Of a DNA stretch of 64,000 nucleotides, positions 1 through 64,000 are shown one piece after another. The notes under the pieces were generated by a model. It saw only the letters and a program-made list of their open reading frames with translations, was not told the origin of the DNA and did not search any database. This DNA is from an uncultured Candidatus Binatia bacterium. GTDB taxonomy: Bacteria > Desulfobacterota > Binatia > UBA9968 > JAJDTQ01. The position numbers were made by a program, and so were the translations under genes. Positions within the stretch are counted from its first letter, which is position 1. Each line of letters starts with the position of its first letter. The stretch spans positions 4,000,001-4,064,000 of the forward strand of contig OZ251459.1 of the NCBI GenBank assembly GCA_965242525.1, given 5' to 3'.

Positions 1-21
1 AGCTCTGAGCCCCGGGGGCCC

Positions 22-1890
22 ATGCAGTCGGACCGTCCCATGAACGCGCAGGAGGACCGGGAGAACGTTTCCGGCAAGGCCTACGACGCGGAGCTGGCCC
101 GGCGCCTGTGGCGTTTCCTCCGGCCCCACCGGAAGGTCTTCTTCCTGTCGCTGCTGCTGCTCCCGGCGCACCAGTTCTTCAACCTGCTCCAGCCGCTGCT
201 GCTCAAGGCCGGCATCGACGCGGTGGGGGCGGGCGACGGCGCCGCGCTGTTCGCCACCGGCGCGCTCTTCTTCGGCGCGCTGCTGGCCGAGGCCGGGGCC
301 TACTTCTTCCAGTACTACCTGTCCATGCTGGTGGCCCAGCGCTCCCTCTCCGACCTCCGGGTGGAGATGTTCGCCCACGTGCAGCGGTTGCCCATGAGCT
401 ACTTCGACCGCAACCCGGTGGGCCGGGTCATGACCCGCATGACCACGGACGTGGACGTGCTGCAGGAGATGTTCGCCGCCGGCGCCCTGAACCTGGTGGC
501 GGACGTGGTCCTCATCGCGGCCATCGTCGCCATCATGCTCTGGCTCCACCCGTGGCTGGCGCTGGTGTCGCTGGTGTTGATCCCGGTCCTCCTGCTGGCC
601 ATCAACGTCTTCCGCCTCAAGGCGCGGCGCGCCTACCGCCTGATCCGGAGCCGCATCGCCCGGGTCAACGCCTACCTCGGAGAGGCCATTCCGGGCATGG
701 CCGTGATCCAGCTCTTCAACCGCCAGGACCGGAGCTTCCGGGAGTTCGACGACCTCAATCGGTCCCACCGGGACGCCATCCAGCAGTCCAACGTGTACGA
801 GGCGTCGCTGTTCTCCATGGTCGAGGCAGCGGGCTCCTTGAGCATCGCGCTGCTGCTCTGGTACGGCGGCGGCGAGGTGCTGGAGGGAGTCGTGGGCATC
901 GGGACCTTCGTGGCGTTCAGCGAGTACATCCGCCGGTTGTTCGTGCCGTTGCGGGACTTCAGCAACAAGTACGCGGTGATCCAGGCGGCCATGACCGCGG
1001 CCGAGCGGGTCTTCGAGTTGCTGGACACGCCCCGGGAGGCGCCGGGCCGGCCCGCTCCCGCGGGGGCGGCCGCGGTCCCCGCGGTGGTCAACCCGCGCCG
1101 GGGCTCGGTGGAGTTCGACCGCGTCTGGTTCGGCTACCGCCCCGGCGACCCGGTGCTCAAGGGGGTCTCCTTCATGGTCGAACCCGGCGAGAGGGTGGCG
1201 GTGGTGGGCGCCACCGGCTCCGGCAAGACCACCGCGGTCAAGCTCATGGGCCGGTTCTACGACGTGGACCGGGGCGCGGTGCGCATGGGCGGCCGGGACG
1301 TGCGGGACTGGGACCTCGACGCCCTGCGGCGCCGCATGGGGGTGGTGCTCCAGGACGTCTTCCTGTTCTCCGGGGACATCCTCTCGAACCTCCGGCTGGG
1401 CGCCCGGGACGTCTCCGAAGAACGGGTCCTGGCGGCCGTGCGCAGCGCCAACGCCGAGGGCTTCGTCCGGCGCCTGCCCGGCGGCTTGCGCGCCCACCTG
1501 AACGAGCGGGGCGGCAACCTGTCCGCGGGACAGCGGCAACTCCTGGCCCTGGTGCGGATGTTCGTCCTCGACCCGGAAGTCCTGGTCCTGGACGAGGCCA
1601 CCTCCAGCGTGGATACCGAGACCGAGGTCCTGGTGCAGGGGGCCTTCGAGAAGGTCATGGCCAACCGCACCTGCCTGGTCATCGCGCACCGTCTGTCCAC
1701 GGTCCGCAACGCGGACCGCATCGTGGTCTTCCACCGGGGCGTGATACGCGAGACCGGCTCCCACGACCGGTTGATGGAAAGGCGCGGGGTCTATTACCGG
1801 CTCCACCAGTTGCAGTTCCAGGGACAGGACGGGGCCGAGGACCCGGAAACCCCGGATCCGGACTTGGCCCCGGTCCAGCCGCCCCGTTAG
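22..1890 (+). CDS. ABC transporter, fused permease/ATP-binding protein (MsbA/MdlB-like exporter)
   Basis: N-terminal TM helices; Walker A GATGSGKT, signature LSAGQRQ, Walker B VLVLDEATS, H-loop IAHRLST. Confidence 0.95.
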   Translation: MQSDRPMNAQEDRENVSGKAYDAELARRLWRFLRPHRKVFFLSLLLLPAHQFFNLLQPLLLKAGIDAVGAGDGAALFATGALFFGALLAEAGAYFFQYYLSMLVAQRSLSDLRVEMFAHVQRLPMSYFDRNPVGRVMTRMTTDVDVLQEMFAAGALNLVADVVLIAAIVAIMLWLHPWLALVSLVLIPVLLLAINVFRLKARRAYRLIRSRIARVNAYLGEAIPGMAVIQLFNRQDRSFREFDDLNRSHRDAIQQSNVYEASLFSMVEAAGSLSIALLLWYGGGEVLEGVVGIGTFVAFSEYIRRLFVPLRDFSNKYAVIQAAMTAAERVFELLDTPREAPGRPAPAGAAAVPAVVNPRRGSVEFDRVWFGYRPGDPVLKGVSFMVEPGERVAVVGATGSGKTTAVKLMGRFYDVDRGAVRMGGRDVRDWDLDALRRRMGVVLQDVFLFSGDILSNLRLGARDVSEERVLAAVRSANAEGFVRRLPGGLRAHLNERGGNLSAGQRQLLALVRMFVLDPEVLVLDEATSSVDTETEVLVQGAFEKVMANRTCLVIAHRLSTVRNADRIVVFHRGVIRETGSHDRLMERRGVYYRLHQLQFQGQDGAEDPETPDPDLAPVQPPR

Positions 1891-1913
1891 CGGGAGTCCA
1901 CGGGAGTCGGATC

Positions 1914-3014
1914 ATGGTTGGCAAGCTCCGGCGGCTCCTCCCCGCCTTTCTGCTCCTGGCCCTCTGCGGCTGCTCTCCGGGATACGTCCTGCGCGCCGCG
2001 TACGAAGAGGCCCGGATCCAGTGGCGCGCCGAACCCATCGCCGCGGTCCTGGAACGGGGCGAGGTGGACCAGGACGTCCGCGGCAAGCTCCGGATGGTGC
2101 TGGAGGTCCGGGACTTCGCCGCCCGGGACCTCGGCCTGAACGTGGGCGGCAGCTACGCCGCCTATTCCCGTGTGGACCGGGAGGTGCTGCTGCACGTGCT
2201 CAGCGCGGCGCCCAAAACCTCCCTGGAGCCCTACACCTGGTGGTTCCCGTTCGTGGGCCGGGTCCCCTACAAGGGCTACTTCGACGGGAGCGCCGCCCGG
2301 CGGGAAGCCGAGTCCCTCGCGGCCCGGGGATACGACACCCACGTCCGCCCGGCGAGCGCCTTCAGCACCCTGGGCTGGCTGGACGACCCGCTGCTCCGCC
2401 GCCTGCTGGCGCTGGACCGGGTGGCGTTGGCCGAGGTGGTGCTGCACGAGCTCCTCCACAACACCCTGTTCGTGGCCGGCGCCGCGGCGTTCAACGAAAG
2501 CCTGGCCAACTTCGTCGGCAAGACCGGCGCCGCGGAGTTCTTCGCCCGGCGCCGCGGCCCCGGCAGCCCCGAGGCCCGGAGAGCCCGGCAGGCGTGGCGG
2601 CATGAGGTCGAGTTCTCCTGCATGATGATGGAGTTGGCGGGGCGCCTGCGGCGGCTCTACCGGGGGCCGGCGCCGGAGGCCGAGAAGCTGGCCCGCCGGG
2701 AACAGGCGTTCGCCCGGGCCCAACGGCGGTGGGGCCGGCGGCTCGCCGGAAGGCCGGGCCACCGGCACGCCTGGTTCAGCCGCGCGGCCCTGGACAACGC
2801 CGTGGTCCTGCAGCACCTGCTCTACGTCACCCACCTGGCGCGGTTCGACGAGCTCTACCGCCGGCACGGCGGGCGTCTGTCCCGGTCCATCGAGGCCATC
2901 GGCCATGCCCTGCGGGAAGCCGCGGACCCGTTCGACACGCTGCCGCCCCCGGCCGGACCCGTCCGCGGGACCGGGGAGGCCGCCGTGTCTCCCGCCCTCT
3001 GCGAGGCGTCGTGA
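1914..3014 (+). CDS. putative zinc aminopeptidase lipoprotein (DUF2265-like)
   Basis: Lipobox-like LLLALCGC; motifs WWFPFVGRVPYKGYF, AFSTLGWLDDP, HELLH...FNES; ATG at 1914 in the 108..3014 frame. Confidence 0.8.
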   Translation: MVGKLRRLLPAFLLLALCGCSPGYVLRAAYEEARIQWRAEPIAAVLERGEVDQDVRGKLRMVLEVRDFAARDLGLNVGGSYAAYSRVDREVLLHVLSAAPKTSLEPYTWWFPFVGRVPYKGYFDGSAARREAESLAARGYDTHVRPASAFSTLGWLDDPLLRRLLALDRVALAEVVLHELLHNTLFVAGAAAFNESLANFVGKTGAAEFFARRRGPGSPEARRARQAWRHEVEFSCMMMELAGRLRRLYRGPAPEAEKLARREQAFARAQRRWGRRLAGRPGHRHAWFSRAALDNAVVLQHLLYVTHLARFDELYRRHGGRLSRSIEAIGHALREAADPFDTLPPPAGPVRGTGEAAVSPALCEAS

Positions 3015-3343
3015 AGAAGGTCTCCGCCATCCTCCGGCTGCGCTGCCCGCGCTGCACGGACGGGCGCATCTTCGCCAGCCTCTTCGGCATGAACCGCGCC
3101 TGCCCCGTCTGCGGCCTCGAGTTCGAGCGGGAGCAGGGGTACTTCGTCGGCGCCATGTACTTCGGTTACGCCCTGTCCATCGCCGCGGTCCTGCCGGTGG
3201 TGGCGGCCATGGTGCTGCTGGACTACGCGGCCGCCTCCATCTACGTTGCCGCGTGCCTGGTGCTGGTTGTCGCCTCCCCGTTCCTGTTCCGTTATTCCCG
3301 GGTGCTGTGGATCCACCTGGACTACGTGATCGACCCGAGATAG
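3011..3343 (+). CDS. DUF983-family small membrane protein with Zn-ribbon
   Basis: CPRC...CPVC, EREQGYFVGAMY, two TM segments; GTG start overlaps the upstream stop (GTGA). Confidence 0.75.
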   Translation: MKKVSAILRLRCPRCTDGRIFASLFGMNRACPVCGLEFEREQGYFVGAMYFGYALSIAAVLPVVAAMVLLDYAAASIYVAACLVLVVASPFLFRYSRVLWIHLDYVIDPR

Positions 3344-3363
3344 CCCGATGGCGAGAGGGTTCG

Positions 3364-3643
3364 GGGACCTGTGAACGATCGGCACAGGGGACATGAGCGC
3401 GTCCTTCGACTTCGCTTCGCTACGCTCAGGACGAACGGAGGACTTCGCGTACGCCCCATCCCCGTCATTCCCGCGAAAGCGGGAATCCATCCGGTTTCCT
3501 GGCAAGGTCTGGATTCCCGCTTTCGCGGGAATGACGATGGGTGGGCGTCTGCGGGGATGACGGGATGGGGAGTGTCGCAAACCACACGAATTCAGGAAGC
3601 GCCCGGGAATCCCTCCCGGAGGTCTCGATCGTTCGGAGGTTCC
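3364..3643. mobile_element. MITE-B copy (GGAACCTCTG-type TIRs) containing REP2 and a REP1 doublet
   Basis: Ends gggacctgtgaacgatcg ... cgatcgttcggaggttcc; internal ccttcgacttcgcttcgctacgctcaggacgaacgg; inverted cgtcattcccgcgaaagcgggaatcc pair at 3463-3536. Confidence 0.7.
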
Positions 3644-3644
3644 C

Positions 3645-4103
3645 TTGAAGTTCGCCGCGGACAGGATGTTGGGACGGTTGGCCAAGTGGCTGCGGGTCAT
3701 CGGCCAGGACGTGGTCCACGGTCGGCACCTGTGGGGCAGGGGGCTGGTGCGGGCCGCGGCCCGGGAGCGGAGGGTCATCCTGACCCGGGACCGCAGGCTG
3801 TCCCGCCGGAACCCGGACCGGTGCATCTTCATCCGGGACCACCACTTCAGGGGCCAGTTGCGGCAGGTGGTGGAGGCCTGCGGGCTGGACCCTTTCGCCG
3901 CCCTCCTGACCCGCTGCGTCGAGTGCAACGGGCTGCTCCGGCCCGTCCCCAGGGAACGGGTGGAAGACGCCGTTCCCGCCTACGTCTTCGAGACCCGGGA
4001 GACCTTTTCGGTCTGTCCGGGCTGCCGCCGGGTCTTCTGGCCCGCCACCCACCGGCAACACATGCTGGACGAGCTCGCGCGCATGGGATTCGGGAACCTC
4101 TGA
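3645..4103 (+). CDS. Mut7-C RNase domain protein (DUF82/PIN-like)
   Basis: KFAADRMLGRLAKWLR, ILTRDRRL, RCVECNG, CPGCRRVFWPATH. Confidence 0.9.
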   Translation: MKFAADRMLGRLAKWLRVIGQDVVHGRHLWGRGLVRAAARERRVILTRDRRLSRRNPDRCIFIRDHHFRGQLRQVVEACGLDPFAALLTRCVECNGLLRPVPRERVEDAVPAYVFETRETFSVCPGCRRVFWPATHRQHMLDELARMGFGNL

Positions 4104-4290
4104 ACAATCGGGGGAGCAAGAGCGCGTCCTTCGACTTCGCTTGCGCTACGCTCAGGACGAACGGAGGGACTCCGCTTGCGCCACGCTCGGGACGAACGGA
4201 AGGCTCCGCTTCGCTACGCTCAGGATGAACGGGGACAGGAGGGGAGGGTGAGGGAATCCACCCTGGATGTCTCGATTGTTCAGGTGTTCC
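4093..4290. mobile_element. MITE-B copy with 3 tandem REP2 units
   Basis: ggaacctctgaacaatcg ... cgattgttcaggtgttcc; flanks ttcg/tttg. Confidence 0.75.
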
Positions 4291-4398
4291 TTTGGTTGAT
4301 CCGCGGCATCGTCTTGATTTTTCGGATGTCGAGAGGTATTATGAAGGGCCTGTAAACAGGGACAGGCTACCGTGCTATCATACTGTTATACTGTTATG

Positions 4399-4424
4399 CC
4401 CCCCCCCCCCCCCCCCCCCCCCCC
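4399..4424. repeat. poly-C homopolymer (26 nt)
   Basis: Counted directly in the sequence. Confidence 0.9.
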
Positions 4425-4678
4425 GTCATTCCCGCGAAAGCGGGAATCCAGACCTTGCGAGCAAACCTCATGGCGCCCTATGAAGGAACCTCTGGACAAT
4501 CGCGACAGAGGGTATGAGCACGTCCTTCGACTCCGCTTCGCTACGCTCAGGACGAACGGGGATAGGGGTGTCAGGGTGGGAGAATCGGGGTCCATCCTGG
4601 AGGTCCCGATCGTTCAGATGTTCCTGAAGTGGATTCCCGCCCCCGCTTCCGCGAGGACATGCTTTCGCGGGAATGACG
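4424..4678. repeat. REP1 inverted doublet interrupted by a MITE-B (4485-4624, TSD TGAA)
   Basis: cgtcattcccgcgaaagcgggaatcc ... tgaa[ggaacctctggacaatcg...cgttcagatgttcc]tgaa ... gctttcgcgggaatgacg. Confidence 0.8.
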
Positions 4679-4704
4679 GGATGGGAGTGTCACAACCCAC
4701 ACAA

Positions 4705-4813
4705 GGAAACCTTGAACGATTACCCCGTTCATCCTGAGCGTAGCGAAGCGAAGTCGAAGGATGCGCTTTCCCACAGGGAGATGGAGTTCGAGCCGAAATT
4801 GTTCAGAGTTTCC
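4705..4813. mobile_element. MITE-B copy, TSD ACAA
   Basis: acaa[ggaaaccttgaacgat...aattgttcagagtttcc]acaa with internal REP2. Confidence 0.8.
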
Positions 4814-4931
4814 ACAAAGCGCGTGCGGACGACCAGGAGGGAACCAATGACGATTGCCGCTTCCGACCCGTTGCTCACGGCCGGTTGTCTCGACCGGGGA
4901 CGAGGCGTTCGCGGAGCGCCTTCCCGCAACT

Positions 4932-4963
<32 letters not shown>

Positions 4964-5007
4964 GGTCCGGGAGATACGGCAATGGCGCACCGTGGGAGGG
5001 TAAGACA

Positions 5008-8000
5008 ATGAGGTCCCGTCGCATCGTCAGCCTGCTGGCTCTGACCGTCTTCGCCGCCGCGGCGTTCGCAGCCGTCCCCCGCGACGCGGAGGCGACGTGC
5101 TCTGAGGCTTCCCACACCATATCGAACCTCCAGGTCACGTCGAAGACCCAAACCTCGATCTCGTACTCATGGAGCCGGCCAGCGTGCGCCACCGGCAACG
5201 CTCGATACAGGGTTGCTCAGCCCCGGCCCGGCGGCCATGATTTTCTCACTCGTACCCCCGCTAGCTCAGCGGCGACTCTCACATATACGAGGACCGGGCT
5301 GAGTCCCGGCACGAGTTACTCGACCACGGTACGGTTGGAGAATAGCTCAATCGATCGTACCGGTTGGGCGACGACCGTGACCACCACGACCAACGCGCCG
5401 CCGCCGGGCGCGCCGAGCGGGGTGACGGTGACGCCGGGGGTGCAGAGCCTCGTGGTGTCCTGGACCGCCGGGACCAACGCGAACGGCTACAAGGTGCAGT
5501 GGAAGTCCGGGAGCCAGGCCTACGACACCTCCACCCGGCAGGCGACGTCCACCAGCACGAGCTACACCATCAGCAGCCTGACCGGGGGCACGGAATACAC
5601 GGTGCGGGTCATCTCCACCCGCACGGGCGCCTCCGACAGCGCGGCCTCCTCGGAAGAGACCGGGACGCCGCAGTACCCGGCCGCGGCCGTGCCGAGCGGG
5701 GTGACGGTGACGCCGGCGTTGAGCAGCCTGGTGGTCTCCTGGACCGCCTCGGCCAACGCGAGCGGCTACAAGGTGCAGTGGAAGTCCGGGAGCCAAGTGT
5801 ACAACACCGGCGACCGGCAGGCGACGGTGACCACCGGCACGAGCTACACCATCACCGGCCTGACCGCGGGCGTGTCCTACGACGTGCAGGTCATCGCCAC
5901 CCGCTCGAACGCCCCGGACAGCGCGGCCTCCACGGAAACGAGCGGGATAGCCCAGTACCCGGCCGCGGGCGTGCCGGGCAGCGTGACGGTGGCGCCGGCG
6001 GTGCAGAGCCTCACGGTCTCCTGGACCGCCGCGACCAACGCGGACGGCTACAAGGTGCAGTGGAAGTCCGGGGCCCAGGCGTACGACGCCGCCACCCGGC
6101 AGGCGACGGCCACCGGCACGAGCCATACCATCACCGGCCTGACCGGGGGCACGGAATACACGGTGCGGGTCATCGCCACCCGCACGAACGCCCCGGACGG
6201 CACGGCCTCCTCGGAAGCGACCGGGACGCCCCAGTACCCGGCCGCGGGCGTGCCGGGCAGCGTGACGGTGGCGCCGGCGGTGCAGAGCCTCACGGTCTCC
6301 TGGACCGCCGGGGCCAACGCGAACGGGTACAAGGTGCAGTGGAAGTCCGGGGCCCAGGCGTACGACGCCGCCACCCGGCAGGCGACCACCACCGGCACGA
6401 GCTACACCATCACCGGCCTGACCGCGGGCACGTCCTACGACGTGCGGGTCATCGCCACCCGCACGAACGCCCCGGACGGCACGGCCTCCTCGGAAGAGAC
6501 CGGGACGCCACAGCATCCGGCCGCGGGCGTGCCGAGCGGGGTGACGGTGACGCCGGCGGTGGGCAGCCTCGTGGTCTCCTGGACCGCTGCGGCCAACGCG
6601 AACGGCTACAAGGTGCAGTGGAAGTCCGGGATCGAGGCGTACAACACCGGCGACCGGCAGGCGACGTCCACCAGCACGAGCCACACCATCAGCAGCCTGA
6701 CTGCGGGCACGGAATACACGGTTCGTGTCATCGCCACCCGCACGAACGCCCCGGACAGCGCGGCCTCCTCGGAAAGGACCGGGACGGCCCAGTACGCGGC
6801 CGCGGGCGTGCCGAGCGGGGTGACGGTGACGCCGGCGGTGGAGAGCCTCACGGTCTCCTGGACCGCTGCGACCAACGCGAACGGCTACAAGGTGCAGTGG
6901 AAGTCCGGGAGCGAGGCGTACAACACCTCCTCCCGGCAGGCGACGGTGACCAGCGGCACGAGCTACACCATCACGGGCCTGACCGGGGGCACGTCCTACG
7001 ACGTGCGTGTCATCTCCACCCGCACGAACGCCCCGGACAGCGCGGCCTCCTCGGACACGAGCGGGACGGCCCAGTCGCCGCCGCCGGGCGCGCCGGGCGG
7101 GGTGACGGTGACGCCGGCGGTGGCCAGCCTCATCGTTTCCTGGAACGCGGTGACCGGCGCGAACGGGTACAAGGTGCAGTGGAAGTCCGGGAGCCAGATG
7201 TACGACGCTTCCGCGCGGCAGGGGACGACCACCGGCACGAGCCACACCATCACCGGCCTGACCGCGGGCACGGAATACGACGTGCAGGTCATCGCCACCC
7301 ACACGAACGCCCCGGACAGCGCGGCCTCCGGGGAAGTGAGCGAGACGCCCCAGCAGCCGGCCGCGGGGGCGCCGAGCGGGGTGACGGCGACGCCGGCGGT
7401 GGAGAGCCTCGCGGTCTCCTGGACTGCCGGGACCAACGCGAACGGCTACAAGGTGCAGTGGAAGTCCGGGAGCCAGGGGTACGACGCCGCCACCCGGCAG
7501 GCGACGGTGAGCAGCGGCACGAGCTACACCATCACCAGCCTGACCGGGGGCACGGAATACACGATACGGGTCATCTCCACCCGCACGAACGCCCCGGACA
7601 GCGCGGCCTCCTCGGAAGAGACCGGGATACCCCAGCAGCCGCCTCCGGGCGTGCCGAGCAACGTGCGGGCGGCGCCGGCCGGGCTGACCAGCCTCACCGT
7701 TTCCTGGGACGCGGTGACCGGCGCGAGCGGCTACAAGGTGCAGTGGAAGTCCGGGGCCCAGGTGTACGACACTTCCGCGCGGCAGGAGACGGCTACCGGC
7801 ACGAGCCACGTCATCACCGGCCTGACCCAGGGCACGGAATATACGGTGCGGGTCATCACCACCAACACGAACGCCCCGGACAGCGCGGCCTCTGCGGAAG
7901 CGACCGGGACGCCGACGCTGCCGCCGCCGGCGCAAGTGACGGTGGCGCCGGCGGCGGACAGCCCCACCGACAGCCTCGCGGTTTCCTGGAGCGCGGTGGC

Positions 8001-10374
8001 GGACGCGAGCGGCTACAAGGTGCAATGGAAGTCCGGGAGCGAGGAATACGACCCCGCGGAGCGGGAGGCGGAGGTGACCACCGGCACGAGCCACGTCATC
8101 ACCGGCCTGGACACGGGCACGACCTACACGGTGCGGGTCATCTCCACCCACAGTACCGAACCGGACAGCCAGCCCTCATCGGAGGCCACCGGGACGCCAG
8201 AGGACCCGCCCCCTCCGCCTTCCCCGGTTCCCCCGCGGCCCGAGACCCTGATCGATGTAGGCAGCGATGCGGGCGAGACGGAGCATACGGTGAGGGGGCG
8301 CACGGTGACGGTGGTGGTGGAAGAGGGGGTTCCGGCAGGGATCGAGCTGGACCTGGCGAGCCTGCCGGAGCCGGCTACCGAGAACGAGCGTCTGACTCTG
8401 ACCTTCTCGCCGGTGGCCGACCCGCCGGCGGGCCAGGGGGTCAACCTGGGGCCGGCCGCGGCCCGGACGGTGGTGGACGTGTCGGTGCAGGTGGGGACGG
8501 TCCCGTCCGCGGGCGTGCGGCTGTGCCTGCCTGTGCCGCAGGGTCTGCGGGACGCTGCGGGCGGGCGGCGCCTGTTGCTGCTGCATTACGACGGGGAGAC
8601 CTGGTCGGAAGTGGAGGGTTCGAGCGAGTCCGGAGGGAGGGTGTGCGCTTCGGGCATCGCGTCCTTCTCGTTCTTTGCGGTGGGTTACGAGGACACGCGG
8701 CCGGTGTTCCCGTCCGACTTCACCATGACGCGGATGGTGTTCGCGTTGGGGCGGGACGTGCGGGTGGTGTTGCCGGCGGCCTCGGGCGGGGACGGGACGG
8801 AGCACGCGTTGCTGCCGCAGCCGCAGGTGTTGCCTCCGGGGCTGCGGTTCGACCCGGCGTCGCGGACCCTGTCGGGGACGCCCACGGAGGAGTTCCCCCG
8901 GAGGGCCTACCGGTGGACGGCGACGGACCGGGACGGACAGACTGCGGAGTTGGAGTTCACCATCGAGGTGTTGTCGGCGAAGACGCTGTCGCGGGCGCGG
9001 TTGAAGAGGGTCAACGAAGCGATCCTGCCGGAGTTGTCGCGCGCCATGTGGGGCGGGGCCATGGAAGCGGTGGCGAGGCGCGTGGAGGAGATGGCGCAAG
9101 GGGTTGGCGGCGGGACCGTAGGGGAAGGGTTGGACCGGGTGGCGGAGATGCTGGAGGGGCATGAGGAAGCGTCGAGGAAGGGCGAACTGAACTGGAACAG
9201 GATGGTGTCGGGCCGGTGGCTTTCGCTGGGGCTGTCGGAAGGCGGCGGAGGAACGGGCGGAGTCTCGGACCTGGGGTTGTGGGGGAGCGGTGACTACCGG
9301 AGCCTGCTGGTGAAGGGGACGGACGTGGGGGATTGGGAAGGGGAGGTGTACGGCGGGAACGTGGGGATGGACGGGGTCTGGGGGCAGGAGTTGTGGGGAG
9401 GCCGGTTGCTGGGAGGGTTGTCGGGGTCCTGGTACGAGAGCCGGGCGGAGTACGGGGCCGGCGCGGCTCCCGGTCGGCACGAGGGGTGGATGGTGAGCGT
9501 GCAGCCGTACATGGGTTGGTTGTCGGGGGACGGGGGTTGGTCGGTGTGGACGGCGGTGGGCTATGGGGAGGGGGAGGTGCGGATCGTGGACGAGGAACTG
9601 GCGGGGCGGTACGGGGAGCAGAAGAGCGGCAGTCGTCTGGCGGGCGGGGCGCTGGGCGGGAGGATGGGGTTGCTGGAGGTCGGGCGCACGCGAGTGGAGA
9701 TGAAGGGGGAAGGACGGGTCGCGCAACTGAAGGTGGACGACAACGGGGAGTTGATCGCCGGGGTGACGGTGGAGACGTACCGGTTGCGGACCGCGGTGGA
9801 AGGGACCACGCGGTGGGGGGCGCTGGAGTTGCGGAGCGAGTTCGGGGCCAGGTGGGACGGAGGGGACGGACAGACGGGAGCGGGGATCGAGTCGGGGGGC
9901 GCTTTGGCGTATGCGTTCCCGGGGTCGGGCCTCAGGTTGGAGGGCAACTGGCGCGGGTTGGCGTGGCACGGCGGCAAGGTCCATGAGTGGGGAGCCGGGG
10001 GATCGGTGTCGTGGGTGTCCGGGACCGAGGGGCTGGGTTGGCTGCTGAAGGTGGCGCCTTCGTGGGGAGAGACGGGGAGCGGCGTGGGGCGTCTGTGGGA
10101 GGAAAGGTTGGCGGACGCCGGGTCGGACAGGAGCAGGGTTCCCGGAGGTCGCGTGGAGACGGAGATGGGTTACGGGATCGGGCTGTCGGGCCGCGGGGTG
10201 TGGACGCCGTATGCAGGCGCGGGGCTTTGGGGCGACGGAGGCCGGAAGTACCGGGTGGGAAGCCGCCTGAAGGGGAAGGGATCACTGGCGCTGGACCTGG
10301 AGGCCGAACGCAGAGAGCGCCGCACCGCCCGCCCCGAACACGGCGTCAACCTGAACCTGCGCGTCCGGTGGTAG
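5008..10374 (+). CDS. large autotransporter/adhesin with fibronectin type III repeats, putative Ig domain and C-terminal beta-barrel
   Basis: Signal peptide MRSRRIVSLLALTVFAAAAFA; ten ~90-aa repeats with SW...GYKVQWKSG...GL..GT.Y.V.V; LPPGLRFDPASRTLSGTP (He_PIG-like); barrel-like C-terminus ending NLNLRVRW; RBS-like GGGAGG upstream. Confidence 0.88.
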   Translation: MRSRRIVSLLALTVFAAAAFAAVPRDAEATCSEASHTISNLQVTSKTQTSISYSWSRPACATGNARYRVAQPRPGGHDFLTRTPASSAATLTYTRTGLSPGTSYSTTVRLENSSIDRTGWATTVTTTTNAPPPGAPSGVTVTPGVQSLVVSWTAGTNANGYKVQWKSGSQAYDTSTRQATSTSTSYTISSLTGGTEYTVRVISTRTGASDSAASSEETGTPQYPAAAVPSGVTVTPALSSLVVSWTASANASGYKVQWKSGSQVYNTGDRQATVTTGTSYTITGLTAGVSYDVQVIATRSNAPDSAASTETSGIAQYPAAGVPGSVTVAPAVQSLTVSWTAATNADGYKVQWKSGAQAYDAATRQATATGTSHTITGLTGGTEYTVRVIATRTNAPDGTASSEATGTPQYPAAGVPGSVTVAPAVQSLTVSWTAGANANGYKVQWKSGAQAYDAATRQATTTGTSYTITGLTAGTSYDVRVIATRTNAPDGTASSEETGTPQHPAAGVPSGVTVTPAVGSLVVSWTAAANANGYKVQWKSGIEAYNTGDRQATSTSTSHTISSLTAGTEYTVRVIATRTNAPDSAASSERTGTAQYAAAGVPSGVTVTPAVESLTVSWTAATNANGYKVQWKSGSEAYNTSSRQATVTSGTSYTITGLTGGTSYDVRVISTRTNAPDSAASSDTSGTAQSPPPGAPGGVTVTPAVASLIVSWNAVTGANGYKVQWKSGSQMYDASARQGTTTGTSHTITGLTAGTEYDVQVIATHTNAPDSAASGEVSETPQQPAAGAPSGVTATPAVESLAVSWTAGTNANGYKVQWKSGSQGYDAATRQATVSSGTSYTITSLTGGTEYTIRVISTRTNAPDSAASSEETGIPQQPPPGVPSNVRAAPAGLTSLTVSWDAVTGASGYKVQWKSGAQVYDTSARQETATGTSHVITGLTQGTEYTVRVITTNTNAPDSAASAEATGTPTLPPPAQVTVAPAADSPTDSLAVSWSAVADASGYKVQWKSGSEEYDPAEREAEVTTGTSHVITGLDTGTTYTVRVISTHSTEPDSQPSSEATGTPEDPPPPPSPVPPRPETLIDVGSDAGETEHTVRGRTVTVVVEEGVPAGIELDLASLPEPATENERLTLTFSPVADPPAGQGVNLGPAAARTVVDVSVQVGTVPSAGVRLCLPVPQGLRDAAGGRRLLLLHYDGETWSEVEGSSESGGRVCASGIASFSFFAVGYEDTRPVFPSDFTMTRMVFALGRDVRVVLPAASGGDGTEHALLPQPQVLPPGLRFDPASRTLSGTPTEEFPRRAYRWTATDRDGQTAELEFTIEVLSAKTLSRARLKRVNEAILPELSRAMWGGAMEAVARRVEEMAQGVGGGTVGEGLDRVAEMLEGHEEASRKGELNWNRMVSGRWLSLGLSEGGGGTGGVSDLGLWGSGDYRSLLVKGTDVGDWEGEVYGGNVGMDGVWGQELWGGRLLGGLSGSWYESRAEYGAGAAPGRHEGWMVSVQPYMGWLSGDGGWSVWTAVGYGEGEVRIVDEELAGRYGEQKSGSRLAGGALGGRMGLLEVGRTRVEMKGEGRVAQLKVDDNGELIAGVTVETYRLRTAVEGTTRWGALELRSEFGARWDGGDGQTGAGIESGGALAYAFPGSGLRLEGNWRGLAWHGGKVHEWGAGGSVSWVSGTEGLGWLLKVAPSWGETGSGVGRLWEERLADAGSDRSRVPGGRVETEMGYGIGLSGRGVWTPYAGAGLWGDGGRKYRVGSRLKGKGSLALDLEAERRERRTARPEHGVNLNLRVRW
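5395..8200 (+). repeat. ten tandem FN3-coding repeats (~280 bp period)
   Basis: tacaaggtgca(g/a)tggaagtccggg recurs 10 times. Confidence 0.92.
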
Positions 10375-10460
10375 GCCTTGCTTTTCGGACGCCGGGACGT
10401 AACATGGAGTAGCGGCCCCGAACCGCCCACATTCCGTGCCGATACGGACGATTGGGAACG

Positions 10461-10724
10461 ATGTACATCTACGCAGTCATCCTGACCGAACCCGACGTGG
10501 CCGCCTGGGAACGCGTGCGGGAGAGTTGGCCGGGGGAGCACCTCATCCTGACGGACCGGATTGCCTTCGTCCGGGAGCAAGCCGTCACGACGACCCATGA
10601 CGTGGCCGACAAAGTCGGAATGAACCGGGAAGGGAACGTAAACGGTTTCGTGCTCGATACGGCCTACATTGCCGGGTGGACCAGTTCCCGATTGTCGGAA
10701 TGGATGGATAAGATCAGTGGCTGA
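10461..10724 (+). CDS. hypothetical protein
   Basis: 87-codon ORF MYIYAVILTEPD... with protein-like composition; its stop overlaps the next gene start. Confidence 0.6.
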   Translation: MYIYAVILTEPDVAAWERVRESWPGEHLILTDRIAFVREQAVTTTHDVADKVGMNREGNVNGFVLDTAYIAGWTSSRLSEWMDKISG

Positions 10725-11115
10725 AATCGCGGGCATTGGCCGAGCGAGGGGTCTCGTGCGTCCCGGCAACGGGAATGGAGGCGGTCACGAGATCCACGAA
10801 CGGCTCGCACGAATCGAGATACGGATGGAATCCGTGGCGTCCCGCGAGGACGTGGCTGCAATCAAGGCACGGATGGAATCCATGGCGTTCCGCGAGGATG
10901 TGGCCGAAATCAAGGCACGGATGGAATCCATGGCGTCCCGCGAGGACGTGGCCGCAATCAGGACACAGATGGAATCCATGGCGTCCCGCGAGGACGTGGC
11001 CGCAATCAGGACGCTCATCGAGGAAAAGGAAACCAGGACGCTGCGATGGTTGATCGGTGTAACCGTTGCAGCATCGATCAGTCTGCTTGCGACGCTGCTT
11101 CGCACGCTTCTCTAG
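10717..11115 (+). CDS. coiled-coil protein with C-terminal TM anchor (DUF1640/CCDC90-like)
   Basis: Four MES(M/V)A(S/F)REDVA(A/E)I repeats, then RTLRWLIGVTVAASISLL; GTG start. Confidence 0.7.
   Translation: MAEIAGIGRARGLVRPGNGNGGGHEIHERLARIEIRMESVASREDVAAIKARMESMAFREDVAEIKARMESMASREDVAAIRTQMESMASREDVAAIRTLIEEKETRTLRWLIGVTVAASISLLATLLRTLL
10825..11016 (+). repeat. 4 x 48-bp in-frame tandem repeat
   Basis: atggaatcc at 10825, 10873, 10921, 10969. Confidence 0.92.
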
Positions 11116-11199
11116 CCCGAAGTTCCCCGGACCGGCTGCGCCATCGGCCCACGGACTTCCCGGTCCGGTCCCGCGGCGGCTCCGTGCATCCCCTGCTCT

Positions 11200-11228
11200 T
11201 GGACATTGACGCGGGCCTGTGTTACAAA
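11200..11228 (+). promoter_or_regulatory. putative sigma70-type promoter of tRNA-Asn
   Basis: TGGACA-17 nt-TACAAA with an extended -10 TGn, 11 nt before the tRNA. Confidence 0.4.
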
Positions 11229-11239
11229 AGTCAGCCTGT

Positions 11240-11315
<76 letters not shown>

Positions 11316-11354
11316 CTGAATCGACCGTTGACTCTTGCGGCTGGTTGCCGGACA

Positions 11355-11394
11355 CGAGACCCCGAGGGGCCAACCCGTCGGGGTCTCGTCGTTT
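11355..11394 (+). terminator. stem-loop after the tRNA, probable terminator
   Basis: cgagaccccga...tcggggtctcg inverted repeat followed by tcgttt. Confidence 0.55.
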
Positions 11395-11417
11395 GCGGCG
11401 GGACCGGAGGTTCGAGC

Positions 11418-12431
11418 ATGCGTTTCGGCATCGCGTTCGGGAGCTATCCGTCGGACCTGGACCCCGTGGAGGTCTGCCGCGACTTCACCCGGAGGGCGCA
11501 GGTTGCCCACGACAGCAACTACGAAGCCCTCTTCGTCGCCCAGCACTACGCCACCGGACCCGACGCGGCCATGCTCCAGTCCCTGCCGCTGCTGTCCTAT
11601 TTCGCCGGCGTGGCCCCCGGCATGTACCTGGGCACAGCCGTTTTCCTGCTGCCCATGCACCAGCCCCTGATGGTGGCGGAGTACGCCTCCACGCTCGACA
11701 ACCTGTGCAACGGCAAGTTCCTGTTCGGCGTCGGCCAAGGCTACCGCGACCTGGAGTTCGATTCCCTGGGCGTGTCCCGACGCGAGCGGCGCCAGCGGCT
11801 GGTGGAAGGCATCGAGGTGGTCAAGCGGCTGTGGACCGAGGACGATGTGCGCCACCACGGGCGGTTCTACCGCATGGACGGCGTCACCATCGAGCCGAAA
11901 CCGATCCGGAAGCCCCGGCCGCCCATCCTGCTGGGGGCCGACACCGTGCCCACGGTGGCCCGGGCGCCGGAAATAGCGGACCACTGGATCGCCAGCCGCC
12001 GCCACACCAAGGGGTTCCTGCGGGAAGCGCTGCCGGCCTACAAGCGCGCCCTGGACGAGCACGGGAGGCCCTTCGAGGGCCTGTACATCTTTCGCGACCT
12101 GTGCGTGGCCGACAGCCGAGAGGAAGCCGAAAAGCGCGTCCGCGAGGGCTACGAGCGGCGTTACCGGCGGTACCAGAGCTGGGGCCAGCCGGGCGAGCGT
12201 TACGACCTGCCGTTCGAGCAGTTGCAGCAGGACCGCCTGGTGCTCGGCAGCCCCGCGGAAGTCACCGAGCAGGTGATGGCCTACCACGAGGAGTTCGGCG
12301 CCGAGTTCATGTGGTTCATGGTGGACTGGCCCGGCGTGGACCCGGGCATCACCCTGGAGACCATCCAGCGCTTCGGCGAAGAGGTCATCCCGGAGTTGAA
12401 GCGGCTCACCCCGGAGTGCCCGCTGCCCTAG
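11418..12431 (+). CDS. LLM class flavin-dependent oxidoreductase
   Basis: MRFGI, AQHY, GTAVFLLPMHQP, FGVGQGYR, PKPIRKPRPPILLG, GSPAEV; RBS GGAGG. Confidence 0.92.
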   Translation: MRFGIAFGSYPSDLDPVEVCRDFTRRAQVAHDSNYEALFVAQHYATGPDAAMLQSLPLLSYFAGVAPGMYLGTAVFLLPMHQPLMVAEYASTLDNLCNGKFLFGVGQGYRDLEFDSLGVSRRERRQRLVEGIEVVKRLWTEDDVRHHGRFYRMDGVTIEPKPIRKPRPPILLGADTVPTVARAPEIADHWIASRRHTKGFLREALPAYKRALDEHGRPFEGLYIFRDLCVADSREEAEKRVREGYERRYRRYQSWGQPGERYDLPFEQLQQDRLVLGSPAEVTEQVMAYHEEFGAEFMWFMVDWPGVDPGITLETIQRFGEEVIPELKRLTPECPLP

Positions 12432-12501
12432 CCGCGGGTCCGAGGGGGTAGGGACCGGCGGCGCCCGCGGGCAGGGCGGGCCTTGCGGAACGGAGGAGAG
12501 C

Positions 12502-13398
12502 ATGAAGACGCCGTCGTCGCTGATTACGTTGGGCACCGCGGGCGGGCCGTCGTTGACCCCGCGCCGGGCCCAGTCGTCCAACCTCCTGACCGTCAACGGG
12601 ACCTGTTACCTGGTGGACGCCGGCGACGGCGTGGCGCGGCGCATGGCCAGGGCCGGCGCGGACGTGCGCCGGGTCGGGACCATATTCCTCACCCACCACC
12701 ACGACGACCACACCGCCGGCCTCGGCACGCTCATGTCCCTGGCCTGGGACCGCCAGCGCACGGAGCCCATCCACGTCTATGGCCCGCCCCGCACCGCCGA
12801 GCTGGTGGAGGCCGCGGTCCGGTACGGCAGCTTCAGCGCCGACATACGGATCGCCGACGGCGGCCGGAGCGTGCCCCTGGACGAGGTCTTCTTCGGCCAC
12901 GACGCGGGCGTGGGCGAGGTCTATGGGGACGACAACGTGCGGGTGACCGCGGTGGAGAACACCCACTTCAGCTTCCACCGGGGCGGCGACGCCGGGCGCT
13001 ACAAGTCCTACTCCTACCGCTTCGAGACCCCAGACCGGGTGGTCGTGTTCACCGGCGACACGGGACCCAGCGCCGCGGTCGCCGCGCTGGCCAGGGGGGC
13101 GGACCTGCTGGTCACCGAGACCTCCTCGTGCGACGAACGCCGGGAGGCGATGACGAAGGACGGCCGCTGGCAGGCCATGACTCCCGCGGAGCGGGAAGGC
13201 ATCATGCGGCAGGCCACCCAGGGGCACATGAACCTGGAGCTCATCGGCCAGCTCGCCGCCCAGGCCGGGGTCAAGACGGTGGTGATGTCCCACCTCACCC
13301 GGCGCGTGGACGACCGCGGCTACGAGCCCTGGGCCGAAGAGGTGAGGAAGCACTTCTCCGGCCAGGTGTTCATCGCCGAGGACCTGATGGAGTTTTGA
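12502..13398 (+). CDS. MBL-fold metallo-hydrolase (RNase Z/arylsulfatase-like)
   Basis: LGTAGGP, LVDAGDG, FLTHHHDDH, FTGDTG, VMSHL. Confidence 0.9.
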   Translation: MKTPSSLITLGTAGGPSLTPRRAQSSNLLTVNGTCYLVDAGDGVARRMARAGADVRRVGTIFLTHHHDDHTAGLGTLMSLAWDRQRTEPIHVYGPPRTAELVEAAVRYGSFSADIRIADGGRSVPLDEVFFGHDAGVGEVYGDDNVRVTAVENTHFSFHRGGDAGRYKSYSYRFETPDRVVVFTGDTGPSAAVAALARGADLLVTETSSCDERREAMTKDGRWQAMTPAEREGIMRQATQGHMNLELIGQLAAQAGVKTVVMSHLTRRVDDRGYEPWAEEVRKHFSGQVFIAEDLMEF

Positions 13399-13405
13399 GT
13401 TTCGG

Positions 13406-13595
13406 GGCTCTGCAGGAATCCCACTTCGTCATTCCCGCGAAAGCGGGAATCCATCCATTTTGTACAACGAGGTCGAGAAAAGTGGATTCCCGCTTTCGCG
13501 GGAATGACGAAGTGGGCGTCTGCGGAGCAATGACGGCGTGGTTCCTGTCGCTCCCCTTCCCCTCCTGCCTTGTCCACACGAAAGCCGGAAGCGCC
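13406..13595. mobile_element. MITE-A copy containing a REP1 doublet (13427-13509); near-perfect 8-bp TSD
   Basis: agtttcgg[ggctctgcaggaatc...ccacacgaaagccggaagcgcc]ggtttcgg. Confidence 0.65.
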
Positions 13596-13637
13596 GGTTT
13601 CGGGAAGACCGGGCGGGCCGGATGTCCCGCGTGGGCG

Positions 13638-14708
13638 CTATCCTCCGAGCCCGTAGAAGGCCCGCGAGTTGGCGTCCAGGATCTTGTCCGCTTGGCGGCT
13701 GCTGATTCTGCCTTCGTCCGCCCAGTTGCGCACCTCGTTGAGCCCGCTCAGGTTGGCCGAGATGTCGGTGTGGCTGTAGTCGGTGCCGATCATCAGGTTG
13801 TCCTCGGTCCCGAACTTCAGGATCGACTCGATGTCGTCGATGGGGTCGAGGGTGATGAAGGTCCGGTTCTCCCGGAACATCTCCGGCTCCAGGTCGAACA
13901 GGTGGGGCAGCCGGGTCTGCTTGCCTCGCAGCAGCGCGCGTTTCTGCGCCCCCAGTTGCGACATGACGTAGGGGATCCAGGACGCCCCGGACTCGATGAA
14001 ACCGAACCGGAGCTTGGGGAACCGTTTGGGCACGTCGGAGCTCACCAGTTCGGCGAAGGAGTACATGATCGGGAAGCCCCGGTCCCATTCGCGCCCCGGC
14101 AGCGGATGGCCGGTGTGGATGCACAGGGGCATGTCCAGGCTGCCGGCCTCTTCATAGACCGGGAAGAAGTGCGGGTCCGTGACCTTCCGGTTCAGGTCGA
14201 AGCCCCGCTTGAATATGCCGCAGGCGCCGTGCTCCCTGGCCCAGCGCAGCTCCTCCACGGCCGTCTCGGGCCGCAGCCACGGCAACACCGCGGCCCACTG
14301 CAACCGCCCGCGGGTGGGCTCGCACTTCTCGGCCAGCCAGCGGTTGTAGGTGGTGGCCAGCGCCCATTCCGCTTCCGCGTTGACGGTGTTGTGGCGGATG
14401 AAGAAGGTGGGGAATATGACCTGGACGTCCACCCCCATCTCGTCCATGTGGGCGAGACGGCCCTCCACGTCCTCCAGCTCCCGCCGCACCCGGAGGGGGT
14501 GGTTGACCTCGTCCCGGACCGCGCGGTTCTGGAGCCTGCCTTCCACCACCCAACTGCGGCGGGTGGTGCTGTTGAAGCCGGCGCGCTCGGCCTCTTCCGG
14601 CGACATGTGGACCGTCACCGGTATGTACTTGGCGTAAGGGGTGCCTTCCAGCTTGGTCCAGGTGGACTCGGACTCGTCCACGTGGGTGTCGGCATCGATC
14701 ACGGGCAT
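13638..14708 (-). CDS. amidohydrolase family 2 protein
   Basis: VIDADTHV, MDEMGVDVQVIFPT, PLCIHTG, FIESGASWIP, IGTDYSH; RBS GGAGG. Confidence 0.92.
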   Translation of the reverse strand: MPVIDADTHVDESESTWTKLEGTPYAKYIPVTVHMSPEEAERAGFNSTTRRSWVVEGRLQNRAVRDEVNHPLRVRRELEDVEGRLAHMDEMGVDVQVIFPTFFIRHNTVNAEAEWALATTYNRWLAEKCEPTRGRLQWAAVLPWLRPETAVEELRWAREHGACGIFKRGFDLNRKVTDPHFFPVYEEAGSLDMPLCIHTGHPLPGREWDRGFPIMYSFAELVSSDVPKRFPKLRFGFIESGASWIPYVMSQLGAQKRALLRGKQTRLPHLFDLEPEMFRENRTFITLDPIDDIESILKFGTEDNLMIGTDYSHTDISANLSGLNEVRNWADEGRISSRQADKILDANSRAFYGLGG

Positions 14709-14739
14709 GGCAAAACCTCCCTGGGTGCTATGTAACCAA

Positions 14740-14870
14740 GGAACCTCTGAACGATCGAGACGTCCGGGATGGATTCCCGATTTCCTCACCCTGACGCCCC
14801 TGGCCCCGTTCATCCTGAGCGTAGCGAAGCGAAGTCGAAGGACGCTCTCTCCCGATTGTCCAGAGGTTCC
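14740..14870. mobile_element. MITE-B copy, TSD CCAA/CTAA
   Basis: ccaa[ggaacctctgaacgatcg...cgattgtccagaggttcc]ctaa with internal REP2. Confidence 0.8.
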
Positions 14871-14877
14871 CTAAGTA

Positions 14878-16089
14878 CTAAGTAGTCTCCTCGATCCCCG
14901 CCCGGGTCTCCGCCACCACCATATCGACCACGGCGCACAGCGCCTCCGCGTCCGTGTCCCCCTCCAGGCGGCGGAGACGGAACAGGTCGATCTGGCGGTC
15001 TGCGCTGGCGCCGTTGCGGATGATGGAGAGGGCGTGCCGCAACTCCTCCTCGCAGCCGAGGGCGCGGGCGTCGTCGGCCAATTCCTCGACGAGCCCCGCG
15101 GCGTAGTCCTCGATGTCCATGCGCCCGCCTCCGCTCCCGCGGGTGTCGCCGAGGAAGCCGAGCACGCCGTAGCGCTGGGCGAGCCAGCGGTTCTCCGCGA
15201 TGATCTCGGTGGCCGGCTCGGGCGGCAGCGCGCCTTCCCGGTCCAGCCGCAGGAGCCGCCGGATGAGGGAGGCGTAGATGGCGGCGATGCACACCGCGTC
15301 CTCGATGCGCGTGCAGATGTCGCAGATCCGCATCTCCACCGTGGGATAGGCGTGGGAAGGGCGGATGTCCCACCACAGCTCGCTGCCGTCCTTGAGGAAC
15401 TCCATGCGCCGGTAGTCGGCCAGGAGCTGGTCGTATTCCGCCCGGGACCACAGCGGCCCCGGCACGCTGGTGCGCGGCAGGCCGCCGATGAGGTTCAGGC
15501 GGTAGGACTTGAACCCGGTCTCGTGGCCGGCGTTGAACGGCGACGAGGTGGAAAGCGCGTGGAGCAGCGGAAGGTAGCGCCGCATCGCGGTCATGACCCG
15601 GATGCGCGAATCCGGGTCGCCGAAGCCGGCATGGATGTGCATCCCGCCGATGAGGAACTGGCGCACGGCCTCCTGGAATATGACCGCGAAGCGCTGGTAG
15701 CGCTCCTTGGGGGTGACCATCTGCGCCCGCCACGCGGCGAAGGGATGGGTGGAGGCGGCCATGAGCGCGGCCCCGTATTTCTCGGCCGCGCCCACCACCA
15801 GCCGGCGGGTCTCCCGCAGGGCGTCGCCCACGTCCGCCACCGACTTGCAGATCCGGGTGTTGGTCTCGATCTGGGTGCGGAGGAGCTCCCGGACCACCTT
15901 GTGGGGTCCGCCGTCGTTCTCGCAGGTCTCGAAGATGCCCAGGTCCGGGTCGGCCACCAGGTCCCGGGACTCGGGATCCACGAGGAAGAACTCCTCTTCG
16001 ACCCCGAGGGTGATGTCGAGGCCGTGGTCGTCTTCCTGCTCCGCGCGGTCGCCCGCGCCCGTGATCTTGCGCAGATTCCTGAAGGCCAT
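14878..16089 (-). CDS. ybdK: carboxylate-amine ligase / glutamate--cysteine ligase GCS2 (YbdK family)
   Basis: TLGVEEEFFLVD, GMHIHAG, ALSTSSPF, LWWDIRPS, TVEMRICD, ENRWLAQRYG. Confidence 0.9.
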   Translation of the reverse strand: MAFRNLRKITGAGDRAEQEDDHGLDITLGVEEEFFLVDPESRDLVADPDLGIFETCENDGGPHKVVRELLRTQIETNTRICKSVADVGDALRETRRLVVGAAEKYGAALMAASTHPFAAWRAQMVTPKERYQRFAVIFQEAVRQFLIGGMHIHAGFGDPDSRIRVMTAMRRYLPLLHALSTSSPFNAGHETGFKSYRLNLIGGLPRTSVPGPLWSRAEYDQLLADYRRMEFLKDGSELWWDIRPSHAYPTVEMRICDICTRIEDAVCIAAIYASLIRRLLRLDREGALPPEPATEIIAENRWLAQRYGVLGFLGDTRGSGGGRMDIEDYAAGLVEELADDARALGCEEELRHALSIIRNGASADRQIDLFRLRRLEGDTDAEALCAVVDMVVAETRAGIEETT

Positions 16090-16256
16090 GTCCCGCCTCG
16101 TCCAGCGCGGTCCCGGGCCCCCGGGACCGCGGTTCGCAGTATTGCACGGGCCGCGGGGGGAGGCAAGCGCCGGTTGCGCCCGCCGGGCCCACGTTGTATA
16201 AGGGGCGGTTCGCCAAAGCGAGGTTCGTGCTCATCGGACGAGACCGCCACGAAAGC

Positions 16257-16973
16257 ATGATCACTCCCAACCAGGCCATCCCTCCCCTTCTCGCCCTCGC
16301 CCTCACCATGACCCTGTTCCAGGCGAACGGGGAGGCCTGCACGGACCACGGAAGCGCGGGCGCCGAATCCGCCTGCCGCGACCGCGTTCGCGCGCGCGCC
16401 CCCGGCGACGGCATGGTCCGCATCCTGCGCACCGCCTGCGAGGACGGCGCGGTGGCGCGCTGGAACGCGGTCGATCGCGAAGCGGTGACGTTCAAGGTCA
16501 ACAACTGGGTCGGCGTGCCCCGCGAGCTGGCCCGGGCGGTCCGCCGGGGCGTGCTGCAATGGAACCGGGTGCAGCCGTTCTACGCCATGCGCGAGACCGC
16601 GGACGAAGCCGCGGACATCACCATCGAGGTGTTCGACGACGTGTTCCCGGGGGTCGTCGGCGCCACCAAGGTCAAATGCCGCAACGGCCAGGAAGGCATC
16701 CGCAAGGCCTACGTCTATCTCGGGGTCCGGGGCGCGGGCGCGGTGGAGGTGCGGAACATGACGGCCCACGAGATCGGGCACGCCATGGGCCTCGGCCATT
16801 CGGACCGGAGCCATGACCTCATGGACGCGGGACTGGCGGAGAAGGACATGGCCGAACGCGCCATCTGCCCCAGCAACCTGAACCTCGCGGGGTTGATCGC
16901 CGGGACCCATTCCTACGCCATCCCAGAAGAGGAGTGGGCCGAGGTGGACTGCGCCGGACGGGTTCCCGGATGA
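16257..16973 (+). CDS. secreted matrixin/M10-like zinc metalloprotease
   Basis: Signal-like N-terminus; HEIGHAMGLGHS zinc motif followed by Met-turn DLM. Confidence 0.8.
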   Translation: MITPNQAIPPLLALALTMTLFQANGEACTDHGSAGAESACRDRVRARAPGDGMVRILRTACEDGAVARWNAVDREAVTFKVNNWVGVPRELARAVRRGVLQWNRVQPFYAMRETADEAADITIEVFDDVFPGVVGATKVKCRNGQEGIRKAYVYLGVRGAGAVEVRNMTAHEIGHAMGLGHSDRSHDLMDAGLAEKDMAERAICPSNLNLAGLIAGTHSYAIPEEEWAEVDCAGRVPG

Positions 16974-17010
16974 GGCGGGGGAAGGGGACGGCAGGGGCGG
17001 CGGTGGCGCC

Positions 17011-17811
17011 ATGGTGACCTCCGGCTGGACGATCCCGTCCGCGCTGGCCGATTTCCGCAGCATCGAGAGCGCCTTGCGCGGCAGGCGGGCGGCGGTGTTC
17101 CTCGACTACGACGGCACCCTGACGCCCATCGTGGACACCCCCGAGCAGGCGGCGCTTTCCGACGAGATGCGGGACGCGCTCCGGGAGCTGGGCTGCGTCT
17201 GCAGCGCCGCCATCGTGAGCGGGCGCGCGCGCGAGGACGTGCAGGAACGGGTCCGGCTCGACCGGCTCTTCTACGCCGGCGCCCACGGCTTCGATATCGT
17301 CGGGCCCGCGGGTTCCGGCATCCGCCACGAGGTGGGACGGGAGGTCCTGCCGGTCATGGAGGCGCTGCACCGGCGGCTGCGCGCCGCCCTCGCCCATGTC
17401 CCCGGCCTGTTGCTGGAGACCAAGGGCTACTCCGTGGCGGTCCACTACCGGCTTGCGGACGAGGCCGCAGCGCCCGGGGTGGAGGCGGTGGTGGACGACC
17501 TGCTGAAGGACCAGAGCGCCCTGCGCAAGACCCGCGGGAAGAAGGTGTTCGAGATCCGGCCCCGGCTCGACTGGCACAAGGGCAGGGCGGTGGAGTGGAT
17601 CCTCGGCGCCCTGGGCCGAGGCCACGCCCCCGTATATCTCGGCGACGACGCCACGGACGAGGACGGCTTCCGGGCCGTGGCCGCGGCCGGGGCGGGCATC
17701 CTGGTGGCGGACCGGCCCCGCGCCACCGCCGCGGGCTACCGGCTGGAGGACCACCTGGAAGTGGGCCGTTTCCTCCGTCGTCTGGCCCGGACCCTCCATG
17801 CGCCCGCGTAG
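17011..17811 (+). CDS. otsB: trehalose-6-phosphate phosphatase (HAD)
   Basis: [52 protein letters not shown]. Confidence 0.92.
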
Positions 17812-17871
17812 CCCGTCGGCGCCCATGCCTTCCGCCCGGCGTTCCCCCGGACGGACGCTCGCGGAACCCTG

Positions 17872-19104
17872 ATGGCGGACCCGCGCGAACTTTGGTGGAG
17901 CCGGCTCCGGGCCGCGGGAATGCCGGGGGTCCCGGAGGAGTTCTCGGTGACGTTCGCGCACCAGGAAATCCCCGCCCGGGCGCTGGCCGAGATCGACGAC
18001 TTCATCCGCGTCTTCGAGGACGTGACCACGAGACCCGCGTGGCGGGAGAACGTGATCCGCTGGTCCGGCCGCGGCCTGCCCGCGGCGCGGCCGGAGACCT
18101 GCTTCTTCAGCGCCTGGGACTTCCATCTGCCGCCGGACGGACCGTGGCAGGTCATCGAGTTCAACGACAACGGGTCCGGCCTGCTGTACGCCGGCCTCGT
18201 CAACGAGTCCTTCCACGACCTACTGGAGCCGTCCCGGAAGGCCGCCCTCGAAGCGCCGCCTTCGTCCGCGGAGCTGGGGCGGCGCGTCCGGCGGATGGTC
18301 CGGGGGGAGGCCGCGGCGTTCTTCGGGGCCGCGCCCGACGGAGTGTTCCTGGTCCTCGACGAGCCCGAATCCCTGGAGCGGGGCAAGTTCCTGGGCGAGA
18401 TGGAGATGCTGCGGGACCTCCTGGGCGAGGACGGCTGGACGGCGCGGGTGGGCTCCACCGCGGAGTTGCGCTGGAGCCGCGGGCGCCTGCTCCACGACGG
18501 GGCGCCGGTGTCGTTCGTCGTGAACCGTTCCACGGACTTCTTCCTGGAGAGAGAGGCCGCGGCCCCGCTGCGGCAGGCGTTCCTGGACGGCGGGACGTAC
18601 GTCGCGCCCAACCCCTTCACCTACGCCACCCGCAGCGACAAGCGGCTGCTGGAATACCTGTCGCTGCCCCGGTGGGACGAGACCCTCGGCATCGACGCCC
18701 GGGAGCGCGAGGTCCTGGGCCGGCACGTGCCCGAGACCCGCCTGCTCCGGCCCGACAACGTGGAGGCCCTGGCGGACCGCAAGGACGAGTTCGTGTTCAA
18801 GCCCGCCCACAGCCACGCCAGCCGGGGGTTCCTCCCCAGCGCGAAGGTGGGGCGTTCCCGGCTGCGGCGGCTGGTGCGGAAGGGGGAGGGTTACGTGGCC
18901 CAGCGGAAGGCGCCGCGCTCCCGGGCGTTCCTCGAAGACGGCTCGCAGGTGTGGGCGGACCTGCGCGTGTGGGCGTACCGGGGCGAGCGGGTGCTCCTCT
19001 CGGGGCGGTGCTCGGTGGACCCGGACTCGCTGGACCTGAGCCCCCCCGCGGGATGGCTCCCCACCTTCGCCGCCCGCTCCCGGCAGCCCGGCGACGGGAG
19101 TTGA
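17872..19104 (+). CDS. circularly permuted ATP-grasp / glutathionylspermidine-synthase-like protein
   Basis: DFHL...VIEFNDNG, PNP...SDKRLL, FVFKP...ASRG, YVAQ, DLRVWAY. Confidence 0.6.
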   Translation: MADPRELWWSRLRAAGMPGVPEEFSVTFAHQEIPARALAEIDDFIRVFEDVTTRPAWRENVIRWSGRGLPAARPETCFFSAWDFHLPPDGPWQVIEFNDNGSGLLYAGLVNESFHDLLEPSRKAALEAPPSSAELGRRVRRMVRGEAAAFFGAAPDGVFLVLDEPESLERGKFLGEMEMLRDLLGEDGWTARVGSTAELRWSRGRLLHDGAPVSFVVNRSTDFFLEREAAAPLRQAFLDGGTYVAPNPFTYATRSDKRLLEYLSLPRWDETLGIDAREREVLGRHVPETRLLRPDNVEALADRKDEFVFKPAHSHASRGFLPSAKVGRSRLRRLVRKGEGYVAQRKAPRSRAFLEDGSQVWADLRVWAYRGERVLLSGRCSVDPDSLDLSPPAGWLPTFAARSRQPGDGS

Positions 19105-19210
19105 CCGCCCCGCCGGCGTGTTCTACACGTTGGAGAATGTCCGAACCATCGGGACAGAGAGGATGGATTCCCTCGCCCCCGATGCGGGTCCCGGAACGGA
19201 GGAACGAGAC

Positions 19211-20914
19211 ATGATCGAAGTCAACGGGCTCACGGGGGCAGAGGCGTTGTTGCGCGTGCTGTCCGGCATGGGGGTGGAGCGGATCTTCGCGTCTCCGGGC
19301 TCGGAGTGGTCGCCGGTGTGGGAGGCGCTGGCCAAGCCGGACGAAAGCGCCCCGGCGTACCTGAGCTCCCGGCACGAAGAGGTGGCCCTGGCCATGGCCA
19401 GCGGCTACGCCAAGGCCACCGGCAAGCTCCCCGGGGTCATGATCCACACCACCGTGGGCGCGCTCCACGGCTCCATGGCGCTTCGCGGAGCGCTCCACGA
19501 GCAGGTGCCCATGGTGGTCTTCACCGGCGAGTCCATCGCCTACGGCGAGGACGACGGGCCCGACCCAGGCGGCCAATGGCTGCGCTTCCTCTCGGACGTG
19601 GGCGGCCCGGCGCGGCTGGTGGACCGTTGCGTGAAGTGGAGCTTCGGGGTCAACGACCGGCACATCCTGGTCTCCACTGTCCAGCGCGCCTGCCAGATGG
19701 CCATGAGCTCGCCCCGGGGTCCGGTGTTCGTGTCGCTGCCCATGGAGTACCTGTTCGACGAGGTGGTCCGGGAGACGCCCCTCAAGGCGTCCATGCCCTC
19801 CCTGCCGAGTCCCGACCCCAAGGGCATCGGCCAGTTGGCCGACCTGCTGCGGACGGCCGGGAACCCGGTCATCGTGAGCGAGAACGCCGGCAGGACCGCC
19901 GGCGTGGTCGAACGGATGGTGGAGCTGGCGGAGCTGCTCGACGCCCCGGTGGTGGAGACCCGGAGCAGCGGATACTTCAACTTCCCCCGGGACCACGAGC
20001 TGCACGGCGGCTTCGAGCCCGGGGAGTTCATGGCCGACGCGGACGCGGTCTGCCTCGTGGGCGCCACCCAGCCCTGGCATCCGGCGTCGGCGCCCGGGGC
20101 GCCGGGGGCCAAGGTGGCGGCGCTGGACGAGGACCCGCTGCACATGGATCTGCCCTACTGGGGGTTCCAGTTGGACCTGAGCATCGTGGGAGAGCTGGAA
20201 GCGTCCCTGACCGCGCTGCTGGAGCGGCTCCGCAAGGACGGCGCCAAGGGGAGCGCGGAACGGCGGGCGAGGGTGCGGGAGAAAGGCGCGGCGCGGCGGG
20301 CCGAGTGGGTCCGGCAGGCCCGGGGCCTGGAGTCCCGGGATCCCATCGACACCAACTGGGTCATGTACCAGCTCAACCGGGCCATCCCCGACGACGCGTA
20401 CCTGGTGGAGGAGACCATCACCCACCGCATGGCGGTGCACCAGTACCTGGACCGGGTGAGGCCCGGCAACTTCTTCAGCGGCTGCATCGGGGGCCTGGGC
20501 ACCGGCCTGGGCACGGCCCTCGGGGTCAAGGCGGCGCACCCGGACAAGCCGGTGGTGCTGGTCATCGGCGACGGCTCGTTCAACTACAACCCCGGCATCG
20601 CGGGCTTCGGTTTCGCCCAGGAGTTCCGCATGCCGCTGCTCGTCGTGCTCATGAACAACCACGGCTACAAGTCCATGAAGCGGGGCGTGCCGGCGTACTA
20701 TCCCGAAGGGTGGGCGGTGCGCGCCAACCAGTTCGTGGGCACGTCCATCGCGCCCGCGCCCGACTACGCGGCCATCGCCCGGGCCTTCGACGGCTTCGGC
20801 GAGCGCGTGCAGCGCCCGGACACGGTGGGACCGGCACTGGAGCGCGGCCTGCAGGCGGCCGGGGAAGGCCGGTTGGCGCTGGTGGACGTCTGGCTGGAGC
20901 CGGTCAACGACTGA
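19211..20914 (+). CDS. thiamine pyrophosphate-binding protein (acetolactate synthase / benzoylformate decarboxylase-like)
   Basis: RHEEVALAMASGYAK, GPVFVSLP, TPP motif GDGS...NN. Confidence 0.92.
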   Translation: MIEVNGLTGAEALLRVLSGMGVERIFASPGSEWSPVWEALAKPDESAPAYLSSRHEEVALAMASGYAKATGKLPGVMIHTTVGALHGSMALRGALHEQVPMVVFTGESIAYGEDDGPDPGGQWLRFLSDVGGPARLVDRCVKWSFGVNDRHILVSTVQRACQMAMSSPRGPVFVSLPMEYLFDEVVRETPLKASMPSLPSPDPKGIGQLADLLRTAGNPVIVSENAGRTAGVVERMVELAELLDAPVVETRSSGYFNFPRDHELHGGFEPGEFMADADAVCLVGATQPWHPASAPGAPGAKVAALDEDPLHMDLPYWGFQLDLSIVGELEASLTALLERLRKDGAKGSAERRARVREKGAARRAEWVRQARGLESRDPIDTNWVMYQLNRAIPDDAYLVEETITHRMAVHQYLDRVRPGNFFSGCIGGLGTGLGTALGVKAAHPDKPVVLVIGDGSFNYNPGIAGFGFAQEFRMPLLVVLMNNHGYKSMKRGVPAYYPEGWAVRANQFVGTSIAPAPDYAAIARAFDGFGERVQRPDTVGPALERGLQAAGEGRLALVDVWLEPVND

Positions 20915-21089
20915 CGCCCCCTTGCGGCCGCGGAAATGGCGCTTTCACCGCGGCGGACCTGGACGGGGTGATCGGATTCCCCCTCGCGGCCGCGGAAATG
21001 GCCTCGGGAACCTCTGGACCATCGAGACATCCGGGATGGGTTCGGCCGGTTGGCGCGAACGGGGAAGCCGCGGCCCGCGGCGCGGGACG

Positions 21090-22199
21090 GTGAGGCTCCA
21101 GGACCGGTATTCCGGGCTGGACCGGTTCCTGCATCGGCTGGCCTTCGGCGCGGTCGGGCTGCAGAAGGCCCTGGGCGACGTGGAGGACCGCCTCTACGCC
21201 GGGCGCTTGAGGGCCGTCGAGGTCCGCCGCCCGGTGTTCGTCACCGCCCTGCCGCGGGCGGGCACCACCCTGCTGCTGGAGCTGCTCGCCTCCCTGGGCG
21301 GGTTCGCCGCCCATACCTACCGGAACATGCCGTTCGTGCTGCTGCCGCTGCTGTGGCGCGCCCTGTGGTCCCGCTTCCACGTCCCCGGCGCGGTGGTCGA
21401 GCGGGCCCACGGCGACGGCGTGGCCGTGGGCCCGGACAGCCCCGAGGCGTTCGAGGAAGTCGTATGGCGCGCCTTCTGGCCGGAGAAGTACCTGCAAGAC
21501 CGTCTGGTCACGTGGACCGCGGCGGACCGGGACACCGCCGGGGACTTCGAGGCGTTCTTCCGTTCCCACGTGGCGAAGATCATCGCGTTGCAGGGGTTCC
21601 GGGAGCCCGCGGCCCCGCCGCGGGAAACCGTCCGCTACCTGTCGAAGAACAACGCCAACGTCTCCCGCATCCCCAAGCTTCTGGGGTTGTTCCCGGACGC
21701 CGTGGTCCTGGTCCCCTTCCGCAACCCCCTCGACCACGCGGCTTCCCTGCTGCGCCAGCACCTGCGTTTCCGGCAGGTGCACGCGGCCGAGCCCTTCACC
21801 CGGCGCTACATGGCGGACCTGGGCCACCTGGAGTTCGGCGCGAACCTTCGCCCCGTGGATTTCGACGGCTGGCTGCGGGACGACGACCTGGAACGCGCCC
21901 ATACCGCGGACTTCTGGCTACGGTACTGGTGCGCGGCCTACGGCCACGTCCTGGCCCATGCCGGCGGCCGCGCGGCCTTCGTGGACTACGATGCGCTATG
22001 CGCGGACCCGGCCCGGGTCCTTCGCAAGGTCGCCGCCGCCACCGGCGTCACCGGAGCGGCCGGCGCGGCGCTGGAGGCCGCGGCGCACCGGCTCCGCGCG
22101 CCCACCCGCTATCCGGCCGCTCCCGCGGTCGATCCGCGCATCCTCGACGAGGCCTCGGCGCTCCACCGGGAACTGCGGACCCGTTCGTCCGCGGGTTGA
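21090..22199 (+). CDS. sulfotransferase
   Basis: PAPS motif PVFVTALPRAGTTLL; RYLSKNN; FRNPLDHAAS; GTG start. Confidence 0.85.
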   Translation: MRLQDRYSGLDRFLHRLAFGAVGLQKALGDVEDRLYAGRLRAVEVRRPVFVTALPRAGTTLLLELLASLGGFAAHTYRNMPFVLLPLLWRALWSRFHVPGAVVERAHGDGVAVGPDSPEAFEEVVWRAFWPEKYLQDRLVTWTAADRDTAGDFEAFFRSHVAKIIALQGFREPAAPPRETVRYLSKNNANVSRIPKLLGLFPDAVVLVPFRNPLDHAASLLRQHLRFRQVHAAEPFTRRYMADLGHLEFGANLRPVDFDGWLRDDDLERAHTADFWLRYWCAAYGHVLAHAGGRAAFVDYDALCADPARVLRKVAAATGVTGAAGAALEAAAHRLRAPTRYPAAPAVDPRILDEASALHRELRTRSSAG

Positions 22200-22320
22200 C
22201 GAAACCTCCGAACCATCAGGACAGGGGGCGTGAGCGCGTCCTTCGACTTCGCTTGCGCTACGCTCAGGAGAACGGAGGTCTCCGCTACACTACGCTCAGG
22301 ACGAACGGGGATAGGGGCGG
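22200..22320. repeat. partial MITE-B/REP2 copy between convergent genes
   Basis: gaaacctccgaaccatc...gtccttcgacttcgcttgcgctacgctcagga...tacgctcaggacgaacgggg. Confidence 0.7.
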
Positions 22321-22337
22321 GGAGCGCGGGGCGCGGC

Positions 22338-23102
22338 TCAACCGGGCCTGCGCGTCCTGAGTTTCAGGTGGTGCAAGGCGTACGCGGCGAATATCCGCAA
22401 GGCCTGGACCCGGGGGATGCGCTCCACTTCGCGAAGGAGTTTCCACGAGTACAACGCCGCGGCGAGCTTGTTGGCGGAGAGGGAGCCGCGGCGCACGCGG
22501 TAGGAGACCAGAGGCTCGTTGACGCCCACCGCGGTCCTCTGCCCGGTGCGCAGCAATTCGAGCCAGTAGCCGTGGTCGTGGTTGAGCCTGATGAGCGGCA
22601 TCCGGACGGCGCCGCAGGTGGCCTTCCGCACCATTGCGGTGGAGCACGCGATGGGGTTGCGCCCGAGGATCGTATGGTACTGCACGGTGGCGGGCACGGG
22701 GACGACGGTGACGCGCCGCCGTTCCTCGCGCCTGCGTTCGTAGCCGGTGTAGCAGATGTCCGCCCGGCAGCCTTCCATGGCGGCGACCTGCTTCTCGGTC
22801 TTCTCGGGACGCCAGACGTCGTCGCTGTCGATGAACGCGATCATCTCGCCGCGGGCGTGGTCGAGCCCCACGTTGCGCGCGTAGGCGGGCCCCCGGTTGG
22901 CTTTCTGCGGCAGCAGGCGGATGCGGGGGTCCCGCCGTTGCCGCGCCGCGGCGACCGCGGCGGTGCCGTCGGTGGAGCCGTCATCGACCACGATCAGCTC
23001 CAGGTCCTCCACGGTCTGGGCCATGACCGAGTCCATGGACTCGGCGATGTAGCGCTCAGCGTTGAAGCTGGGCATGACGACGGACACGAGGGGAAGCGGC
23101 AT
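22338..23102 (-). CDS. glycosyltransferase family 2 (TuaG-like)
   Basis: LVSVVMPSFN, VVDDGSTD, ARNVG, AFIDSDDVW. Confidence 0.92.
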   Translation of the reverse strand: MPLPLVSVVMPSFNAERYIAESMDSVMAQTVEDLELIVVDDGSTDGTAAVAAARQRRDPRIRLLPQKANRGPAYARNVGLDHARGEMIAFIDSDDVWRPEKTEKQVAAMEGCRADICYTGYERRREERRRVTVVPVPATVQYHTILGRNPIACSTAMVRKATCGAVRMPLIRLNHDHGYWLELLRTGQRTAVGVNEPLVSYRVRRGSLSANKLAAALYSWKLLREVERIPRVQALRIFAAYALHHLKLRTRRPG

Positions 23103-23204
23103 GGGTCTGCCGCATGATGCCACGTCCCGCCGCCGGCCGCCACGTCCGGTTTCATTTATGATTCGACGTTCCCATGTGTTAGAACGGGGTGGAGCGCCCC
23201 TACC

Positions 23205-24743
23205 ATGATGCAGGTTGTCCACCAGACGGCGTCCGCGCCGTTTCCCAGGCCGACGGACGTCCCGTACAACGACTGGCGTCGGGTGGCGCTGCCGGCCCCG
23301 GAGGCGTTCACGCCCTCCCTGCCGGTCAGCGTGATCGTGCCGTGCTACCAGGTTCCGGCCGCCACCATCTCCATGACCCTGGCGGCGCTCGAAGGCCAGA
23401 CCTACCCGCGGGACCTGTTCGAGGTGGTGCTGGTGGACGACGGGTCCGAGCCGCCCCTGGCCCGGCCCCGCTCTCCGCTGAACGTCAGGGTCGTGCGCCA
23501 GGAGCGCCGGGGGTTCGGCATCGCCCGGGCGCGCAACACCGGCGTCGAGGCCGCGGCCCACGGCATCGTGCTCTTCCTCGACGCGGACATGCTGGCGGAG
23601 GCGGACTGGATGGCCGCCCACGCCCGTTGGCACCACGCCGTGTCCGACGTCCTGACCGTGGGGCTCCTCGCTTACGTGTCGGTGGACGGCATCGACGCGG
23701 AGCGGATACGGCGCCGCCCGGGAACCCTGGAGTCGTTGTGGTCCGGCCGGCCCGTGGACCCGTCCGACGAGGTCGAAGCCCACTTGGTCAGGACCGGCGA
23801 CCTGACCTCCCGGGCCGACGATCTCTTCTGGGTGGTGCGGGGCGGGAATTTCGGGATCGGCAAGGACTTCTACGGGCTGGTGGGCGGGAACGACGAGTCG
23901 TTCGCCCGGTGGGGCATGGAGGAGGCGGACCTCGCCTACCGGGCCCATGCCTACGGGGGGTTGCTGGCGCCGGTGCGGGAAGCCTTTGCCTGGCACCAGG
24001 GACGCCGCGGGGAGGGCAGGGAGGCCAAGGAGCGGAGCCTCCGGCTCCAGTACGCCAAGGCCGCCCATCGGATCCCCCACCGGGGTCTGCGCGGCAACCG
24101 CCCCGGCCGCATCTTCAGCGTGCCCCGGCACGTGGTGAGCGTCCCCGCGGACCGCGTCCCCGCGGACCGCGTCATCGAGACCGTGCTGGACGTCCTGGCC
24201 GACCGGGAGCACGACCTGGTGGTGCGGGTCGAGACGCTGGCGGACCGCGGCGAGGGGCCGGAGTTGCTCCGCGAGACCTTCGGTCCGGACCCGCGGGTGC
24301 GCGTGGGTTCCCCGGGATCGGCTCTGGACGAGTTCCCGACGGCGCCGTTCCACGTGGCGCTCCCCGCGGCCGCGGCCTTCCCCCGGGACTTGGTGTCGCG
24401 CCTGCGCGCCGGTCTGGGGGACGCGGCCACCGCCCATGCAGTGCTCCCCGACGGCGACCGGGTGTCCATCACCCGGACCTGGGCGCTCCATCGGGCGCGC
24501 CGGTGGTCGGCTCGTCCCTCGGACTTCGGCGAGGAACGGACGCTCTCGGCCGCGGCGTTGGGACTCGGCCGCCGGAGCGCAGGCCGCGGCGGCCGGCGGC
24601 GCGCGGTGGAGCCCGCGGGCTATCCCGCCCCATGGGAGCGCCTGCTGGACCGGGCCCGGCGCGTCCGCGGCCCGAAGGACGCCTGGGCGTTCTCCAAGTG
24701 GCTGGGGTTCCGGTCCGTCCGTTGGGTCGCCTGGCGGCGGTAG
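23205..24743 (+). CDS. glycosyltransferase family 2 with GT7-C-like segment
   Basis: SVIVPCY, VDDGS, ARNTG, FLDADM, GGNDESFARWGMEEADLAYR. Confidence 0.88.
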   Translation: MMQVVHQTASAPFPRPTDVPYNDWRRVALPAPEAFTPSLPVSVIVPCYQVPAATISMTLAALEGQTYPRDLFEVVLVDDGSEPPLARPRSPLNVRVVRQERRGFGIARARNTGVEAAAHGIVLFLDADMLAEADWMAAHARWHHAVSDVLTVGLLAYVSVDGIDAERIRRRPGTLESLWSGRPVDPSDEVEAHLVRTGDLTSRADDLFWVVRGGNFGIGKDFYGLVGGNDESFARWGMEEADLAYRAHAYGGLLAPVREAFAWHQGRRGEGREAKERSLRLQYAKAAHRIPHRGLRGNRPGRIFSVPRHVVSVPADRVPADRVIETVLDVLADREHDLVVRVETLADRGEGPELLRETFGPDPRVRVGSPGSALDEFPTAPFHVALPAAAAFPRDLVSRLRAGLGDAATAHAVLPDGDRVSITRTWALHRARRWSARPSDFGEERTLSAAALGLGRRSAGRGGRRRAVEPAGYPAPWERLLDRARRVRGPKDAWAFSKWLGFRSVRWVAWRR

Positions 24744-24791
24744 GCGTCGCCCCGGCGAGACCGGCCATGCCTCGCGGTAGATCCCCGCATG

Positions 24792-24925
24792 GGAGCTTCT
24801 GGACCATCGAGACATCCGGGATGGATTCCCTCACCCTGACCCTCCTGTCCCCCTTCGTCCTCGTCTCCGTTGGTCCCGGGCGTAGCGAAACGGGGTCGAA
24901 GGACGCGAAGCGGAGTCGAAGGACG
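24792..24925. repeat. degenerate MITE-B/REP2 copy with a nested REP2 variant
   Basis: ggagcttctggaccatcgagacatccgggatggattccc...gtagcgaaacggggtcgaaggacgcgaagcggagtcgaaggac. Confidence 0.65.
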
Positions 24926-24954
24926 GGACCCCGAGACCGTCGCGGAACGTTGCC

Positions 24955-26529
24955 GTGAACCCGCAGCCCAACACGGTCTGGTACAACGACTGGCGCCAGG
25001 TGGACGTGGAGCCGCCGGAAGCTTTCACTCCCACCCTGCCGGTGAGCGTCATCGTCTCCTACTATGACGCCCCGGAAGCCCTGGCGCTGACCCTTGCGTC
25101 CCTGGAAGGGCAGAGTTACCCGCGGGACCTGTTCGAGGTGGTGGTGGTGGACGACGGCTCGCCCACCCCGTTGGCTCCGCCATCGACGCCCTTCCACCTG
25201 AAGGTGGTGCGCCAGGAGGACCGGGGGTTCGGGTTGGCCAGGGGGCGGAACGCAGGCGCCCGGGCCGCCGCCCACGACATCCTCCTCTTCCTCGACGGCG
25301 ACCTGCTCGCGGAGTCGGGCTGGATCGCGGCCCACGCCCGCTGGCACCACGCGGTGGCCGACGCGGTGAGCGTGGGCTTCTACCCCAACGCGGATGTGGC
25401 CGGGCTGGACCCCGAGACCGTCCGGCGCCGCCCCGGGTCGCTGGAAGAGTTGCTTGCGGACCGTCCGACGGAGCCGCCCTGGCTGGAGCGGCACATGAGG
25501 ATGACCGGTTACATGACGTCCCGGGACGACGACCTGTTCCGGATGGTGGGCGGCGGAAACTGCGGCGTCCGCAGGCGGTTCTACGACTTGGTGGGGGGCT
25601 GCGACGAGTCCTTCGCGGGATGGGGGGGAGAGGACGTGGAGTTCGCCTACCGCGCCTACACCCGCGGCGGCCTGCTGGCGCCGGCCCCCGACGCCGTCGC
25701 CTGGCACCAAGGCCTCCTGGGAGGGAACTGGGAAGCCAAGTGGAAGGGCGGCGAAGTCCAGCACGCCAAGGCGGCGCACCTCATCGCCCATCCCGGTTTC
25801 CGCTGCGCCTCCCCGGGTCGAACCTTCACGGTGCCGCAGTACGTGGTGAGCATACCCCGGGACGGCGCGCCGGCCCACCGGGTCTTCGAGGCGGCCGCGC
25901 AGGTCCTGGCCGACCGGGTGCACGACCTGGTGGTGAGGGTCGAGACCCGGGAGGACGACGAGGGGTCCGCGTGGCTGCGCGAGCAGTTGGGTCCGGACCC
26001 GAGGGTGCGCATGGCGTCCGCGGGGTCCGCCCTCGACGAGTTTCCGGTGGCGTCGTTCCACGTCACGCTTCCGGCCACGGTCTCGTTCTCCGTGGACCTG
26101 GTGCATCGGCTGAGGGAAGGGTTGGGGGACGCGGTGGCCGCGGGTTCGGCGCTTCCCGACGGCCGCGCGGTGTCCATCACCCGCACCTGGGCGCTCCACC
26201 GGGCGCGCCGCACGGGGAAGCGGGTCGCCGACTTCGGCCGCGTGGTGGCCGCGCCGCCCGGGCGGCTCGGCCTCTCGACTCGCGGCCGGTGGGTGGTGGA
26301 TGGCCCGGCGGTCCGCATGAACTCGTGGAACCACCGCTCCAGGACGGAGTGGCTGCGTGTGGAGGCCCGGAGCATCGACGGTCCCCGGGGCGCGTGGCGC
26401 TTCCTCGAGTGGCTGGTCCTCGGCTCGCTCCGGGTGGCGGGCCGGTGGGGTCGGAGTCGGGGCGCGGCGCTCCTCGCCAAACGGACACGGGCCAAGGAAA
26501 CCCTGAACGATTGCTCCCGTTCGTCCTGA
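24955..26529 (+). CDS. glycosyltransferase family 2 (tandem paralog of 23205-24743)
   Basis: YNDWR.V...PEAFTP.LPVSVIV, VDDGS, FLDGD, GGCDESFAGWGGEDVEFAYR. Confidence 0.88.
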   Translation: MNPQPNTVWYNDWRQVDVEPPEAFTPTLPVSVIVSYYDAPEALALTLASLEGQSYPRDLFEVVVVDDGSPTPLAPPSTPFHLKVVRQEDRGFGLARGRNAGARAAAHDILLFLDGDLLAESGWIAAHARWHHAVADAVSVGFYPNADVAGLDPETVRRRPGSLEELLADRPTEPPWLERHMRMTGYMTSRDDDLFRMVGGGNCGVRRRFYDLVGGCDESFAGWGGEDVEFAYRAYTRGGLLAPAPDAVAWHQGLLGGNWEAKWKGGEVQHAKAAHLIAHPGFRCASPGRTFTVPQYVVSIPRDGAPAHRVFEAAAQVLADRVHDLVVRVETREDDEGSAWLREQLGPDPRVRMASAGSALDEFPVASFHVTLPATVSFSVDLVHRLREGLGDAVAAGSALPDGRAVSITRTWALHRARRTGKRVADFGRVVAAPPGRLGLSTRGRWVVDGPAVRMNSWNHRSRTEWLRVEARSIDGPRGAWRFLEWLVLGSLRVAGRWGRSRGAALLAKRTRAKETLNDCSRSS

Positions 26530-26600
26530 GCGTAGCGAAGTCGAAGGACATGTTTTCCCACAGGGAGAGGGAGTTCGAGTCGGAATCGACCAGAGGTTCC
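26496..26600. mobile_element. MITE-B copy, TSD CCAA, inserted in the last codons of the GT2 gene
   Basis: ccaa[ggaaaccctgaacgatt...gaccagaggttcc]ccaa. Confidence 0.82.
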
Positions 26601-26609
26601 CCAAGCCGG

Positions 26610-28010
26610 ATGCGTGACGGTTCGAGCGCCGCGTCCGCGCCTTCCGCCCGATGGACCCGCGGTCTCCACAGGGTGCGGGCCATCCGCGGCCCGGGCGGCG
26701 CGTGGGCGTTCCTGCGGTGGGCGGGCGCCGGCCTGCGGCGGGAGTTCCACCACCGGCGGGTGCATTGGCGGCGTCTGCGCCACTCGGTTCGGGGCCTCCG
26801 GATACGAGCCAGGCCGTTGCGGGCCGACGGGACGCCGGGCGGCGCGTTCCCCGCCTTCGACCTGGGAGGATACAACCCGGTGGGATGGCGGCCCGGCCCG
26901 GGCGTCGAGGCGGCCGCCCTGGGGCCCCTCCGCCTGCTGCCGCGGGGCGTCGAGGCGAGCCGCGTGGTCCGTCCGCGCAGCCTGCGCAGCCTGCGCCGGA
27001 TGCACCACCTGGAGGACGTGGCGGCGTTCCACTCCGACCCCGCGGCGCGCGCCGGCGAACTGGCCCGCCTTGCCGCGGCGGGCGTGGTGGTGCATCTGGC
27101 GGACCACGACCCGCGGCTCCGGCCGCTGCTCGGCCACGAGTTGCATGGACTGATGACGTCCGACGTGAGGGGGACCGACGCCCGCGCCCGCGAGTTGCTG
27201 AGCGTCCGCATGCGCCGGGCGGCCCTGCGCGAGCATTCCTCGTGGGCGCGTGCGCACGGCGGGGATCTGCCGCTGGTGTCGGTGCTGCTGGCCACCCGGC
27301 GACCCGGTTTCCTGCCTTGGGCGCTGGCAAGCGTGGCGCGGCAGACTTGGCCCCGGCTGGAGTTGGTCCTCGCCCTGCACGGCGAAGGGTTCGGGGATGT
27401 GGAGCCGCATGCGGCCCGACTGCCGCATCCGACGAAGGTCCTGCGGGCGCCCGCGGACGAGCCCCTCGGCGCGGTCCTCGCCGCGGGCGTCGAGGCGTCC
27501 CGCGGCGCGCTGCTGGCCAAGATGGACGACGACGACGTGTACGGCGCCGACCACCTGTGGGACCTGGTGCTCGCGCGCGAGTATTCGGGCGCGCAACTCG
27601 TGGGCAAGTGGCTGGAGTTCGTCTATCTGGCCGGGGCCCACCGCACCCTCTACTGGCGCAACCAGGGCGGCGAGCGCTGGCAGCGGTCTGCGGTGGCCGG
27701 CGGCACGCTGCTCGTCTCCCGTCCGGACCTGGAGCGCGCCGGCGGCTGGCGCAAGGCGGCGCCCGCGGGCGTCGATACGGCGCTGGCGGAGGACGTGCTT
27801 CGAGCCGGCGGGCACGTCTATCGCACCCACGCCGCGGGCTTCATGATGGTGCGGCACGGCTGCGGCCATACCTGGGACGACGGCGACGGGACCGACGGAG
27901 CGCTCCTCGCCAAGGCCGACAGCGTCCTGGACGGTTTCCGGCCGGACATGGCCGGCATCGAGGAGCCGAGCCTCCCGCACCCGGCGCTCCTTGCCCGGAG
28001 GGCGGGTTGA
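26610..28010 (+). CDS. glycosyltransferase (GT2-like, C-terminal catalytic domain)
   Basis: LVSVLLATRRP, LLAKMDDDDVYG, VAGGTL, GVDTAL. Confidence 0.8.
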   Translation: MRDGSSAASAPSARWTRGLHRVRAIRGPGGAWAFLRWAGAGLRREFHHRRVHWRRLRHSVRGLRIRARPLRADGTPGGAFPAFDLGGYNPVGWRPGPGVEAAALGPLRLLPRGVEASRVVRPRSLRSLRRMHHLEDVAAFHSDPAARAGELARLAAAGVVVHLADHDPRLRPLLGHELHGLMTSDVRGTDARARELLSVRMRRAALREHSSWARAHGGDLPLVSVLLATRRPGFLPWALASVARQTWPRLELVLALHGEGFGDVEPHAARLPHPTKVLRAPADEPLGAVLAAGVEASRGALLAKMDDDDVYGADHLWDLVLAREYSGAQLVGKWLEFVYLAGAHRTLYWRNQGGERWQRSAVAGGTLLVSRPDLERAGGWRKAAPAGVDTALAEDVLRAGGHVYRTHAAGFMMVRHGCGHTWDDGDGTDGALLAKADSVLDGFRPDMAGIEEPSLPHPALLARRAG

Positions 28011-28190
28011 GGGGGCGCATGGAGGCCGGGCACTCGAGAAACACCATCGGGTCTTGCGGGAGGGGTTGCCGTTGATGGGCCGCATGGAGGCCGGGGACCC
28101 GCGGCCGGATCCGGTTGGGCGCAGCGTCGTCGTGGAGCCGCGGAGCGCTTCCGCGCTTTCCGTGCGGTTCGGCGTCATGGCGGGACCCAC

Positions 28191-28928
28191 ATGAAAGCGC
28201 TGGCCCGAAGAGTGCTGGCGCGGGTTCGCCTGCAGCGGCCTGCATGCCGCATGTACCGATGGCTGCGGCGGGCCGCGCGCCGCGCCCGGGGCATCGACCG
28301 GCGCATGGCCAAGCGTTACTTGGCGGAGGCGATCGAGCCGAAGCTGCACCTGGGCTGCGGCGGCCACCTGCTCGACGGATGGCTGAACTCGGACGTGCGT
28401 CTCTGGGCGCCCAACGTCCTGCGCATGGACGCATCGCGCCGGTTCCCGTTCGCGGACGACACCTTTGCCTACGTTTACTGCGAGCACGTGATCGGCAGCC
28501 TCGACGTCGAAGGGGCCGCGGCCATGCTGAGGGAGTGCTTCCGCACGCTCGCACCGGGCGGCAGGGCGCGCATCTCGACCCCGGACTTGGCGTTCCTGTC
28601 GGGTCTGTGCGAGCCGCGGGAACGCTCGGAGCCGGAGCGGCGGTACGTGGACTGGTTCAGCGCCCGGGCCGGGGCGCCGGGCAGGGACTTCGACCCGGAC
28701 CTCTACAAGAGCGTCTGGGGGTTGTGCGTCCTTTACGACGAGCCGACCTTGCGCGAGGCCATGGAAGCCGCGGGCTTCGCCGACGTAGCCCGCCGCGGCC
28801 TGAACCGGAGCGACGCCCCCGCGCTGCGCGGCTTGGCCAACGAGGGACGGATGCCGGAGGGTTTCCTCCAACTGGAGTCGTTCACGCTGGAAGGCGCCAA
28901 GCCGATGCGTTATACTCGATCCCGTTGA
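28191..28928 (+). CDS. SAM-dependent methyltransferase (type 11-like)
   Basis: KLHLGCGG, WLNSD, FPFADDTF, CEHVI, RTLAPGGRARISTPDL. Confidence 0.88.
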   Translation: MKALARRVLARVRLQRPACRMYRWLRRAARRARGIDRRMAKRYLAEAIEPKLHLGCGGHLLDGWLNSDVRLWAPNVLRMDASRRFPFADDTFAYVYCEHVIGSLDVEGAAAMLRECFRTLAPGGRARISTPDLAFLSGLCEPRERSEPERRYVDWFSARAGAPGRDFDPDLYKSVWGLCVLYDEPTLREAMEAAGFADVARRGLNRSDAPALRGLANEGRMPEGFLQLESFTLEGAKPMRYTRSR

Positions 28929-28990
28929 CGCCCCGTTCGTGGACGGGCGCGGCGGTACGGGATCGAGGGAGTCGGCAGCGAGGACACGGT

Positions 28991-29425
28991 ATGGCGAAGG
29001 GGATCCAGTCCCACGAGCGATTGACCCGGGACGAACCGGTGGAGGGGGGCTCCAACCGGAGCTTCGGCGTCGTCTTCACCGTCGTGTTCGCCGCGGTGGG
29101 CCTGTTCCCGTTGCTCCACGGCAGGCCGCCGCGCTGGTGGTGGCTGGCCGCAGGCGCTGCGGTCCTCGCGGTCACCCTGGTCAAGGCCGACCTGCTGGCG
29201 CCGTTCAACCGGGTGTGGTTCCGGTTCGGCCTGCTCCTCCACCGGGTGGTCAGCCCGGTGGTCCTGGCGCTGCTGTTCTACGCCGTGGTCGTGCCCACCG
29301 GGCTGGTCATGCGCCTCCTGGGAAGGGACCTGCTGAACCTGCGGTACGACCCGGAGGCCGAGAGCTACTGGATCCACCGTGACCCCCCGGGGCCGGACCC
29401 CGAATCGCTGAAAAACCAGTTCTGA
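28991..29425 (+). CDS. SxtJ family membrane protein
   Basis: SNRSFGVVF, LAPFNRVWFRFGLLLHRVVSP, GRDLL, SYWI, SLKNQF. Confidence 0.85.
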   Translation: MAKGIQSHERLTRDEPVEGGSNRSFGVVFTVVFAAVGLFPLLHGRPPRWWWLAAGAAVLAVTLVKADLLAPFNRVWFRFGLLLHRVVSPVVLALLFYAVVVPTGLVMRLLGRDLLNLRYDPEAESYWIHRDPPGPDPESLKNQF

Positions 29426-29433
29426 GGTTCGCC

Positions 29434-29583
29434 ATGTCTTTTCTGCTCGAATTCTGGACCTTCCTGCGCACGCGCAAGAAGTACTGGCTGTTTCCGGCCA
29501 TCGTCATGATGCTCCTGCTGGGCGGGTTGCTGGTGCTGGCCCAGACCAGCGCGGTGGCGCCGATGATCTACACGATCTTCTGA
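29434..29583 (+). CDS. DUF5989/SxtK-like small membrane protein (absent from the ORF track)
   Basis: MSFLLEFWTFLRTRKKYWLFPAIVMMLLLGGLLVLAQTSAVAPMIYTIF, directly after the SxtJ-like gene. Confidence 0.85.
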   Translation: MSFLLEFWTFLRTRKKYWLFPAIVMMLLLGGLLVLAQTSAVAPMIYTIF

Positions 29584-29594
29584 AGCCGTGCGCG

Positions 29595-29660
29595 GAGCGT
29601 AGCGAAGACCCATCCCCCGTTCGTCCTGAGCGTAGCGAAGCGAAGTCGAAGGACGCCCCT
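29595..29660. repeat. REP2 palindrome between convergent genes
   Basis: ccgttcgtcctgagcgtagcgaagcgaagtcgaaggac. Confidence 0.8.
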
Positions 29661-30899
29661 TCAGTCCGGCGCCTCCCGTGGATTCCCCGGTCCGGCCGCG
29701 GCGGACAGCGCGTCCGCGACCGCGTCCGCGGCCTGCCGCGGGCAGTGCAATGCGTCGCGGCAGGCCAAGGCGCCGGACCGGTAGTGGTCGAGTCGGCCGA
29801 TGACGCGCAACATGGCGTCGGCCAGCCCCTCGGGATCCCCCACCGGCGCCGCCTCGCCGTTGACCCCCGGTCGCAGCGCCTCCGACAGGCCGCCTGCGTC
29901 CGTGGTCACCACGGGGATACCCGCTCCCGCGGCCAAGGCATGCACGCTGCTCTGGGTCCCGAACCGGTACGGCGTCACCACCAGGCTCGCGGCCGCTAGG
30001 CACGCCTTGAGGTCGGCCTGGGAATAGGGCGCCCAGACACTCCGGCAGCGCTCCCGGAAACCGAGCCTCGCCAGCCTCTCCTCCACCTCCGCGGGGTGCG
30101 TCGTCGATACGCTGGACGAAACCAGCAGCAGCCGCCAAGGGGCATGTCTGGCGTCGAGGATACGCAGGGCGGAGAGCAGGTCGTCGAGGCCCTGTTCCGC
30201 ACGGTGGTTCGACAGGAAGCCCACCACGGGCGCGCTGCCGGCCCATTGGCGCAGGCGGTCGGCCAGTTCCCGGTTGGCGGCATGACGGTCCAGCACGGGC
30301 TGGAAGTGCGGGTGGGGGAACTTGGAGAACCGTTCGTCGGGCAGGCCGTACAACCTCTGCACCGCCTCCTTCGTGTAGTCGCTCATGACCAGGACCTTCG
30401 CCGCGGCGCCATACGAACGTCCCAGCGCCGGCCTCGGCGACGACGCGGCGGATGCGCGCGCCCGGGCGCCGGCGAACCGGCCCATGCGCAGACGGCTTGG
30501 AGTCGAGTCCGTGTGGAACGGCCTGTGCGCGAGGGCCACGGACGCGATGCCGCGCCGGGCGAGGACGCGCATGGCCCAGGCGTCCACGCCGGGGAGCGCC
30601 AGGTTGGCCGTCACCAGCACCGCCTTCGACTGCAGGGCCTGGGCGTGGCGAACGGCTCGAAGCCAGTGGAACGGATAGCCGGCAAGCAGGCGCAGCGCGG
30701 TCCCCTTCCCGTCCTTCAGGGTGAAGGGCCGCCGGGCGAGCTTCAGGAACGGCGTCCAGTGGACGCCCGGGGGCGGCGGGAAAGCGCGCCTGGCAATGGA
30801 GCGGACGTGCACTTCATGCCCGTGTTCCTGCAGGACCACGGACATGAGTTCGAGGAAATGGGGGTCGGTGTTGAGGGGGTCTATCCAGAAGATTCTCAC
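29661..30899 (-). CDS. glycosyltransferase family 4
   Basis: GT-B-like C-terminus LVVTPYRFGTQSSV...GIPVVTTDAGGLSE...GDPEGLADAM. Confidence 0.85.
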   Translation of the reverse strand: MRIFWIDPLNTDPHFLELMSVVLQEHGHEVHVRSIARRAFPPPPGVHWTPFLKLARRPFTLKDGKGTALRLLAGYPFHWLRAVRHAQALQSKAVLVTANLALPGVDAWAMRVLARRGIASVALAHRPFHTDSTPSRLRMGRFAGARARASAASSPRPALGRSYGAAAKVLVMSDYTKEAVQRLYGLPDERFSKFPHPHFQPVLDRHAANRELADRLRQWAGSAPVVGFLSNHRAEQGLDDLLSALRILDARHAPWRLLLVSSSVSTTHPAEVEERLARLGFRERCRSVWAPYSQADLKACLAAASLVVTPYRFGTQSSVHALAAGAGIPVVTTDAGGLSEALRPGVNGEAAPVGDPEGLADAMLRVIGRLDHYRSGALACRDALHCPRQAADAVADALSAAAGPGNPREAPD

Positions 30900-31023
30900 G
30901 GTTGCGGAAACGCCTGCGTCTGCGGAAACGGATCGGGACGGGGCGCATTATAGGGTCGCGCCAACGACGGTGTCAACGAGGGGGTCCGTCCCGGGGGAAG
31001 CGGAAGCAGCGCCGCGGGCACGG

Positions 31024-31052
31024 TTGACTCCGGGGGATCCGATGCTTACCTT
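31024..31052 (+). promoter_or_regulatory. putative sigma70-type promoter of hsp20
   Basis: TTGACT-17 nt-TACCTT; RBS AAAGGAGG downstream. Confidence 0.55.
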
Positions 31053-31106
31053 CTCCTTCGACGAGGAGCTCCAAGGAAAGGATTTCAGCAAAGGAGGTAC
31101 GGACCA

Positions 31107-31565
31107 ATGTTGGGATATGAAGTGACGAGGTGGCATCCGTTCGTGTTTCGCGGACACCGGGACTTCGACGCCGTACTCGACCGGTTCCTGGGGCGCCGTG
31201 AGTCCAACGAAGGCTGGACGCCTCCGATGGATGCGTACGCCAGCGACGGCAAGTACGTGATCCGGCTCGACCTGCCCGGAGTGGATACGGAGGACCTGGA
31301 CGTCCAGGTGGAAGGAAGGGTCCTGACCATCAGGGGCGACCGGAAGGTCGAGACCGCGGACCATCATCTCCGGGAGACCGTCCACGGCAAGTTCGAGCGC
31401 GCCGTGAGGTTGCCCAACGGCGTCGATGCCGACCGGGTCGAGGCCCGGTACAGGAACGGCGTGGTCGAGGTCACGGCGCCGCTCCCGGCCAAGCCGGTGG
31501 GGCGCAAGGTCCCCGTCCGGAGGGAGGGCGGCGAAGCCGGGGCCGTCGAGTCCCACGACGGGTGA
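31107..31565 (+). CDS. Hsp20/alpha-crystallin small heat-shock protein
   Basis: WTPPMD, LDLPGV, LTIRGDRK, GKFERAVRLP, ARYRNGVVEVTAP. Confidence 0.93.
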   Translation: MLGYEVTRWHPFVFRGHRDFDAVLDRFLGRRESNEGWTPPMDAYASDGKYVIRLDLPGVDTEDLDVQVEGRVLTIRGDRKVETADHHLRETVHGKFERAVRLPNGVDADRVEARYRNGVVEVTAPLPAKPVGRKVPVRREGGEAGAVESHDG

Positions 31566-31603
31566 CCCGCGGCGGACTCGCCGCGAGCCTGCCGACGGCA
31601 GCG

Positions 31604-31632
31604 AGGGGCCTCTCGAAAGAGGGGCCCCTTTT
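31604..31632 (+). terminator. rho-independent terminator
   Basis: aggggcctctc-gaaa-gaggggcccct hairpin followed by a T-run. Confidence 0.75.
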
Positions 31633-31725
31633 CGTTTCCGTTCCTCCCGTTTCCGTCCCCTCCGCTTCCCGTCATTGACAAACGGGGTCGAAAAAGGGCA
31701 AAGCGGAAAGCGGGAGGTACGAGCC

Positions 31726-32769
31726 ATGAACGCAACCTGTGTCGATACGGACGGACACGTCCTCGAACGGCAGGCGGACATCCGCCCTTACCTGGACGCG
31801 CCCTGGAACGAGCGTCCCACGCCGTTGTGGCCGGGGGACCAACCGTGGGACCCCAACCTGTTCAACGGTTTCAAGATGTCGGTGAACTGGGAGGGCCTGG
31901 CGCCCGAGGAGCAGGTGCGGCGCTGGCACACGCTCATGGACAAGCAGGACATGGAAGTGGCCATCTGTTTCCCCACCGGCTCGGGCAACATCGCCAAGAA
32001 CCAGGAGGTGCCCTACCAGATCGCGGTGGCCAAGGCCGCCAACACGCACTTCGCCAAGGAATACAACGCCCTGTCCGGCCGGCTGAGTTGCGTGGGGGTC
32101 CTGCCCATGCGGGCGCCGGAGGAGGCGGCCCGGGAGCTGCGGCGCGCGGTCAACGACCTGGGCCTCAAGGGTTTCGAGATCCTCCCCACGGGGCTGCCCA
32201 TCGCCCTGGGCGAGACCTTCTACGACCCCATCTACCGGGCGGCGGAGGAGGAAGGCGTGGTGCTCGGCGTGCACGGCACCCGCAACACGTCACGCGAGCT
32301 CGGGGCGTCCATCCTCAGCACCTTTGCCGAGGTCCACTCCTACGCCTTTACCGCGGGGATCCTGCTCCAGTTCACCAGCATGGTGTGCCAGGGGATCACC
32401 GAGCGGTTCCCCAGGCTCAAGCTCGCGTTCCTGGAGATCGGCGCCACTTGGCTTCCCTACTACCTGGACCGTCTCGACGAGCACTGGGAGAAACGCGGCG
32501 CCCACGAGATGCCCCTGCTCGGGCGGAAGCCCAGCGACGTGGTGCGGGAGTCCGAAATGTACTTCAGCCTGGAGTCCGGCGAGTCGCAGCTTGCCGCCAC
32601 CGTGGACTACCTGGGCAGCGACCACTTCGTCTATGCCTCGGACATCCCCCACTGGGACAACGAGTTCCCGGAGAACCTGCGCCATCTCCGGAACCACCCG
32701 GACCTCTCGGACGAGGTCAAGGAGAAGATCCTCAGGAAGAACGCCCGGCGGCTGTTCGCCCTCGACTAG
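31726..32769 (+). CDS. amidohydrolase family 2 protein
   Basis: VDTDGHVLE, FPT, LGVHG, FLEIGATWLP, YASDIPHWD, NARRLF. Confidence 0.92.
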   Translation: MNATCVDTDGHVLERQADIRPYLDAPWNERPTPLWPGDQPWDPNLFNGFKMSVNWEGLAPEEQVRRWHTLMDKQDMEVAICFPTGSGNIAKNQEVPYQIAVAKAANTHFAKEYNALSGRLSCVGVLPMRAPEEAARELRRAVNDLGLKGFEILPTGLPIALGETFYDPIYRAAEEEGVVLGVHGTRNTSRELGASILSTFAEVHSYAFTAGILLQFTSMVCQGITERFPRLKLAFLEIGATWLPYYLDRLDEHWEKRGAHEMPLLGRKPSDVVRESEMYFSLESGESQLAATVDYLGSDHFVYASDIPHWDNEFPENLRHLRNHPDLSDEVKEKILRKNARRLFALD

Positions 32770-32841
32770 CGGCCCGGATGCGATCCGGCGCCCCCGGCCC
32801 TGCATCGAGGGGGAGGGCCGGGGCGAGGGGGGCGAAGCGCG

Positions 32842-33861
32842 TCAGTAGTTGAAGATCTCCTTCAGCGCCGCCTTGTTCTCCGCGGGGATGTCCACCATCC
32901 TCTCCACCAGCGACTGGAGCTCCTTGCCGGGGAGCGGGTTGATCTGGATGCGCGCCTTCCTGGCGTCTTCGAGGAAGGCCGGGTCCTCCATCAGGCTGGC
33001 GAACGCCCGGCGCATGGTCTCCACCCGTTCCGGGGGCGCCCCGGGAGGCATGACCCAGGGGCGTCCCACGGACAACTGCCGGTTGTACACCTCCAGGAAG
33101 TCCTTCTTGTCCGGCCTGGCGAGGTCCGACGCCAGCGGCACGTCCGGCAGCGCGGGATGCTTCTCCCGACCGATCTGCACCAGGATACGGATGGACTCGT
33201 TGGCGAACCAGTCCGCCTTGAGCGCCCGCAGCGAGGCGTAGCCCCAACCGCAGATGCCGTCCGCCTCTCCCTTGTCCACCGCCAGGGCGGTGGCCATGAT
33301 GCCGCGGTAGCCGGAGGTGACCTCCATGCGGGTCCCCATCACGTCGTTGAGCATGAGCGGGACGATGAAGACGTCCGAGCGCGGCTGCGTGGCCGCCATC
33401 TTCACCGGCTTGGCGGCCTGCACAAGGTCTTCCGCCTTCCGGTACGGACTGTCGCTGCGGACGAAGCAGGAGGCGGTCTCCTGCACCGGCGTCCCGATCC
33501 AGTGGAACCGGACCGGATCGAACCGGGCCTGGGGAACGCCCAGGGCCTGGGTCAGCGGCAGGGTGCGATGGATCGCGCCGATGGTGAGACCGTCTCGCCT
33601 GGCGATGTTGTAGAGCCAGTTGGCGGCCACCATGCCCGATGCGCCGGGCATGTTCTTGACCACGATCCGGGGTTTCCCGGGGATATGCTTGGCCATGTGC
33701 CGCGCGGCGATGCGCGGGTAGCGGTCGTAGGACGTCCCCGCGTCCGCGGACACCACGATGACCACCTGCTTGCCCCTGTACGCGGACTCGTCGGCAAGGG
33801 CGCTCGACCAGAGGCATCCGAGCGCCGTGGAGACCGCGAGGAAATTGCGAAGCGACGTCAT
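32842..33861 (-). CDS. tripartite tricarboxylate transporter substrate-binding protein (TctC/Bug-like)
   Basis: Signal peptide, YDRYPRIAARHMAKHIPGKP, NMPGASG, RDGLTIG, HPALPDVP; RBS AGGAGG. Confidence 0.9.
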   Translation of the reverse strand: MTSLRNFLAVSTALGCLWSSALADESAYRGKQVVIVVSADAGTSYDRYPRIAARHMAKHIPGKPRIVVKNMPGASGMVAANWLYNIARRDGLTIGAIHRTLPLTQALGVPQARFDPVRFHWIGTPVQETASCFVRSDSPYRKAEDLVQAAKPVKMAATQPRSDVFIVPLMLNDVMGTRMEVTSGYRGIMATALAVDKGEADGICGWGYASLRALKADWFANESIRILVQIGREKHPALPDVPLASDLARPDKKDFLEVYNRQLSVGRPWVMPPGAPPERVETMRRAFASLMEDPAFLEDARKARIQINPLPGKELQSLVERMVDIPAENKAALKEIFNY

Positions 33862-34008
33862 GCACCACCTCCTTTCATCGCCCATGGACCCCTGTATGGA
33901 CTCGGCCCCCGTTTGTCAAGGCGCGCGAGCCCGCCTTCGTCGAACCCTCGTGGGGACCTCCCGCTCCGGCGTCGCCCGGCAGGCGGACGGGCGACCTCCC
34001 GGCCCTTG

Positions 34009-36129
34009 CTATCCTCCCAGCCATTGCAGCACCACCTCCTGGGGCCATGCCGCGAGACCCTGGGGCCAGGGGATGCGGAGCGCGTAGTGGAACACCCCCA
34101 GCAGGAACGCCAGGGCCACCGCGGTATAGCCGAGGCGCGTCCACCACCGGGCGCGGGCGCGAAGGGCCAAGTACAGCCACAGGAACACCGGCACGCTCCA
34201 CAGGAAACCGATGATCCATATGGCCGCCAGGAGCGCCAGGATCCAGCCGAAGACGTCCGCGGCCCGGCGGGCCGCCACCGGGCCGGGGACGCCGCGCTCC
34301 GGCTCCAGGTCCATGATCCGGGCCGCGCCCTCCGGGGGCTCGCGGAACAGGTCCAGGGCCAGTTGCGCCGCGCACAGGACCAACGCCGTCAGGCCGATGA
34401 CCAGGGGGAACAGCCGCGCCTGGTCCGGCCACCCGCGGGCCGTGACCACCGCGCCAAGGACCGCTAGGAGGACCGCGAAGGTGAACCCGGCCGGCAGCCC
34501 GAGACGGAACCGGAGACCCGGCGCGGGCGTCTCCGGAACCGGATCGGCCGCGGCCGTGCCTCGCACGGGCGTCTCCGGAACGGGATCGGCCGCGGCTATG
34601 CCCCGTGCAGCCATCTTCGGAACCGGATCGGCCGCGGCCGCGCCCGGCCGGCCCCATTTGCGGCCGTACGCCAGACCGGCGACCATGAACGCGGCGATGG
34701 CCAGCACCATGGGGCGCAAGAGCCAGCTCGCGCCGTAGTGGCTGGCGGAGATGAAGAAGTAGTTCTCCAGCACGCTGCTCAGCACCAGCCCCAGGATGAG
34801 CGGCGGCCTCGGCCAGCCGAAGCGCTTCATGAGCCAACCCAGGGCGGCGAAGGAAACCAGCAGGAGCAGGTCGCCGAAGTGCCGCTTGGCCTGGAACGCG
34901 GCCAGGAACACCACCACGATCACCAGCGGGACCAGCAGGTGCGCCCGGACGCCGGCGAGCCGGGCCAGGGAGTTGGTGAGGAGCAGGCACAGGCCGGCGC
35001 CGAAGACGTTGGCGACGGCGATGCTCCACACCATGGTGTAGGTCACGTCCAGTCGTTTGGTGAGCATTTCGGGACCCGGGCTGATCCCCTGGATCAGGAA
35101 CACCCCGAGCAGTATGGCCATGGCGGCGCTGCCGGGCACGCCGAAGGCCAGGGTGGGGATCAGGGAGCCGCCCTCCTTGGCGTTGTTGGCGCTCTCCGGC
35201 GCGATGACGCCGCGCACGTCGCCCGTGCCGAAGGAGTCCCGGGCGCCGCGCTCGGTCTGGGCCGCGTGCCCGTAGGCGAACCAGTCCACCACCGCGCCTC
35301 CCAGACCCGGGGTGGCGCCCACCCACACGCCCACGGCGCTGGACCGAAGCACCAGGAACCAGTGGCGGAAGGCGTCCCGGACGCCCGCGCCCACGCCCCT
35401 CAGGGCGTCCTTGGGCACGTCGGCGACGCGCGCGCCGCGGACCGCCAAGTCCACCATCTCCGGGACCGCGAAGATCCCCAGGGCCACGGGCACCAGCGGC
35501 ACGCCCTCCCAGAGGTAGAGTTGGCCGAAGGTCCAACGCATCTCTCCCACCTGGTAGTCCATGCCGACCATGCCCACCATGAGGCCCAACGCTCCCACCA
35601 CCAGCCCCTTGAGGGGCGCGCTGCCGCTCAGCACCGCCACCATGGAGATGCCCAGCATCCCCATCATGAAGAACTCGGGAGCGCCGAAGGCGAGCACGAC
35701 GGGACGGAGGACCGGTATGGAGACGGCCAGGATCAGCGCCCCGAAGAGCCCTCCCATCATGGAGGCCGTGTAGGCGGCGCCAAAGGCCCGGCCCGCCTCT
35801 CCCCTCCGGGCCATGGGATGGCCGTCCAGGATGGTGGCCTGCGAAGCCGCGGTGCCGGGAACGCCGAAGAGCACCGACGGGATGGTGTCCGACGTGCTGG
35901 TCACCGAGATGAGACCCACCATGACGGCGAACGCGTTCACGGCGTCCAGGTCCAGGGTGAAGGGCAGCAGGATGGCGAGACCCACGAGGCCGCCGAGTCC
36001 CGGGACGGCCCCCAGGGAGAGGCCCATGACCACGCCCAGCAACAGGAAGGCCAGGCTCCGCGGGATCAGGTCGGCGAAACAGGGGCAACCGAATATGTTC
36101 TGGGCCGCGCTGAGGGCTGCATCCCACAT
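34009..36129 (-). CDS. tripartite tricarboxylate transporter permease, TctA-TctB fusion
   Basis: GAVPGLG, SVLFGVPGT, DGHPMA, GVIAPESANNAKEGG, PTLAFGVPG; C-terminal TctB-like ARLFPL...PWPQG. Confidence 0.9.
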   Translation of the reverse strand: MWDAALSAAQNIFGCPCFADLIPRSLAFLLLGVVMGLSLGAVPGLGGLVGLAILLPFTLDLDAVNAFAVMVGLISVTSTSDTIPSVLFGVPGTAASQATILDGHPMARRGEAGRAFGAAYTASMMGGLFGALILAVSIPVLRPVVLAFGAPEFFMMGMLGISMVAVLSGSAPLKGLVVGALGLMVGMVGMDYQVGEMRWTFGQLYLWEGVPLVPVALGIFAVPEMVDLAVRGARVADVPKDALRGVGAGVRDAFRHWFLVLRSSAVGVWVGATPGLGGAVVDWFAYGHAAQTERGARDSFGTGDVRGVIAPESANNAKEGGSLIPTLAFGVPGSAAMAILLGVFLIQGISPGPEMLTKRLDVTYTMVWSIAVANVFGAGLCLLLTNSLARLAGVRAHLLVPLVIVVVFLAAFQAKRHFGDLLLLVSFAALGWLMKRFGWPRPPLILGLVLSSVLENYFFISASHYGASWLLRPMVLAIAAFMVAGLAYGRKWGRPGAAAADPVPKMAARGIAAADPVPETPVRGTAAADPVPETPAPGLRFRLGLPAGFTFAVLLAVLGAVVTARGWPDQARLFPLVIGLTALVLCAAQLALDLFREPPEGAARIMDLEPERGVPGPVAARRAADVFGWILALLAAIWIIGFLWSVPVFLWLYLALRARARWWTRLGYTAVALAFLLGVFHYALRIPWPQGLAAWPQEVVLQWLGG
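34525..34645 (-). repeat. ~3 x 42-bp in-frame repeat (AAADPVPETP..) in the TctA-TctB linker
   Basis: ggaac(c/g)ggatcggccgcggc recurs with a 42-bp period. Confidence 0.85.
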
Positions 36130-36288
36130 GGCTTTCGAGGTCCCGGGACGCGAGCAGGGCGGCTCGGTGACGGAACGCCGCGGCCGCCCGCGCCTGACCG
36201 GAGACATTGCCACAAACGACGGCGGCGCACAAAACCGGCGCCCGCGGAGTTCCCTGGAGGGACGTCTGCTCGACACCGGCTCTCCCTC

Positions 36289-36356
36289 GGGAAAGCCCGT
36301 CCTTCGACTTCGCTTCGCTAGGCTCGGGACGAACGGCGTGGTTGTCCGGGGTTCCC
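36289..36356. repeat. degenerate REP2/MITE-B remnant
   Basis: gtccttcgacttcgcttcgctaggctcgggacgaacgg...ttgtccggggttccc. Confidence 0.7.
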
Positions 36357-36447
36357 TTGCGATTTCGTTCCGGTTGCCCTAGTCCTATGGCGAGACGCGG
36401 ACCCCGCAGCGGACGTTCCGCTGCTCCACATCGGACGAGGGGGGAAC

Positions 36448-36870
36448 ATGGGCATCGCAGCCATCGATCATTGGGTCCTCGTGGTCCGGGACCTGGAGGA
36501 GACCTTCGCGTTCTACCGGAAGCTCGGCCTCGACGCGGGCTGGCAGGAGCGGCCGGGCGGACGAGGGAAGCGGCCCATCGTCCGCATCAGCGAGACCCAG
36601 AAGCTGAACTTGTACGTGGCGGACCGCTACGAGACCGAGAGCCCGACCCACGCGCCCCACTACGCCACGGGGGCCGCGGACTTCTGCCTGCGGTGGGAAG
36701 GGACCGTGAGGGAAGCGCAGACTTTCCTGGAACGGGCCGGGGTTCCCGTCATCTCGGGTCCGGTGGAGCGCACCGGCTCCCGGGGAGTGGGCGTGAGCCT
36801 GTATTTCCGCGACCCCGACGACAACCTGATCGAGCTGATGACCTACGGCGACCCCGAGTACGCCCCATAA
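36448..36870 (+). CDS. VOC/glyoxalase family protein
   Basis: IDHWVLVVRDLE...FYRKLG, GPVERTG, SLYFRDPDDNLIEL. Confidence 0.92.
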   Translation: MGIAAIDHWVLVVRDLEETFAFYRKLGLDAGWQERPGGRGKRPIVRISETQKLNLYVADRYETESPTHAPHYATGAADFCLRWEGTVREAQTFLERAGVPVISGPVERTGSRGVGVSLYFRDPDDNLIELMTYGDPEYAP

Positions 36871-36923
36871 ACCCGATGACGGATGCGGGCGGGACGCCCG
36901 CGCTCCCGGGGAACGCCCCCCGC

Positions 36924-38126
36924 CTACGCCGCCTCTGGGCGCGGGCCGACGGTGACGGGGCCCGGCCGGTAGAGGGGTTGGCGGATCCCGGACTCGTCCA
37001 CGTCGAGCTTGTAGAGCCCGACCGCGTTGTCCATGAGGATCTTCTTGCGCTCCTCCGCGGACTCCACGTCCTGCAGCGAATGGGTCCTGCACCACACGGA
37101 CTTGGGCCACGTGGTGGTGCCGTGGGGGTAGTCCACCGAGTAGAGGATCTTGTCCACGCCGATCTCGTCGCGGCTCCGGATGCCGTGGCGCTCGTGCCAG
37201 AAGGTGCTCCACATGTTGGACCGGAACACCTCGCCGGGCTTCCGGGTGAGGCTGGTGTGGTCGGCCACCCTGCGCTCCTCGAACTCGTGGTCCAGCTCTT
37301 CCAGCAGGTACGGCAGCCAGCCCACGCCGCTCTCGACGCTGATGGCCTTGAGCCTGGGGAACCGCTCGAACACGCCCGAATACAGGATGTTGGAGACGAT
37401 CTCCATGTGGCTCACGAAAGTCATGGAGACCCGCAGGGCGAACTGGGCGCTCCCTTCCAGCGAATCCCACGCCGGCAAGGCGGGCAGCGCGGTGGAGTGC
37501 AGGCACAGGGGCACGTCCAGGTCGCAGCACGCCTGGTACACCGGATGCCAGTAGGGGTCGTTGAAGTGCTTCAGCCCCAGCACGTGGGGGGCGCCGTGCC
37601 ACACCAGCGCCTTGTGGCCGCGTTTCACCGCGCGATGGATCTCGGCCACGCACAGGTCCACGTCCCACATGGGGGTGACGCACTGGGCCACGAACCTGGG
37701 CGAGTAGTCCTGCCACTCTTCGATGAGCCAGTCGTTGTACGCCCGGATGCAGGCCAGTCGGAACTCCTCGCTGCCCTCCTTCTGGAAGTTCTGGTTGGTG
37801 ATGCCGATGACGTTGGGGAAGAGCACCGTGGCGTCCAGCTCCTCCTGGTCCAGGACCTTGAGGCGCTCCGACGCCACGTAGGTGGAGGGAGGCACGTCGT
37901 CCCAGGTGCGCACGTCGGGGTTGACGCCCGCGACCCGGGCCAGACCGCCGAACCCCTTGTTGTCGCCGCCCAGGACCCAAGTCTGGCTGCCGTCCGGCAG
38001 GTCCACGATGTGCGGGATGTCGTCGCCGAACCTGGCTTTGGACATGCGGTTGGTCCAGACGTCGGGCGCCTCCTGGATGTGGTCGTCCGCGGAGACGACG
38101 CCGTATTTCATCTTCAGGGTCGCCAT
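36924..38126 (-). CDS. amidohydrolase family 2 protein
   Basis: VSADDHIQE, AYNDWL, PLCLHS, VESGVGWLP, YSVDYPH. Confidence 0.92.
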   Translation of the reverse strand: MATLKMKYGVVSADDHIQEAPDVWTNRMSKARFGDDIPHIVDLPDGSQTWVLGGDNKGFGGLARVAGVNPDVRTWDDVPPSTYVASERLKVLDQEELDATVLFPNVIGITNQNFQKEGSEEFRLACIRAYNDWLIEEWQDYSPRFVAQCVTPMWDVDLCVAEIHRAVKRGHKALVWHGAPHVLGLKHFNDPYWHPVYQACCDLDVPLCLHSTALPALPAWDSLEGSAQFALRVSMTFVSHMEIVSNILYSGVFERFPRLKAISVESGVGWLPYLLEELDHEFEERRVADHTSLTRKPGEVFRSNMWSTFWHERHGIRSRDEIGVDKILYSVDYPHGTTTWPKSVWCRTHSLQDVESAEERKKILMDNAVGLYKLDVDESGIRQPLYRPGPVTVGPRPEAA

Positions 38127-38243
38127 GGGGTCCCTCGTGCGCCTGCGTTCCCGTCGCCGATCCTTCCGCCTCGGAGCGGACCGCGCCAAGCCGGGGCCGA
38201 ATCTACTATCGCCCCCTGACCGCTGTCAATCCGGGACCGCCGT

Positions 38244-38278
38244 ACCCACCCTGACCCTCCCCCTCAAGGGGGGAAGGA
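38244..38278. repeat. third REP-like palindrome family
   Basis: acccaccctgaccctccccctcaaggggggaaggaa stem-loop. Confidence 0.5.
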
Positions 38279-38287
38279 ATCGGAGGT

Positions 38288-38733
38288 GGCTCTTCCGGCT
38301 TTCGTGTGGGTAAGGCAGGATGGAAAGGGGAGCGACAGGGATCACGCCGTCATTCCCGCAGCCGCCCACTCCGTCATTCCCGCGAAAGCATGTCCTCGCG
38401 GAAGCGGGGGCGGGAATCCAGCCATTTTGTACAACGAGGTAGAGAAAAGGAACCTCTGAACAATCGAAAGATCCAGGATGGATTCCCGATTCCCTCACCC
38501 TGACGCCCCTATTTCCGTTCGTCCTGAGCGTAGCGAAGCGGAGTCGAAGGACGTGCTCGTGCCCCCTGTACGGATTGTTCAGAGGTTCCAAAAGTGGATT
38601 CCCGCTTTCGCGGGAATGACGGAGTGGGGCGTCCGCGACGCCAAACCGAAAACGGCATGGTCGGAACAGGAAGGAAGCTAACCTCATCGTGTGCGTGGGG
38701 AGTGTCACAATCCACACGAATTCCTGAAGAGCC
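38288..38733. mobile_element. MITE-A copy containing a REP1 doublet (38372-38621), itself interrupted by MITE-B (38449-38589, TSD AAAA)
   Basis: tcggaggt[ggctcttccggctttcgtgtggg...tccacacgaattcctgaagagcc]tccgaggt. Confidence 0.72.
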
Positions 38734-38772
38734 TCCGAGGTTTTCCCGGCGCATCCTGAAGTTCTCCGGTTC

Positions 38773-39059
38773 GGAACCTCTGGACGATCGGGACGGGGGC
38801 ATGAGCGCGTCCTTCGACTCCGCTTCGCTACGCTCAGGACGAACGGGGGGGACTTCGCTTCGCTACGCTCAGGATGAACGGGAGGACTCCGCTTCGCTAC
38901 GCTCAGGACGAGCGGGAGGACTCCGCTTCGCTATGCTCAGGACGAACGGGAGGACTTTGCTTCGCTACGATCAGGATGAACGGGGATAGGGGCGTCAGGG
39001 TGGGGGAATCGGGAATCCATCCTGGACCATCCCGGATGTCCCGATCGTTCGGAGGTTCC
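38773..39059. mobile_element. MITE-B copy, TSD GTTC, with 5 tandem ~34-bp REP2 units
   Basis: gttc[ggaacctctggacgatcg...cgatcgttcggaggttcc]gttc; units start near 38816, 38851, 38885, 38919, 38953. Confidence 0.82.
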
Positions 39060-39061
39060 GT

Positions 39062-40372
39062 TCATAATTCCCGGGGCCGCAGTTCCCGGAGGCGCTCCGT
39101 GTCGAAGAAGCGGCGCAGGACGCGGCTCAGGTCGAAGGCGTCCTGGGCGCCGGCGAGTTCGCGGACCGAGTGCATGGCCCACTGGGGAGCGCCCACGTCC
39201 ACGGTCCGCACGCCGGTCTCGGCCGCGGCCAGGGGTCCGATGGTGCTGCCGCAGGGCATGTCGCTGCGCGCCGCGAACGTCTGCACGGGCACGCCCTCGT
39301 CTTCGGCCAGCCGGCGGAAGGCCGCGGCGGTCTCGCTGTTGGTGGCGTAGCGCTGGTTGGCGTTGACCTTGATGACCGGACCGCGGTTCAGCCGCGGTCC
39401 GTGGTTGTCGTCGTGCCGGTCGGCGAAGTTCGGATGGACGGCGTGGGCGTTGTCCACCGATACCAGCATGGAGCGGGACAGGGCCCGGTTGCGCTCTTCC
39501 GGGTCCGGCAGCAGGCGTTCCAGGACCTGCGTCAGCATGGGGCCGCGGGCGCCGGACGCGGTGGTGCTCCCCACTTCCTCGTGGTCGTGGCACGCCAGCA
39601 GCGCGCCGGTCCCGGGGCCTGCGTCCAGCAACGCCCGGAGGCCGGTGAAGCAGCTCAGCAGGTTGTCGAGCCGGGCCGACGCGAGGAACTCCCGGTCCAG
39701 TCCCACCAGGGCGGGCGGCTGGGTGTCGTAGAGCAGCAACTCGTAGTCCAGCACCCGGCCCACCTCCGCGCCGGCGTCCTCCTCCAGCCGCCGGCGCAGC
39801 AGCGCCTTCAAGCCGTCGCCGCGGCTCTCCCCCAGCACCGGCGGGAGGCAGGTCTGGGCGTTGACCGTGCGGTTCTCGTTGGCCTCCCGGTCCAGGTGGA
39901 TGGCGAGGCTGGGGATCACCGCAACGGGCCGGGCGAAGTCCACGAGACCGTGCGCGAGGGCGCCGCCGCGGTCGAGGTAGCTCACCCGTCCCGCCAGGGA
40001 CAGGTCCCGGTCGAACCACGGGTTCAGGAGCGCTCCGCCGTACACCTCCACCGCGAGTTGCAGGCATCCGTGCCGCTGCAACTCCGGCTCTGGCTTGACC
40101 TTGAGGCACGGCGAGTCCGTGTGGGCGCCCGCCATGCGAAGACCGCGCTCGGCGAGGGCGCCGCGGGCAGGCGCGGTCCAGGCGATGAGGGAGGAATCGT
40201 TGCGGGTGGTGAAGTAGCGCCCGTTGGGCTCCAGCCGCCAGGCGTCGGCCTCGGGCCGGTATCGGAAGCCGGCCTCCGACAGCCGCTGCGCCATCTCCCG
40301 GACCGCGTGGAAGGGCGTGGGCGACGAGGCCAGGAAGTCCATCAGTTCCCGGTTGAAGCGTTGCAGGTCCAT
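39062..40372 (-). CDS. apeB: M18 family aspartyl aminopeptidase
   Basis: SPTPFHAV, AHTDSPCLKVKP, ARLDNL, DHEEVGS, DNAHAVHPN, CGSTIGP, AMHSVRE. Confidence 0.93.
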   Translation of the reverse strand: MDLQRFNRELMDFLASSPTPFHAVREMAQRLSEAGFRYRPEADAWRLEPNGRYFTTRNDSSLIAWTAPARGALAERGLRMAGAHTDSPCLKVKPEPELQRHGCLQLAVEVYGGALLNPWFDRDLSLAGRVSYLDRGGALAHGLVDFARPVAVIPSLAIHLDREANENRTVNAQTCLPPVLGESRGDGLKALLRRRLEEDAGAEVGRVLDYELLLYDTQPPALVGLDREFLASARLDNLLSCFTGLRALLDAGPGTGALLACHDHEEVGSTTASGARGPMLTQVLERLLPDPEERNRALSRSMLVSVDNAHAVHPNFADRHDDNHGPRLNRGPVIKVNANQRYATNSETAAAFRRLAEDEGVPVQTFAARSDMPCGSTIGPLAAAETGVRTVDVGAPQWAMHSVRELAGAQDAFDLSRVLRRFFDTERLRELRPREL

Positions 40373-40426
40373 GGTTCTTCGGGGCGCGGTGGAGGGCCGT
40401 GCGTCTCCGGGCCGCGGAGGCGCGGC

Positions 40427-41425
40427 TCAGGGCAGGCGGTATTCCCTCCGGGGGTTGGCCACCGCCACGAGTTCGACCGCGGCGGGGTCGAGGCCGGCCC
40501 GCTCCAGGCTCCCCAGGGGGTCCGGGTCGCCGGGCGGGAACGGCGCGTCGCCGCCCAGCAGGATGCGCTCGGTCCCCACCAGGTCCCGCAGGAACCCCAG
40601 CGCCTCCCGGCTGTGCACGATGCTGTCGTAGAGGAAGCGCCGGAGGTAGGCGCTGGGCGGGTGCGCCGCCCGGTCTCCGGTGGCGTTCCGGTCCGCGGCC
40701 TCGTGCATGCGGTCGAAACGGCCGATGAGGTAGGGCAGGCTCCCGCCCCCGTGGGACAACAACAGCCGGAGCCTGGGAAAGCGGTCGAGGGTCCCGCCCA
40801 GGATCAGGGAGCCCGCGGCCAGGGTGGTGTCCATGGTGTAGGCGCAGGTCTGGTTGAGGCTGAACTTCTCGGCCCTGGGCAGCGGCTGCGGCAGGGAAGG
40901 GTGGACGAAGACCGGCGCGTCCAGGGTCTCGCAGGCGCTCCAGAACTCGTTCAGGGGGACTTCCCCCAGGTTCCGTCCGTGGACGTTGGCGGTGACGATG
41001 ACGCCCGCGGCGCCGTTCCCCATCCCGCGCTCCAGCTCCCGGGCCGCTCCCGCGTCGTCGTCCAGGGGCGCGGAAGCCATCCACGAGAACCGCTCCGGAC
41101 GGGCCGCACACAACTCCGCGGTGGCGTCGTTCAGGATGCGGTGCCACGCGCGGCACTTGGCCGGGTCCATGCCGTAGCCGAAGACGTCGGTCCACACGGA
41201 CAGGACCTGCCGTTGCACCCGCTGCCCGTCCATCTCCCGGAGCCGGGCGTCCACGTCCAGCAGGCCGGGAAGGAAGGGGCGCACTTCCAGGCCGTGGTCG
41301 AACCGGCAGCAACGGGACCCGGGCGCCTTCTCCACCAGCGCGATGCCGAGGGCCGCGCCCTTGTCCGCCAGCGTCTCCAGGACCGCGGGGGGCACGAAGT
41401 GGGCGTGTACGTCAACCGCGGTCAC
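40427..41425 (-). CDS. amidohydrolase family 2 (ACMSD-like)
   Basis: VDVHAHFVP, VFVHP, LSHGGGSLPYL, YDSIVH, LGGDAPF. Confidence 0.92.
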   Translation of the reverse strand: MTAVDVHAHFVPPAVLETLADKGAALGIALVEKAPGSRCCRFDHGLEVRPFLPGLLDVDARLREMDGQRVQRQVLSVWTDVFGYGMDPAKCRAWHRILNDATAELCAARPERFSWMASAPLDDDAGAARELERGMGNGAAGVIVTANVHGRNLGEVPLNEFWSACETLDAPVFVHPSLPQPLPRAEKFSLNQTCAYTMDTTLAAGSLILGGTLDRFPRLRLLLSHGGGSLPYLIGRFDRMHEAADRNATGDRAAHPPSAYLRRFLYDSIVHSREALGFLRDLVGTERILLGGDAPFPPGDPDPLGSLERAGLDPAAVELVAVANPRREYRLP

Positions 41426-42224
41426 GGGAACGGTCCATCAGCGCCTTTTCCTGGCCGCCGTCGATCTCGATCATGGTCCCGTTGACGAAGTGCATGAGCG
41501 GCGACGCCAGCATGACCACGAGGTTGGCCACCTCCGCGCTCTCGGCAATGCGGCCCAGGGGGATCGAGCGGGGCGCAAGCCGGTCGGCCTCTTCGTAGCT
41601 CAGGCCCATGTCCCGGGACATGCTCTCCACCAAGCCGGCCCAGCGTTCGGTGCGGACCGGGCCCGGGTTCACCGCGGCGAAGCTGATGCCGTACCGGCCG
41701 TACTGGCCCGCCAGCGCCCTGGTCAGGTTCTGGCCCGCGGCGTTGGCCGCGCCCGGCGCCACCTCCCAATAGGAGGTCTTGACCCCGTCGTTGCCGATGA
41801 GGTTCACCACGCGCCCGCCGCCCTGCTCGCGCATGATGGGCAGGGCGTAGCGCAGGCAGCGCACGTAGCCCATGAACTTGAGCTGCAGGGCTTGGGCCCA
41901 GTCGTCCTCGGTCAGGTTCTCGATGACGCCGCCGGGAGCGGAGCCGGCGTTGTTCACCAGCACGTCGATGCGCCCCAGGGCGTCGGCCGCGGCGTGGACG
42001 AACCGGCGCGCGTCGTCGTCCCGGGTCAGGTCCGCGGCGATGGGGACCACCTTGCGTCCGTAGGCGCTCGCCGCCGCGGCCGCGGCCTCCTCCAGCGGCC
42101 CCGCCCGCCGGGCGCACATGGCCACGTCCGCGCCTTCGCGCGCCAACGCCTCCACGATGGCCTTGCCGATGCCCGCGCTGCCGCCGGTGACCACCGCGGC
42201 CTTTCCTTCCAGTTGCAGGTCCAT
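41412..42224 (-). CDS. SDR family oxidoreductase
   Basis: VTGGSAGIG, LVNNAG, VNPGPVRT, IDGG. Confidence 0.93.
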   Translation of the reverse strand: MDLQLEGKAAVVTGGSAGIGKAIVEALAREGADVAMCARRAGPLEEAAAAAASAYGRKVVPIAADLTRDDDARRFVHAAADALGRIDVLVNNAGSAPGGVIENLTEDDWAQALQLKFMGYVRCLRYALPIMREQGGGRVVNLIGNDGVKTSYWEVAPGAANAAGQNLTRALAGQYGRYGISFAAVNPGPVRTERWAGLVESMSRDMGLSYEEADRLAPRSIPLGRIAESAEVANLVVMLASPLMHFVNGTMIEIDGGQEKALMDRSRDRG

Positions 42225-42251
42225 GGCTCTTGCTCCCTGCCGTGGGTCCGG

Positions 42252-43982
42252 TCAACGGCCGTGACCCACCGCTCCCTTTTCCGGGTCCGTGCCGGCGAAC
42301 AGGCCCCGGAACCGCTCGCGCAACTCCGCCTTCACCACTTTGCCCAGCTCGTTGCGGGGGATGGCGTCCACCGGAACGACCCGCTTCGGCGTCTTGTAGG
42401 ACGCGAGCTCCGTCTTCAGATACCGGATGCACGCGCTTTCGTCGAACTCGCCGGACGGCGCGGTCTCCACCGCCGCGACCACGGCCTCGCCGAAGTCCGG
42501 GTGCGGCGCGCCGAACACCGCGGCGCCGGCCACCCCGGGGCACCGGCCCAGGACTTCCTCCACCTCCCCGGGATAGACGTTCAGGCCGCCGGTGATGACC
42601 ACGTCGGTCTGCCGCCCCAGGATGCGAACGCAGCCCTGGGCGTCGATCTCCGCCACGTCCCCGGTCACGAACCAGCCGTCTTCGGTGAACGCCCGCTCGT
42701 CCGGGCGGAGCCAGTAGCCGGCGAAGACGTTGTGCCCCCGGGTCTCCAGCACGCCCGCGGCCGAGGACTCGAAGCGCCCGCGGTCGTTGGCCACCCGTAC
42801 CCGCACCCCGGGCAGCGGCCACCCCACCCATCCCTGCCGTCCCGCGGCGCCCGGCGGGACCGCGGTGACGATGGCGGCCTCGGTGGAGCCGTAGCGCTCG
42901 ACGATCTCCATGCCCGTGACCCGCCGGAACTCCTGCGCGGTTTCCCGCGGCAGCGGCGCCGAGCCGGAGACGGCCAAGCGCAGCGCCCCCGCCGCCGCGG
43001 CCAAGCCCGGCTCCCGGACCAGACGCGCGTAGTGCGTGGGCACCCCCATGATGACGGTGCAGCCGGGCAGGGCCCGCAGCACGCTCTCCGGCTCGAACCG
43101 GGCCAGGAAGCAGACCGCGCCGCCGGCCCGGAGCATGACGTCGATGGCGGTCAGGAGCCCGTGGGCGTGGAAGGCCGGCAGCGCGTGCAGCAGCACGTCC
43201 CCGGGCCCCAACCGCCAGACCTCCGCCAGCGCCTCGGCGCTGTCGGCCAGGTTGCCGTGGGTGATGAGCGCGCCCTTGGGCCGTCCGGTGGTGCCGGAAG
43301 TATAGAGCAGCGCCGCAGGCGCATGGGCGGGCAGCTCCACGGCGTCGGCCGCGGACCCGGAGGCTCGGGCCAACTCGGCAAAGGAACCCTGGCCGCCCTG
43401 GGAACCCCGGCTGTCCTGGGATCCCTGGCCGCCCCAGGAATCCTGGCCGCCCCGGAGCCCTTGGCTGTCCCAGGAACCTTGGCCGTCCCGGGAACCCCGG
43501 CTGTCCCGGGAACCTTGGCCTCCATGGATCCCTTGGCTGCTCCAGGAACCCCAGCCACCCCGGGAACCCTGGCTGTCCCGGGAACCCCAGCCGCCCCGGA
43601 GTCCCTCGATGCGGAAACCGTGGGTCGCGGCGGCCGCGGCGAAGGTCTCGGTCTCGTCGGGGTCGCACACCAGCAGACGGGGGCGCGCGTCGGCCAGCAG
43701 CGCCTCCGTCTCTCGCGGGGTATAGGCGGTGTTCATGGGGTGGAGTATGGCGCCGACCTTGAAGCAGGCGTGGGCCAGGAACACCGCTTCCACGCACTTG
43801 TGGACCTTTACCGAGACCCGGTCCCCCGGCCGGACGCCGCAAGCGGCCAAGGCGCCCGCGGCGTGGTCGATGGCGGTGGTCGCGTCCCCTGTGGAGAGGG
43901 ACGGCCCGCCCGGCAGGACGAAGGCCGGGTCGTCGTCGGCTCGGTGGCCGTACAGTGCATGGATCAGGTTGCCGCTGGTCAT
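42252..43982 (-). CDS. AMP-dependent acyl-CoA synthetase (malonyl-CoA synthetase MatB-like) with a low-complexity insertion
   Basis: YTSGTTGRPKG, HALPAFHAHGL, MGVPTHY, ERYGSTE, WFVTGD, PRNELGKV. Confidence 0.88.
   Translation of the reverse strand: MTSGNLIHALYGHRADDDPAFVLPGGPSLSTGDATTAIDHAAGALAACGVRPGDRVSVKVHKCVEAVFLAHACFKVGAILHPMNTAYTPRETEALLADARPRLLVCDPDETETFAAAAATHGFRIEGLRGGWGSRDSQGSRGGWGSWSSQGIHGGQGSRDSRGSRDGQGSWDSQGLRGGQDSWGGQGSQDSRGSQGGQGSFAELARASGSAADAVELPAHAPAALLYTSGTTGRPKGALITHGNLADSAEALAEVWRLGPGDVLLHALPAFHAHGLLTAIDVMLRAGGAVCFLARFEPESVLRALPGCTVIMGVPTHYARLVREPGLAAAAGALRLAVSGSAPLPRETAQEFRRVTGMEIVERYGSTEAAIVTAVPPGAAGRQGWVGWPLPGVRVRVANDRGRFESSAAGVLETRGHNVFAGYWLRPDERAFTEDGWFVTGDVAEIDAQGCVRILGRQTDVVITGGLNVYPGEVEEVLGRCPGVAGAAVFGAPHPDFGEAVVAAVETAPSGEFDESACIRYLKTELASYKTPKRVVPVDAIPRNELGKVVKAELRERFRGLFAGTDPEKGAVGHGR
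43383..43598 (-). repeat. 12 x 18-bp in-frame tandem repeat
   Basis: Units like ggaaccc(c/t)ggc(c/t)g(c/t)cc(c/t)g on the + strand, encoding (G/D)(G/S)(Q/R/W) triplets. Confidence 0.9.
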
Positions 43983-44033
43983 GGCCGGGTCGGGATTCTG
44001 CGTCTGTGTCGAGAAAACTCGGAAGAAACTCCG

Positions 44034-44545
44034 GGCGCTTCAGGCTTTCGTGCGGGTTGTGACACTCCCCTCCCATGCGATGTGGTCCGATCCCCACCCA
44101 TTCCGACCATGCCGTCCTCGGTTTGGCGTCGCAGACGCCCTACCCTCCGCAGACGCCCCCTTCCGTCATTCCCGCGAAAGCGGGAATCCATCCGGTTTCA
44201 TCGCTCTCGTTGTACAACCCACTCCAGCTCGGATGACCCTTCTCGATCCACTCGATCTTCCTTGACCGATTCCGTTTCCGGACCGCCTTTTCTCTCCGGA
44301 TAGCGCTTTCCATGGGTTCAGGAACTTCGTTCCAACCAACCATGGCACAGTGATGCAGGGCGTCTCGAGGTTGGGTCGGAAGGACGGAAACACGGGAGAA
44401 TGGATGGATTCCCGCTTTCGCGGGAATGACGAAGGGTGGGGCATCTGCGGGAATGAGGGGAGTCGGCGTCTGCGGGGCAATGACCGCGTGTTCCTTTTCG
44501 CTCCCCTTTCCCTCCTGCCTTGCCCACACGAAAGCCGGAAGATCC
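44034..44545. mobile_element. MITE-A copy carrying REP1-[GIY-YIG remnant]-REP1
   Basis: ggcgcttcaggctttcgtgcggg ... cccacacgaaagccggaagatcc; internal arms homologous to 38288-38733 in reverse orientation. Confidence 0.7.
44205..44395 (-). pseudogene. internally deleted GIY-YIG nuclease (UPF0213-like) remnant
   Basis: VSVLPTQPRDALH resembles the N-terminal VYILAS..NGTLY; GWNEVPEPMESAIRREKAVRKRNRSRKIEWIEKGHPSWSGLYNE resembles WYE.H..M.SAI.REK.IKKW.R.WK..LIE..NP.W.DLY. Confidence 0.75.
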
Positions 44546-44547
44546 CG

Positions 44548-44949
44548 CTAGCTCAGCTCGTCCCGACGCATGCTCAGCAGCACCGCTGCGCCCGCGGACC
44601 CCACCATCGCCATCAGGGTGTAAACCACCGCCAGGATGGTTTCGCCGCTGCCCGACGGCGGGTGGTAGCGCCAGTACATCGCCGAGTTCAGGATCACGTA
44701 GATGGCGTACGCGTGGGCCAGCCCGAGGGCGAAGCGCTTCATGTACCAGAGGCCCAGGCCGTACACCACCAGGTAAGCGCCGAAGGCCAGGCTCCACAGG
44801 AGGTTGTCGCCGCCCGCCAGACGGGTACCGAGCAGGACGAAGCCGCTCTCCCCGCGGAGGTCCAACGGCTTCAGGAGGTTCGAGACCGCCAGCAGCCAGA
44901 AGCAGATGGCGAGCCCGCAGAAGACCCGATCCCGTGGTGGTCCAGCCAT
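44548..44949 (-). CDS. hypothetical membrane protein
   Basis: Four hydrophobic segments; RBS AGGAGG; SNLLKP, YGLGLWYMKRFAL. Confidence 0.75.
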   Translation of the reverse strand: MAGPPRDRVFCGLAICFWLLAVSNLLKPLDLRGESGFVLLGTRLAGGDNLLWSLAFGAYLVVYGLGLWYMKRFALGLAHAYAIYVILNSAMYWRYHPPSGSGETILAVVYTLMAMVGSAGAAVLLSMRRDELS

Positions 44950-45101
44950 GGTCGTCCTCCTTCCCGCGGCGGTCTCGTCACCGTCTCCGCGAACCCGGTC
45001 TCCGGGAGGGGCCTTCGGGCGCGCCGGGGCTATCCCGCCCGCCGGTGCGCCATCCACCCGCCGCTTCCCGGTAAGCGGGACGCCTACGGCCAGGACCGGG
45101 G

Positions 45102-45956
45102 CTATCCCGCCTGCCGGTGCGCCATCCACGATCCGTCGGCCGCGGAGCGGAACAACTCGGCCAGCGCCGCGTTGACCGCCGCGGGCTCTTCCAGGGGCAG
45201 GGTATGCCCGGAGCGCGGCGCCACCGCGAGGGCCGCCCCGGGCGCGGTGCGCTTGAGGAAGACGCTGCCGTCCAGGCACGGGTCGTCCTCGTCGCCCACC
45301 ATCACCAGCAGCGGCGTCTCCAGGCGCGACAACGGCTCCTCCAGGTCCCACAGGGTCGGGCGCCGCCCCTGGACTTGGGACATGGTGAGGGCCAGCCCCG
45401 CGGCCGAGTGGTCGGCGAGGGCCTTCTCGAACTCGGCGAACCCGCGCGGGTCCTTGGCCTCGAAGGGTTTGCGCATGGGTTGGCGCGCGTACCGGGCCGC
45501 GGCCTCGGCCATGGGCTCCTCCCGGAACATGCGGGCCAGGTCCGCGCACAGGGCCTCCCGTTCGTCCCGCTGGTCGGGACGGGAGCCCCAGCCGCAGCCG
45601 ATGGCGGCCACCGACAGGCAGCGCTCGGGGTAGCGGATGGCCACGTGGAGCGCCGTATAGGCCCCCATGGAGTGCCCCACGATGTGGGCCCGCTCCAGCC
45701 CGAGGCCGTCGAGCACCGCCCGCACGTCCTCCCGGGCCGCGTCCTGGCCGTACGCTTCCGGCGTCTCGGGCACGTCCGACGGCAGGTAGCCGCGGGAGTC
45801 GAAGGCGATGCAGCGGTGGGAACGCGAGAAGAACCGCACCTGGGGCTCGAAGCTCCGGCGGTCGCCGGCGAACTCGTGGACGAACACGACGGGGACGCCC
45901 CGCCCCGATTCCTCGTAGTGGAGACGGACGCCGTCGGCTGCGGTGACGGTCGGCAA
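45102..45956 (-). CDS. alpha/beta hydrolase
   Basis: VRLHYEESG, FVHEFAGD, VGHSMG, GDEDDPC, GHTL; TTG start inferred. Confidence 0.88.
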   Translation of the reverse strand: MPTVTAADGVRLHYEESGRGVPVVFVHEFAGDRRSFEPQVRFFSRSHRCIAFDSRGYLPSDVPETPEAYGQDAAREDVRAVLDGLGLERAHIVGHSMGAYTALHVAIRYPERCLSVAAIGCGWGSRPDQRDEREALCADLARMFREEPMAEAAARYARQPMRKPFEAKDPRGFAEFEKALADHSAAGLALTMSQVQGRRPTLWDLEEPLSRLETPLLVMVGDEDDPCLDGSVFLKRTAPGAALAVAPRSGHTLPLEEPAAVNAALAELFRSAADGSWMAHRQAG

Positions 45957-45964
45957 CTGCGCCC

Positions 45965-47200
45965 TCAGGAAGCGGCTGCGGCGAGCGGCTCGTTGGTCAC
46001 GGGGTCCACGTCGTAGGGTCCCGGCAGACCGAGCTCGTCGGCGATCTCCCGGAGCCGGGGCATGACCTCCTCGCCCATGAGCTTCAGGGTCCGCATCTGG
46101 GCCTCGTGGGTCATGGCCCCGTCGCCCGTGCGGAAGATGATGATCCCCGGGCGCAGGGCTTCCAGGATGTAGCGCACCTTGGGGACCACGCTGTCGGGGG
46201 TGCCGACGATCATGCCGTGGGTCGCCACCTGGTCCTCGAAGGTGGCCCTGGCCCCTGCACGGGTGCGGCCCTCCGAGTCCGCGGCCACCATCTTGCGGCG
46301 AAGGGCCCGGGCGCTGCGGGTGGCGATGCCCGGGGGGCCCGCAATCCACGGCCGGGGCCTCTGGGCGCCGGGGTCGTAGGGGCTGCGGACCCCCATGGTC
46401 AGGGTCCGGCCCACCTCCATGGCCTTCTCTTCGGTCTCCTCCACGTGGAAGAAGAACATGAAGCCCAGGTGCTGGGGACCGGCTTCGTAGCCCTCTTCCC
46501 GCGCGGTGTCGTAATACACCTTGTACATCTGCCGGGTCAGGTCGATCTGGCTGGCCAGCATGATGTAGGGGTAGCGGCGCCGGGCCGCCCACTCCACCGT
46601 CTCCCGGCTGGAGGTTCCGGGCACCCAGATGGGCGGATGGGGTTTCTGGTACGGCACCGCCCAGGGGTTCACGTACCGGAAGTGGTAGTGCTTGCCCTCC
46701 CAGCGGAAGGGTCCCGGGGTGGTCCACGTCTTGATGAGGAAGTCGTGGGCCTCCTCGAAACGCTCCCGGTTGAAGTGCGGCGGGGCGTTGTGCGTCAGGC
46801 TCTCGCTGCCGCCGCCCCGGACCACGCCGGGGATCAGCCGGCCCCGGGAGACCACGTCGATCATCGCAAGCTGCTCGGCCAGCCAGAGGGGGTCGTCATG
46901 GATGGGAAGGATGTTGCCGAGGATCAGGATCTTGGCCCTGGTAGTGATGCGGGCGAGGATGGCGGCCTGGACGTTGGCCACCCCGTTCATGCAGAACGGG
47001 GCGCTGTGGTGCTCGTTGACCATGATCCCGTCGAAGCCCATCTCCTCGGCATAGACCTTCTCGTCCATGTAGCGGTGGTAGAGTCCGGCGGCGCGAAGGG
47101 GGTCGTATTCCCGGTTGCTCACCTCCATGACCCCCGACCCCCATTCCGCGGGCCAGTCCTCTTTCTGCCAGGGTGCTTCCGTAAAGTGGCCTATGAACAT
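45965..47200 (-). CDS. LLM class flavin-dependent oxidoreductase
   Basis: GFDGIMVNEHH, AEQLAMIDVVSRGRL, PYQKPHPPIW, VGTPDSV. Confidence 0.92.
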   Translation of the reverse strand: MFIGHFTEAPWQKEDWPAEWGSGVMEVSNREYDPLRAAGLYHRYMDEKVYAEEMGFDGIMVNEHHSAPFCMNGVANVQAAILARITTRAKILILGNILPIHDDPLWLAEQLAMIDVVSRGRLIPGVVRGGGSESLTHNAPPHFNRERFEEAHDFLIKTWTTPGPFRWEGKHYHFRYVNPWAVPYQKPHPPIWVPGTSSRETVEWAARRRYPYIMLASQIDLTRQMYKVYYDTAREEGYEAGPQHLGFMFFFHVEETEEKAMEVGRTLTMGVRSPYDPGAQRPRPWIAGPPGIATRSARALRRKMVAADSEGRTRAGARATFEDQVATHGMIVGTPDSVVPKVRYILEALRPGIIIFRTGDGAMTHEAQMRTLKLMGEEVMPRLREIADELGLPGPYDVDPVTNEPLAAAAS

Positions 47201-47292
47201 CGCGCCTCACCTCGCCGTCCCCTTCTCCGTGGAGGAAGGGGACTCGCAACGCCAGACTGCTGGCTGCCTGTCCGGGTCCCGCCCGGTCTCCG

Positions 47293-48090
47293 TCAACCTT
47301 CCAGGAACTCGACGACGGCCTCGGCGAACTCCTCCGGCTTTTCCATCTCGGGCATGTGCCCGCAGTCCTCGATCACCGCGGCCCGGGCGCCGGGTATGCC
47401 CTCCCGGTAGAGTTCGCAACTGCTCAGGGGGACGATGGCGTCCTGCCTGCCCCATACCAGCAGGGTCGGGGTCGCGATGGCCGGAAGGAGGCCGGGCAGC
47501 GTGATGCTGTGCATGTAGGGGCGCCAGACGTAGCGGATGGTCGCCTCCCGGTTGGTCTCCACCTGTTCGGCCTCCTCCGGGGTCCAGTCCCTGCCGAAGT
47601 GCTTCCGGTATTCGGGCGAGGCGAGGTCGTGGAACGACCGCTGGAACGCCTCCTTGGGGGAGTTCAGGAAGTAGTCCCAGATCTCTCCTTCCCGGGGCTT
47701 GACGCCGGCCGCTCCCACCAGGACCATCTTCGAGAAGATGTCGCTGTTGGCCGCGGCGAGCTCGGCCGCGGCCCAGCCTCCCAGGGAGAAGCCGACCACC
47801 CGGAGCGGGGTGGGCAGGCCGTAGTCCCGCACGAACCAGCTCACCCAGGCGGACAGGTCCCGGACCGACATCATCCATTCGGGCATGGACGAGGCGCCGA
47901 ACCCCGGCAGGGAGGGGACGTACACGGAGTAGCGTCGAGCCAGGAGCTCGTGGGCTTGCAGCCAGCCGGGCACCCCCAGCTCGCCGTGGAGGAGCAGCAA
48001 CGGCTCTCCGCCGCCCCCGCGCCGCATCTGCACGGACGCGCCGGCCAAGTCGAGGGTCTCTTCGATGAAAGCTGCGGACGTCGTGGTCAC
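47293..48090 (-). CDS. alpha/beta hydrolase
   Basis: LLLLHGE, PSLPGFG, VGFSLGG, WGRQDAIVP, CGHMP; GTG start after GGAGGAG. Confidence 0.9.
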   Translation of the reverse strand: MTTTSAAFIEETLDLAGASVQMRRGGGGEPLLLLHGELGVPGWLQAHELLARRYSVYVPSLPGFGASSMPEWMMSVRDLSAWVSWFVRDYGLPTPLRVVGFSLGGWAAAELAAANSDIFSKMVLVGAAGVKPREGEIWDYFLNSPKEAFQRSFHDLASPEYRKHFGRDWTPEEAEQVETNREATIRYVWRPYMHSITLPGLLPAIATPTLLVWGRQDAIVPLSSCELYREGIPGARAAVIEDCGHMPEMEKPEEFAEAVVEFLEG

Positions 48091-48350
48091 TGGCTCCTCC
48101 GGTGTCCTCCGGTGGTATGCGCGCGTCGCGGTGGGCTTTCCCGTGGCTGCATCCGGTCGTGGCCACTGGCTCCCCCGGTGCTGTGCGCCCGGTGCGCGCG
48201 TCGAGTCGCCTGCATCATAGACGGGCGCCGCGGGAACGTCAACGTCGCCTGCCGCCCCGGACCCGTACCGGACCCCGGCGGGGCGGGATGGGGTGGTGGC
48301 CGGGTTCGTCCCGTCGTCGCATGCCGCCCCGGATCCGGCAGGGCGTGACA

Positions 48351-48480
48351 GGGTACTCTGATCCATCGAGCCGTGCATGGATGTATCCCCTCACTCTGAC
48401 CTTCCTGTCCCCGTTCGTCCTGAGCGTAGCGAAGCGAAGTCGAAGGACGCATTCTCCTTCCGGGATCGAGCAGGGTTTCC
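48351..48480. repeat. degenerate MITE-B/REP2 copy
   Basis: ccccgttcgtcctgagcgtagcgaagcgaagtcgaaggacgc...cagggtttcc. Confidence 0.7.
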
Positions 48481-48485
48481 GAAAG

Positions 48486-50027
48486 TCACCCGCGCGGGTC
48501 CCGCGGCCCGGTGGATTCCATGAAGCAGCTCAGGACGAGGCCCGCGCCCGCGGCCGCGAACCCGGCCAGGAACGCCCACCAGAGGGCGTTGACGAGGGCG
48601 GCGGTCAACTCCGGCGCGAGGTCCGCGGGTATCAGCGCGCGGGTGGAGGGGTCCAGCAGGTTCTGCGGGTTCAGGAGCTTCCGGACCACCGGCTCCGGCA
48701 CGGATGCCTTCAGGTCCGCGGCCATGACCGTGAAGGCGGCGTTCATGCGTTGCAGCAGGATGCTGCCCATGAGGCTGATGACGAAGGCGCCGCCGATGGT
48801 CCGGAACAGCATCACCGTGGAAGTGGCGACTCCCAGGTGCCGGAACGGCGCCGCGCCCTGGGCGGCCACCAGCGCGGTGACGTTGACCATCCCCATGCCG
48901 GTCCCGGCCGCGCTCACCGCGGCGATCATGAGGGCCATGCCGCCGGCCTCCTCCAACAGCAGGAACGGCAGGTAGCCCGCCGCCATCAACGTCATGCCCG
49001 CGGCGCAGACCTTGCGGTAGCCCCAGGCCGGGGCCGCCCGGCCCGCGGTGAGGCTCCCCGCGGTCCAACCCACACTCAGGGGCAGCAAGGTCAGGCCGGC
49101 CAGCGCCGCGCTGCCGCCGAGGGCCCCCTGGACGTACAACGGCAGGAATCCGACGATGCCGAAGATGCCCATGGCCGCCAGCAGGCTGAGGACCGCGGGC
49201 CGGCTGTAGCGCTGCAGGCGGAACAGCGCCATGGGCAACAGCGGGTCCGCGGCCTTGCCCTCGATGAAGACGAAGAGCGCCAGCAGCAGGACCACCCCCA
49301 CCGCCACCGAGACGGATTCCGCGGTCACCAGGTCCAACTGGTTCGCCGCCGCCAGGAGCCCGTAGAACAGCAGCAACAGGGCGCTCAGCAGCGCCGCGGC
49401 CCCGCCCAGGTCCAGCGGCTGGCGCCGCGGCGCCGCGCGCTCCTCCCGGAACCCCAGGACGAAGAGTCCCGCGGCCAGTATCCCCAAGGGCAGGTTGATC
49501 CAGAAGATCCAGCGCCAACTCCAGTAGTCGGCCATGAGTCCGCCGCCCACCGGACCCAGCACGGAGGCGACGCCCCAGACGCTGGCGATGAGTCCCTGCA
49601 TCCGCGCCCGCTGGTCCGCGGGGAAGACCACCCCCACGATGATGAACGCGAGGGCATAGACCGCGCCGCCGCCCAGGCCCTGGACGGCGCGGAAGAAGAT
49701 GAGCTGCGGCATGCTGCGGGCGGCGCCGCAGGCCACCGAGCCGGCCACGAAGGCGCCGATGGCCAGCAACATGAGGAGACGCCGGCTGTACAGGTCCGAG
49801 AGCTTGCCGAAGACCGGCGTGGCCAGGGCCGACGTGAGCATGTAGGCCGAGAAGACCCAACCGTACAGCTCGATGCCGCCGAGGTTCGCCACCACTGTCG
49901 GCAGGGCGCTGCTGACGATGGTGGCGTCGATGGCGAAGAGGAAGACCGCCAGCATGACCCCCAGGACCGCCATGGGGACCCCGGCGGACTTCCTCGCGCT
50001 GCTCTCGATGCTTGACACGGTTCGCAT
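48486..50027 (-). CDS. MFS transporter, DHA2 (EmrB/QacA-like) family
   Basis: IDATIVSSALPTVV, GKLSDLYSRR, RAVQGLGGG, WRWIFWINLP. Confidence 0.93.
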   Translation of the reverse strand: MRTVSSIESSARKSAGVPMAVLGVMLAVFLFAIDATIVSSALPTVVANLGGIELYGWVFSAYMLTSALATPVFGKLSDLYSRRLLMLLAIGAFVAGSVACGAARSMPQLIFFRAVQGLGGGAVYALAFIIVGVVFPADQRARMQGLIASVWGVASVLGPVGGGLMADYWSWRWIFWINLPLGILAAGLFVLGFREERAAPRRQPLDLGGAAALLSALLLLFYGLLAAANQLDLVTAESVSVAVGVVLLLALFVFIEGKAADPLLPMALFRLQRYSRPAVLSLLAAMGIFGIVGFLPLYVQGALGGSAALAGLTLLPLSVGWTAGSLTAGRAAPAWGYRKVCAAGMTLMAAGYLPFLLLEEAGGMALMIAAVSAAGTGMGMVNVTALVAAQGAAPFRHLGVATSTVMLFRTIGGAFVISLMGSILLQRMNAAFTVMAADLKASVPEPVVRKLLNPQNLLDPSTRALIPADLAPELTAALVNALWWAFLAGFAAAGAGLVLSCFMESTGPRDPRG

Positions 50028-50047
50028 GGCGGTCCTATTTAAGGGGC

Positions 50048-50287
50048 ATGCCCATCCTGAAACGCGGCCGCGCGGATCTCTGCTGCGAGGTCACCGGCAA
50101 GGGCCGGCCGTTGGTGTTCCTCGGCGAGACCGCGTGCGCCGGCGAGGCGTGGAAGACCTGCCCGGCGCCGGAGTCCTCCCGTGACCATCGGTGCATCACC
50201 CTGGATTACCGCAGCGCCGGGCGCTCCGGCAAGCCGTCCGTCCCCTGCACGCTTCGACTCCCGTTTGCGACGGCTTCGGCCGGCTGA
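50048..50287 (+). pseudogene. truncated, degenerate alpha/beta hydrolase N-terminus
   Basis: DLCCEVTGKGRPLVFL...WK...RDHRCITLDYRSAGRS matches the hydrolase N-terminus pattern (LYYEV.G.G.PLV...DYRG.G.S); stops before the nucleophile motif, at the island edge. Confidence 0.7.
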
Positions 50288-50297
50288 CCAGGACGCC

Positions 50298-51524
50298 ATG
50301 AACGCGCTGCAGGTTTCCACCGTCATTGACACGGTGCTTCTCAAGGTCGCGAGTCGATGCAACCTCGACTGCAACTACTGCTACGTCTATCACATGGGTG
50401 ACGACGGTTGGCGCGCTCAGCCGAAGCGCATGCCCGCGGCGGTTCAACAGGCCGCGGTCCGGCAGCTTGGGGACCTTTACGTCCACCAGCGGCAGCCGTT
50501 CAGCGTCGTGCTGCACGGGGGAGAACCGCTGCTGTTGGGGGCCGATGGTTTGCGCGACTTCTGCAATCGTCTTCGCTCTGCGCTTCCGGCGCCCTGCGGG
50601 ATCCACGTCCAGACGAACGGCGTGCTCTTGACCGAGGAGATCATCGACGTCTTCGTCCGGTTCGACGTCGGGATCTCCGTCAGCATCGACGGCCCTCGGG
50701 ACCTCCATGACCGATTTCGTCTCGATCTCCGAGGAAGGGGGTCCCATGACCGGGTGCGGGAAGCCATCGGCCGGTTGACTGCCCGGAGCGACGCCCGTCC
50801 CTTGTTCGCCGGAGTCCTGGCGGTGATCGATCCCGGTTCCAACCCTGGATCCGTCTATGCCTCCCTCAAGGCCACCGGCGCCCCGAGCCTCGATTTCCTG
50901 ATCCGCGATGGAAACCATGCGCGTCTGCCGCCGGGGAAAACCAGCGTTGACTCGACCGAATACGGACGCTGGATGGTCGGCATGCTCGACGTCTATCTCA
51001 GGGACCCGGAACCGCCGCGTGTGCGCATCCTCGACGACATGCTCCGGGTCATCCTTGGCGGCCAGGCTCGGAAAGAAGGGGTCGGCGTCAATGACTACGG
51101 TATCCTGACCATCGAGACCGATGGTCGCATCAACAAGAACGACACGTTGAAAGTCGCCCACCCAGGCGCGGACCGGTTCGAACGGAACTCATGGTCGATC
51201 CTTTCGGATAGCCTGCTCGACGTCCTCCGCAGCCAGTCCTATGCAGACTATTACCGCCAGCAGCGCCCCACTGCCCTCGCTTGTCGCGCCTGTCCCGAGC
51301 GGAACGTCTGCGGGGGCGGGATGGTGGCGCACCGATGGAGCGACGATCGCGGTTTTGACAATCCGTCCGTCTTTTGCGCAGACCAGCTATTGCTGATAAG
51401 GCGTATGCGGGAATGGGTTGCGCGGCGCCAAACCACGAGAAAAGCGGAAGGAGACTCCCTTGGACAACAGGAAAGATTCCCCCGATACCTGGAAGCACCA
51501 GTCGGCGGAGAACTCCGAGTTTGA
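50298..51524 (+). CDS. yhhB: cyclophane-forming radical SAM/SPASM peptide maturase (YhhB-like)
   Basis: LKVASRCNLDCNYCY, LHGGEPLL, QTNG, SIDGP, SPASM CRACPERNVCGGG..HRWS...FDNPSVFC; directly upstream of a YxxxYxxHxx precursor. Confidence 0.85.
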   Translation: MNALQVSTVIDTVLLKVASRCNLDCNYCYVYHMGDDGWRAQPKRMPAAVQQAAVRQLGDLYVHQRQPFSVVLHGGEPLLLGADGLRDFCNRLRSALPAPCGIHVQTNGVLLTEEIIDVFVRFDVGISVSIDGPRDLHDRFRLDLRGRGSHDRVREAIGRLTARSDARPLFAGVLAVIDPGSNPGSVYASLKATGAPSLDFLIRDGNHARLPPGKTSVDSTEYGRWMVGMLDVYLRDPEPPRVRILDDMLRVILGGQARKEGVGVNDYGILTIETDGRINKNDTLKVAHPGADRFERNSWSILSDSLLDVLRSQSYADYYRQQRPTALACRACPERNVCGGGMVAHRWSDDRGFDNPSVFCADQLLLIRRMREWVARRQTTRKAEGDSLGQQERFPRYLEAPVGGELRV

Positions 51525-51645
51525 GCCAAAGTACGTCGATAGCGTTGCCTTGACCCGCCTCATCGAGGAGGTACGGAACCGGGGTGACGGCGAAATCGGC
51601 TCACCGACGGCCTATAATCGCACGTACCACCGTCACAACAGGTGA
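51460..51645 (+). CDS. yhhA: YhhA-type triceptide precursor peptide
   Basis: TTG after AAGGAG; leader motif DSVALTRLIEEVRN; C-terminal core AYNRTYHRHNR. Confidence 0.82.
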   Translation: MDNRKDSPDTWKHQSAENSEFEPKYVDSVALTRLIEEVRNRGDGEIGSPTAYNRTYHRHNR

Positions 51646-51660
51646 TCGTCCGGGGCTTCC

Positions 51661-52278
51661 ATGCAGCCGTCCTGCGAGACGTCGCCTTGGTGCGCCCTTG
51701 GCCCGGTAGATCTCCGTGTTTCCCCTTTCCGCTACTTCCTGGCGCCGCGTTGCCTTGCGCCCGGTATGGAGCGGGCGCTCCTCGAATGGTTCGAGACCGA
51801 CGCGCCCTGGCGGCTCGTGGAGACCGATTTCTACCAGCAGTACGAATTCGACATGCTCCACATGGCCCTACCGACAAGCGTAGCTCCATTGATCTCGCCG
51901 GGGAACCTCACGGCGCTTCGTCGGGAAATGGCGGATATTTTCGACGTAGCCTTCGACGACCGGATCATGCTGGTAGCGCACAAACTGACATCCGGCCAAC
52001 GGATCGCCATTCACAACGACCATCTCGTTGGTGAAGAGACACATCGCTTGACCGTTCAGCTCAACCGGGGCCTTGATGATGAAGACGGCGGGCTCATCAT
52101 GTTGTTCAACAGCTTCGATCCCGCAGACGTCCATCGGATCATCCGTCCGGTCACCGGGAGCGGCATCGGGTTCGAGATCGGCGAGAACTCCCATCACGCG
52201 GTTTCCCGCCTGCACTGCGGAGAACGTTACACGCTCGTCTATTCCTTCCATGCTCGGCGGAACTCAGGAGACGGTTAG
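51661..52278 (+). CDS. yhhC: 2OG-Fe(II) oxygenase (YhhC-like)
   Basis: W.LVETDFYQQYEF, HxD in IAIHND, distal SHHAVS, RYTLVYSF. Confidence 0.82.
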   Translation: MQPSCETSPWCALGPVDLRVSPFRYFLAPRCLAPGMERALLEWFETDAPWRLVETDFYQQYEFDMLHMALPTSVAPLISPGNLTALRREMADIFDVAFDDRIMLVAHKLTSGQRIAIHNDHLVGEETHRLTVQLNRGLDDEDGGLIMLFNSFDPADVHRIIRPVTGSGIGFEIGENSHHAVSRLHCGERYTLVYSFHARRNSGDG

Positions 52279-53104
52279 AAAGGCGATCGTTCGATTCGCG
52301 GAGCCGTGGCTCCCCGGTCTCGCCGGTCCGTTGACGGCGAGCGCGTGGCAGGGGCTTGCGCACCACGGATTCGTCCCGTCGAACTACGGGACACACCGGT
52401 GGCTGGAGAGAGGTCCTGCGGCTGAGCGTCTGATTCTCGCTACGATTGAAATGGCTGGCCCTCTCGAGTGCCGAATCGAAGCGTTACCGGAGTCAAGTCG
52501 CACGCGCTACGAAAGAATCGGTCTGAGGTTCCCCGAATCCATCTCCATCGAGACCCATGTCGCAGCCTTGCGACAAGCACTCTCTCTCATTGCCCTGGTT
52601 CCGAGCCTCTACGCCGCCATTGCGGCTTACCTGCAAACCTTGCACGTTCTGGGATCCCCTGGCAAGGATCTCGACGTCAGTCACAGCGATCCGGATGTGC
52701 CTTTCTCGATTTTCACCTCGGTTCCGTCCGCCTGTCCGAACGGAGCCCTGCGTCTCGCCGAGTCCATCATCCACGAATGCATGCACCTCCAACTCACCAT
52801 GATCGAGACACTGCTGCCGCTCGTGGGCACGGAGGGCAGGGGGGCTTTCTCTCCTTGGCAGCAACGACAGCGACCACTCCGCGGCATCCTGCACGGCCTG
52901 TATGTTTTTTCCGTGATCGATGCATGGTTCCAAGCTCTGGACCAAGGCGACTTTCTAGCGCTGGAGAGCAGAACCTTCGTTGTCAAGCGTCGAGGAGAGA
53001 TCGCGCACGAGGTCGCACAAGTGGCCGATCTCGTTACCGTCGAAGGGTTGACGGAGTGTGGGCGAAACCTGGCATGTGGTGCTCTCCGGCGTTGCAAGAT
53101 TTGA
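52250..53104 (+). CDS. HExxH-domain peptide-modifying protein (aKG-HExxH type)
   Basis: SHSDPDVPFSIF, LAESIIHECMHLQL, SPWQQRQRPLRGILHGLYVF. Confidence 0.82.
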   Translation: MLGGTQETVRKAIVRFAEPWLPGLAGPLTASAWQGLAHHGFVPSNYGTHRWLERGPAAERLILATIEMAGPLECRIEALPESSRTRYERIGLRFPESISIETHVAALRQALSLIALVPSLYAAIAAYLQTLHVLGSPGKDLDVSHSDPDVPFSIFTSVPSACPNGALRLAESIIHECMHLQLTMIETLLPLVGTEGRGAFSPWQQRQRPLRGILHGLYVFSVIDAWFQALDQGDFLALESRTFVVKRRGEIAHEVAQVADLVTVEGLTECGRNLACGALRRCKI

Positions 53105-53184
53105 TCTTATGGAAACCCTGATCAACTTTATAGGGAGAGCGCGAGGGAATACCTTCATGCATGGCTCGATTGATCAAAGTGCCC

Positions 53185-53943
53185 TTACGCGAGAAAGTCT
53201 GCTGCCATGGCACTGAATTGTGCCGTTGGTTCCACTGCCGCGGCAAGCAGGCTACGAGCTTCGTCCCGAGTTTTGACGGCCTTTGCATCCGAATAGCCAT
53301 CCAGGAGTTGAGATATTACCGTCAAGTACCTGATCCCGTTCAGACAGCTCCAGCGAGCATCTATCAAGGCTGGCCGATTGAGGCCGGCAAGATCGATCGT
53401 CGTTCGTCCGCGAGTCGTCGAGCTCTCAGCAATTTCATTTTGAAATTGTATGTGCCCACGAGGATCATCCGTTCCACCCGGGTCAAGGATGAGCGGTTTT
53501 TCGCACGAGAGATCATCAGTATGGGAGCGTGCGCGCAGTGCGGGGTCGGACAATGGAAAAAGCGAACCCTTGGTCGAGTTGCAAATGCTGCAGGAATAAT
53601 ACAGGTTCTTCCAGGAGTAAGCTAGCCAGTAATACCCTGGATATAGAGCTTTCGAGCCTTTGCGCTGTTTCACGGCCCCCTTGGGTCGGTAATGCTCGAC
53701 GTCCCCGGGGGCATATGCATCGAACTTGCCTTCACAAAAACAGCATTTCCCGTGCTGGTCCGTCTTCAGTGCTTTCTTGATGGCTTTATGACCGTAGATT
53801 TTCGGCTCAAAGCAGAATTGCTTCGTTCCATTTCGAAACTCATGGCTATGCGCTTCGTAAGCTTGGCAATCTCGTTTGGTGCGATCAGTGCTCGCTTTCG
53901 CAAGTTTCGCAGGGGTGGACGACCGTTTATGGATTCGGATCAT
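53185..53943 (-). CDS. HNH endonuclease (Septu PtuB-like)
   Basis: KCCFCE, DVEHYRPKG, LAYSWKNLYYSCSICNSTKG, RGRTTIDLAGLNR. Confidence 0.85.
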   Translation of the reverse strand: MIRIHKRSSTPAKLAKASTDRTKRDCQAYEAHSHEFRNGTKQFCFEPKIYGHKAIKKALKTDQHGKCCFCEGKFDAYAPGDVEHYRPKGAVKQRKGSKALYPGYYWLAYSWKNLYYSCSICNSTKGSLFPLSDPALRARSHTDDLSCEKPLILDPGGTDDPRGHIQFQNEIAESSTTRGRTTIDLAGLNRPALIDARWSCLNGIRYLTVISQLLDGYSDAKAVKTRDEARSLLAAAVEPTAQFSAMAADFLA

Positions 53944-55316
53944 GACGAAAGGTTCCCTGGCTGAAGAAGCTCGGCTGCCTTGCGTATGACTTCCATGGCT
54001 TTTTGGTCTTCAGGCGATTCTGCGGTGGGTAGTTCAAGAGCCCGCCGGTCCAAATCGGCGAGTTCCTCGCGTTCGGCCTTCGAGAGCCTCTGTTTCTGGC
54101 GCAAGGCAACACGGCGCTTCTGTTGCTCCACGGTCTCAGGCGGTCGCGCTGATTCGAAGCCGAAGAGATCGCTTGTGAGAACCTGGTCCAGACGCCAGCT
54201 TCTGATGACGGCAGGATCGTTTTCGATTGTCACATGGTCCTTCCGCCATCGGACGACGGCCAAGTTTTGGCTCAGTGAGCTCTGCGCCATGAGCGGGCTG
54301 TGCGCAGTGGCGATGAACTGAACGTTGGGAAAATGGCCGGTAAGATGCTCACGAATCTCCCGCTGCCAGCGCGGATGGAGATGGAGGTCGATTTCGTCAA
54401 CGATCACGATGGCCGGTTCCTTGAAGGGGTCGGAACTTTCCGGGTATTGCTCGATGAGCCTCCAGGCGATGTCCATCGTCAAGGCAAACATCGTCTGGTA
54501 GCCAAGGCTCAACTGATCGAGAGGCACTTCTCCCGAAGGGGTCCTCACGTGAACTCCGGTTCGATCAGAGATGTAAGCCGTACTCCTCGGGCCAAGTATC
54601 CTGACGTCTCGGGGATCCTGGATGTCCGGGAGGATCTCGGCAAGCATAAACGTGAGGCTGTCGAGAAGTTTCCTGGCGCGCTGGCGTTCTTCAGGGGTGT
54701 GACCTTTTGTCAACGAAGCATATTCCAGATCGCACAGGTTCTTTTCGGCATCATAGAGTTCGGACTCGACCCTGAATAATGACTGAACCGGGTCTATTTC
54801 AGGCGGTCGGTGACGCTCGGTCTTTGGGTGGCGTCCCGCGCCGTAGGCCAGGATAAAAGGTGGTTCCTCGTGGTACCTGGGGGCATCTCCACCGGGATCA
54901 ACATCCGTGATGTCGCCGTCCTTGCGTTTGATGGCAAGGGTTGTCGAAATGGTTCTGGGTTTACTGGTTCCGGGTTTACGCCGTTTTGGCCCCGCCAATG
55001 GCAATCCAACCGAAAGAGACGCCTTCAGTTGCACCTCCGCATCGATGCCGGATCGCGCCAACGCGCTCAGCACACGGTTTTCCTCTCTCACCAATTCGGG
55101 TTGGATATTGTCCTCGTCAGGGTTGAACTCCGGGCGCATGTACGCCAAGCATTGGAGTAGCGTGGTCTTGCCGGCGCCGTTGTCGCCTATGACGAGGGTC
55201 CACTGAGCGGGCCGGCCGTCGTCGTCGGTGAGGTCCAACTCCTGCCGTTCGCCGAAGCAGCGGACGTTTTCGAGCGACAGTTTCCGAAAGTAAATCGGGT
55301 TGGCTTTTCTGGACAT
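53940..55316 (-). CDS. ABC/AAA_21 ATPase (Septu PtuA-like)
   Basis: LENVRCF, GDNGAGKTT, AYGAGR, QLSLGYQ, IVIVDEIDLHLHPRWQR, QFIATAHSP; 4-nt overlap with the HNH gene. Confidence 0.87.
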   Translation of the reverse strand: MSRKANPIYFRKLSLENVRCFGERQELDLTDDDGRPAQWTLVIGDNGAGKTTLLQCLAYMRPEFNPDEDNIQPELVREENRVLSALARSGIDAEVQLKASLSVGLPLAGPKRRKPGTSKPRTISTTLAIKRKDGDITDVDPGGDAPRYHEEPPFILAYGAGRHPKTERHRPPEIDPVQSLFRVESELYDAEKNLCDLEYASLTKGHTPEERQRARKLLDSLTFMLAEILPDIQDPRDVRILGPRSTAYISDRTGVHVRTPSGEVPLDQLSLGYQTMFALTMDIAWRLIEQYPESSDPFKEPAIVIVDEIDLHLHPRWQREIREHLTGHFPNVQFIATAHSPLMAQSSLSQNLAVVRWRKDHVTIENDPAVIRSWRLDQVLTSDLFGFESARPPETVEQQKRRVALRQKQRLSKAEREELADLDRRALELPTAESPEDQKAMEVIRKAAELLQPGNLSS

Positions 55317-55394
55317 GGGCCACCGAAGTCAAGCATGCCGTCGATCACCATCAGGCGCCCGCGCGCTTTGCGGCGCCGCTCGCGCCAGCGGGAC

Positions 55395-58193
55395 CTACTC
55401 CTCCCTCGGCGGGAACTCGAACGTGACCTTGCCGGCGTCGTCGAGGACGAGCCAGGCGGCGAAAGTGCGGCCGGATCGGGAGGAGACGAAGCCCTCCAGC
55501 AGGTCGGTCTTGCCCTCGGACAGGAGCTTGGCCATCTGGGCTCGGTCCACGGGCTGCTCCAGGATCACCGTCCCGGACTTGAACTTGCAGGGCTTGGTCT
55601 CCGCCTGGGACTTCTCGCACAGGTACCGGGAGTCCCACTCGAAGACCCGGCTCCGGCAGCGGGGGCACGGGCCCAGGGGCTCCTGCCCGGTGAAGTCCGC
55701 CTTGGGCGCGGGTTTGTCCCGTTTGGCCGCGGTCTTCCTGGCGGGGCGCGGCTCGAACTCGAACCCTACCTTGCCCTGCTGCAACGCGAGGAACGCCTTG
55801 AACGAGCGGCCGGTCCTGGACGAGACGAACTGGGGCAGCAGGTCGGTCTTGCCGTCGGCCAGCAGCTTGGCCATCTGCTCCCGCTCCACCGGTTGCCGGA
55901 GGATGATCTTGCCGGACGAGAACTCGCAGGTCCGCTGTTCGCCCACGGCGTTCTCGCACACGTAGCGCATGGGCAGCTCGAAGACGCGCCCGGCGCACCG
56001 GGGGCACGGCCCCAGGGGCTCCTGGCCGGTGAAGTCTTCGTTCTGTTCTGCCTGGCCGTCCCCGTTGCGCGGTTCGTTGCCGAAGTCGAAGGCGATCCTG
56101 TGATCGGGGGACAGTTGCAACACCGCGTCGAACGGCCGGCCCTGGCGGCTGCGGAACCCCTGGAGCGGCCCGACTTGGCGATGCTCCACGAGCGCCGCGG
56201 CCTCGTCGGCGCTCAGCAGCCGTCCGGCCAGGATCTTGGGCAAGGTGAAGTCGCAGTTCGCGCACTGGAAGTTGCGGTACTTTTCGTGCACCTCGCCGGC
56301 GCACTTGGGACACGGCGCCGAGAGCGAGCCGAAGTCCCCCGGGATGGTGTCGTGCTCGTACTGCCGCGCCCGGTCCACGATCTGGCGGGTCATCTCGGCG
56401 ATCTCGCCCATGAACTCGTCGCGGCTCTTCTTCCCGCCCTGCATCTGGAAGAGCTGGTACTCCCAGTTGCCGGTGAGCTCGGGCCGGGTGAGCTCCCGCA
56501 CGCCGAGGCCGTTGAGCAGCTCCATGAGCATGAACGCCTTGGGGGTGGCGTGCAGGTCCTTGCCCTCCCGGATGAGGTAGTCCTCGTCGAGGAGCCCCTC
56601 GATGATGGACGCACGGGTGGCGGACGTGCCGAGCCCCTTGCCCGCCATGGCCGTGCGCAGGTCCTCGTCGGTCACCAGCTTGCCGGCCCCTTCCATGGCG
56701 CCCAGCAGCGTGGCCTCGGTGAAGCGCGCCGGCGGCCGGGTCCGGCTCTGCTTGACCTCGACCTCGCCGGCCTCGACCTCCTCGCCCGCCCGGACCGGCG
56801 CCAGGCTGGCCTCGTCCGAGGACTTGGAGGCGTCCCTGCCGTGGACTTCCATCCAACCGGCCTTGACCATGACCTTGCCCGCGGTCTTGAACGGCTCCCC
56901 TTCCACCCGCGTGATCCGGGTGGTCTCCAGGAACTCGGCCGCGGGGTAGAAGACGGCCAGGAAGCGCCGGGCCACCAAGTCGTAGATCTTCTGCTCGGTC
57001 TCGTTGAGGCGCCTGGGCGCTTCGGTGGTGGGGATGATGGCGAAGTGGTCCGACACCTTGGCGTCGTTGAAGACCCGTTTGTCGGGCTTGACCCATCCCT
57101 GGCTCAGGATGGCCCCGGCGAACGGCGCGTAGCTCGTGTTCCCGAGCATCCGGAGCGAGTCCTTGACCGTGGCCACGTAGTCTTCCGGCAAGGCCCGGGA
57201 GTCGGTGCGCGGGTAGGTGAGGACCTTGTGGCGCTCGTACAACGCCTGGGCGATCTGCACGGTGCGGTTGGCGCTCAGGCCGAAACGGGCGTTGGCTTCG
57301 CGCTGGAGGCTCGTGAGGTCGAACAGGGGCGGCGGCGCCTGCCGGACGGGCTTGCTCTCCTCGCTCACGCTGCCCGGCTTGCCCAAGCACTTCTCCCGGA
57401 CGGCCTCGGCGGCGGCCTGCTCCCAGAACCGCTCGGCCCGGGCGTCGGGCTGGTCGTCCCGCTTCCGGAACCCCTCGTCGAACCAGCGCCCCTGGTACGC
57501 GCCCCCTTCGGACCGGAAGGTGGCGACCACCTCCCAGTAGTCCACGGGCCGGAAGTCCCGGATGGCGGCCTCGCGCTCCGCCACGATGGCCAGGGTCGGG
57601 GTCTGCACCCGCCCCACGGTGGTCTTGTAGAAGCCCCCCGGCTTGGAGTTGAACGCGGTCATGGCCCGGGTGCCGTTGATCCCCACCAGCCAGTCGGCCT
57701 CGGAGCGGCTCAGGGCGGCGTCGGCCAGGGGCAGCATCTCCTCGTCCTCGCGGAGCTTCACGAAGCCGTTGCGGATGGCGTCGGGGGTCATGGACTGGAG
57801 CCAGAGCCGCTTGATGGGTTTCCTGGCCTTGGCGTGGCGGACGATGTTGCGGAAGATCAGCTCGCCTTCCCGTCCGGCGTCACAGGCGTTGACCAGGTCG
57901 TCCACGTCCCTGCGCTTGATGAGCTTGACCAGCAGCTTGAGCCGGGAGGCGGACTTCTGGATGGGCTTCAGGTCGAAGTAGGGCGGGATCACCGGCAGGT
58001 TGGCGAAGCTCCACTTGCCCCGCTGGGCCTCGGCCCCTTCCGGCGGGACCTGCTCCAGCAGGTGGCCCACCGCGGACGACAACACGTAGTCGTCGCTCTC
58101 GTAGTAGTCCTGGCGCCGCTGGAAGCCGCCCAGGGCCCGGGCCACGTCCGCGGCCACCGATGGCTTCTCCGCGATGATGAGTGATTTGCCCAT
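55395..58193 (-). CDS. topB: DNA topoisomerase III with C-terminal repeats
   Basis: IIAEKPSVA, NACDAGREGELIF, GINGTRA, VGRVQTPTL, LTYPRTDS, DHFAIIPT; duplicated C-terminal DFTGQEPLGPCPRC...GKTDLL module. Confidence 0.93.
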   Translation of the reverse strand: MGKSLIIAEKPSVAADVARALGGFQRRQDYYESDDYVLSSAVGHLLEQVPPEGAEAQRGKWSFANLPVIPPYFDLKPIQKSASRLKLLVKLIKRRDVDDLVNACDAGREGELIFRNIVRHAKARKPIKRLWLQSMTPDAIRNGFVKLREDEEMLPLADAALSRSEADWLVGINGTRAMTAFNSKPGGFYKTTVGRVQTPTLAIVAEREAAIRDFRPVDYWEVVATFRSEGGAYQGRWFDEGFRKRDDQPDARAERFWEQAAAEAVREKCLGKPGSVSEESKPVRQAPPPLFDLTSLQREANARFGLSANRTVQIAQALYERHKVLTYPRTDSRALPEDYVATVKDSLRMLGNTSYAPFAGAILSQGWVKPDKRVFNDAKVSDHFAIIPTTEAPRRLNETEQKIYDLVARRFLAVFYPAAEFLETTRITRVEGEPFKTAGKVMVKAGWMEVHGRDASKSSDEASLAPVRAGEEVEAGEVEVKQSRTRPPARFTEATLLGAMEGAGKLVTDEDLRTAMAGKGLGTSATRASIIEGLLDEDYLIREGKDLHATPKAFMLMELLNGLGVRELTRPELTGNWEYQLFQMQGGKKSRDEFMGEIAEMTRQIVDRARQYEHDTIPGDFGSLSAPCPKCAGEVHEKYRNFQCANCDFTLPKILAGRLLSADEAAALVEHRQVGPLQGFRSRQGRPFDAVLQLSPDHRIAFDFGNEPRNGDGQAEQNEDFTGQEPLGPCPRCAGRVFELPMRYVCENAVGEQRTCEFSSGKIILRQPVEREQMAKLLADGKTDLLPQFVSSRTGRSFKAFLALQQGKVGFEFEPRPARKTAAKRDKPAPKADFTGQEPLGPCPRCRSRVFEWDSRYLCEKSQAETKPCKFKSGTVILEQPVDRAQMAKLLSEGKTDLLEGFVSSRSGRTFAAWLVLDDAGKVTFEFPPREE

Positions 58194-58386
58194 GTCCTCG
58201 ACCCCCGCCCGGAGAAGCGCGCGCCGCGGCGCGCCCTCCGTCCCTCATGCACAGTGCATATGTATGATCGAGGCATACCTGTCAAGGCGCGGGGGCGAGC
58301 CGTTCGCGGTAGGGGGCGGATGGGTGTAAGAAGGGGGCGCGGGGAACGGAGGCCCGTTGCCCGGCGCTCCAGGGAGGACCGAGCCC

Positions 58387-59214
58387 ATGCCCCACGTCAA
58401 GTGCCCCACCGGCGTCGAACTCTATTACGAGACCCACGGACAGGGGGAGCCCCTGGTCTTCGTGCCGTCCACCGCCTACTCCGGCGAGGTCTGGAAGCCG
58501 TCGCAGATGCCGCTGGCGGAGTCCCTGAACCTGGTCTTCCACGACCCGCGGGGGTGCGGGCGCTCGGTGGCGCAGCAGGGCGTCTATACCATCGAGCTCA
58601 TGGCCATGGACATCGTGGCGCTCATGGACCATCTCGGTTGTCCGTCCGCCCACTTCATCGGCCACTCCATGGGGGGCCGCATCGCGTTGTCCCTGGCCCA
58701 GAACTTCCCCGGACGGGTCAAGAGCCTGATCATGGCGGCCGCGGGCTCGGGGACCGCGGGCCGGGCCGGACCGGACTGCGTGCCCGGCCTGCCGCACCAG
58801 CTCGTGTACGAGCTGGTGGAGATGGGGTTCGAGAAGTTCGTCCGGGACGAGATCGTGGAGTCCGACACCTTCTTCACCGCGGACTACCGGGCCGCCCACC
58901 GCGCCGAGGTCGAAGCGTTCTACAGGCTCGCCTGGGAGACCCACGCCAGGCTGCCGGAGTTCATCCACCTGGTCATGGCGCGGCACAGCTTCGAGGGCAC
59001 CCATCGGCTGGGCGACGTCCGGGCGCCCACCATGGTCCTCATCGGCGACGGCGACACGGTGGGGAGCAACCACGTGGCCCAGGCGCAGGTGCTGGCCGAC
59101 CGCATCCCGGGCGCGGAGTTGAAGGTCCTGGAGGGGCAGACCCACGGGTTCTTCTGGCAGGACCCGGAAGGGACCAACGACGTGATCCTGTCCTGGGTCC
59201 GGCGCCACAGTTGA
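58387..59214 (+). CDS. alpha/beta hydrolase
   Basis: LYYETHGQG, DPRGCGRS, IGHSMGG, GQTHGFF. Confidence 0.92.
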   Translation: MPHVKCPTGVELYYETHGQGEPLVFVPSTAYSGEVWKPSQMPLAESLNLVFHDPRGCGRSVAQQGVYTIELMAMDIVALMDHLGCPSAHFIGHSMGGRIALSLAQNFPGRVKSLIMAAAGSGTAGRAGPDCVPGLPHQLVYELVEMGFEKFVRDEIVESDTFFTADYRAAHRAEVEAFYRLAWETHARLPEFIHLVMARHSFEGTHRLGDVRAPTMVLIGDGDTVGSNHVAQAQVLADRIPGAELKVLEGQTHGFFWQDPEGTNDVILSWVRRHS

Positions 59215-59252
59215 CGTCTTCGGTGACGGGGAAAGCCCGGCGCCGTCCTTCC

Positions 59253-60458
59253 ATGCCCCCCGGTCCGGCCGGCAGCCCGAGTTTCTGGACGCCCACGTTC
59301 CTCCTGTTGTGCGCGGCGCAGTTCCTGGCCTACGGCCATCACGCGCTGCTGACCCCGACCCTGCCCCTCTACCTGGACCACCTGGGCGGCTCGCCGTTCC
59401 TGGTGGGCCTGCTGCTGGCCTCGTTCAGCGCCACCAGCGTGGCCATCCGTCCCCTGGTGGGCGCCTGGGTGGACTCCTGGGGCGAGACCCGGGTGCTCAG
59501 CCTGAGCTGCGCCGGCCTGTGCCTGGCGGTGCTGGTCTTCGTGGTCCCCCAGGTGGAAGGGGCCTTTGCCGCCAACGTCCTGCGCGGCTTCTCCTGGGCC
59601 GGCATCAACACCAGCGGCTACGCCTTCCTCGCCGCGGTGGTGCCCGACCACCGCCGCGGCGAAGCCAGCGGCTACTACTCCGGCATCCAGAGCAGCTCGT
59701 CGGTGTTCTTCCCGTCCGCGGCCCTGTGGATCATCGGCCATCCGGCCGGCGGCTACGCCGCGGTGTTCGTGCTGTCGAGCGCGGTGGCCCTCCTGGCCGC
59801 GGGACTGGCCCACGCCTGCGGTCGGGGCGCGCCCCGACCGGCGCCGCGAACGGACCCGGGCGGCCTGCCGGACCCGCCTCGGGCCAGGACCTACTTCGAC
59901 CGGGGCATCCTCTTCAGCGCGGCGCTGCTCTTCTGCATGAACCTGCCCTGGTCGGGTCTCACCTCCTTCATCGTACTCTACGCCCGCGAGGTCGGCATCG
60001 AGAGCCTGGGTTGGTACTTCGTGGCCATCGGACTCGCCAGCCTCGTGGGCCGGCCCCTCCTCGGCCGCGTGTCGGACCGGGTGGGCCGGGGTCCCGCGGT
60101 GGCCGCTGCCTACGTCCTGGAGATGGCCGGCATCGGGCTGGTCCTGATAGCGGCCGACGTGGCCGTGATGATGGCGGCCGGCGCGCTGTACTTCCTGGGG
60201 TACGCGCTGGGAGTCTCCACCACCCTGGCCCTGGCCATGGAGCGGGCCGACCCCCAACGCCGGGGCGTGGCCATGGCCACGTTCTCCATGGCCTTCCCCC
60301 TGGGCTCGGGGCTGGGGGCGGCGCTGGCGGGAGGCGTCGTGGCCCTGGTGGGCTACCGGGGCATGTACCTGGTCATGGGGGCGGCCCTCGCGGTGGGGCT
60401 CGTGTTGGCCCTGGCCAACCGGTCGGGCTTGGCGGCGCCGTCGCCCCGGGATGGGTGA
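59253..60458 (+). CDS. MFS transporter
   Basis: About 12 hydrophobic segments, RPLVGAWVDSWG, RRGEASG, GRVSDRVGR. Confidence 0.88.
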   Translation: MPPGPAGSPSFWTPTFLLLCAAQFLAYGHHALLTPTLPLYLDHLGGSPFLVGLLLASFSATSVAIRPLVGAWVDSWGETRVLSLSCAGLCLAVLVFVVPQVEGAFAANVLRGFSWAGINTSGYAFLAAVVPDHRRGEASGYYSGIQSSSSVFFPSAALWIIGHPAGGYAAVFVLSSAVALLAAGLAHACGRGAPRPAPRTDPGGLPDPPRARTYFDRGILFSAALLFCMNLPWSGLTSFIVLYAREVGIESLGWYFVAIGLASLVGRPLLGRVSDRVGRGPAVAAAYVLEMAGIGLVLIAADVAVMMAAGALYFLGYALGVSTTLALAMERADPQRRGVAMATFSMAFPLGSGLGAALAGGVVALVGYRGMYLVMGAALAVGLVLALANRSGLAAPSPRDG

Positions 60459-60493
60459 AGCCGTCGGAGGACGGGCCGGAGCCGCTCCCGCGG

Positions 60494-62548
60494 TCACTCC
60501 AGCAGCGCCTTCCACAGCGCATCCGGCGTATCCGAATAGAACTGCACGTTGACCCGCGTGGCCATGTGGTCGGACAGGTCGAACAACTGCTTGCGCGCGG
60601 ACACCGGCAGCAGCACCGCCGCGGCCCCCTTCTCCACCGCGGCTTCCACGACGCCCACGGCGTTCGCCAGCGGCTCCACCGACCCGCCGAGGTTCAACGC
60701 CCCCGCCACGATCAGGCCGCCCCGGACGCTCTTCTCCAGCAGCCCGCTGCAAAGCGCCATCAATACCGGCAGGCCGAGGCCGGCCCCGCCGCGGTCGTTG
60801 TCCATGGCGCGGAGCTGCACGGAGAACTCGTGGGCGCGGGGGTCCCGGTCCCCCACCAGCTCCCTGGCCCTGGCGTAGAGGTTCTGCTCCGCGTACCGGG
60901 CGCTCTCGCGGAACGCCGGCGGGACCGGGGCGTTCAGGATCCGGACGCCGCCGCCCCGGCCCGCCGCGACCTCGATGCGGTAGAGGCCGGGTCCCGTATC
61001 CGGCCCGCCCGGACCGATCCCCCACACCTGCCCGGGCGGCAGCGGGTCCGGGTCGATGGCGTCGTCGCTGCGAAGCTCCGGCGTGGAGACGAACTTCTCG
61101 ACTCCGTCCTCGCCCATGGCGTAGCTGAAGTGGGTGTTGCGGAACTCGCTCTTGAACACCCGCTTCTGCTGCTCCTTGACCCGGCGGCGCATTTCGAGGG
61201 CGGCGCGCGCCAGCGCCTCCAGCTCGTCGTCCGGCACGGGCATGTCCGGGTCCGGGTAGAGCAGCTTGAGCAGCGCGCTCACCGTCTTGTTGACCGCGGT
61301 GAGGTCGCGCCCGCTGAGGGCGCCGCCGTAGTGCAGCCTGTCCTGCAGGGCCGGGGCGCGGCTGCCGGTGCGGAGCCGGCTCCAGCACTCGGACAGGAAA
61401 TCGCTGACCAGGCCGAAGTGGTCGGTGAAGTGCTCGTTCGGGTTGAGTTTCGGGAAGTCCCAGCCGGGCAGGTAGGCGTGGATGCGGTCCATGAACGCGG
61501 TGTCGTCGCGCAGGTCCGCGGAGAGCGGGCTCAGCAGGTGCCCGACGCGCTGTTGCTGCTCCACGTCCACGTCGAGGTTCCCCACCATGACCACGCCGCC
61601 CTCCGCCCGGATGCTCTCCTTGCCGCGGGAGAACTCGCCGGACTCCATGTAGCCCTTGAGGATGTTCACTCCGTCCTTCTGGTCGAAGGCGACCCCCGAG
61701 ATCTCGTCGAAGCACACCACGTCGTACTGGCAGACGAGCCCGCGCTGTCCGTTGGCGTTGTTGACGAACATCTTGGCCACCGTCGCCTTGCCGCCGGAGA
61801 CCAGGTGGGAGTAGGGGGAGACCTGCTGGAACAGGTGGCTCTTGCCCGTGCCCCGCGGCCCCAGCTCGACCAGGTTGTAGTTCCGCTCGACGAAGGGCGC
61901 CATGCGCAGGAGGGCGACCGTCTGCGCCCGTTCCGACAGGGCCGCGGGCTCCAGCCCGACGCTGCGCAACAGGACGCGCCTCCACTCTTCGGCGGTAAAG
62001 GCATGCCTCCCGCGTCGGAGCGTGTCCAGGACGTCGGCCCTGGAAAGCTGGATGGCCCGGAGGGCGTCGATGGCGAAGGGACGCCCGTTCTTCTCCTGGG
62101 CGATGGCGGCGTCGTAGCCGAGTGTGACCTCGGCGTAGAAGCCGCCCGTCAACATGCGCTCGTGCTGCCTGACCAGGCCGTCGTCGATGCGCACGTCCCG
62201 GAGCGAAAGGCTCGGAAGCTCCGCGATCAGGGAGTCCGTCCGGGCGTCCAGCCTCGCGTTCACCACGTCGATGAGCTTGATGGATCCCCTTTCCCGCGCC
62301 CTCGCCTTGAACAGTTCCTCCTCGCCCGTGCGCACCGTCCGGTCGGAAAGCTGCCGCTCGACGATGGCCAGCCCTTCCTCGATCTCCCGTTCGTCGGTGG
62401 TCGCGCAGTAGCGCCCGAGCAGGAACTCCACCACGTAGGTGGGCACCGGGTACTGCCGGCTGTACTTGCGGACCAGGTCCTTGCGGACCAGGTAGCCCTC
62501 GAACGCGGCGGCCGCCCGCCGGTCGAGGTCGTCGATCGCCAGTGTCAA
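60494..62548 (-). CDS. brxL: BREX system Lon-like protein BrxL
   Basis: LVRKDLV, VPTYVVEFLLGRYC, VELGPRGTGKSH, FDEISG, KGYMESGEFSRG, TAFMDRIH; C-terminal Lon_C-like domain. Confidence 0.88.
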   Translation of the reverse strand: MTLAIDDLDRRAAAAFEGYLVRKDLVRKYSRQYPVPTYVVEFLLGRYCATTDEREIEEGLAIVERQLSDRTVRTGEEELFKARARERGSIKLIDVVNARLDARTDSLIAELPSLSLRDVRIDDGLVRQHERMLTGGFYAEVTLGYDAAIAQEKNGRPFAIDALRAIQLSRADVLDTLRRGRHAFTAEEWRRVLLRSVGLEPAALSERAQTVALLRMAPFVERNYNLVELGPRGTGKSHLFQQVSPYSHLVSGGKATVAKMFVNNANGQRGLVCQYDVVCFDEISGVAFDQKDGVNILKGYMESGEFSRGKESIRAEGGVVMVGNLDVDVEQQQRVGHLLSPLSADLRDDTAFMDRIHAYLPGWDFPKLNPNEHFTDHFGLVSDFLSECWSRLRTGSRAPALQDRLHYGGALSGRDLTAVNKTVSALLKLLYPDPDMPVPDDELEALARAALEMRRRVKEQQKRVFKSEFRNTHFSYAMGEDGVEKFVSTPELRSDDAIDPDPLPPGQVWGIGPGGPDTGPGLYRIEVAAGRGGGVRILNAPVPPAFRESARYAEQNLYARARELVGDRDPRAHEFSVQLRAMDNDRGGAGLGLPVLMALCSGLLEKSVRGGLIVAGALNLGGSVEPLANAVGVVEAAVEKGAAAVLLPVSARKQLFDLSDHMATRVNVQFYSDTPDALWKALLE

Positions 62549-64000
62549 TCCTCACCTCCGATGATCGTCGATTGCCTCGCGAGGACCTGTCCGTCGGAAT
62601 CCAGGACCACCACCGCGGCCGGCGCCCCCTCACGCTCGTCGTCGGGGACCAGCAGGCTCGCTGCGCCCTCGTCATCTGCCGGCCGCGCGCCCCCGCTGAC
62701 GCTCGAATCCGGGTCGTTGACCTGCGTTCGCAGATCGACGGACAGGCCCGGAGCGGCGCCCCCGAGCCGCACCCGGCACCGCAACCCGACCCACGAAACC
62801 GCGGCGACGTTGGTTTGCTCCCTGGCGGCAGCCGCGCCGGCGCTGACCCGAACCACCGGCACCAGGCATTCCTGGAGGCTGACCCCCCCGTGGACCCATT
62901 GGTTGCCCGCGCCGAAGCACGCGATGCCGGGGCCGACGGCCACCCGTTCCCGGGCGTTCCAACGCCAGGGTACGGTGGGGACCTCCGGCGCGGCCCCGTC
63001 CTGGACGGCCGCGCACCGCGCCCAGCGGCTCAGGGTGAGGTACTTCGGCAGATCGACCTTCGGCAGCCCGCCCGGAAGCCACAGCCAGCCGTGGTCCGTC
63101 ACCACCCGGACCTCGCGCCACCCGGCGCGGAGCAGGGCGTCGATGCGTTCCGCCAGCAGATCGACCTGTTCGTCGATCCGAGCCGCGAGCCTTCCTTGCA
63201 GTGAATGGCCCAGCTCGTCGATCCCGCCGTGTTCGGTCCAGGCCCGGCCCGACGGGTCTCCGGTCTCATCCGCGGTGATGTACGGGTAGCCGGCCGCGTC
63301 GAGAAGGGCGCGGAACCGATGGGTGGTGAGGGGTCCTCCGCCCTCCGTTACCGCGGGGAGGAAGTCCTCGCCGAGGGACCGCCCCTCGATGCGCTCCGCC
63401 ACCGGAGACACCGCGGGCTTGGCGGTGGCGGTGACCGTGGGGAGGGCGGCCCACCGGGTCGAGGCCGCTGCGGAACGGCCCCTGGTTTGCAGACGTTCCA
63501 ACAGCCGCTGCGCCACGTCCAGGCGCAGGGCGTCCGCGAAGAGGACCACCGTGCCGGGACCGGCGGGGGCATCGTCCCCCGGGAGCGCGGGCGTCTCGCC
63601 TGCGTCCGGACCGGGGAACGGCGCCGCATCCGCGAGCTCCTGGAGGCGCCGGGCCGCGGACTCCAGCCACGGACGGTAGATCGCGTCCAGCGCTGCGCTC
63701 ACGGCCTGGCCGTCCGCGGACGATTGCACCGCGGCCATGCCGTGGAGCGCCGCAGCGTCGATCTCCCAGGCTCCTTCGGCGTACAGACGGGCCATTTCGG
63801 CCGGGGAGGCCCCGCCGAGCTCGTTCGACGTGCGTCGCGCGAGGGTCGCCAGGTGCGCCAGGGCGCAGGCCAGCGGCGCCTGCCCGAGCTTCGCCCAGAC
63901 CCAGTTTCGCCTCTTGCCGTGCGTCCCTTCGAGCGACAGGACCTCGTCCCGGGCCTCGGACGGCGCATCGCCTCCCAGCTCCAGCAGGGCGCGCCGCAGG
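62545..64000 (-). CDS. pglZ: BREX phosphatase PglZ type B (5' end outside the window)
   Basis: FADALRLD, ALPTVTATAKPAV, IDELGH, VVTDHGW, HGGVSLQEC; the frame stays open to the window end (KRRNWVWAKLG). Confidence 0.88.
   Translation of the reverse strand, partial: LRRALLELGGDAPSEARDEVLSLEGTHGKRRNWVWAKLGQAPLACALAHLATLARRTSNELGGASPAEMARLYAEGAWEIDAAALHGMAAVQSSADGQAVSAALDAIYRPWLESAARRLQELADAAPFPGPDAGETPALPGDDAPAGPGTVVLFADALRLDVAQRLLERLQTRGRSAAASTRWAALPTVTATAKPAVSPVAERIEGRSLGEDFLPAVTEGGGPLTTHRFRALLDAAGYPYITADETGDPSGRAWTEHGGIDELGHSLQGRLAARIDEQVDLLAERIDALLRAGWREVRVVTDHGWLWLPGGLPKVDLPKYLTLSRWARCAAVQDGAAPEVPTVPWRWNARERVAVGPGIACFGAGNQWVHGGVSLQECLVPVVRVSAGAAAAREQTNVAAVSWVGLRCRVRLGGAAPGLSVDLRTQVNDPDSSVSGGARPADDEGAASLLVPDDEREGAPAAVVVLDSDGQVLARQSTIIGGED

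Follow-up and report, generated by a model that had tools for sequence, protein, structure and literature searches.

A probable dead copy of an NTS-ssnA-NTS nuclease cassette and a putative series of its deletion derivatives in the genome of a Binatia-class bacterium

The window analyzed here, i.e., the whole stretch of 64,000 nucleotides, belongs to the genome of a Binatia-class bacterium (G000). Between two of its minus-strand ORFs (42252-43982 and 44548-45549) lies a 565-bp gap, in which a nonrepetitive leader of about 50 nt (43983-44033) is followed by a mosaic unit that fills most of the remainder. Within this unit, two inverted copies of a 26-nt palindrome, CGTCATTCCCGCGAAAGCGGGAATCC, at 44164-44189 (plus strand) and 44406-44431 (minus strand), enclose the remains of a gene, and flank modules and half-REP units separate the left outer repeat from the REP. 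The features of the unit are as follows.

44034-44057, plus strand: outer terminal inverted repeat GGCGCTTCAGGCTTTCGTGCGGGT, left end of the mosaic unit (sequence reading; homology among copies starts here)
44164-44189, plus strand: REP/NTS hairpin adjoining the 3' end of the gene remnant (exact match; fits the published degenerate SRM motif)
44190-44405, minus strand: decayed ssnA-type GIY-YIG gene (translation; BLASTP and DNA alignment to the intact paralogue)
44406-44431, minus strand: REP/NTS hairpin, inverted copy, adjoining the 5' leader of the gene (exact match)
44522-44545, minus strand: outer terminal inverted repeat, right end of the mosaic unit (sequence reading; family search)

An Rfam search of 43000-45500 retrieved chance-level matches only. 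In translation, the remnant on the minus strand of 44191-44403 reads ...WNEVPEPMESAIRREKAVRKRNRSRKIEWIEKGHPSWSGLYNESDETG. Its C-terminal half is 58% identical (28/48 residues; BLASTP E value of 7e-18) to that of an intact paralogue in the same genome, and its DNA aligns with the intact gene at 81.6% identity over 179 nt (blastn). These alignments bear out the claim of the first-pass annotation that the inverted REPs enclose a decayed, internally deleted GIY-YIG gene. The HMM match to GIY-YIG that it had anticipated for 44205-44395 did not materialize: searches of Pfam and NCBIfam returned no GIY-YIG match for the remnant, and its homology is therefore demonstrated via the intact paralogue. The remnant retains the 5' leader and the C-terminal half of the gene, and the start-codon region is gone. 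An internal deletion of 76 alignment columns, which in DNA alignments is common to three other copies, removes the segment with the conserved R28 and H32. The 44164-44431 element is evidently a dead copy of an NTS-ssnA-NTS cassette.

As the same annotation had held, the full gene is absent from the window; we found the intact copy elsewhere in the genome, at C1:3303650-3304002. It is flanked by REPs, the upstream one ending 10 nt before the ATG and the downstream one containing the stop codon. Its product, P0002 (104 aa with a 95-aa core), matches the Pfam GIY-YIG model at 1.5e-15, and this is the sole domain detected, no second one having been found. P0002 is 61.5% identical to a Neisseria gonorrhoeae homologue over residues 4 to 94 (E value of 2e-30). 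The latter can be read as a protein of 94 aa with Y6, Y17, and E64, the residues mutated in the published work on SsnA (PMC11893778), and their counterparts Y7, Y18, and E65 are conserved without exception in 32 homologues. A phmmer search with P0002 recovered no match in PDB, and structures were reached by the profile alone, namely, the UPF0213 structure 1zg2 (at 1.2e-5) and also 1ywl. The top match in the structure profile search, to a WD40 protein, consisted of many sub-threshold stretches and was disregarded. Judged by its sequence, the gene is a predicted member of the Ssn family, whose nucleases consist of one GIY-YIG domain and measure about 95 aa, and a homologue of Neisseria SsnA.

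At 70 homologous loci in other genomes, the REP hairpin occurs upstream of the gene in 47, downstream in 50, and on both sides in 39, versus 6/262 and 10/262 in control windows. The REP-gene-REP layout recurs across phyla, with covarying stems and conserved CGTCA and TCCAG tags, so that intact REP-flanked GIY-YIG genes, which the initial reading led one to expect in other genomes, are indeed common. The constant adjacency of gene and target is reminiscent of homing. GIY-YIG homing endonucleases typically join the nuclease domain to a DNA-binding module and cleave a duplex target. A free-standing version of such an enzyme, comparable to T4 Seg or I-TevI, would break duplex DNA at REPs and have its gene copied in by repair, and a cycle of invasion, decay, and loss would fit the abundance of dead copies; a search of PHROGs also yielded weak matches to endonuclease and homing endonuclease families (5.7e-4 and 1.3e-3). 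However, P0002 consists of the nuclease domain alone and lacks a DNA-binding module, the characterized homologues are inactive on double-stranded DNA (PMC11893778), and most REPs in other genomes lack any gene fragment. We hence consider homing of this kind very improbable.

The palindrome itself occurs in 8 exact copies in the window and 236 in the whole genome, with no chance match in 100 shuffles of the window. Apart from the pair described above, the window copies lie at 3463 (+), 3511 (-), 4424 (+), 13427 (+), 13484 (-), and 38596 (-). Each comprises a CGTC tag, an 8-bp stem (ATTCCCGC), a GAAA loop, and a CC tail. With the next two bases included, all three common variants fit the SRM motif, and, when CCAG follows, the REP also fits the NTS consensus. 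Across the genome, the SRM motif (PMC11893778) has 259 matches versus 9 in the reversed genome, the exact NTS consensus has 60 versus 0, and a dRS3-like core, ATTCCCN8GGGAAT, has 227. The element likewise displays the hallmarks of CGTC-1 REPs, i.e., the CGTC tag, an 8-bp stem starting with AT, a 4-nt loop, a CCA tail, and head-to-head dimers, with 56 head-to-head pairs at spacers of <=301 bp among the 236 copies. By this anatomy, the 26-nt REP is the predicted cognate target hairpin of the ssnA-type gene, the same element as the CGTC-1 REP and NTS/SRM, and it fits the Neisseria dRS3 pattern. REP strand showed no preference with respect to replichore (50/43 and 15/16), a comparison from which we draw nothing given the odd placement of the skew extremes.

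Much of the pairing of nuclease and hairpin has been published. Neisseria SsnA, a nuclease of 94 aa, cleaves single-stranded DNA next to the NTS, by which its gene is typically flanked (Chenal 2025, Nat Commun, PMC11893778). According to the same work, four Ssn homologues bind the hairpin only in single-stranded DNA; cleavage is confined to the bound strand and falls a few nucleotides to the 5' side of the CGTC tag. The system described there resembles the present one in three respects: a protein of about 94 aa that consists of one GIY-YIG domain and has identical catalytic residues (tyrosines and glutamate), a gene with a hairpin repeat on either side that matches CGTCATTCCCGCGMAVGCGGGAATCYRG or the SRM motif, and hundreds of repeat copies per genome in many phyla. 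Before the Ssn nucleases were reported in 2025, CGTC-tagged REPs had no known partner (PMC11893778; PMC3733652). The CGTC-1 REPs of Di Nocera, De Gregorio, and Rocco (2013, PMC3733652) share with ours the CGTC tag, AT-starting 8-bp stem, 4-nt loop, and CCA tail, occur mostly as head-to-head dimers, and include dRS3; in contrast to the present analysis, that work draws no connection between dimer spacers and a gene, and it found no partner enzyme. The claim of a new system has accordingly been overtaken by Chenal 2025 (PMC11893778). The likening of NTS-ssnA-NTS to an insertion sequence is made there as a remark only, and its main text has no mention of remnants, pseudogenes, MITEs, or RAYTs. 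Unlike in the published Ssn systems, the cassette here is multicopy, with a graded deletion series and multiplied deleted forms.

The spacers of 45 of the 56 doublets are homologous to the GIY-YIG gene, versus 0/56 in both shuffled and random controls, and 41 of the 124 single REPs have gene DNA on their inner side. Taken together, gene-derived DNA lies on the inner side of 124 of the 236 REPs and on the outer side of 1. Alignments revealed deletion junctions common to multiple copies, and the spacers of the series range from 301 bp down to 22 bp. Its further representatives in the window are listed below.

13427-13509, plus strand: minimal REP doublet with a 31-bp spacer (exact REPs; spacer aligned to the cassette)
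3463-3536, minus strand: smallest REP doublet, with a 22-bp spacer (exact REPs)
38372-38621, plus strand: REP doublet with the end-to-end junction seen at 13427-13509 (exact right REP; sequence reading)
4424-4449, plus strand: single REP that follows a tract of about 27 C's (exact match)

In the first of these, the spacer atccatt-ttgtacaacgag-gtcgagaaaagt fuses the extreme 5' end of the cassette to its extreme 3' end, and alignment upholds the earlier reading to this effect. The spacer at 3463-3536 ends, on the minus strand, in ...gaaaccggat and resembles the 3' end of the cassette; the inner flank of the REP at 4424-4449 begins with agaccttgcgagcaaacc, which equals the 5' coding part. For 38372-38621, the junction had been recognized correctly, but an insertion in the loop of the left REP (38372-38419) and a second, unrelated MITE inserted at 38450-38589, with aaaag on both sides, had been missed. 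These observations support the proposal that, in this genome, the REP doublets arose by deletion from a REP-GIY-YIG-REP cassette. The proposal does not extend to REP doublets in general: those of REP-rich relatives have a palindromic spacer of about 48 bp that is unrelated to the GIY-YIG gene, and, unlike in this genome, no ssnA fragments beyond the gene itself were found in an alphaproteobacterial genome with 275 REPs (G041) or in the N. gonorrhoeae record. The deletion-series origin of doublets is thus lineage specific.

The REP pair at 44164-44431 is nested within a larger repeat unit. The outer repeats form a family of 149 copies at <=5 mismatches, 28 pairs of which lie within <=559 bp, and in the 70-bp class homology among copies runs out to the outer inverted repeats. 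To judge from these boundaries, the units that multiplied are mosaics larger than the REP doublet. The second MITE belongs to a family with inverted ends GGAACCTCTGAACAATCG, with 323 ends and 595 core hairpins in the genome, and one of its copies has the 3463-3536 doublet, along with one outer-TIR module, nested inside it. Our comparison with the nearest relative examined (G023) covered positions 1-20000 and 43300-45200 of the window. The nested insert of about 290 bp holding the 3463-3536 doublet is absent from G023, as is the whole mosaic stretch around 44164-44431 at the matching place. No target-site duplication, including one of the REP-bounded unit, is evident at these two empty sites, which could reflect gain in G000 or loss in G023.

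Comparable intergenic mosaic arrays of dRS3 and RS elements in Neisseria (Bentley 2007, PMC1797815) share the ATTCCCN8GGGAAT core and the arrangement of inverted copies around repeat modules of 20 to 300 bp. Unlike in those arrays (PMC1797815), many of the enclosed modules here can be traced to one gene. For the dRS3 mosaics, Bentley 2007 (PMC1797815) invoked a site-specific recombinase and named a phage transposase as the candidate for it. Since the amplified units exceed the doublet and the 3463 doublet sits within a MITE, other vehicles could have done the copying. The nuclease might then be cargo or a domesticated enzyme that serves the host, e.g., by restricting incoming single-stranded DNA as in Neisseria, with the cassette and its remnants having been copied by the mosaic unit with its outer repeats GGCGCTTCAGGAATTCGTGTGGGT, by the second MITE, or by homologous recombination between repeat arrays. 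The extension of copy homology to the outer repeats, the nesting of a doublet in a MITE as part of an insert absent from G023, and the very large size of the second MITE family, whose copy at 38450-38589 is bracketed by a short duplication, all agree with this reading, as do the published in vivo role of SsnA in modulating transformation (PMC11893778) and the existence of REP-rich relatives lacking ssnA. It has to contend with the fact that only 44 of the 236 REPs lie inside recognizable outer-repeat pairs, that gene-derived DNA keeps to the inner side of REPs (124 versus 1), and that the REP-gene-REP layout is maintained in phyla where those vehicles are unseen. Moreover, the intervals between the more distant outer-repeat pairs yielded no transposase; one of them holds what we take to be an ISL3-like C-terminal fragment. 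We regard the cargo reading as possible, if somewhat doubtful.

A further potential agent is a RAYT. The absence of a RAYT, which had been recorded for the window, holds for the whole genome (completeness of 98.96%): PF01797 has 0 matches, and tblastn with a RAYT-like protein of the genus gave a best E value of 0.035. IS110-type transposases are a family that targets REP and dRS3 elements; none was found in G000. A single-copy Y1 transposase-like gene adjoins icd in 21 of 24 genus members and reaches 70.1 bits against the NCBIfam model for REP-associated tyrosine transposases, below its cut-off of 80; this slot is empty in both G000 and G023. A REP context typical of the genus is found in 5 to 509 copies in 20 of the 21 genomes with the RAYT-like gene, in 0, 0, 1, and 6 copies in the four without it, and not at all in G000. 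The RAYT-like gene of G012 has a REP doublet immediately upstream. A classical REPIN-RAYT scenario, in which a RAYT multiplied all doublets, including those that captured the GIY-YIG gene, and was then lost from G000, could draw on the presence of this gene in most of the genus, on the abundance of the genus-typical context only alongside it, and on the G012 doublet. Nevertheless, with the slot empty in both genomes, G000 and G023 differ in REP-bearing inserts and REP number (233 versus 73), G000 is devoid of the genus-typical context, and the RAYT-like gene was flanked on both sides by this REP at 0/6 loci examined. Further, two single-chromosome genomes from other phyla have 275 and 73 REPs and one ssnA each with no Y1 transposase, and the account of CGTC REPs in Di Nocera 2013 (PMC3733652) includes no dedicated transposase for them. 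A lost RAYT therefore appears improbable to us.

The present system is like REPIN-RAYT (Bertels and Rainey 2011, PMC3116915) in that an inverted REP pair forms the multicopy unit and the repeat-flanked partner gene is single copy. It is unlike it (PMC3116915) in that the partner is a GIY-YIG nuclease rather than an HUH tyrosine transposase and the tag is CGTC rather than GTAG; G000, which has no RAYT, lacks the REP-flanked Y1 HUH transposase that identifies REPIN-RAYT systems. Nor does REP number closely follow the nuclease. Three REP-rich genomes of the same genus, G001 (498 cores), G012 (334), and G022 (269), have no ssnA homologue at an E value of 1e-5, and the median REP number is 92 in genomes with a homologue (n = 8) versus 37 in those without (n = 17), the genomes being nonindependent kin and variant REPs being uncounted. 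Across the genus, REP number correlates weakly with ssnA. Of the two predictors set against each other in the initial annotation, the nuclease thus has a weak link to REP abundance, and the RAYT-like gene is tracked by the genus-typical context, yet G000 lacks both that gene and that context. Within a single genus, doublets that share a hairpin can arise in two ways, one linked to a RAYT-like gene and the other from ssnA.

The DNA of the intact gene is 85% identical to two copies in alphaproteobacterial MAGs, versus 72 to 75% to the syntenic copies of the same genus. The cassette appears to have reached this genome by cross-phylum transfer, its closest DNA relatives found being alphaproteobacterial. 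In G033, the only two exact REP cores (2 at <=1 mismatch) are two of the hairpins flanking its ssnA gene.

Insertion sequences and MITEs provide a precedent in which a small gene lies between inverted ends and internally deleted, noncoding derivatives outnumber the intact copy. The inverted ends and multiplied deletion derivatives seen here are comparable. Unlike in insertion sequences, we found no target duplication for the REP-bounded unit, the enzyme belongs to no known transposase type, and the amplified units extend beyond the inverted hairpins. We entertain, tentatively and as a minority view, the idea that NTS-ssnA-NTS functions, or did until recently, as an autonomous mobile element with a 95-aa single-stranded-DNA GIY-YIG nuclease as its sole protein and the doublets as its nonautonomous derivatives.

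On the basis of the above observations, the account that we hold to be slightly favored by the evidence is that of a dead NTS-ssnA-NTS copy in a lineage that acquired the cassette horizontally. The cassette apparently entered the genome horizontally and became multicopy; one gene copy stayed intact, and others lost internal parts, via short-homology deletions at the one junction read. Larger mosaic units containing several of the deleted forms then multiplied, in a lineage whose present genomes are without RAYT. With the two hairpins inverted, the predicted cut sites would flank the unit closely on either side, each on a different strand, and nicking of single-stranded DNA by Ssn may initiate copying or recombination among loci that carry REPs, thereby spreading the units. 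Arguing against this last step, the published enzyme cleaves a single strand at each hairpin, and such cutting alone would not excise the unit. Of the original proposal that the nuclease is the partner that creates or spreads these REPs, the partnership has been shown biochemically for homologues (PMC11893778), and spreading is unsupported here.

Although the nuclease-REP pairing is largely published, the deletion series with multiplied deleted forms in a lineage without RAYT is new. If the autonomous-element reading were true, it would represent a route of transposition or homing independent of both HUH and DDE enzymes and would explain one identical 25-nt hairpin in Binatia, Alphaproteobacteria, Chloroflexota, and Betaproteobacteria. 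In a wider form, each stand-alone GIY-YIG (UPF0213-like) subfamily would carry its own hairpin family, and the 595-copy GTCCTGAGCG...GAAGGAC hairpin would then belong to a second nuclease-hairpin pair. Two further GIY-YIG subfamilies were observed. The multicopy, decayed cassette offers sequence evidence on the likeness of NTS-ssnA-NTS to an insertion sequence. With its decay to doublets and the multiplication of deleted forms in the absence of a RAYT, it is a good natural case for the question of whether Ssn nucleases move or copy DNA.

The REP, a 26-nt CGTC-tagged palindrome (CGTCATTCCCGCGAAAGCGGGAATCC), occurs in eight copies in the window, all of them exact, where 100 shuffles give an expectation of zero. 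The whole genome (G000; 4.23 Mb, G+C 67%), in which the window spans C1:4000001-4064000, holds 236 copies at up to three mismatches, 215 of them exact, and adjacent head-to-head copies form 56 pairs (doublets) with spacers of 22 to 301 bp. One such doublet was central to the first-pass annotation:

44164-44189 (+ strand) and 44406-44431 (- strand): inverted REP pair, exact sequence matches

Read on the minus strand, its spacer translates to ...WNEVPEPMESAIRREKAVRKRNRSRKIEWIEKGHPSWSGLYNESDETG. The first-pass annotation took this for a decayed GIY-YIG nuclease gene and proposed an HMM match as the test; a Pfam search of the translation recognized no GIY-YIG domain, and because Pfam is blind to the remnant, that one test formally fails. 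The identification itself is borne out through an intact paralogue lying, as predicted, outside the window: one REP pair with a 301-bp spacer, at contig positions C1:3303650-3304002 of the same genome, surrounds an undamaged ORF of 104 aa whose GIY-YIG domain Pfam detects at 1.5e-15, and the remnant matches the C-terminal half of this protein at 28/48 positions (E 7e-18). In the intact copy, 10 nt containing AAGGA separate the end of the upstream REP from the ATG, and the TGA stop falls within the downstream REP. Multiple alignment revealed that the window copy is missing the start-codon region and has a 76-column deletion common to the three other long copies aligned; three further copies, of a 195-197-bp class, resume at the point where this deletion ends.

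CGTC-tagged REPs were defined by Di Nocera et al. (2013; PMC3733652), according to whom the CGTC-1 type has an 8-bp stem starting with AT, a 4-nt loop, and a CCA tail, occurs predominantly as head-to-head dimers, and includes the Neisseria dRS3 repeats. The main text of Chenal et al. (2025; PMC11893778) reports that about half of the dRS3 copies are a longer oriented motif, NTS (consensus CGTCATTCCCGCGMAVGCGGGAATCYRG), and that the gene for SsnA, a 94-aa GIY-YIG protein, lies between NTS repeats. A degenerate motif, SRM, is found there near 71% of SsnA homologues (on both sides in 42%), and a homologue is present in 81% of genomes with >200 SRM. For SsnA and three homologues, binding requires the hairpin to be single-stranded DNA; these enzymes cleave a few nucleotides upstream of it, leaving the reverse strand uncut; the SsnA mutants Y6A, Y17A, and E64A do not cut, and in N. 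meningitidis the enzyme reduces transformation by NTS-bearing DNA (PMC11893778). The discussion of that paper likens NTS-ssnA-NTS to an insertion sequence, proposing domestication and a connection with repeat expansion.

Together with the two bases that follow it, the REP fits the SRM motif and, when these begin CCAG, the NTS consensus; SRM matches number 259 in the genome versus 9 in its reversed sequence, and exact NTS matches 60 versus 0. The N. gonorrhoeae homologue, which we read as 94 aa long and carrying Y6, Y17, and E64, shares 61.5% identity with the intact protein. These three residues correspond to Y7, Y18, and E65, which do not vary across an alignment of 32 homologues, and the homologue profile reaches the UPF0213 structures 1zg2 (1.2e-5) and 1ywl (1.1e-3). 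Since the REP fits SRM/NTS and the protein fits SsnA, the 44164-44431 element is, on sequence comparison, a member of the known Ssn/NTS-SRM system. The annotation was thus correct in naming a GIY-YIG nuclease as the REP partner, yet that partnership was published in 2025 and is not new, so the element adds to a known kind.

A scan with one genome per species gave 311 relatives of the intact protein. The best 80 of the 311 loci span many phyla, among them Alphaproteobacteria (78% identity), Chloroflexota, Dehalococcoidia, Thermodesulfobacteriota, and Betaproteobacteria (Massilia), and also include Bradyrhizobium, Thiohalophilus, and Poribacteria. With 10 of these loci dropped for flanks of <170 nt, an upstream perfect-stem hairpin with a GTC tag was present within 165 nt at 47/70 loci and an inverted hairpin at or past the stop at 50/70, versus 6/262 and 10/262 in control windows 730-1300 nt away. 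Hairpins on both sides at 39/70 loci supply the intact REP-flanked GIY-YIG genes that the annotation had expected in other genomes. The stems vary by lineage with compensating changes (e.g., ATTCCCGC, ATTCCGGC, ATTCCTGC, ATTCCAGC, GTCCCCGC, and ATGGCCGGG), and the CGTCA and TCCAG tags are conserved despite this variation. An identical 25-nt REP is repeated 275 times in an alphaproteobacterial MAG chromosome, 163 times in a Chloroflexota genome, 89 times in Massilia norwichensis, and 73 times in a Dehalococcoidia genome. Apart from the gene itself, neither the alphaproteobacterial genome with 275 REPs nor a N. gonorrhoeae record contains any piece of its own ssnA. In a Dehalococcoidia chromosome (G045), the REPs form long single-strand runs, e.g., 12 consecutive minus (217-443 kb) followed by 11 plus.

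Other stand-alone GIY-YIG subfamilies also lie between inverted copies of their own hairpins (loci L127-L138, from the relatives G003, G009, G010, G012, G023, G024, G032, G034, G036, and G039). In the subfamily MSFWVYILRC.DGSYYTGHTD, a GTCCTGAGCG...GAAGGAC-type hairpin is found upstream in 6/9 cases by regular expression (9/9 by eye, with short-loop variants), and its inverse past the stop in 4/9 (6/9 by eye); the G000 copy (C1:3870142-3870351), with the hairpin upstream of it, is interrupted by two TAG codons. In the subfamily ARPFFTYILRCSD.SYYVGHTD, regular expressions retrieved CCCCGAGTAGCG...CGAGGGG upstream in 3/3 cases and its inverse downstream in 2/3.

Within the genome, the doublets form a deletion series of the cassette. 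Blastn matched 45/56 doublet spacers to the intact spacer, against 0/56 shuffled spacers and 0/56 random genomic pieces of the same lengths. The 11 unmatched spacers comprise six very short ones (22-46 bp), at least three of which (22, 31, and 32 bp) show gene ends by eye, two diverged members of a 70-bp class, and three filled by a second MITE. Gene-derived DNA adjoins the inner (TCC) side in 124/236 REPs, a count that includes 41 of the genome's 124 single REPs, and the outer side in only 1/236. How much survives varies along the gene: up to 32 copies keep the first 80 nt, 10-18 keep the last 160 nt, and just 1-6 keep the stretch encoding the conserved R28 and H32. In the 70-bp class, about a dozen strong, position ~91 is joined to position ~297 in at least eight copies. 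The recurrence of identical junctions at several loci means that deleted forms were copied once the deletion had occurred. As the annotation proposed, two doublets, 13427-13509 and 38372-38621, consist of the two extreme cassette ends fused together; the latter also has an insertion in its left-REP loop and the second MITE at 38450-38589.

The copied units extend beyond the doublets. In copies of the 70-bp class, homology is bounded on either side by an inverted repeat, here called the outer repeat (GGCGCTTCAGGAATTCGTGTGGGT; 149 copies, forming 28 pairs at ≤559 bp). The DNA from this repeat to the REP contains a 22-nt half-REP unit in varying number (CGTCATTCCCGCAGACGCC; 133 copies at ≤2 mismatches). 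One REP doublet is nested within the second MITE. Neither a transposase for the outer repeat nor an IS110-type gene was found in G000. These larger units bear on the main rival explanation, in which copying was the work of other vehicles or plain recombination and the nuclease has a function for the host; we consider this explanation possible, and only slightly less probable than nuclease-driven multiplication. The tandem 22-nt units retain the CGTC tag and left REP arm without the right arm (CGTCATTCCCGCAGACGCCCACCC), flank doublets genome-wide (e.g., window 44100-44163 and 44432-44480; locus L001, 1354-1500), and sit on the outer REP side, where the published enzyme cuts. A REP variant with a second small hairpin in its loop (cgtcattcccgcgaaagc-ttgccctcgaccccgatcggggg-cgggaatcc) is seen in loci L004, L006, and L007 and at window 38372-38419, and in several genomes, one from another family. 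A second, far larger repeat family has a hairpin, GTCCTGAGCGTAGCGAAGCGAAGTCGAAGGAC, with 595 copies at ≤4 mismatches genome-wide and nine in the window:

3401, 4522, 4731, 14812, 29623, 36299, 38521, 38809, and 48417: starts of the GTCCTGAGCGTAGCGAAGCGAAGTCGAAGGAC hairpin

This hairpin usually lies within a MITE whose inverted ends read GGAACCTCTGAACAATCG (323 copies), and aaaag flanks the 38450-38589 copy on either side.

The DNA of the intact gene is 85% identical to two alphaproteobacterial copies versus 72-75% to copies in three same-genus species, which share a syntenic site without an upstream REP. Because of this difference, the REP-flanked cassette looks horizontally acquired, apparently across phyla. 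Identity between the remnants and the intact copy within G000 is 79-83%. In a genome of another family (G033), there are two REP cores in all at ≤1 mismatch, and both exact cores are two of the hairpins around its gene. G000 has 233 REP cores versus 73 in its nearest relative, G023, from which the 565-bp intergenic stretch with the mosaic around 44164-44431 is absent, the flanking genes abutting there, as is a ~290-bp nest with the 3463-3536 doublet; in this two-genome comparison, such differences may be gain in G000 or loss in G023. Taken together, the identity and history of the element are, in our estimation, highly probable.

The single REP at 4424 is directly adjoined by a run of ~27 C (window 4398-4424), which could be an assembly artefact; window 4094-11199 has no G023 match at E 1e-60, and this REP may be the edge of a ~7-kb G000-specific stretch. 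Positions 12489-13399 match a displaced G023 site (1610498-1611408) on the opposite strand, and the two flanks, 11200-12432 and 13636-14726, adjoin each other in G023; the border of the displaced piece (12489-13635) is the site of the doublet 13427-13509.

G000 lacks a RAYT: the assembly, 98.96% complete, yielded no PF01797 matches, and the best tblastn E with the RAYT-like protein of the genus was 0.035. This protein is encoded by a single Y1-transposase-like gene adjoining icd in 21/24 other genus members, reaches 70.1 bits against the NCBIfam model for REP-associated tyrosine transposases (cut-off, 80), and carries a weak DnaA_C-like tail; the slot is empty in G000 and G023. The congeneric G001, G012, and G022 have 498, 334, and 269 REP cores and no ssnA homologue at E 1e-5, and a DNA search with the cassette matched the REP alone in them; in G015 and G017, it matched the REP and their own resident gene. 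At 20 doublet loci in five species, including these three REP-rich ones, the spacer is a ~48-bp palindrome (ccaggggtgg...ccacccctgg), and most of these doublets are set within a different outer repeat, ggctgtgtcaaaac. This context numbers 0, 0, 1, and 6 in G000, G005, G023, and G002, which lack the RAYT-like gene, and 5-509 in 20/21 genomes with it, the exception being G013 with none. As its count follows the RAYT-like gene, one hairpin lives in two contexts within the genus, and the ssnA-derived one is that of G000 and G023 only. For the ~48-bp-spacer context, this goes against the expectation that REP abundance would track the nuclease and not a RAYT. Spread driven by a RAYT that was later lost strikes us as improbable: the icd slot is empty in both G000 and G023, which nevertheless differ in REP number and in REP-bearing inserts, and G000 has none of the ~48-bp-spacer context.

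The published enzyme suggests how the nuclease could multiply its cassette. In a head-to-head pair, cut sites would lie just outside both ends, one per strand. A nick during a single-stranded state would create a 3' end in the flanking DNA and release a 5' strand beginning with the hairpin. The enclosed DNA could then pass to other REP loci by copying or strand invasion, with homology supplied by the repeated modules of the flanks. We offer such nuclease-driven multiplication tentatively, as a possible mechanism. Duplex homing by the nuclease would likewise place cassettes at new loci, but for enzymes reported to act on single strands, it seems very doubtful. The broader claim of the annotation, that the nuclease spreads the REPs, has against it the REP-rich relatives without the gene, the RAYT-linked context, the lack of fragments elsewhere, and the larger copied units. 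Within the literature searched and the main text of PMC11893778, three points are new: a decaying cassette that is present in many copies and whose deletion derivatives multiplied in a lineage lacking a RAYT, its apparent arrival across phyla, and the split of one REP into RAYT-linked and ssnA-derived contexts within one genus.

Follow-up and report, generated by a model that had tools for sequence, protein, structure and literature searches.

A conserved gene unit couples triceptide biosynthesis to Septu-type PtuAB or other defence-type effectors and is a candidate for peptide-controlled immunity

Gene content and borders of the block

The DNA analysed here (the window) is a 64,000-nt stretch of contig OZ251459.1 from an uncultured Candidatus Binatia bacterium, and the block of interest spans positions 50298–55316. 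Its open reading frames comprise yhhB, yhhA, yhhC and an aKG-HExxH hydroxylase gene on the + strand and a ptuA–ptuB pair on the − strand. NCBIfam and PADLOC matches bear out the original prediction of a radical SAM–precursor–2OG oxygenase–HExxH series (+) that faces an HNH–ATPase pair (−), and the 80 nt that it placed between the convergent halves are the stop-to-stop spacer at 53105–53184 in the ORF coordinates. This spacer has no notable fold (z −0.5) and no terminator-like site.

The peptide half corresponds to the YhhABC triceptide biosynthetic cluster, reportedly described by Sugiyama et al. in 2022, and all three NCBIfam equivalogs of that cluster are found in the window. The yhhB gene (50298–51524, + strand) encodes a radical SAM/SPASM enzyme of the type that forms three-residue cyclophanes (NF041707, 492.6 bits, cut-off 445; Pfam Radical_SAM). 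Its C-x3-C-x2-C cysteines (C21/C25/C28) and C-terminal C329/C332/C338 are invariant (alignment A1), and the protein gives a sub-threshold hit to TIGR04269, the FxsB-family model (339.7 bits, cut-off 370). The yhhA gene (51460–51645, + strand; NF041705, 52.9 bits, cut-off 36) encodes a 61-aa precursor peptide, whose start is placed at a TTG at 51460 that is preceded by GGAG and aligns with the ATG starts of relatives. YhhA has the leader motif S.ALTRLIEEVRN and the C-terminal core YNR-T-YHR-HNR, and the three aromatic-x-Arg motifs of the core fit the cross-links made by YhhB, which join Tyr-C3 and His-C2 to Arg-C-beta (PMC11002830). The yhhC gene (51661–52278, + strand) encodes a 2OG-Fe(II) oxygenase of the peptide beta-hydroxylase type (NF041706, 240 bits, cut-off 150; Pfam 2OG-FeII_Oxy_3), in keeping with the beta-hydroxylation described for YhhC (PMC12186529). 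The fourth gene (52250–53104, + strand, start codon approximate) encodes an aKG-HExxH-type peptide beta-hydroxylase with the motif HECMH (TIGR04267, 95.9 bits, cut-off 40) that also matches ChlH (PDB 8s5f; phmmer E 5e-10). The TIGR04267 and ChlH matches place this protein in the aKG-dependent peptide beta-hydroxylase family (see also PMC12636437, Introduction) and not among the zinc proteases. From family membership and the published work on YhhB, YhhC and aKG-HExxH enzymes, we infer that the three enzymes would turn the YhhA core into a rigid, beta-hydroxylated, Arg/His-rich tri-cyclophane.

In the effector half, ptuB (53185–53943, − strand) encodes a Septu-type HNH nuclease (PADLOC PDLC00339, E 4e-88, full length), and its start overlaps by 4 nt the stop of ptuA (53940–55316, − strand), which encodes a Septu-type ABC/SMC-like ATPase (PADLOC PDLC00304, E 8e-145; Pfam AAA_21 and AAA_15). 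The AF2 model of PtuB (pLDDT 96.6) has as its best PDB folds PtuB of retrons Ec78 and Ec83 and of E. coli Septu, and that of PtuA (pLDDT 88.6) has PtuA of retron I-A and of E. coli Septu. Full-length PADLOC PtuA and PtuB matches and these predicted folds confirm the earlier assignment of the pair to the Septu type. Residues C67, E83, H84 and N113 of PtuB are invariant (alignment A4), and the Walker A, Walker B, ABC signature and H-loop of PtuA are all conserved; with its ATPase and HNH motifs intact, the effector looks active.

The block differs in composition from its surroundings, with a GC content of 0.53–0.66 over 50.2–55.3 kb compared with 0.68–0.75 in the flanks. The excess of A/T-ending codons that had been noted is evident in GC3 values of 0.66–0.73 in three reading frames of the yhh region and ptuA versus 0.87–0.96 in neighbouring genes. 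As predicted, the block begins just after a truncated gene, the 79-aa N-terminal remnant of an alpha/beta-hydrolase (50048–50287, + strand) that marks the left border, lies outside the unit and shares 35% identity (E 1e-8) with the hydrolase encoded at 58330–59214. The orthologue is whole in two related loci (L026 and L001), and relative to L026, its closest relative, the window lacks ∼670 bp (L026 9287–9959) that contain the rest of the hydrolase gene. With this deletion the window has lost the native sequence ahead of yhhB, which makes expression there uncertain. On the other side, the brxL (60494–62551) and pglZ (62545–63999) genes identified with Pfam lie at about the 5 kb foreseen, the end of brxL being 5.2 kb from the start of ptuA. 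Neither a tRNA gene nor a flanking direct repeat occurs at the block borders, and Pfam scans of the block and neighbouring genes detected no integrase-type domain. Profile scans of the block genes also agree with the prediction that the block holds no dedicated protease or exporter.

Linkage of the peptide cluster to PtuAB and replacement effectors

The two halves might have met by chance, an ordinary secreted triceptide cluster and an ordinary two-gene Septu having landed in one variable hot spot. In the window they share a patch of low GC content close to BREX, the PADLOC models alone would label the pair plain Septu, and a gene for an MFS transporter (48486–50027, − strand) adjoins yhhB. 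This reading was weighed against a survey seeded on YhhB only, with one genome per species and restricted to the best 80 of 121 confirmed loci. Both PtuA and PtuB of the window's subfamily were found by tblastn in 61 of these 80 loci, a figure that gives the share of YhhB loci with PtuAB and does not cover the converse share of the PtuAB subfamily. The 61 loci span 9 named phyla, and the gap between PtuAB and the yhh genes is less than 700 nt in 59 of them, with a maximum of 1,638 nt. Such proximity is kept in four arrangements: PtuAB is downstream and convergent in 46 loci, upstream on the same strand in 9, upstream and divergent in 4, and downstream on the same strand in 2. The remainder of the best 80 of 121 comprises 12 loci with another defence-type effector, 3 decayed loci, and 4 that are cut at a contig edge, including the Neisseria locus. 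The co-occurrence of yhhABC and the HExxH gene with PtuAB or other defence genes, proposed at the outset as a check, is thus strongly positive (61/80 and 12/80, respectively).

All-against-all clustering of 5,868 ORFs from the best 80 of 121 loci found only YhhB, YhhC/HExxH, PtuB and PtuA as families present in at least 20 loci. Other widespread ORF clusters are overlapping reading frames of these same genes, one 10-locus cluster consists of YhhA precursors, and neither a protease nor an exporter is among the conserved neighbours. In tblastn searches of the same best 80 of 121, the aKG-HExxH protein was detected in 75 loci and the MFS transporter in only 5 (3 close matches with 77–93% identity and 2 distant). 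The MFS gene, which has a GC3 of 0.94, is a native, lineage-specific flank and not a member of the unit. In two loci inspected, distant plasmid-borne homologues of PtuA (26–29% identity) stand as a pair that lacks yhh genes; one of these loci breaks off ∼5 kb away, at a radical SAM gene of no assigned class.

Inheritance of the halves was compared directly. Distances between YhhB proteins correlate with those between PtuA proteins (r = 0.47, a value reached in 0 of 999 Mantel permutations; computed on 55 of 62 rows), and the correlation is only moderate, so the halves have sometimes been exchanged. The gene-order type of the yhh cluster requires 4–5 changes on the PtuA tree versus 19.4 when shuffled (0 of 500 shuffles as low), and PtuA phylogeny therefore tracks yhh type. 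The dN/dS values of the five enzyme genes between the window and L026 (0.18–0.32, yhhA left out) indicate that the unit is under purifying selection.

In the 12 PtuAB-less loci among the best 80 of 121, another defence-type protein adjoins the cluster: a SIR2_2 protein in 5 (PADLOC SIR2 models, E 1e-22 to 1e-28), a DUF4062-TPR protein in 3, a Sel1-DUF2971 protein in 2, and a KAP NTPase with an RdrB-like deaminase in 2. Every replacement belongs to a family known or proposed to act in phage defence. The SIR2 replacement protein carries helical repeats, and at one locus (L070) PtuAB is joined by a SIR2-TPR protein. On the YhhB tree, a PtuAB locus (L064) is sister to a Sel1-DUF2971 locus (L058, support 100/87), a SIR2 locus (L042) is sister to a DUF4062-TPR locus (L038, support 100/99), and another SIR2 locus (L050) is nested within PtuAB loci (support 100/99). 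Since effectors are replaced in place and differ between sister loci, the unit is modular, with swappable effectors. Given PtuAB in 61 and replacement effectors in 12 of the best 80 of 121 loci, and no conserved exporter or protease, the yhh and ptu halves form one conserved six-gene unit beyond co-residence in one island. Chance association is already strongly disfavoured, and we consider it very improbable.

The precursor is also strongly conserved. Residues Y52, R54, R58, H59, N60 and R61 of the YhhA core are invariant among 54 sequences, and the core pattern Y-N/D-R-x-Y/H/F-H/N-R-H-N-R is kept in 81 of 81 sequences, including sister loci with different effectors; between effector-swapped sisters the core peptides are identical. 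The cores of antibiotic RiPPs are usually variable, so this degree of conservation indicates a conserved partner or target.

Another explanation of the linkage is that the adjacent proteins serve not immunity but the peptide pathway, for example by shielding the producer from the peptide or by helping to process it. TPR proteins occur in other triceptide clusters (NCBIfam name HaaT), and three of the replacement partners have TPR or Sel1 repeats. However, a nuclease pair, an NADase-type SIR2, a DUF4062 (which we take to be a TIR-like domain) and a deaminase share no plausible role in maturation or resistance, and the catalytic motifs of PtuAB are conserved. Such a service role is hence highly unlikely.

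Comparison with known systems and a possible mode of control

The PtuAB pair shares with stand-alone Septu its two overlapping genes, full-length PADLOC matches, best folds, and ATPase and HNH motifs. Stand-alone Septu has no peptide-gene partner, whereas in 61 of the best 80 of 121 loci four genes for peptide production accompany the window's subfamily; the two plasmid homologues (26–28% identity), by contrast, are bare pairs. A conserved module that produces a small molecule and interchangeable effectors (nuclease, NADase and others) are features of CBASS, Thoeris, Pycsar and type III CRISPR. Unlike in those systems, the yhh product would be a ribosomal peptide and not a nucleotide, and the yhh effectors have no identified common ligand-sensing domain or known phage-sensing step. 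The wider retron family also swaps effectors. In retron type I-A (Ec78/Eco7 and Ec83), as in the unit described here, a module that makes an unusual modified polymer adjoins PtuAB; the reverse transcriptase–msDNA co-opts and neutralises PtuAB as an antitoxin, and phage attack on the complex releases the nuclease (PMC12640716, PMC12819146). The polymer there is anionic msDNA, whereas the yhh–ptu unit has a cationic cyclophane peptide. The window also differs in that Pfam scans of the block and neighbouring genes detected no reverse transcriptase domain, and no RNA family was found. Moreover, the NCBIfam equivalogs of retron Ec78 score far below cut-off in the window (PtuA 130 bits versus 500, PtuB 44 versus 150).

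A precedent for a peptide is the related FxSxx processing system, predicted to couple to TIR/STAND conflict systems, with the peptide as a 'toxin or signal' (PMC7159879, section 24; 10.64898/2026.10.19.760177). Links of FxsAB/FxSxx-COOH to VMAP-ternary and TIR-ParA systems are computational predictions only in these sources. As in the present unit, a small peptide with a C-terminal core is encoded there together with an HExxH-type protein and a radical SAM/SPASM enzyme, adjacent to TIR, STAND or TPR effectors. The Fxs system differs in its peptide motif, mostly actinobacterial distribution and embedding in large multi-gene ternary systems; the sections concerned interpret the HExxH protein as a peptidase and do not mention PtuAB, YhhC or the six-gene unit. 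Literature searches found no published description of yhhABC linked to PtuAB or another effector, the YhhABC cluster being treated as a natural-product pathway in the sources found. The linkage is thus apparently undescribed; a coupling to conflict systems has been predicted for the Fxs peptides alone.

We propose, with about an even chance of being right, that the peptide of the six-gene unit is not exported and acts inside the cell as a gate on the effector, and we favour a retron-like logic. Constitutive production of the peptide would hold PtuAB inactive, through the peptide by itself or in concert with its enzymes. A phage that disturbed the peptide, or disturbed its synthesis, which depends on SAM, Fe and 2OG, would then release the nuclease. 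Control could also have the opposite sign, the peptide being an activating ligand of the effector. A role in defence, an intracellular site of action and this direction of control are proposals drawn from gene content and comparison; the layout is that of modular abortive-infection immunity, in which the control module is conserved and the effectors vary. This suggests a form of bacterial immunity, spread over many phyla, that places an enzyme able to kill the cell under the control of a modified peptide.

Several considerations weigh against gating. One peptide that acts with unrelated effector families needs several independent recognition solutions, and obvious peptide-binding-type repeats (TPR or Sel1) occur in only 3 of 5 effector types. 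A labile antitoxin sits badly with cyclophane cross-links, which usually stabilise peptides, and a rapid messenger sits badly with the slowness of radical SAM enzymes. Systems of the SIR2 and RADAR types can act without a partner, and the peptide could thus be an accessory and not a gate. Septu, too, works on its own (PMC12819146).

The self-sufficiency of these families would also suit a peptide that is an output and not a gate: the effector would sense infection and kill the cell, and the stored peptide would be a second toxin or antiviral, or an alarm signal released at death. An identical core beside unrelated effectors is easier to explain if no effector has to be bound, and the lack of a conserved exporter in the best 80 of 121 loci fits release by lysis. 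However, the unit has no gene for a receptor that could perceive such an alarm, and a toxin without a partner need not stay within 700 nt of the effector through four rearrangements. We regard this as a minority possibility, with perhaps one chance in five.

Alternatively, the unit could be an addiction (toxin–antitoxin-like) cassette that stabilises the mobile DNA on which it lies, with a toxic effector, an antidote supplied by the peptide module and no anti-phage role. The unit is mobile: GC content is below that of the flanks for ptu genes in 50 of 58 loci and for yhh genes in 42 of 58, flanks are unconserved, and one copy (L060) lies within a Tn7-like element. Decayed loci have lost the effector (L080) or both halves (L001 and L052), and none retains the effector alone, although a survey seeded on YhhB would have missed such a locus. 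Against this stand the phage-defence families of the replacement effectors and the further defence genes that lie nearby in the window and in 4 of 9 loci sampled at random from 46 full-length ones (HEC-01 twice, a type II methyltransferase and Dsr2). The two roles are nonetheless compatible in principle, as many toxin–antitoxin systems have a part in defence. A purely stabilising function is improbable.

The halves differ in composition: pooled GC content is 0.615 in the yhh genes but 0.559 in the ptu genes, both below the 0.707 of the flanks. Two separate acquisitions were considered as an origin of this gap and rejected, since the ptu half is the lower in 49 of 58 loci and the gap is a trait of the family.

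The six genes of the unit

Six genes, all intact, occupy positions 50298-55316 of the window. On the forward strand, yhhB (50298-51524) encodes a radical SAM/SPASM cyclophane maturase (NF041707, 492.6 bits against a cut-off of 445), yhhA (51460-51645) a precursor peptide of 61 amino acids (NF041705, 52.9 bits against 36), yhhC (51661-52278) a 2OG-Fe(II) oxygenase (NF041706, 240 bits against 150) and a fourth gene (~52250-53104) an aKG-HExxH peptide beta-hydroxylase (TIGR04267, 95.9 bits against 40). Facing them on the reverse strand are ptuB (53185-53943), which encodes a Septu-type HNH nuclease (PADLOC PDLC00339, E 4e-88), and ptuA (53940-55316), which encodes a Septu-type ATPase (PADLOC PDLC00304, E 8e-145), both matched at full length. 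The two ptu genes overlap by 4 nt, and the yhh and ptu operons converge across a spacer of 80 nt. The layout in the original prediction, a radical SAM, precursor, 2OG oxygenase and HExxH series on the plus strand 80 nt from an HNH-ATPase pair on the minus strand, is thus borne out by ORFs and profiles.

YhhA, YhhB and YhhC all pass the curated NCBIfam equivalog cut-offs, which assigns them to the YhhABC triceptide pathway. YhhB has a Pfam Radical_SAM match, and both its C-x3-C-x2-C motif (C21, C25 and C28) and its SPASM cysteines (C329, C332 and C338) are invariant among 23 sequences. The 5' part of yhhA overlaps the 3' end of yhhB; its start was placed at a TTG codon (51460) that follows GGAG and aligns with the ATG starts of relatives. 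The translation of the fourth gene contains the motif HECMH, and the protein matches ChlH (PDB 8s5f, E 5e-10). This similarity, together with TIGR04267, rules it out as the missing leader protease. By analogy, a processing role for the enzyme is nonetheless possible, because some aKG-HExxH enzymes cleave peptide backbones oxidatively, according to the available text of PMC12636437.

The window's ptuAB agrees with Septu in its adjoining ATPase and HNH genes, profiles, folds, and catalytic and zinc motifs. Structure models of PtuA (pLDDT 88.6) and PtuB (pLDDT 96.6) gave as best PDB matches the corresponding chains of E. coli Septu and of retrons Ec78 and Ec83; indeed, all top Foldseek matches against the PDB were PtuA or PtuB chains (probability 1.00, TM-scores 0.45-0.66). 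The ATPase motifs of PtuA and the HNH and cysteine motifs of PtuB are invariant or nearly so across relatives, the fully invariant aligned residues being G44, N46, G47, G49, K50, D307, E308 and H339 in PtuA and C67, E83, H84 and N113 in PtuB. A complex prediction for PtuA, PtuB and YhhA, run with alignments, scored 0.02, a value that speaks neither for nor against contact.

The unit differs from several known systems. In contrast to type I-A retrons (Ec78/Eco7), the block and its neighbours lack an RT domain and msr/msd RNA in Pfam and Rfam scans, and the window's PtuA and PtuB score below the retron Ec78 PtuA and PtuB equivalog cut-offs. The FxsAB/FxSxx-COOH model TIGR04269 gives 339.7 bits on the window's YhhB, below both its cut-off of 370 and the score of the YhhB model, and the window's peptide ends in HNR rather than FxSxx. 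The components of 'Ophion', a radical SAM defence system (10.1101/2025.09.30.679545), also differ from those of this unit. In the literature outside subscription journals and bioRxiv supplements, we found no link of triceptide or YhhABC genes to PtuAB, HNH or SIR2 effectors; the nearest published idea is a computational prediction for the Fxs system. We read the unit as a Septu-type effector co-opted by a peptide module.

A peptide-making module coupled to interchangeable effectors

The window's YhhB, aligned with 22 database homologues, served as the seed for a search of a one-genome-per-species collection. The scan returned 142 stretches, 121 of which encode a YhhB relative, and the best 80 of these 121 were examined, partners being tallied by tblastn of the window's proteins across the 80 loci. 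The expected co-occurrence of yhh clusters with PtuAB was found: 61 of the 80 loci keep the pair, and these span nine named phyla. Replacing it elsewhere are a SIR2 protein with a helical-repeat C-terminal half (5 loci: L036, L037, L039, L042 and L050), a DUF4062 and TPR protein (3 loci: L038, L043 and L061), a Sel1 and DUF2971 protein (2 loci: L058 and L078), and a KAP-type NTPase with an RdrB-like adenosine-deaminase protein (2 loci: L072 and L073). Three clusters are decayed (L001, L052 and L080), and in four the contig ends beside the cluster, making them uninformative (L049, L069, L076 and L077). Hence, among the best 80 of 121 loci, a defence-type effector adjoins the peptide genes in 73 of the 76 informative ones, the other three being the decayed clusters. 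In L001 and L052 yhhC is truncated and phage or transposase genes adjoin it, while L080 retains only a remnant of PtuB.

PtuAB lies within 700 nt of the yhh genes in 59 of its 61 loci, with a maximum gap of 1,638 nt. The pair is downstream and convergent, as in the window, in 46 loci, upstream on the same strand in 9, upstream and divergent in 4, and downstream on the same strand in 2. When all 5,868 ORFs of the 80 loci were clustered, the only families present in at least 20 loci were YhhB, YhhC/HExxH, PtuB and PtuA; the remaining widespread clusters were overlapping frames of those genes, and one 10-locus cluster comprised YhhA precursors. No protease, transporter or flanking gene common to the loci emerged from this clustering, in keeping with the original observation that the block contains no dedicated protease or exporter. 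An MFS gene next to the block (48486-50027) was rejected as an exporter: it has native composition and occurs near the cluster in 5 of the 80 loci, 3 of them close relatives.

The replacement effectors all abut the yhh cluster. The SIR2 proteins are ~680 amino acids long, and in their C-terminal halves they can be aligned with the SIR2-TPR protein of locus L070. In that locus (3732-8193) the SIR2-TPR gene, ptuA and ptuB lie in a row on the same strand, adjoining the yhh genes; thus two effector types accompany one peptide module. Between the KAP/RdrB pairs, one from a gammaproteobacterium and the other from an acidobacterium, the two proteins are 38% and 49% identical. In one of these loci (L072, 11175-12278) a DDE transposase gene lies between yhhB and yhhC. 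L001 (OY729432.1) has its decayed yhh cluster, without PtuAB, at the same site as the window, and a PtuA homologue of 61% identity is apparently located on its 3,949,999-bp contig, so its genome may hold a second locus elsewhere.

A YhhB tree of 78 of 81 rows, three short ORFs being left out, places loci with different effectors side by side. A PtuAB locus (L064) and a Sel1-DUF2971 locus (L058) are sisters with support 100/87, as are a SIR2 locus (L042) and a DUF4062-TPR locus (L038) with support 100/99, and the SIR2 locus L050 is nested in a PtuAB clade (100/99). At least 16 changes are needed to explain the effector labels on this tree, and the core peptides are identical between sister loci with different effectors. 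Sequence comparisons indicate that PtuAB has mostly been co-inherited with the peptide genes. With seven rows containing short ORFs left out (55 of 62 rows), YhhB and PtuA distances correlate with r = 0.47, a value reached in 0 of 999 permutations, and PtuA and PtuB distances with r = 0.88. In a PtuA phylogeny with two stand-alone plasmid homologues as the root, the order of the yhh genes (B-A or A-B) requires 4-5 changes versus 19.4 with shuffled labels. Judged from dN/dS between the window and L026, its closest relative, which is 0.18-0.32 for the five enzyme genes, the six-gene unit is under constraint.

Viewed from the PtuA side, a tblastn search of a plasmid collection gave 12 records, none above 44% identity, and the window's PtuA subfamily is therefore absent from that collection. 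The 11 plasmid matches that cover most of the query are 26-29% identical. Two plasmid loci that were inspected contain ATPase and hypothetical-protein pairs without yhh genes, one stretch ending at an unclassified radical SAM gene ~5 kb away. A crude cross-check suggests that PtuA and YhhB matches share contigs, with at least 20 of the best 120 PtuA matches apparently on contigs that also have YhhB matches.

The GC content lies below that of the flanks for the ptu genes in 50 of 58 loci and for the yhh genes in 42 of 58. Among nine loci sampled at random from the 46 full-length ones, four contain further defence genes (HEC-01, a type II methyltransferase or Dsr2) and one sits in a Tn7-like element. 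In L060 (404-6669), TnsB and two TniQ genes lie just upstream of the six-gene unit, which points to a Tn7-like element as the carrier of the unit there. The conserved module that makes the peptide is linked to cell-killing modules that replace one another; it is mobile and often found near other defence genes. Further genes of defence type beside the unit encode a RelA/SpoT-like protein (L036, 12544-13704; PADLOC candidate PDC-S33, E 2e-94), a Dsr2 homologue (L035, 16380-20087; E 4e-134) and a UvrD-type helicase with a PD-(D/E)XK nuclease domain (L039, 12706-15906).

The peptide and its proposed role

All 81 precursors end in Y-N/D-R-x-Y/H/F-H/N-R-H-N-R, at times followed by one or two residues, and their leaders have a common helix motif of the type S.ALARLIEEVRN. 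The core of the window's YhhA, YNR-T-YHR-HNR, contains aromatic-x-Arg motifs as the YhhABC pathway requires. In the accessible parts of the published work, YhhB cross-links Tyr-C3 and His-C2 to Arg-C-beta (PMC11002830), erythro-beta-hydroxy-Asp is the product of YhhC (PMC12186529), and aKG-HExxH proteins beta-hydroxylate Asp and His on cyclophane-bearing peptides (PMC12636437). Given this chemistry, the product of YhhA would be expected, by analogy, to be a rigid, hydroxylated and strongly basic tri-cyclophane. Such constancy of the core across phyla contrasts with what is generally seen in competitive antibiotics and, together with the lack of a conserved exporter, makes the peptide look unlike one. 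A molecule whose partner in the cell stays the same would be a better description.

We infer that the unit is an abortive-infection-type immune system in which the peptide is an intracellular effector gate, in line with the original suggestion that an unexported cyclophane peptide acts inside the cell against phage or regulates PtuAB. More broadly, and with slightly less than even confidence, we propose an unnamed but widespread class of immune systems in which a ribosomal, radical-SAM-cyclised peptide is the conserved control, as gate or messenger, of interchangeable suicide effectors (a nuclease, an NADase, a TIR-like protein and a deaminase). The favoured analogy is with retrons, the peptide module taking the role of RT-msDNA and holding the effector in check. 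As far as the available text of PMC12640716 and PMC12819146 describes Retron-Eco7/Ec78, the RT-msDNA complex binds and neutralises PtuAB, which is freed when a phage nuclease cuts the msDNA. In the present unit, disturbance by phage of the peptide, or of its SAM-, iron- and 2OG-dependent synthesis, could trigger the effector. Alternatively, control could have the opposite sign, the peptide being an activating ligand of the effector. Three of the replacement effectors have TPR or Sel1 repeats, modules that typically bind peptides, and this fits either sign, inhibitor or activator.

The main rival to control by the peptide makes it an output of the system, which would serve as a second toxin or be freed at cell death as an alarm signal. 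Such a role was predicted for the related FxSxx system by Aravind et al. in the sections available to us (PMC7159879, section 24; 10.64898/2026.10.19.760177). Counting against a gate, a single peptide would need to serve five unrelated effector types. SIR2 and RADAR-type systems are moreover self-sufficient, which also counts against it. The same applies to Septu, described as a stand-alone pair in the accessible text of PMC12819146. The conserved linkage to yhh genes in 61 of 80 loci (best 80 of 121) suggests that the PtuAB subfamily of the window is probably not self-sufficient.

Should the unit prove to be a defence system, bacterial control of immune effectors would extend from nucleotides and msDNA to a modified peptide. 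In that case a triceptide whose core is near-constant over nine named phyla would also gain a biological role, and the missing conserved protease and exporter of these clusters would be explained. If the proposed class of peptide-controlled systems exists, a RiPP would regulate immunity inside the cell instead of being an antibiotic released from it, and many 'Septu' and 'triceptide gene cluster' annotations in databases would be halves of one system: defence finders call the pair plain Septu and genome-mining tools call the rest a natural-product cluster, each annotating half. The replacement of effectors beside an identical peptide is a natural experiment that shows how the same control module can be connected to a range of killing enzymes, and the sample includes cultured carriers, among them Cupriavidus ulmosensis (L075), Mesorhizobium dulcispinae (L020), Sphingomonas and Mucilaginibacter (L066), which make the idea directly testable. 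Interest would be high if the control role of the peptide were confirmed.

Composition, borders and neighbourhood of the block

The whole window has a GC content of ~69%. The low GC and A/T-richer codon ends originally noticed in the block were recovered on measurement: GC is 0.53-0.66 inside versus 0.68-0.75 outside, and GC3 is 0.66-0.73 versus 0.87-0.96 in neighbouring genes. The truncated hydrolase gene reported at its left side is also real, since a 79-amino-acid ORF (50048-50287) corresponds to the N terminus of an alpha/beta hydrolase whose gene is intact in L026 (OZ241979.1), also from Candidatus Binatia and 94-95% identical in nucleotide sequence over the flanks of the block. Relative to L026, the window lacks ~670 bp (window 50250-50257; L026 9287-9959); the lost stretch comprised two-thirds of the hydrolase gene, on its 3' side, as well as the greater part of the spacer that preceded yhhB. 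The left edge is therefore a deletion, and an attachment site at this border was rejected in favour of a deletion scar. The yhh operon of the window now comes directly after what is left of the hydrolase gene, its promoter region and 5' end, and the deletion may affect yhh expression in this genome.

Searches at the borders of the block gave neither flanking direct repeats nor a tRNA gene nearby. Promoter-like and terminator-like sites are no commoner than in shuffled sequence, folding of the 80-nt convergent spacer is unremarkable (z -0.5), and an Rfam scan of 46-61 kb gave no match at E up to 0.1. Topoisomerase, hydrolase and membrane-protein genes separate the block from BREX, and the MFS gene lies on the other side; conservation of these flanks is limited to the nearest relatives. 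The reported proximity of BREX holds, with brxL and pglZ at 60.5-64 kb, but only two of the 80 loci (best 80 of 121), L002 and L026, both close relatives of the window, have a BrxL homologue near the cluster. BREX was thus rejected as the parent system, the unit not travelling with brxL/pglZ.

Synonymous divergence between the window and L026 is 0.21-0.36 in five genes of the unit and 0.29 in the topoisomerase gene, and 0.10-0.13 in flanking genes on both sides. Judging by these sequence comparisons, recombination with a relative farther removed may have replaced the whole 8-kb segment (50298-58193). The topoisomerase gene (55395-58193, -) encodes a 932-amino-acid type IA enzyme with three C-terminal Toprim_Crpt zinc-ribbon repeats and holds a 250-nt direct repeat (55448-55697 and 55787-56036, 73% identical). 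On the same strand as ptuA, it stops 79 nt upstream of that gene, a layout kept in the nearest relatives only. Farther along (60494-63999, -), the final part of a BREX operon, whose remainder lies beyond the window, consists of the 3' part of pglZ and of brxL, which encodes BrxL_N, BrxL_ATPase and Lon_C domains. An ORF for a multi-pass membrane protein (59300-60458, +), located between brxL and the hydrolase gene, has a translation that gives an MFS-like impression. At the opposite end of the window, an ORF of 1,876 amino acids (4744-10374, +) contains at least 11 fibronectin type III repeats.
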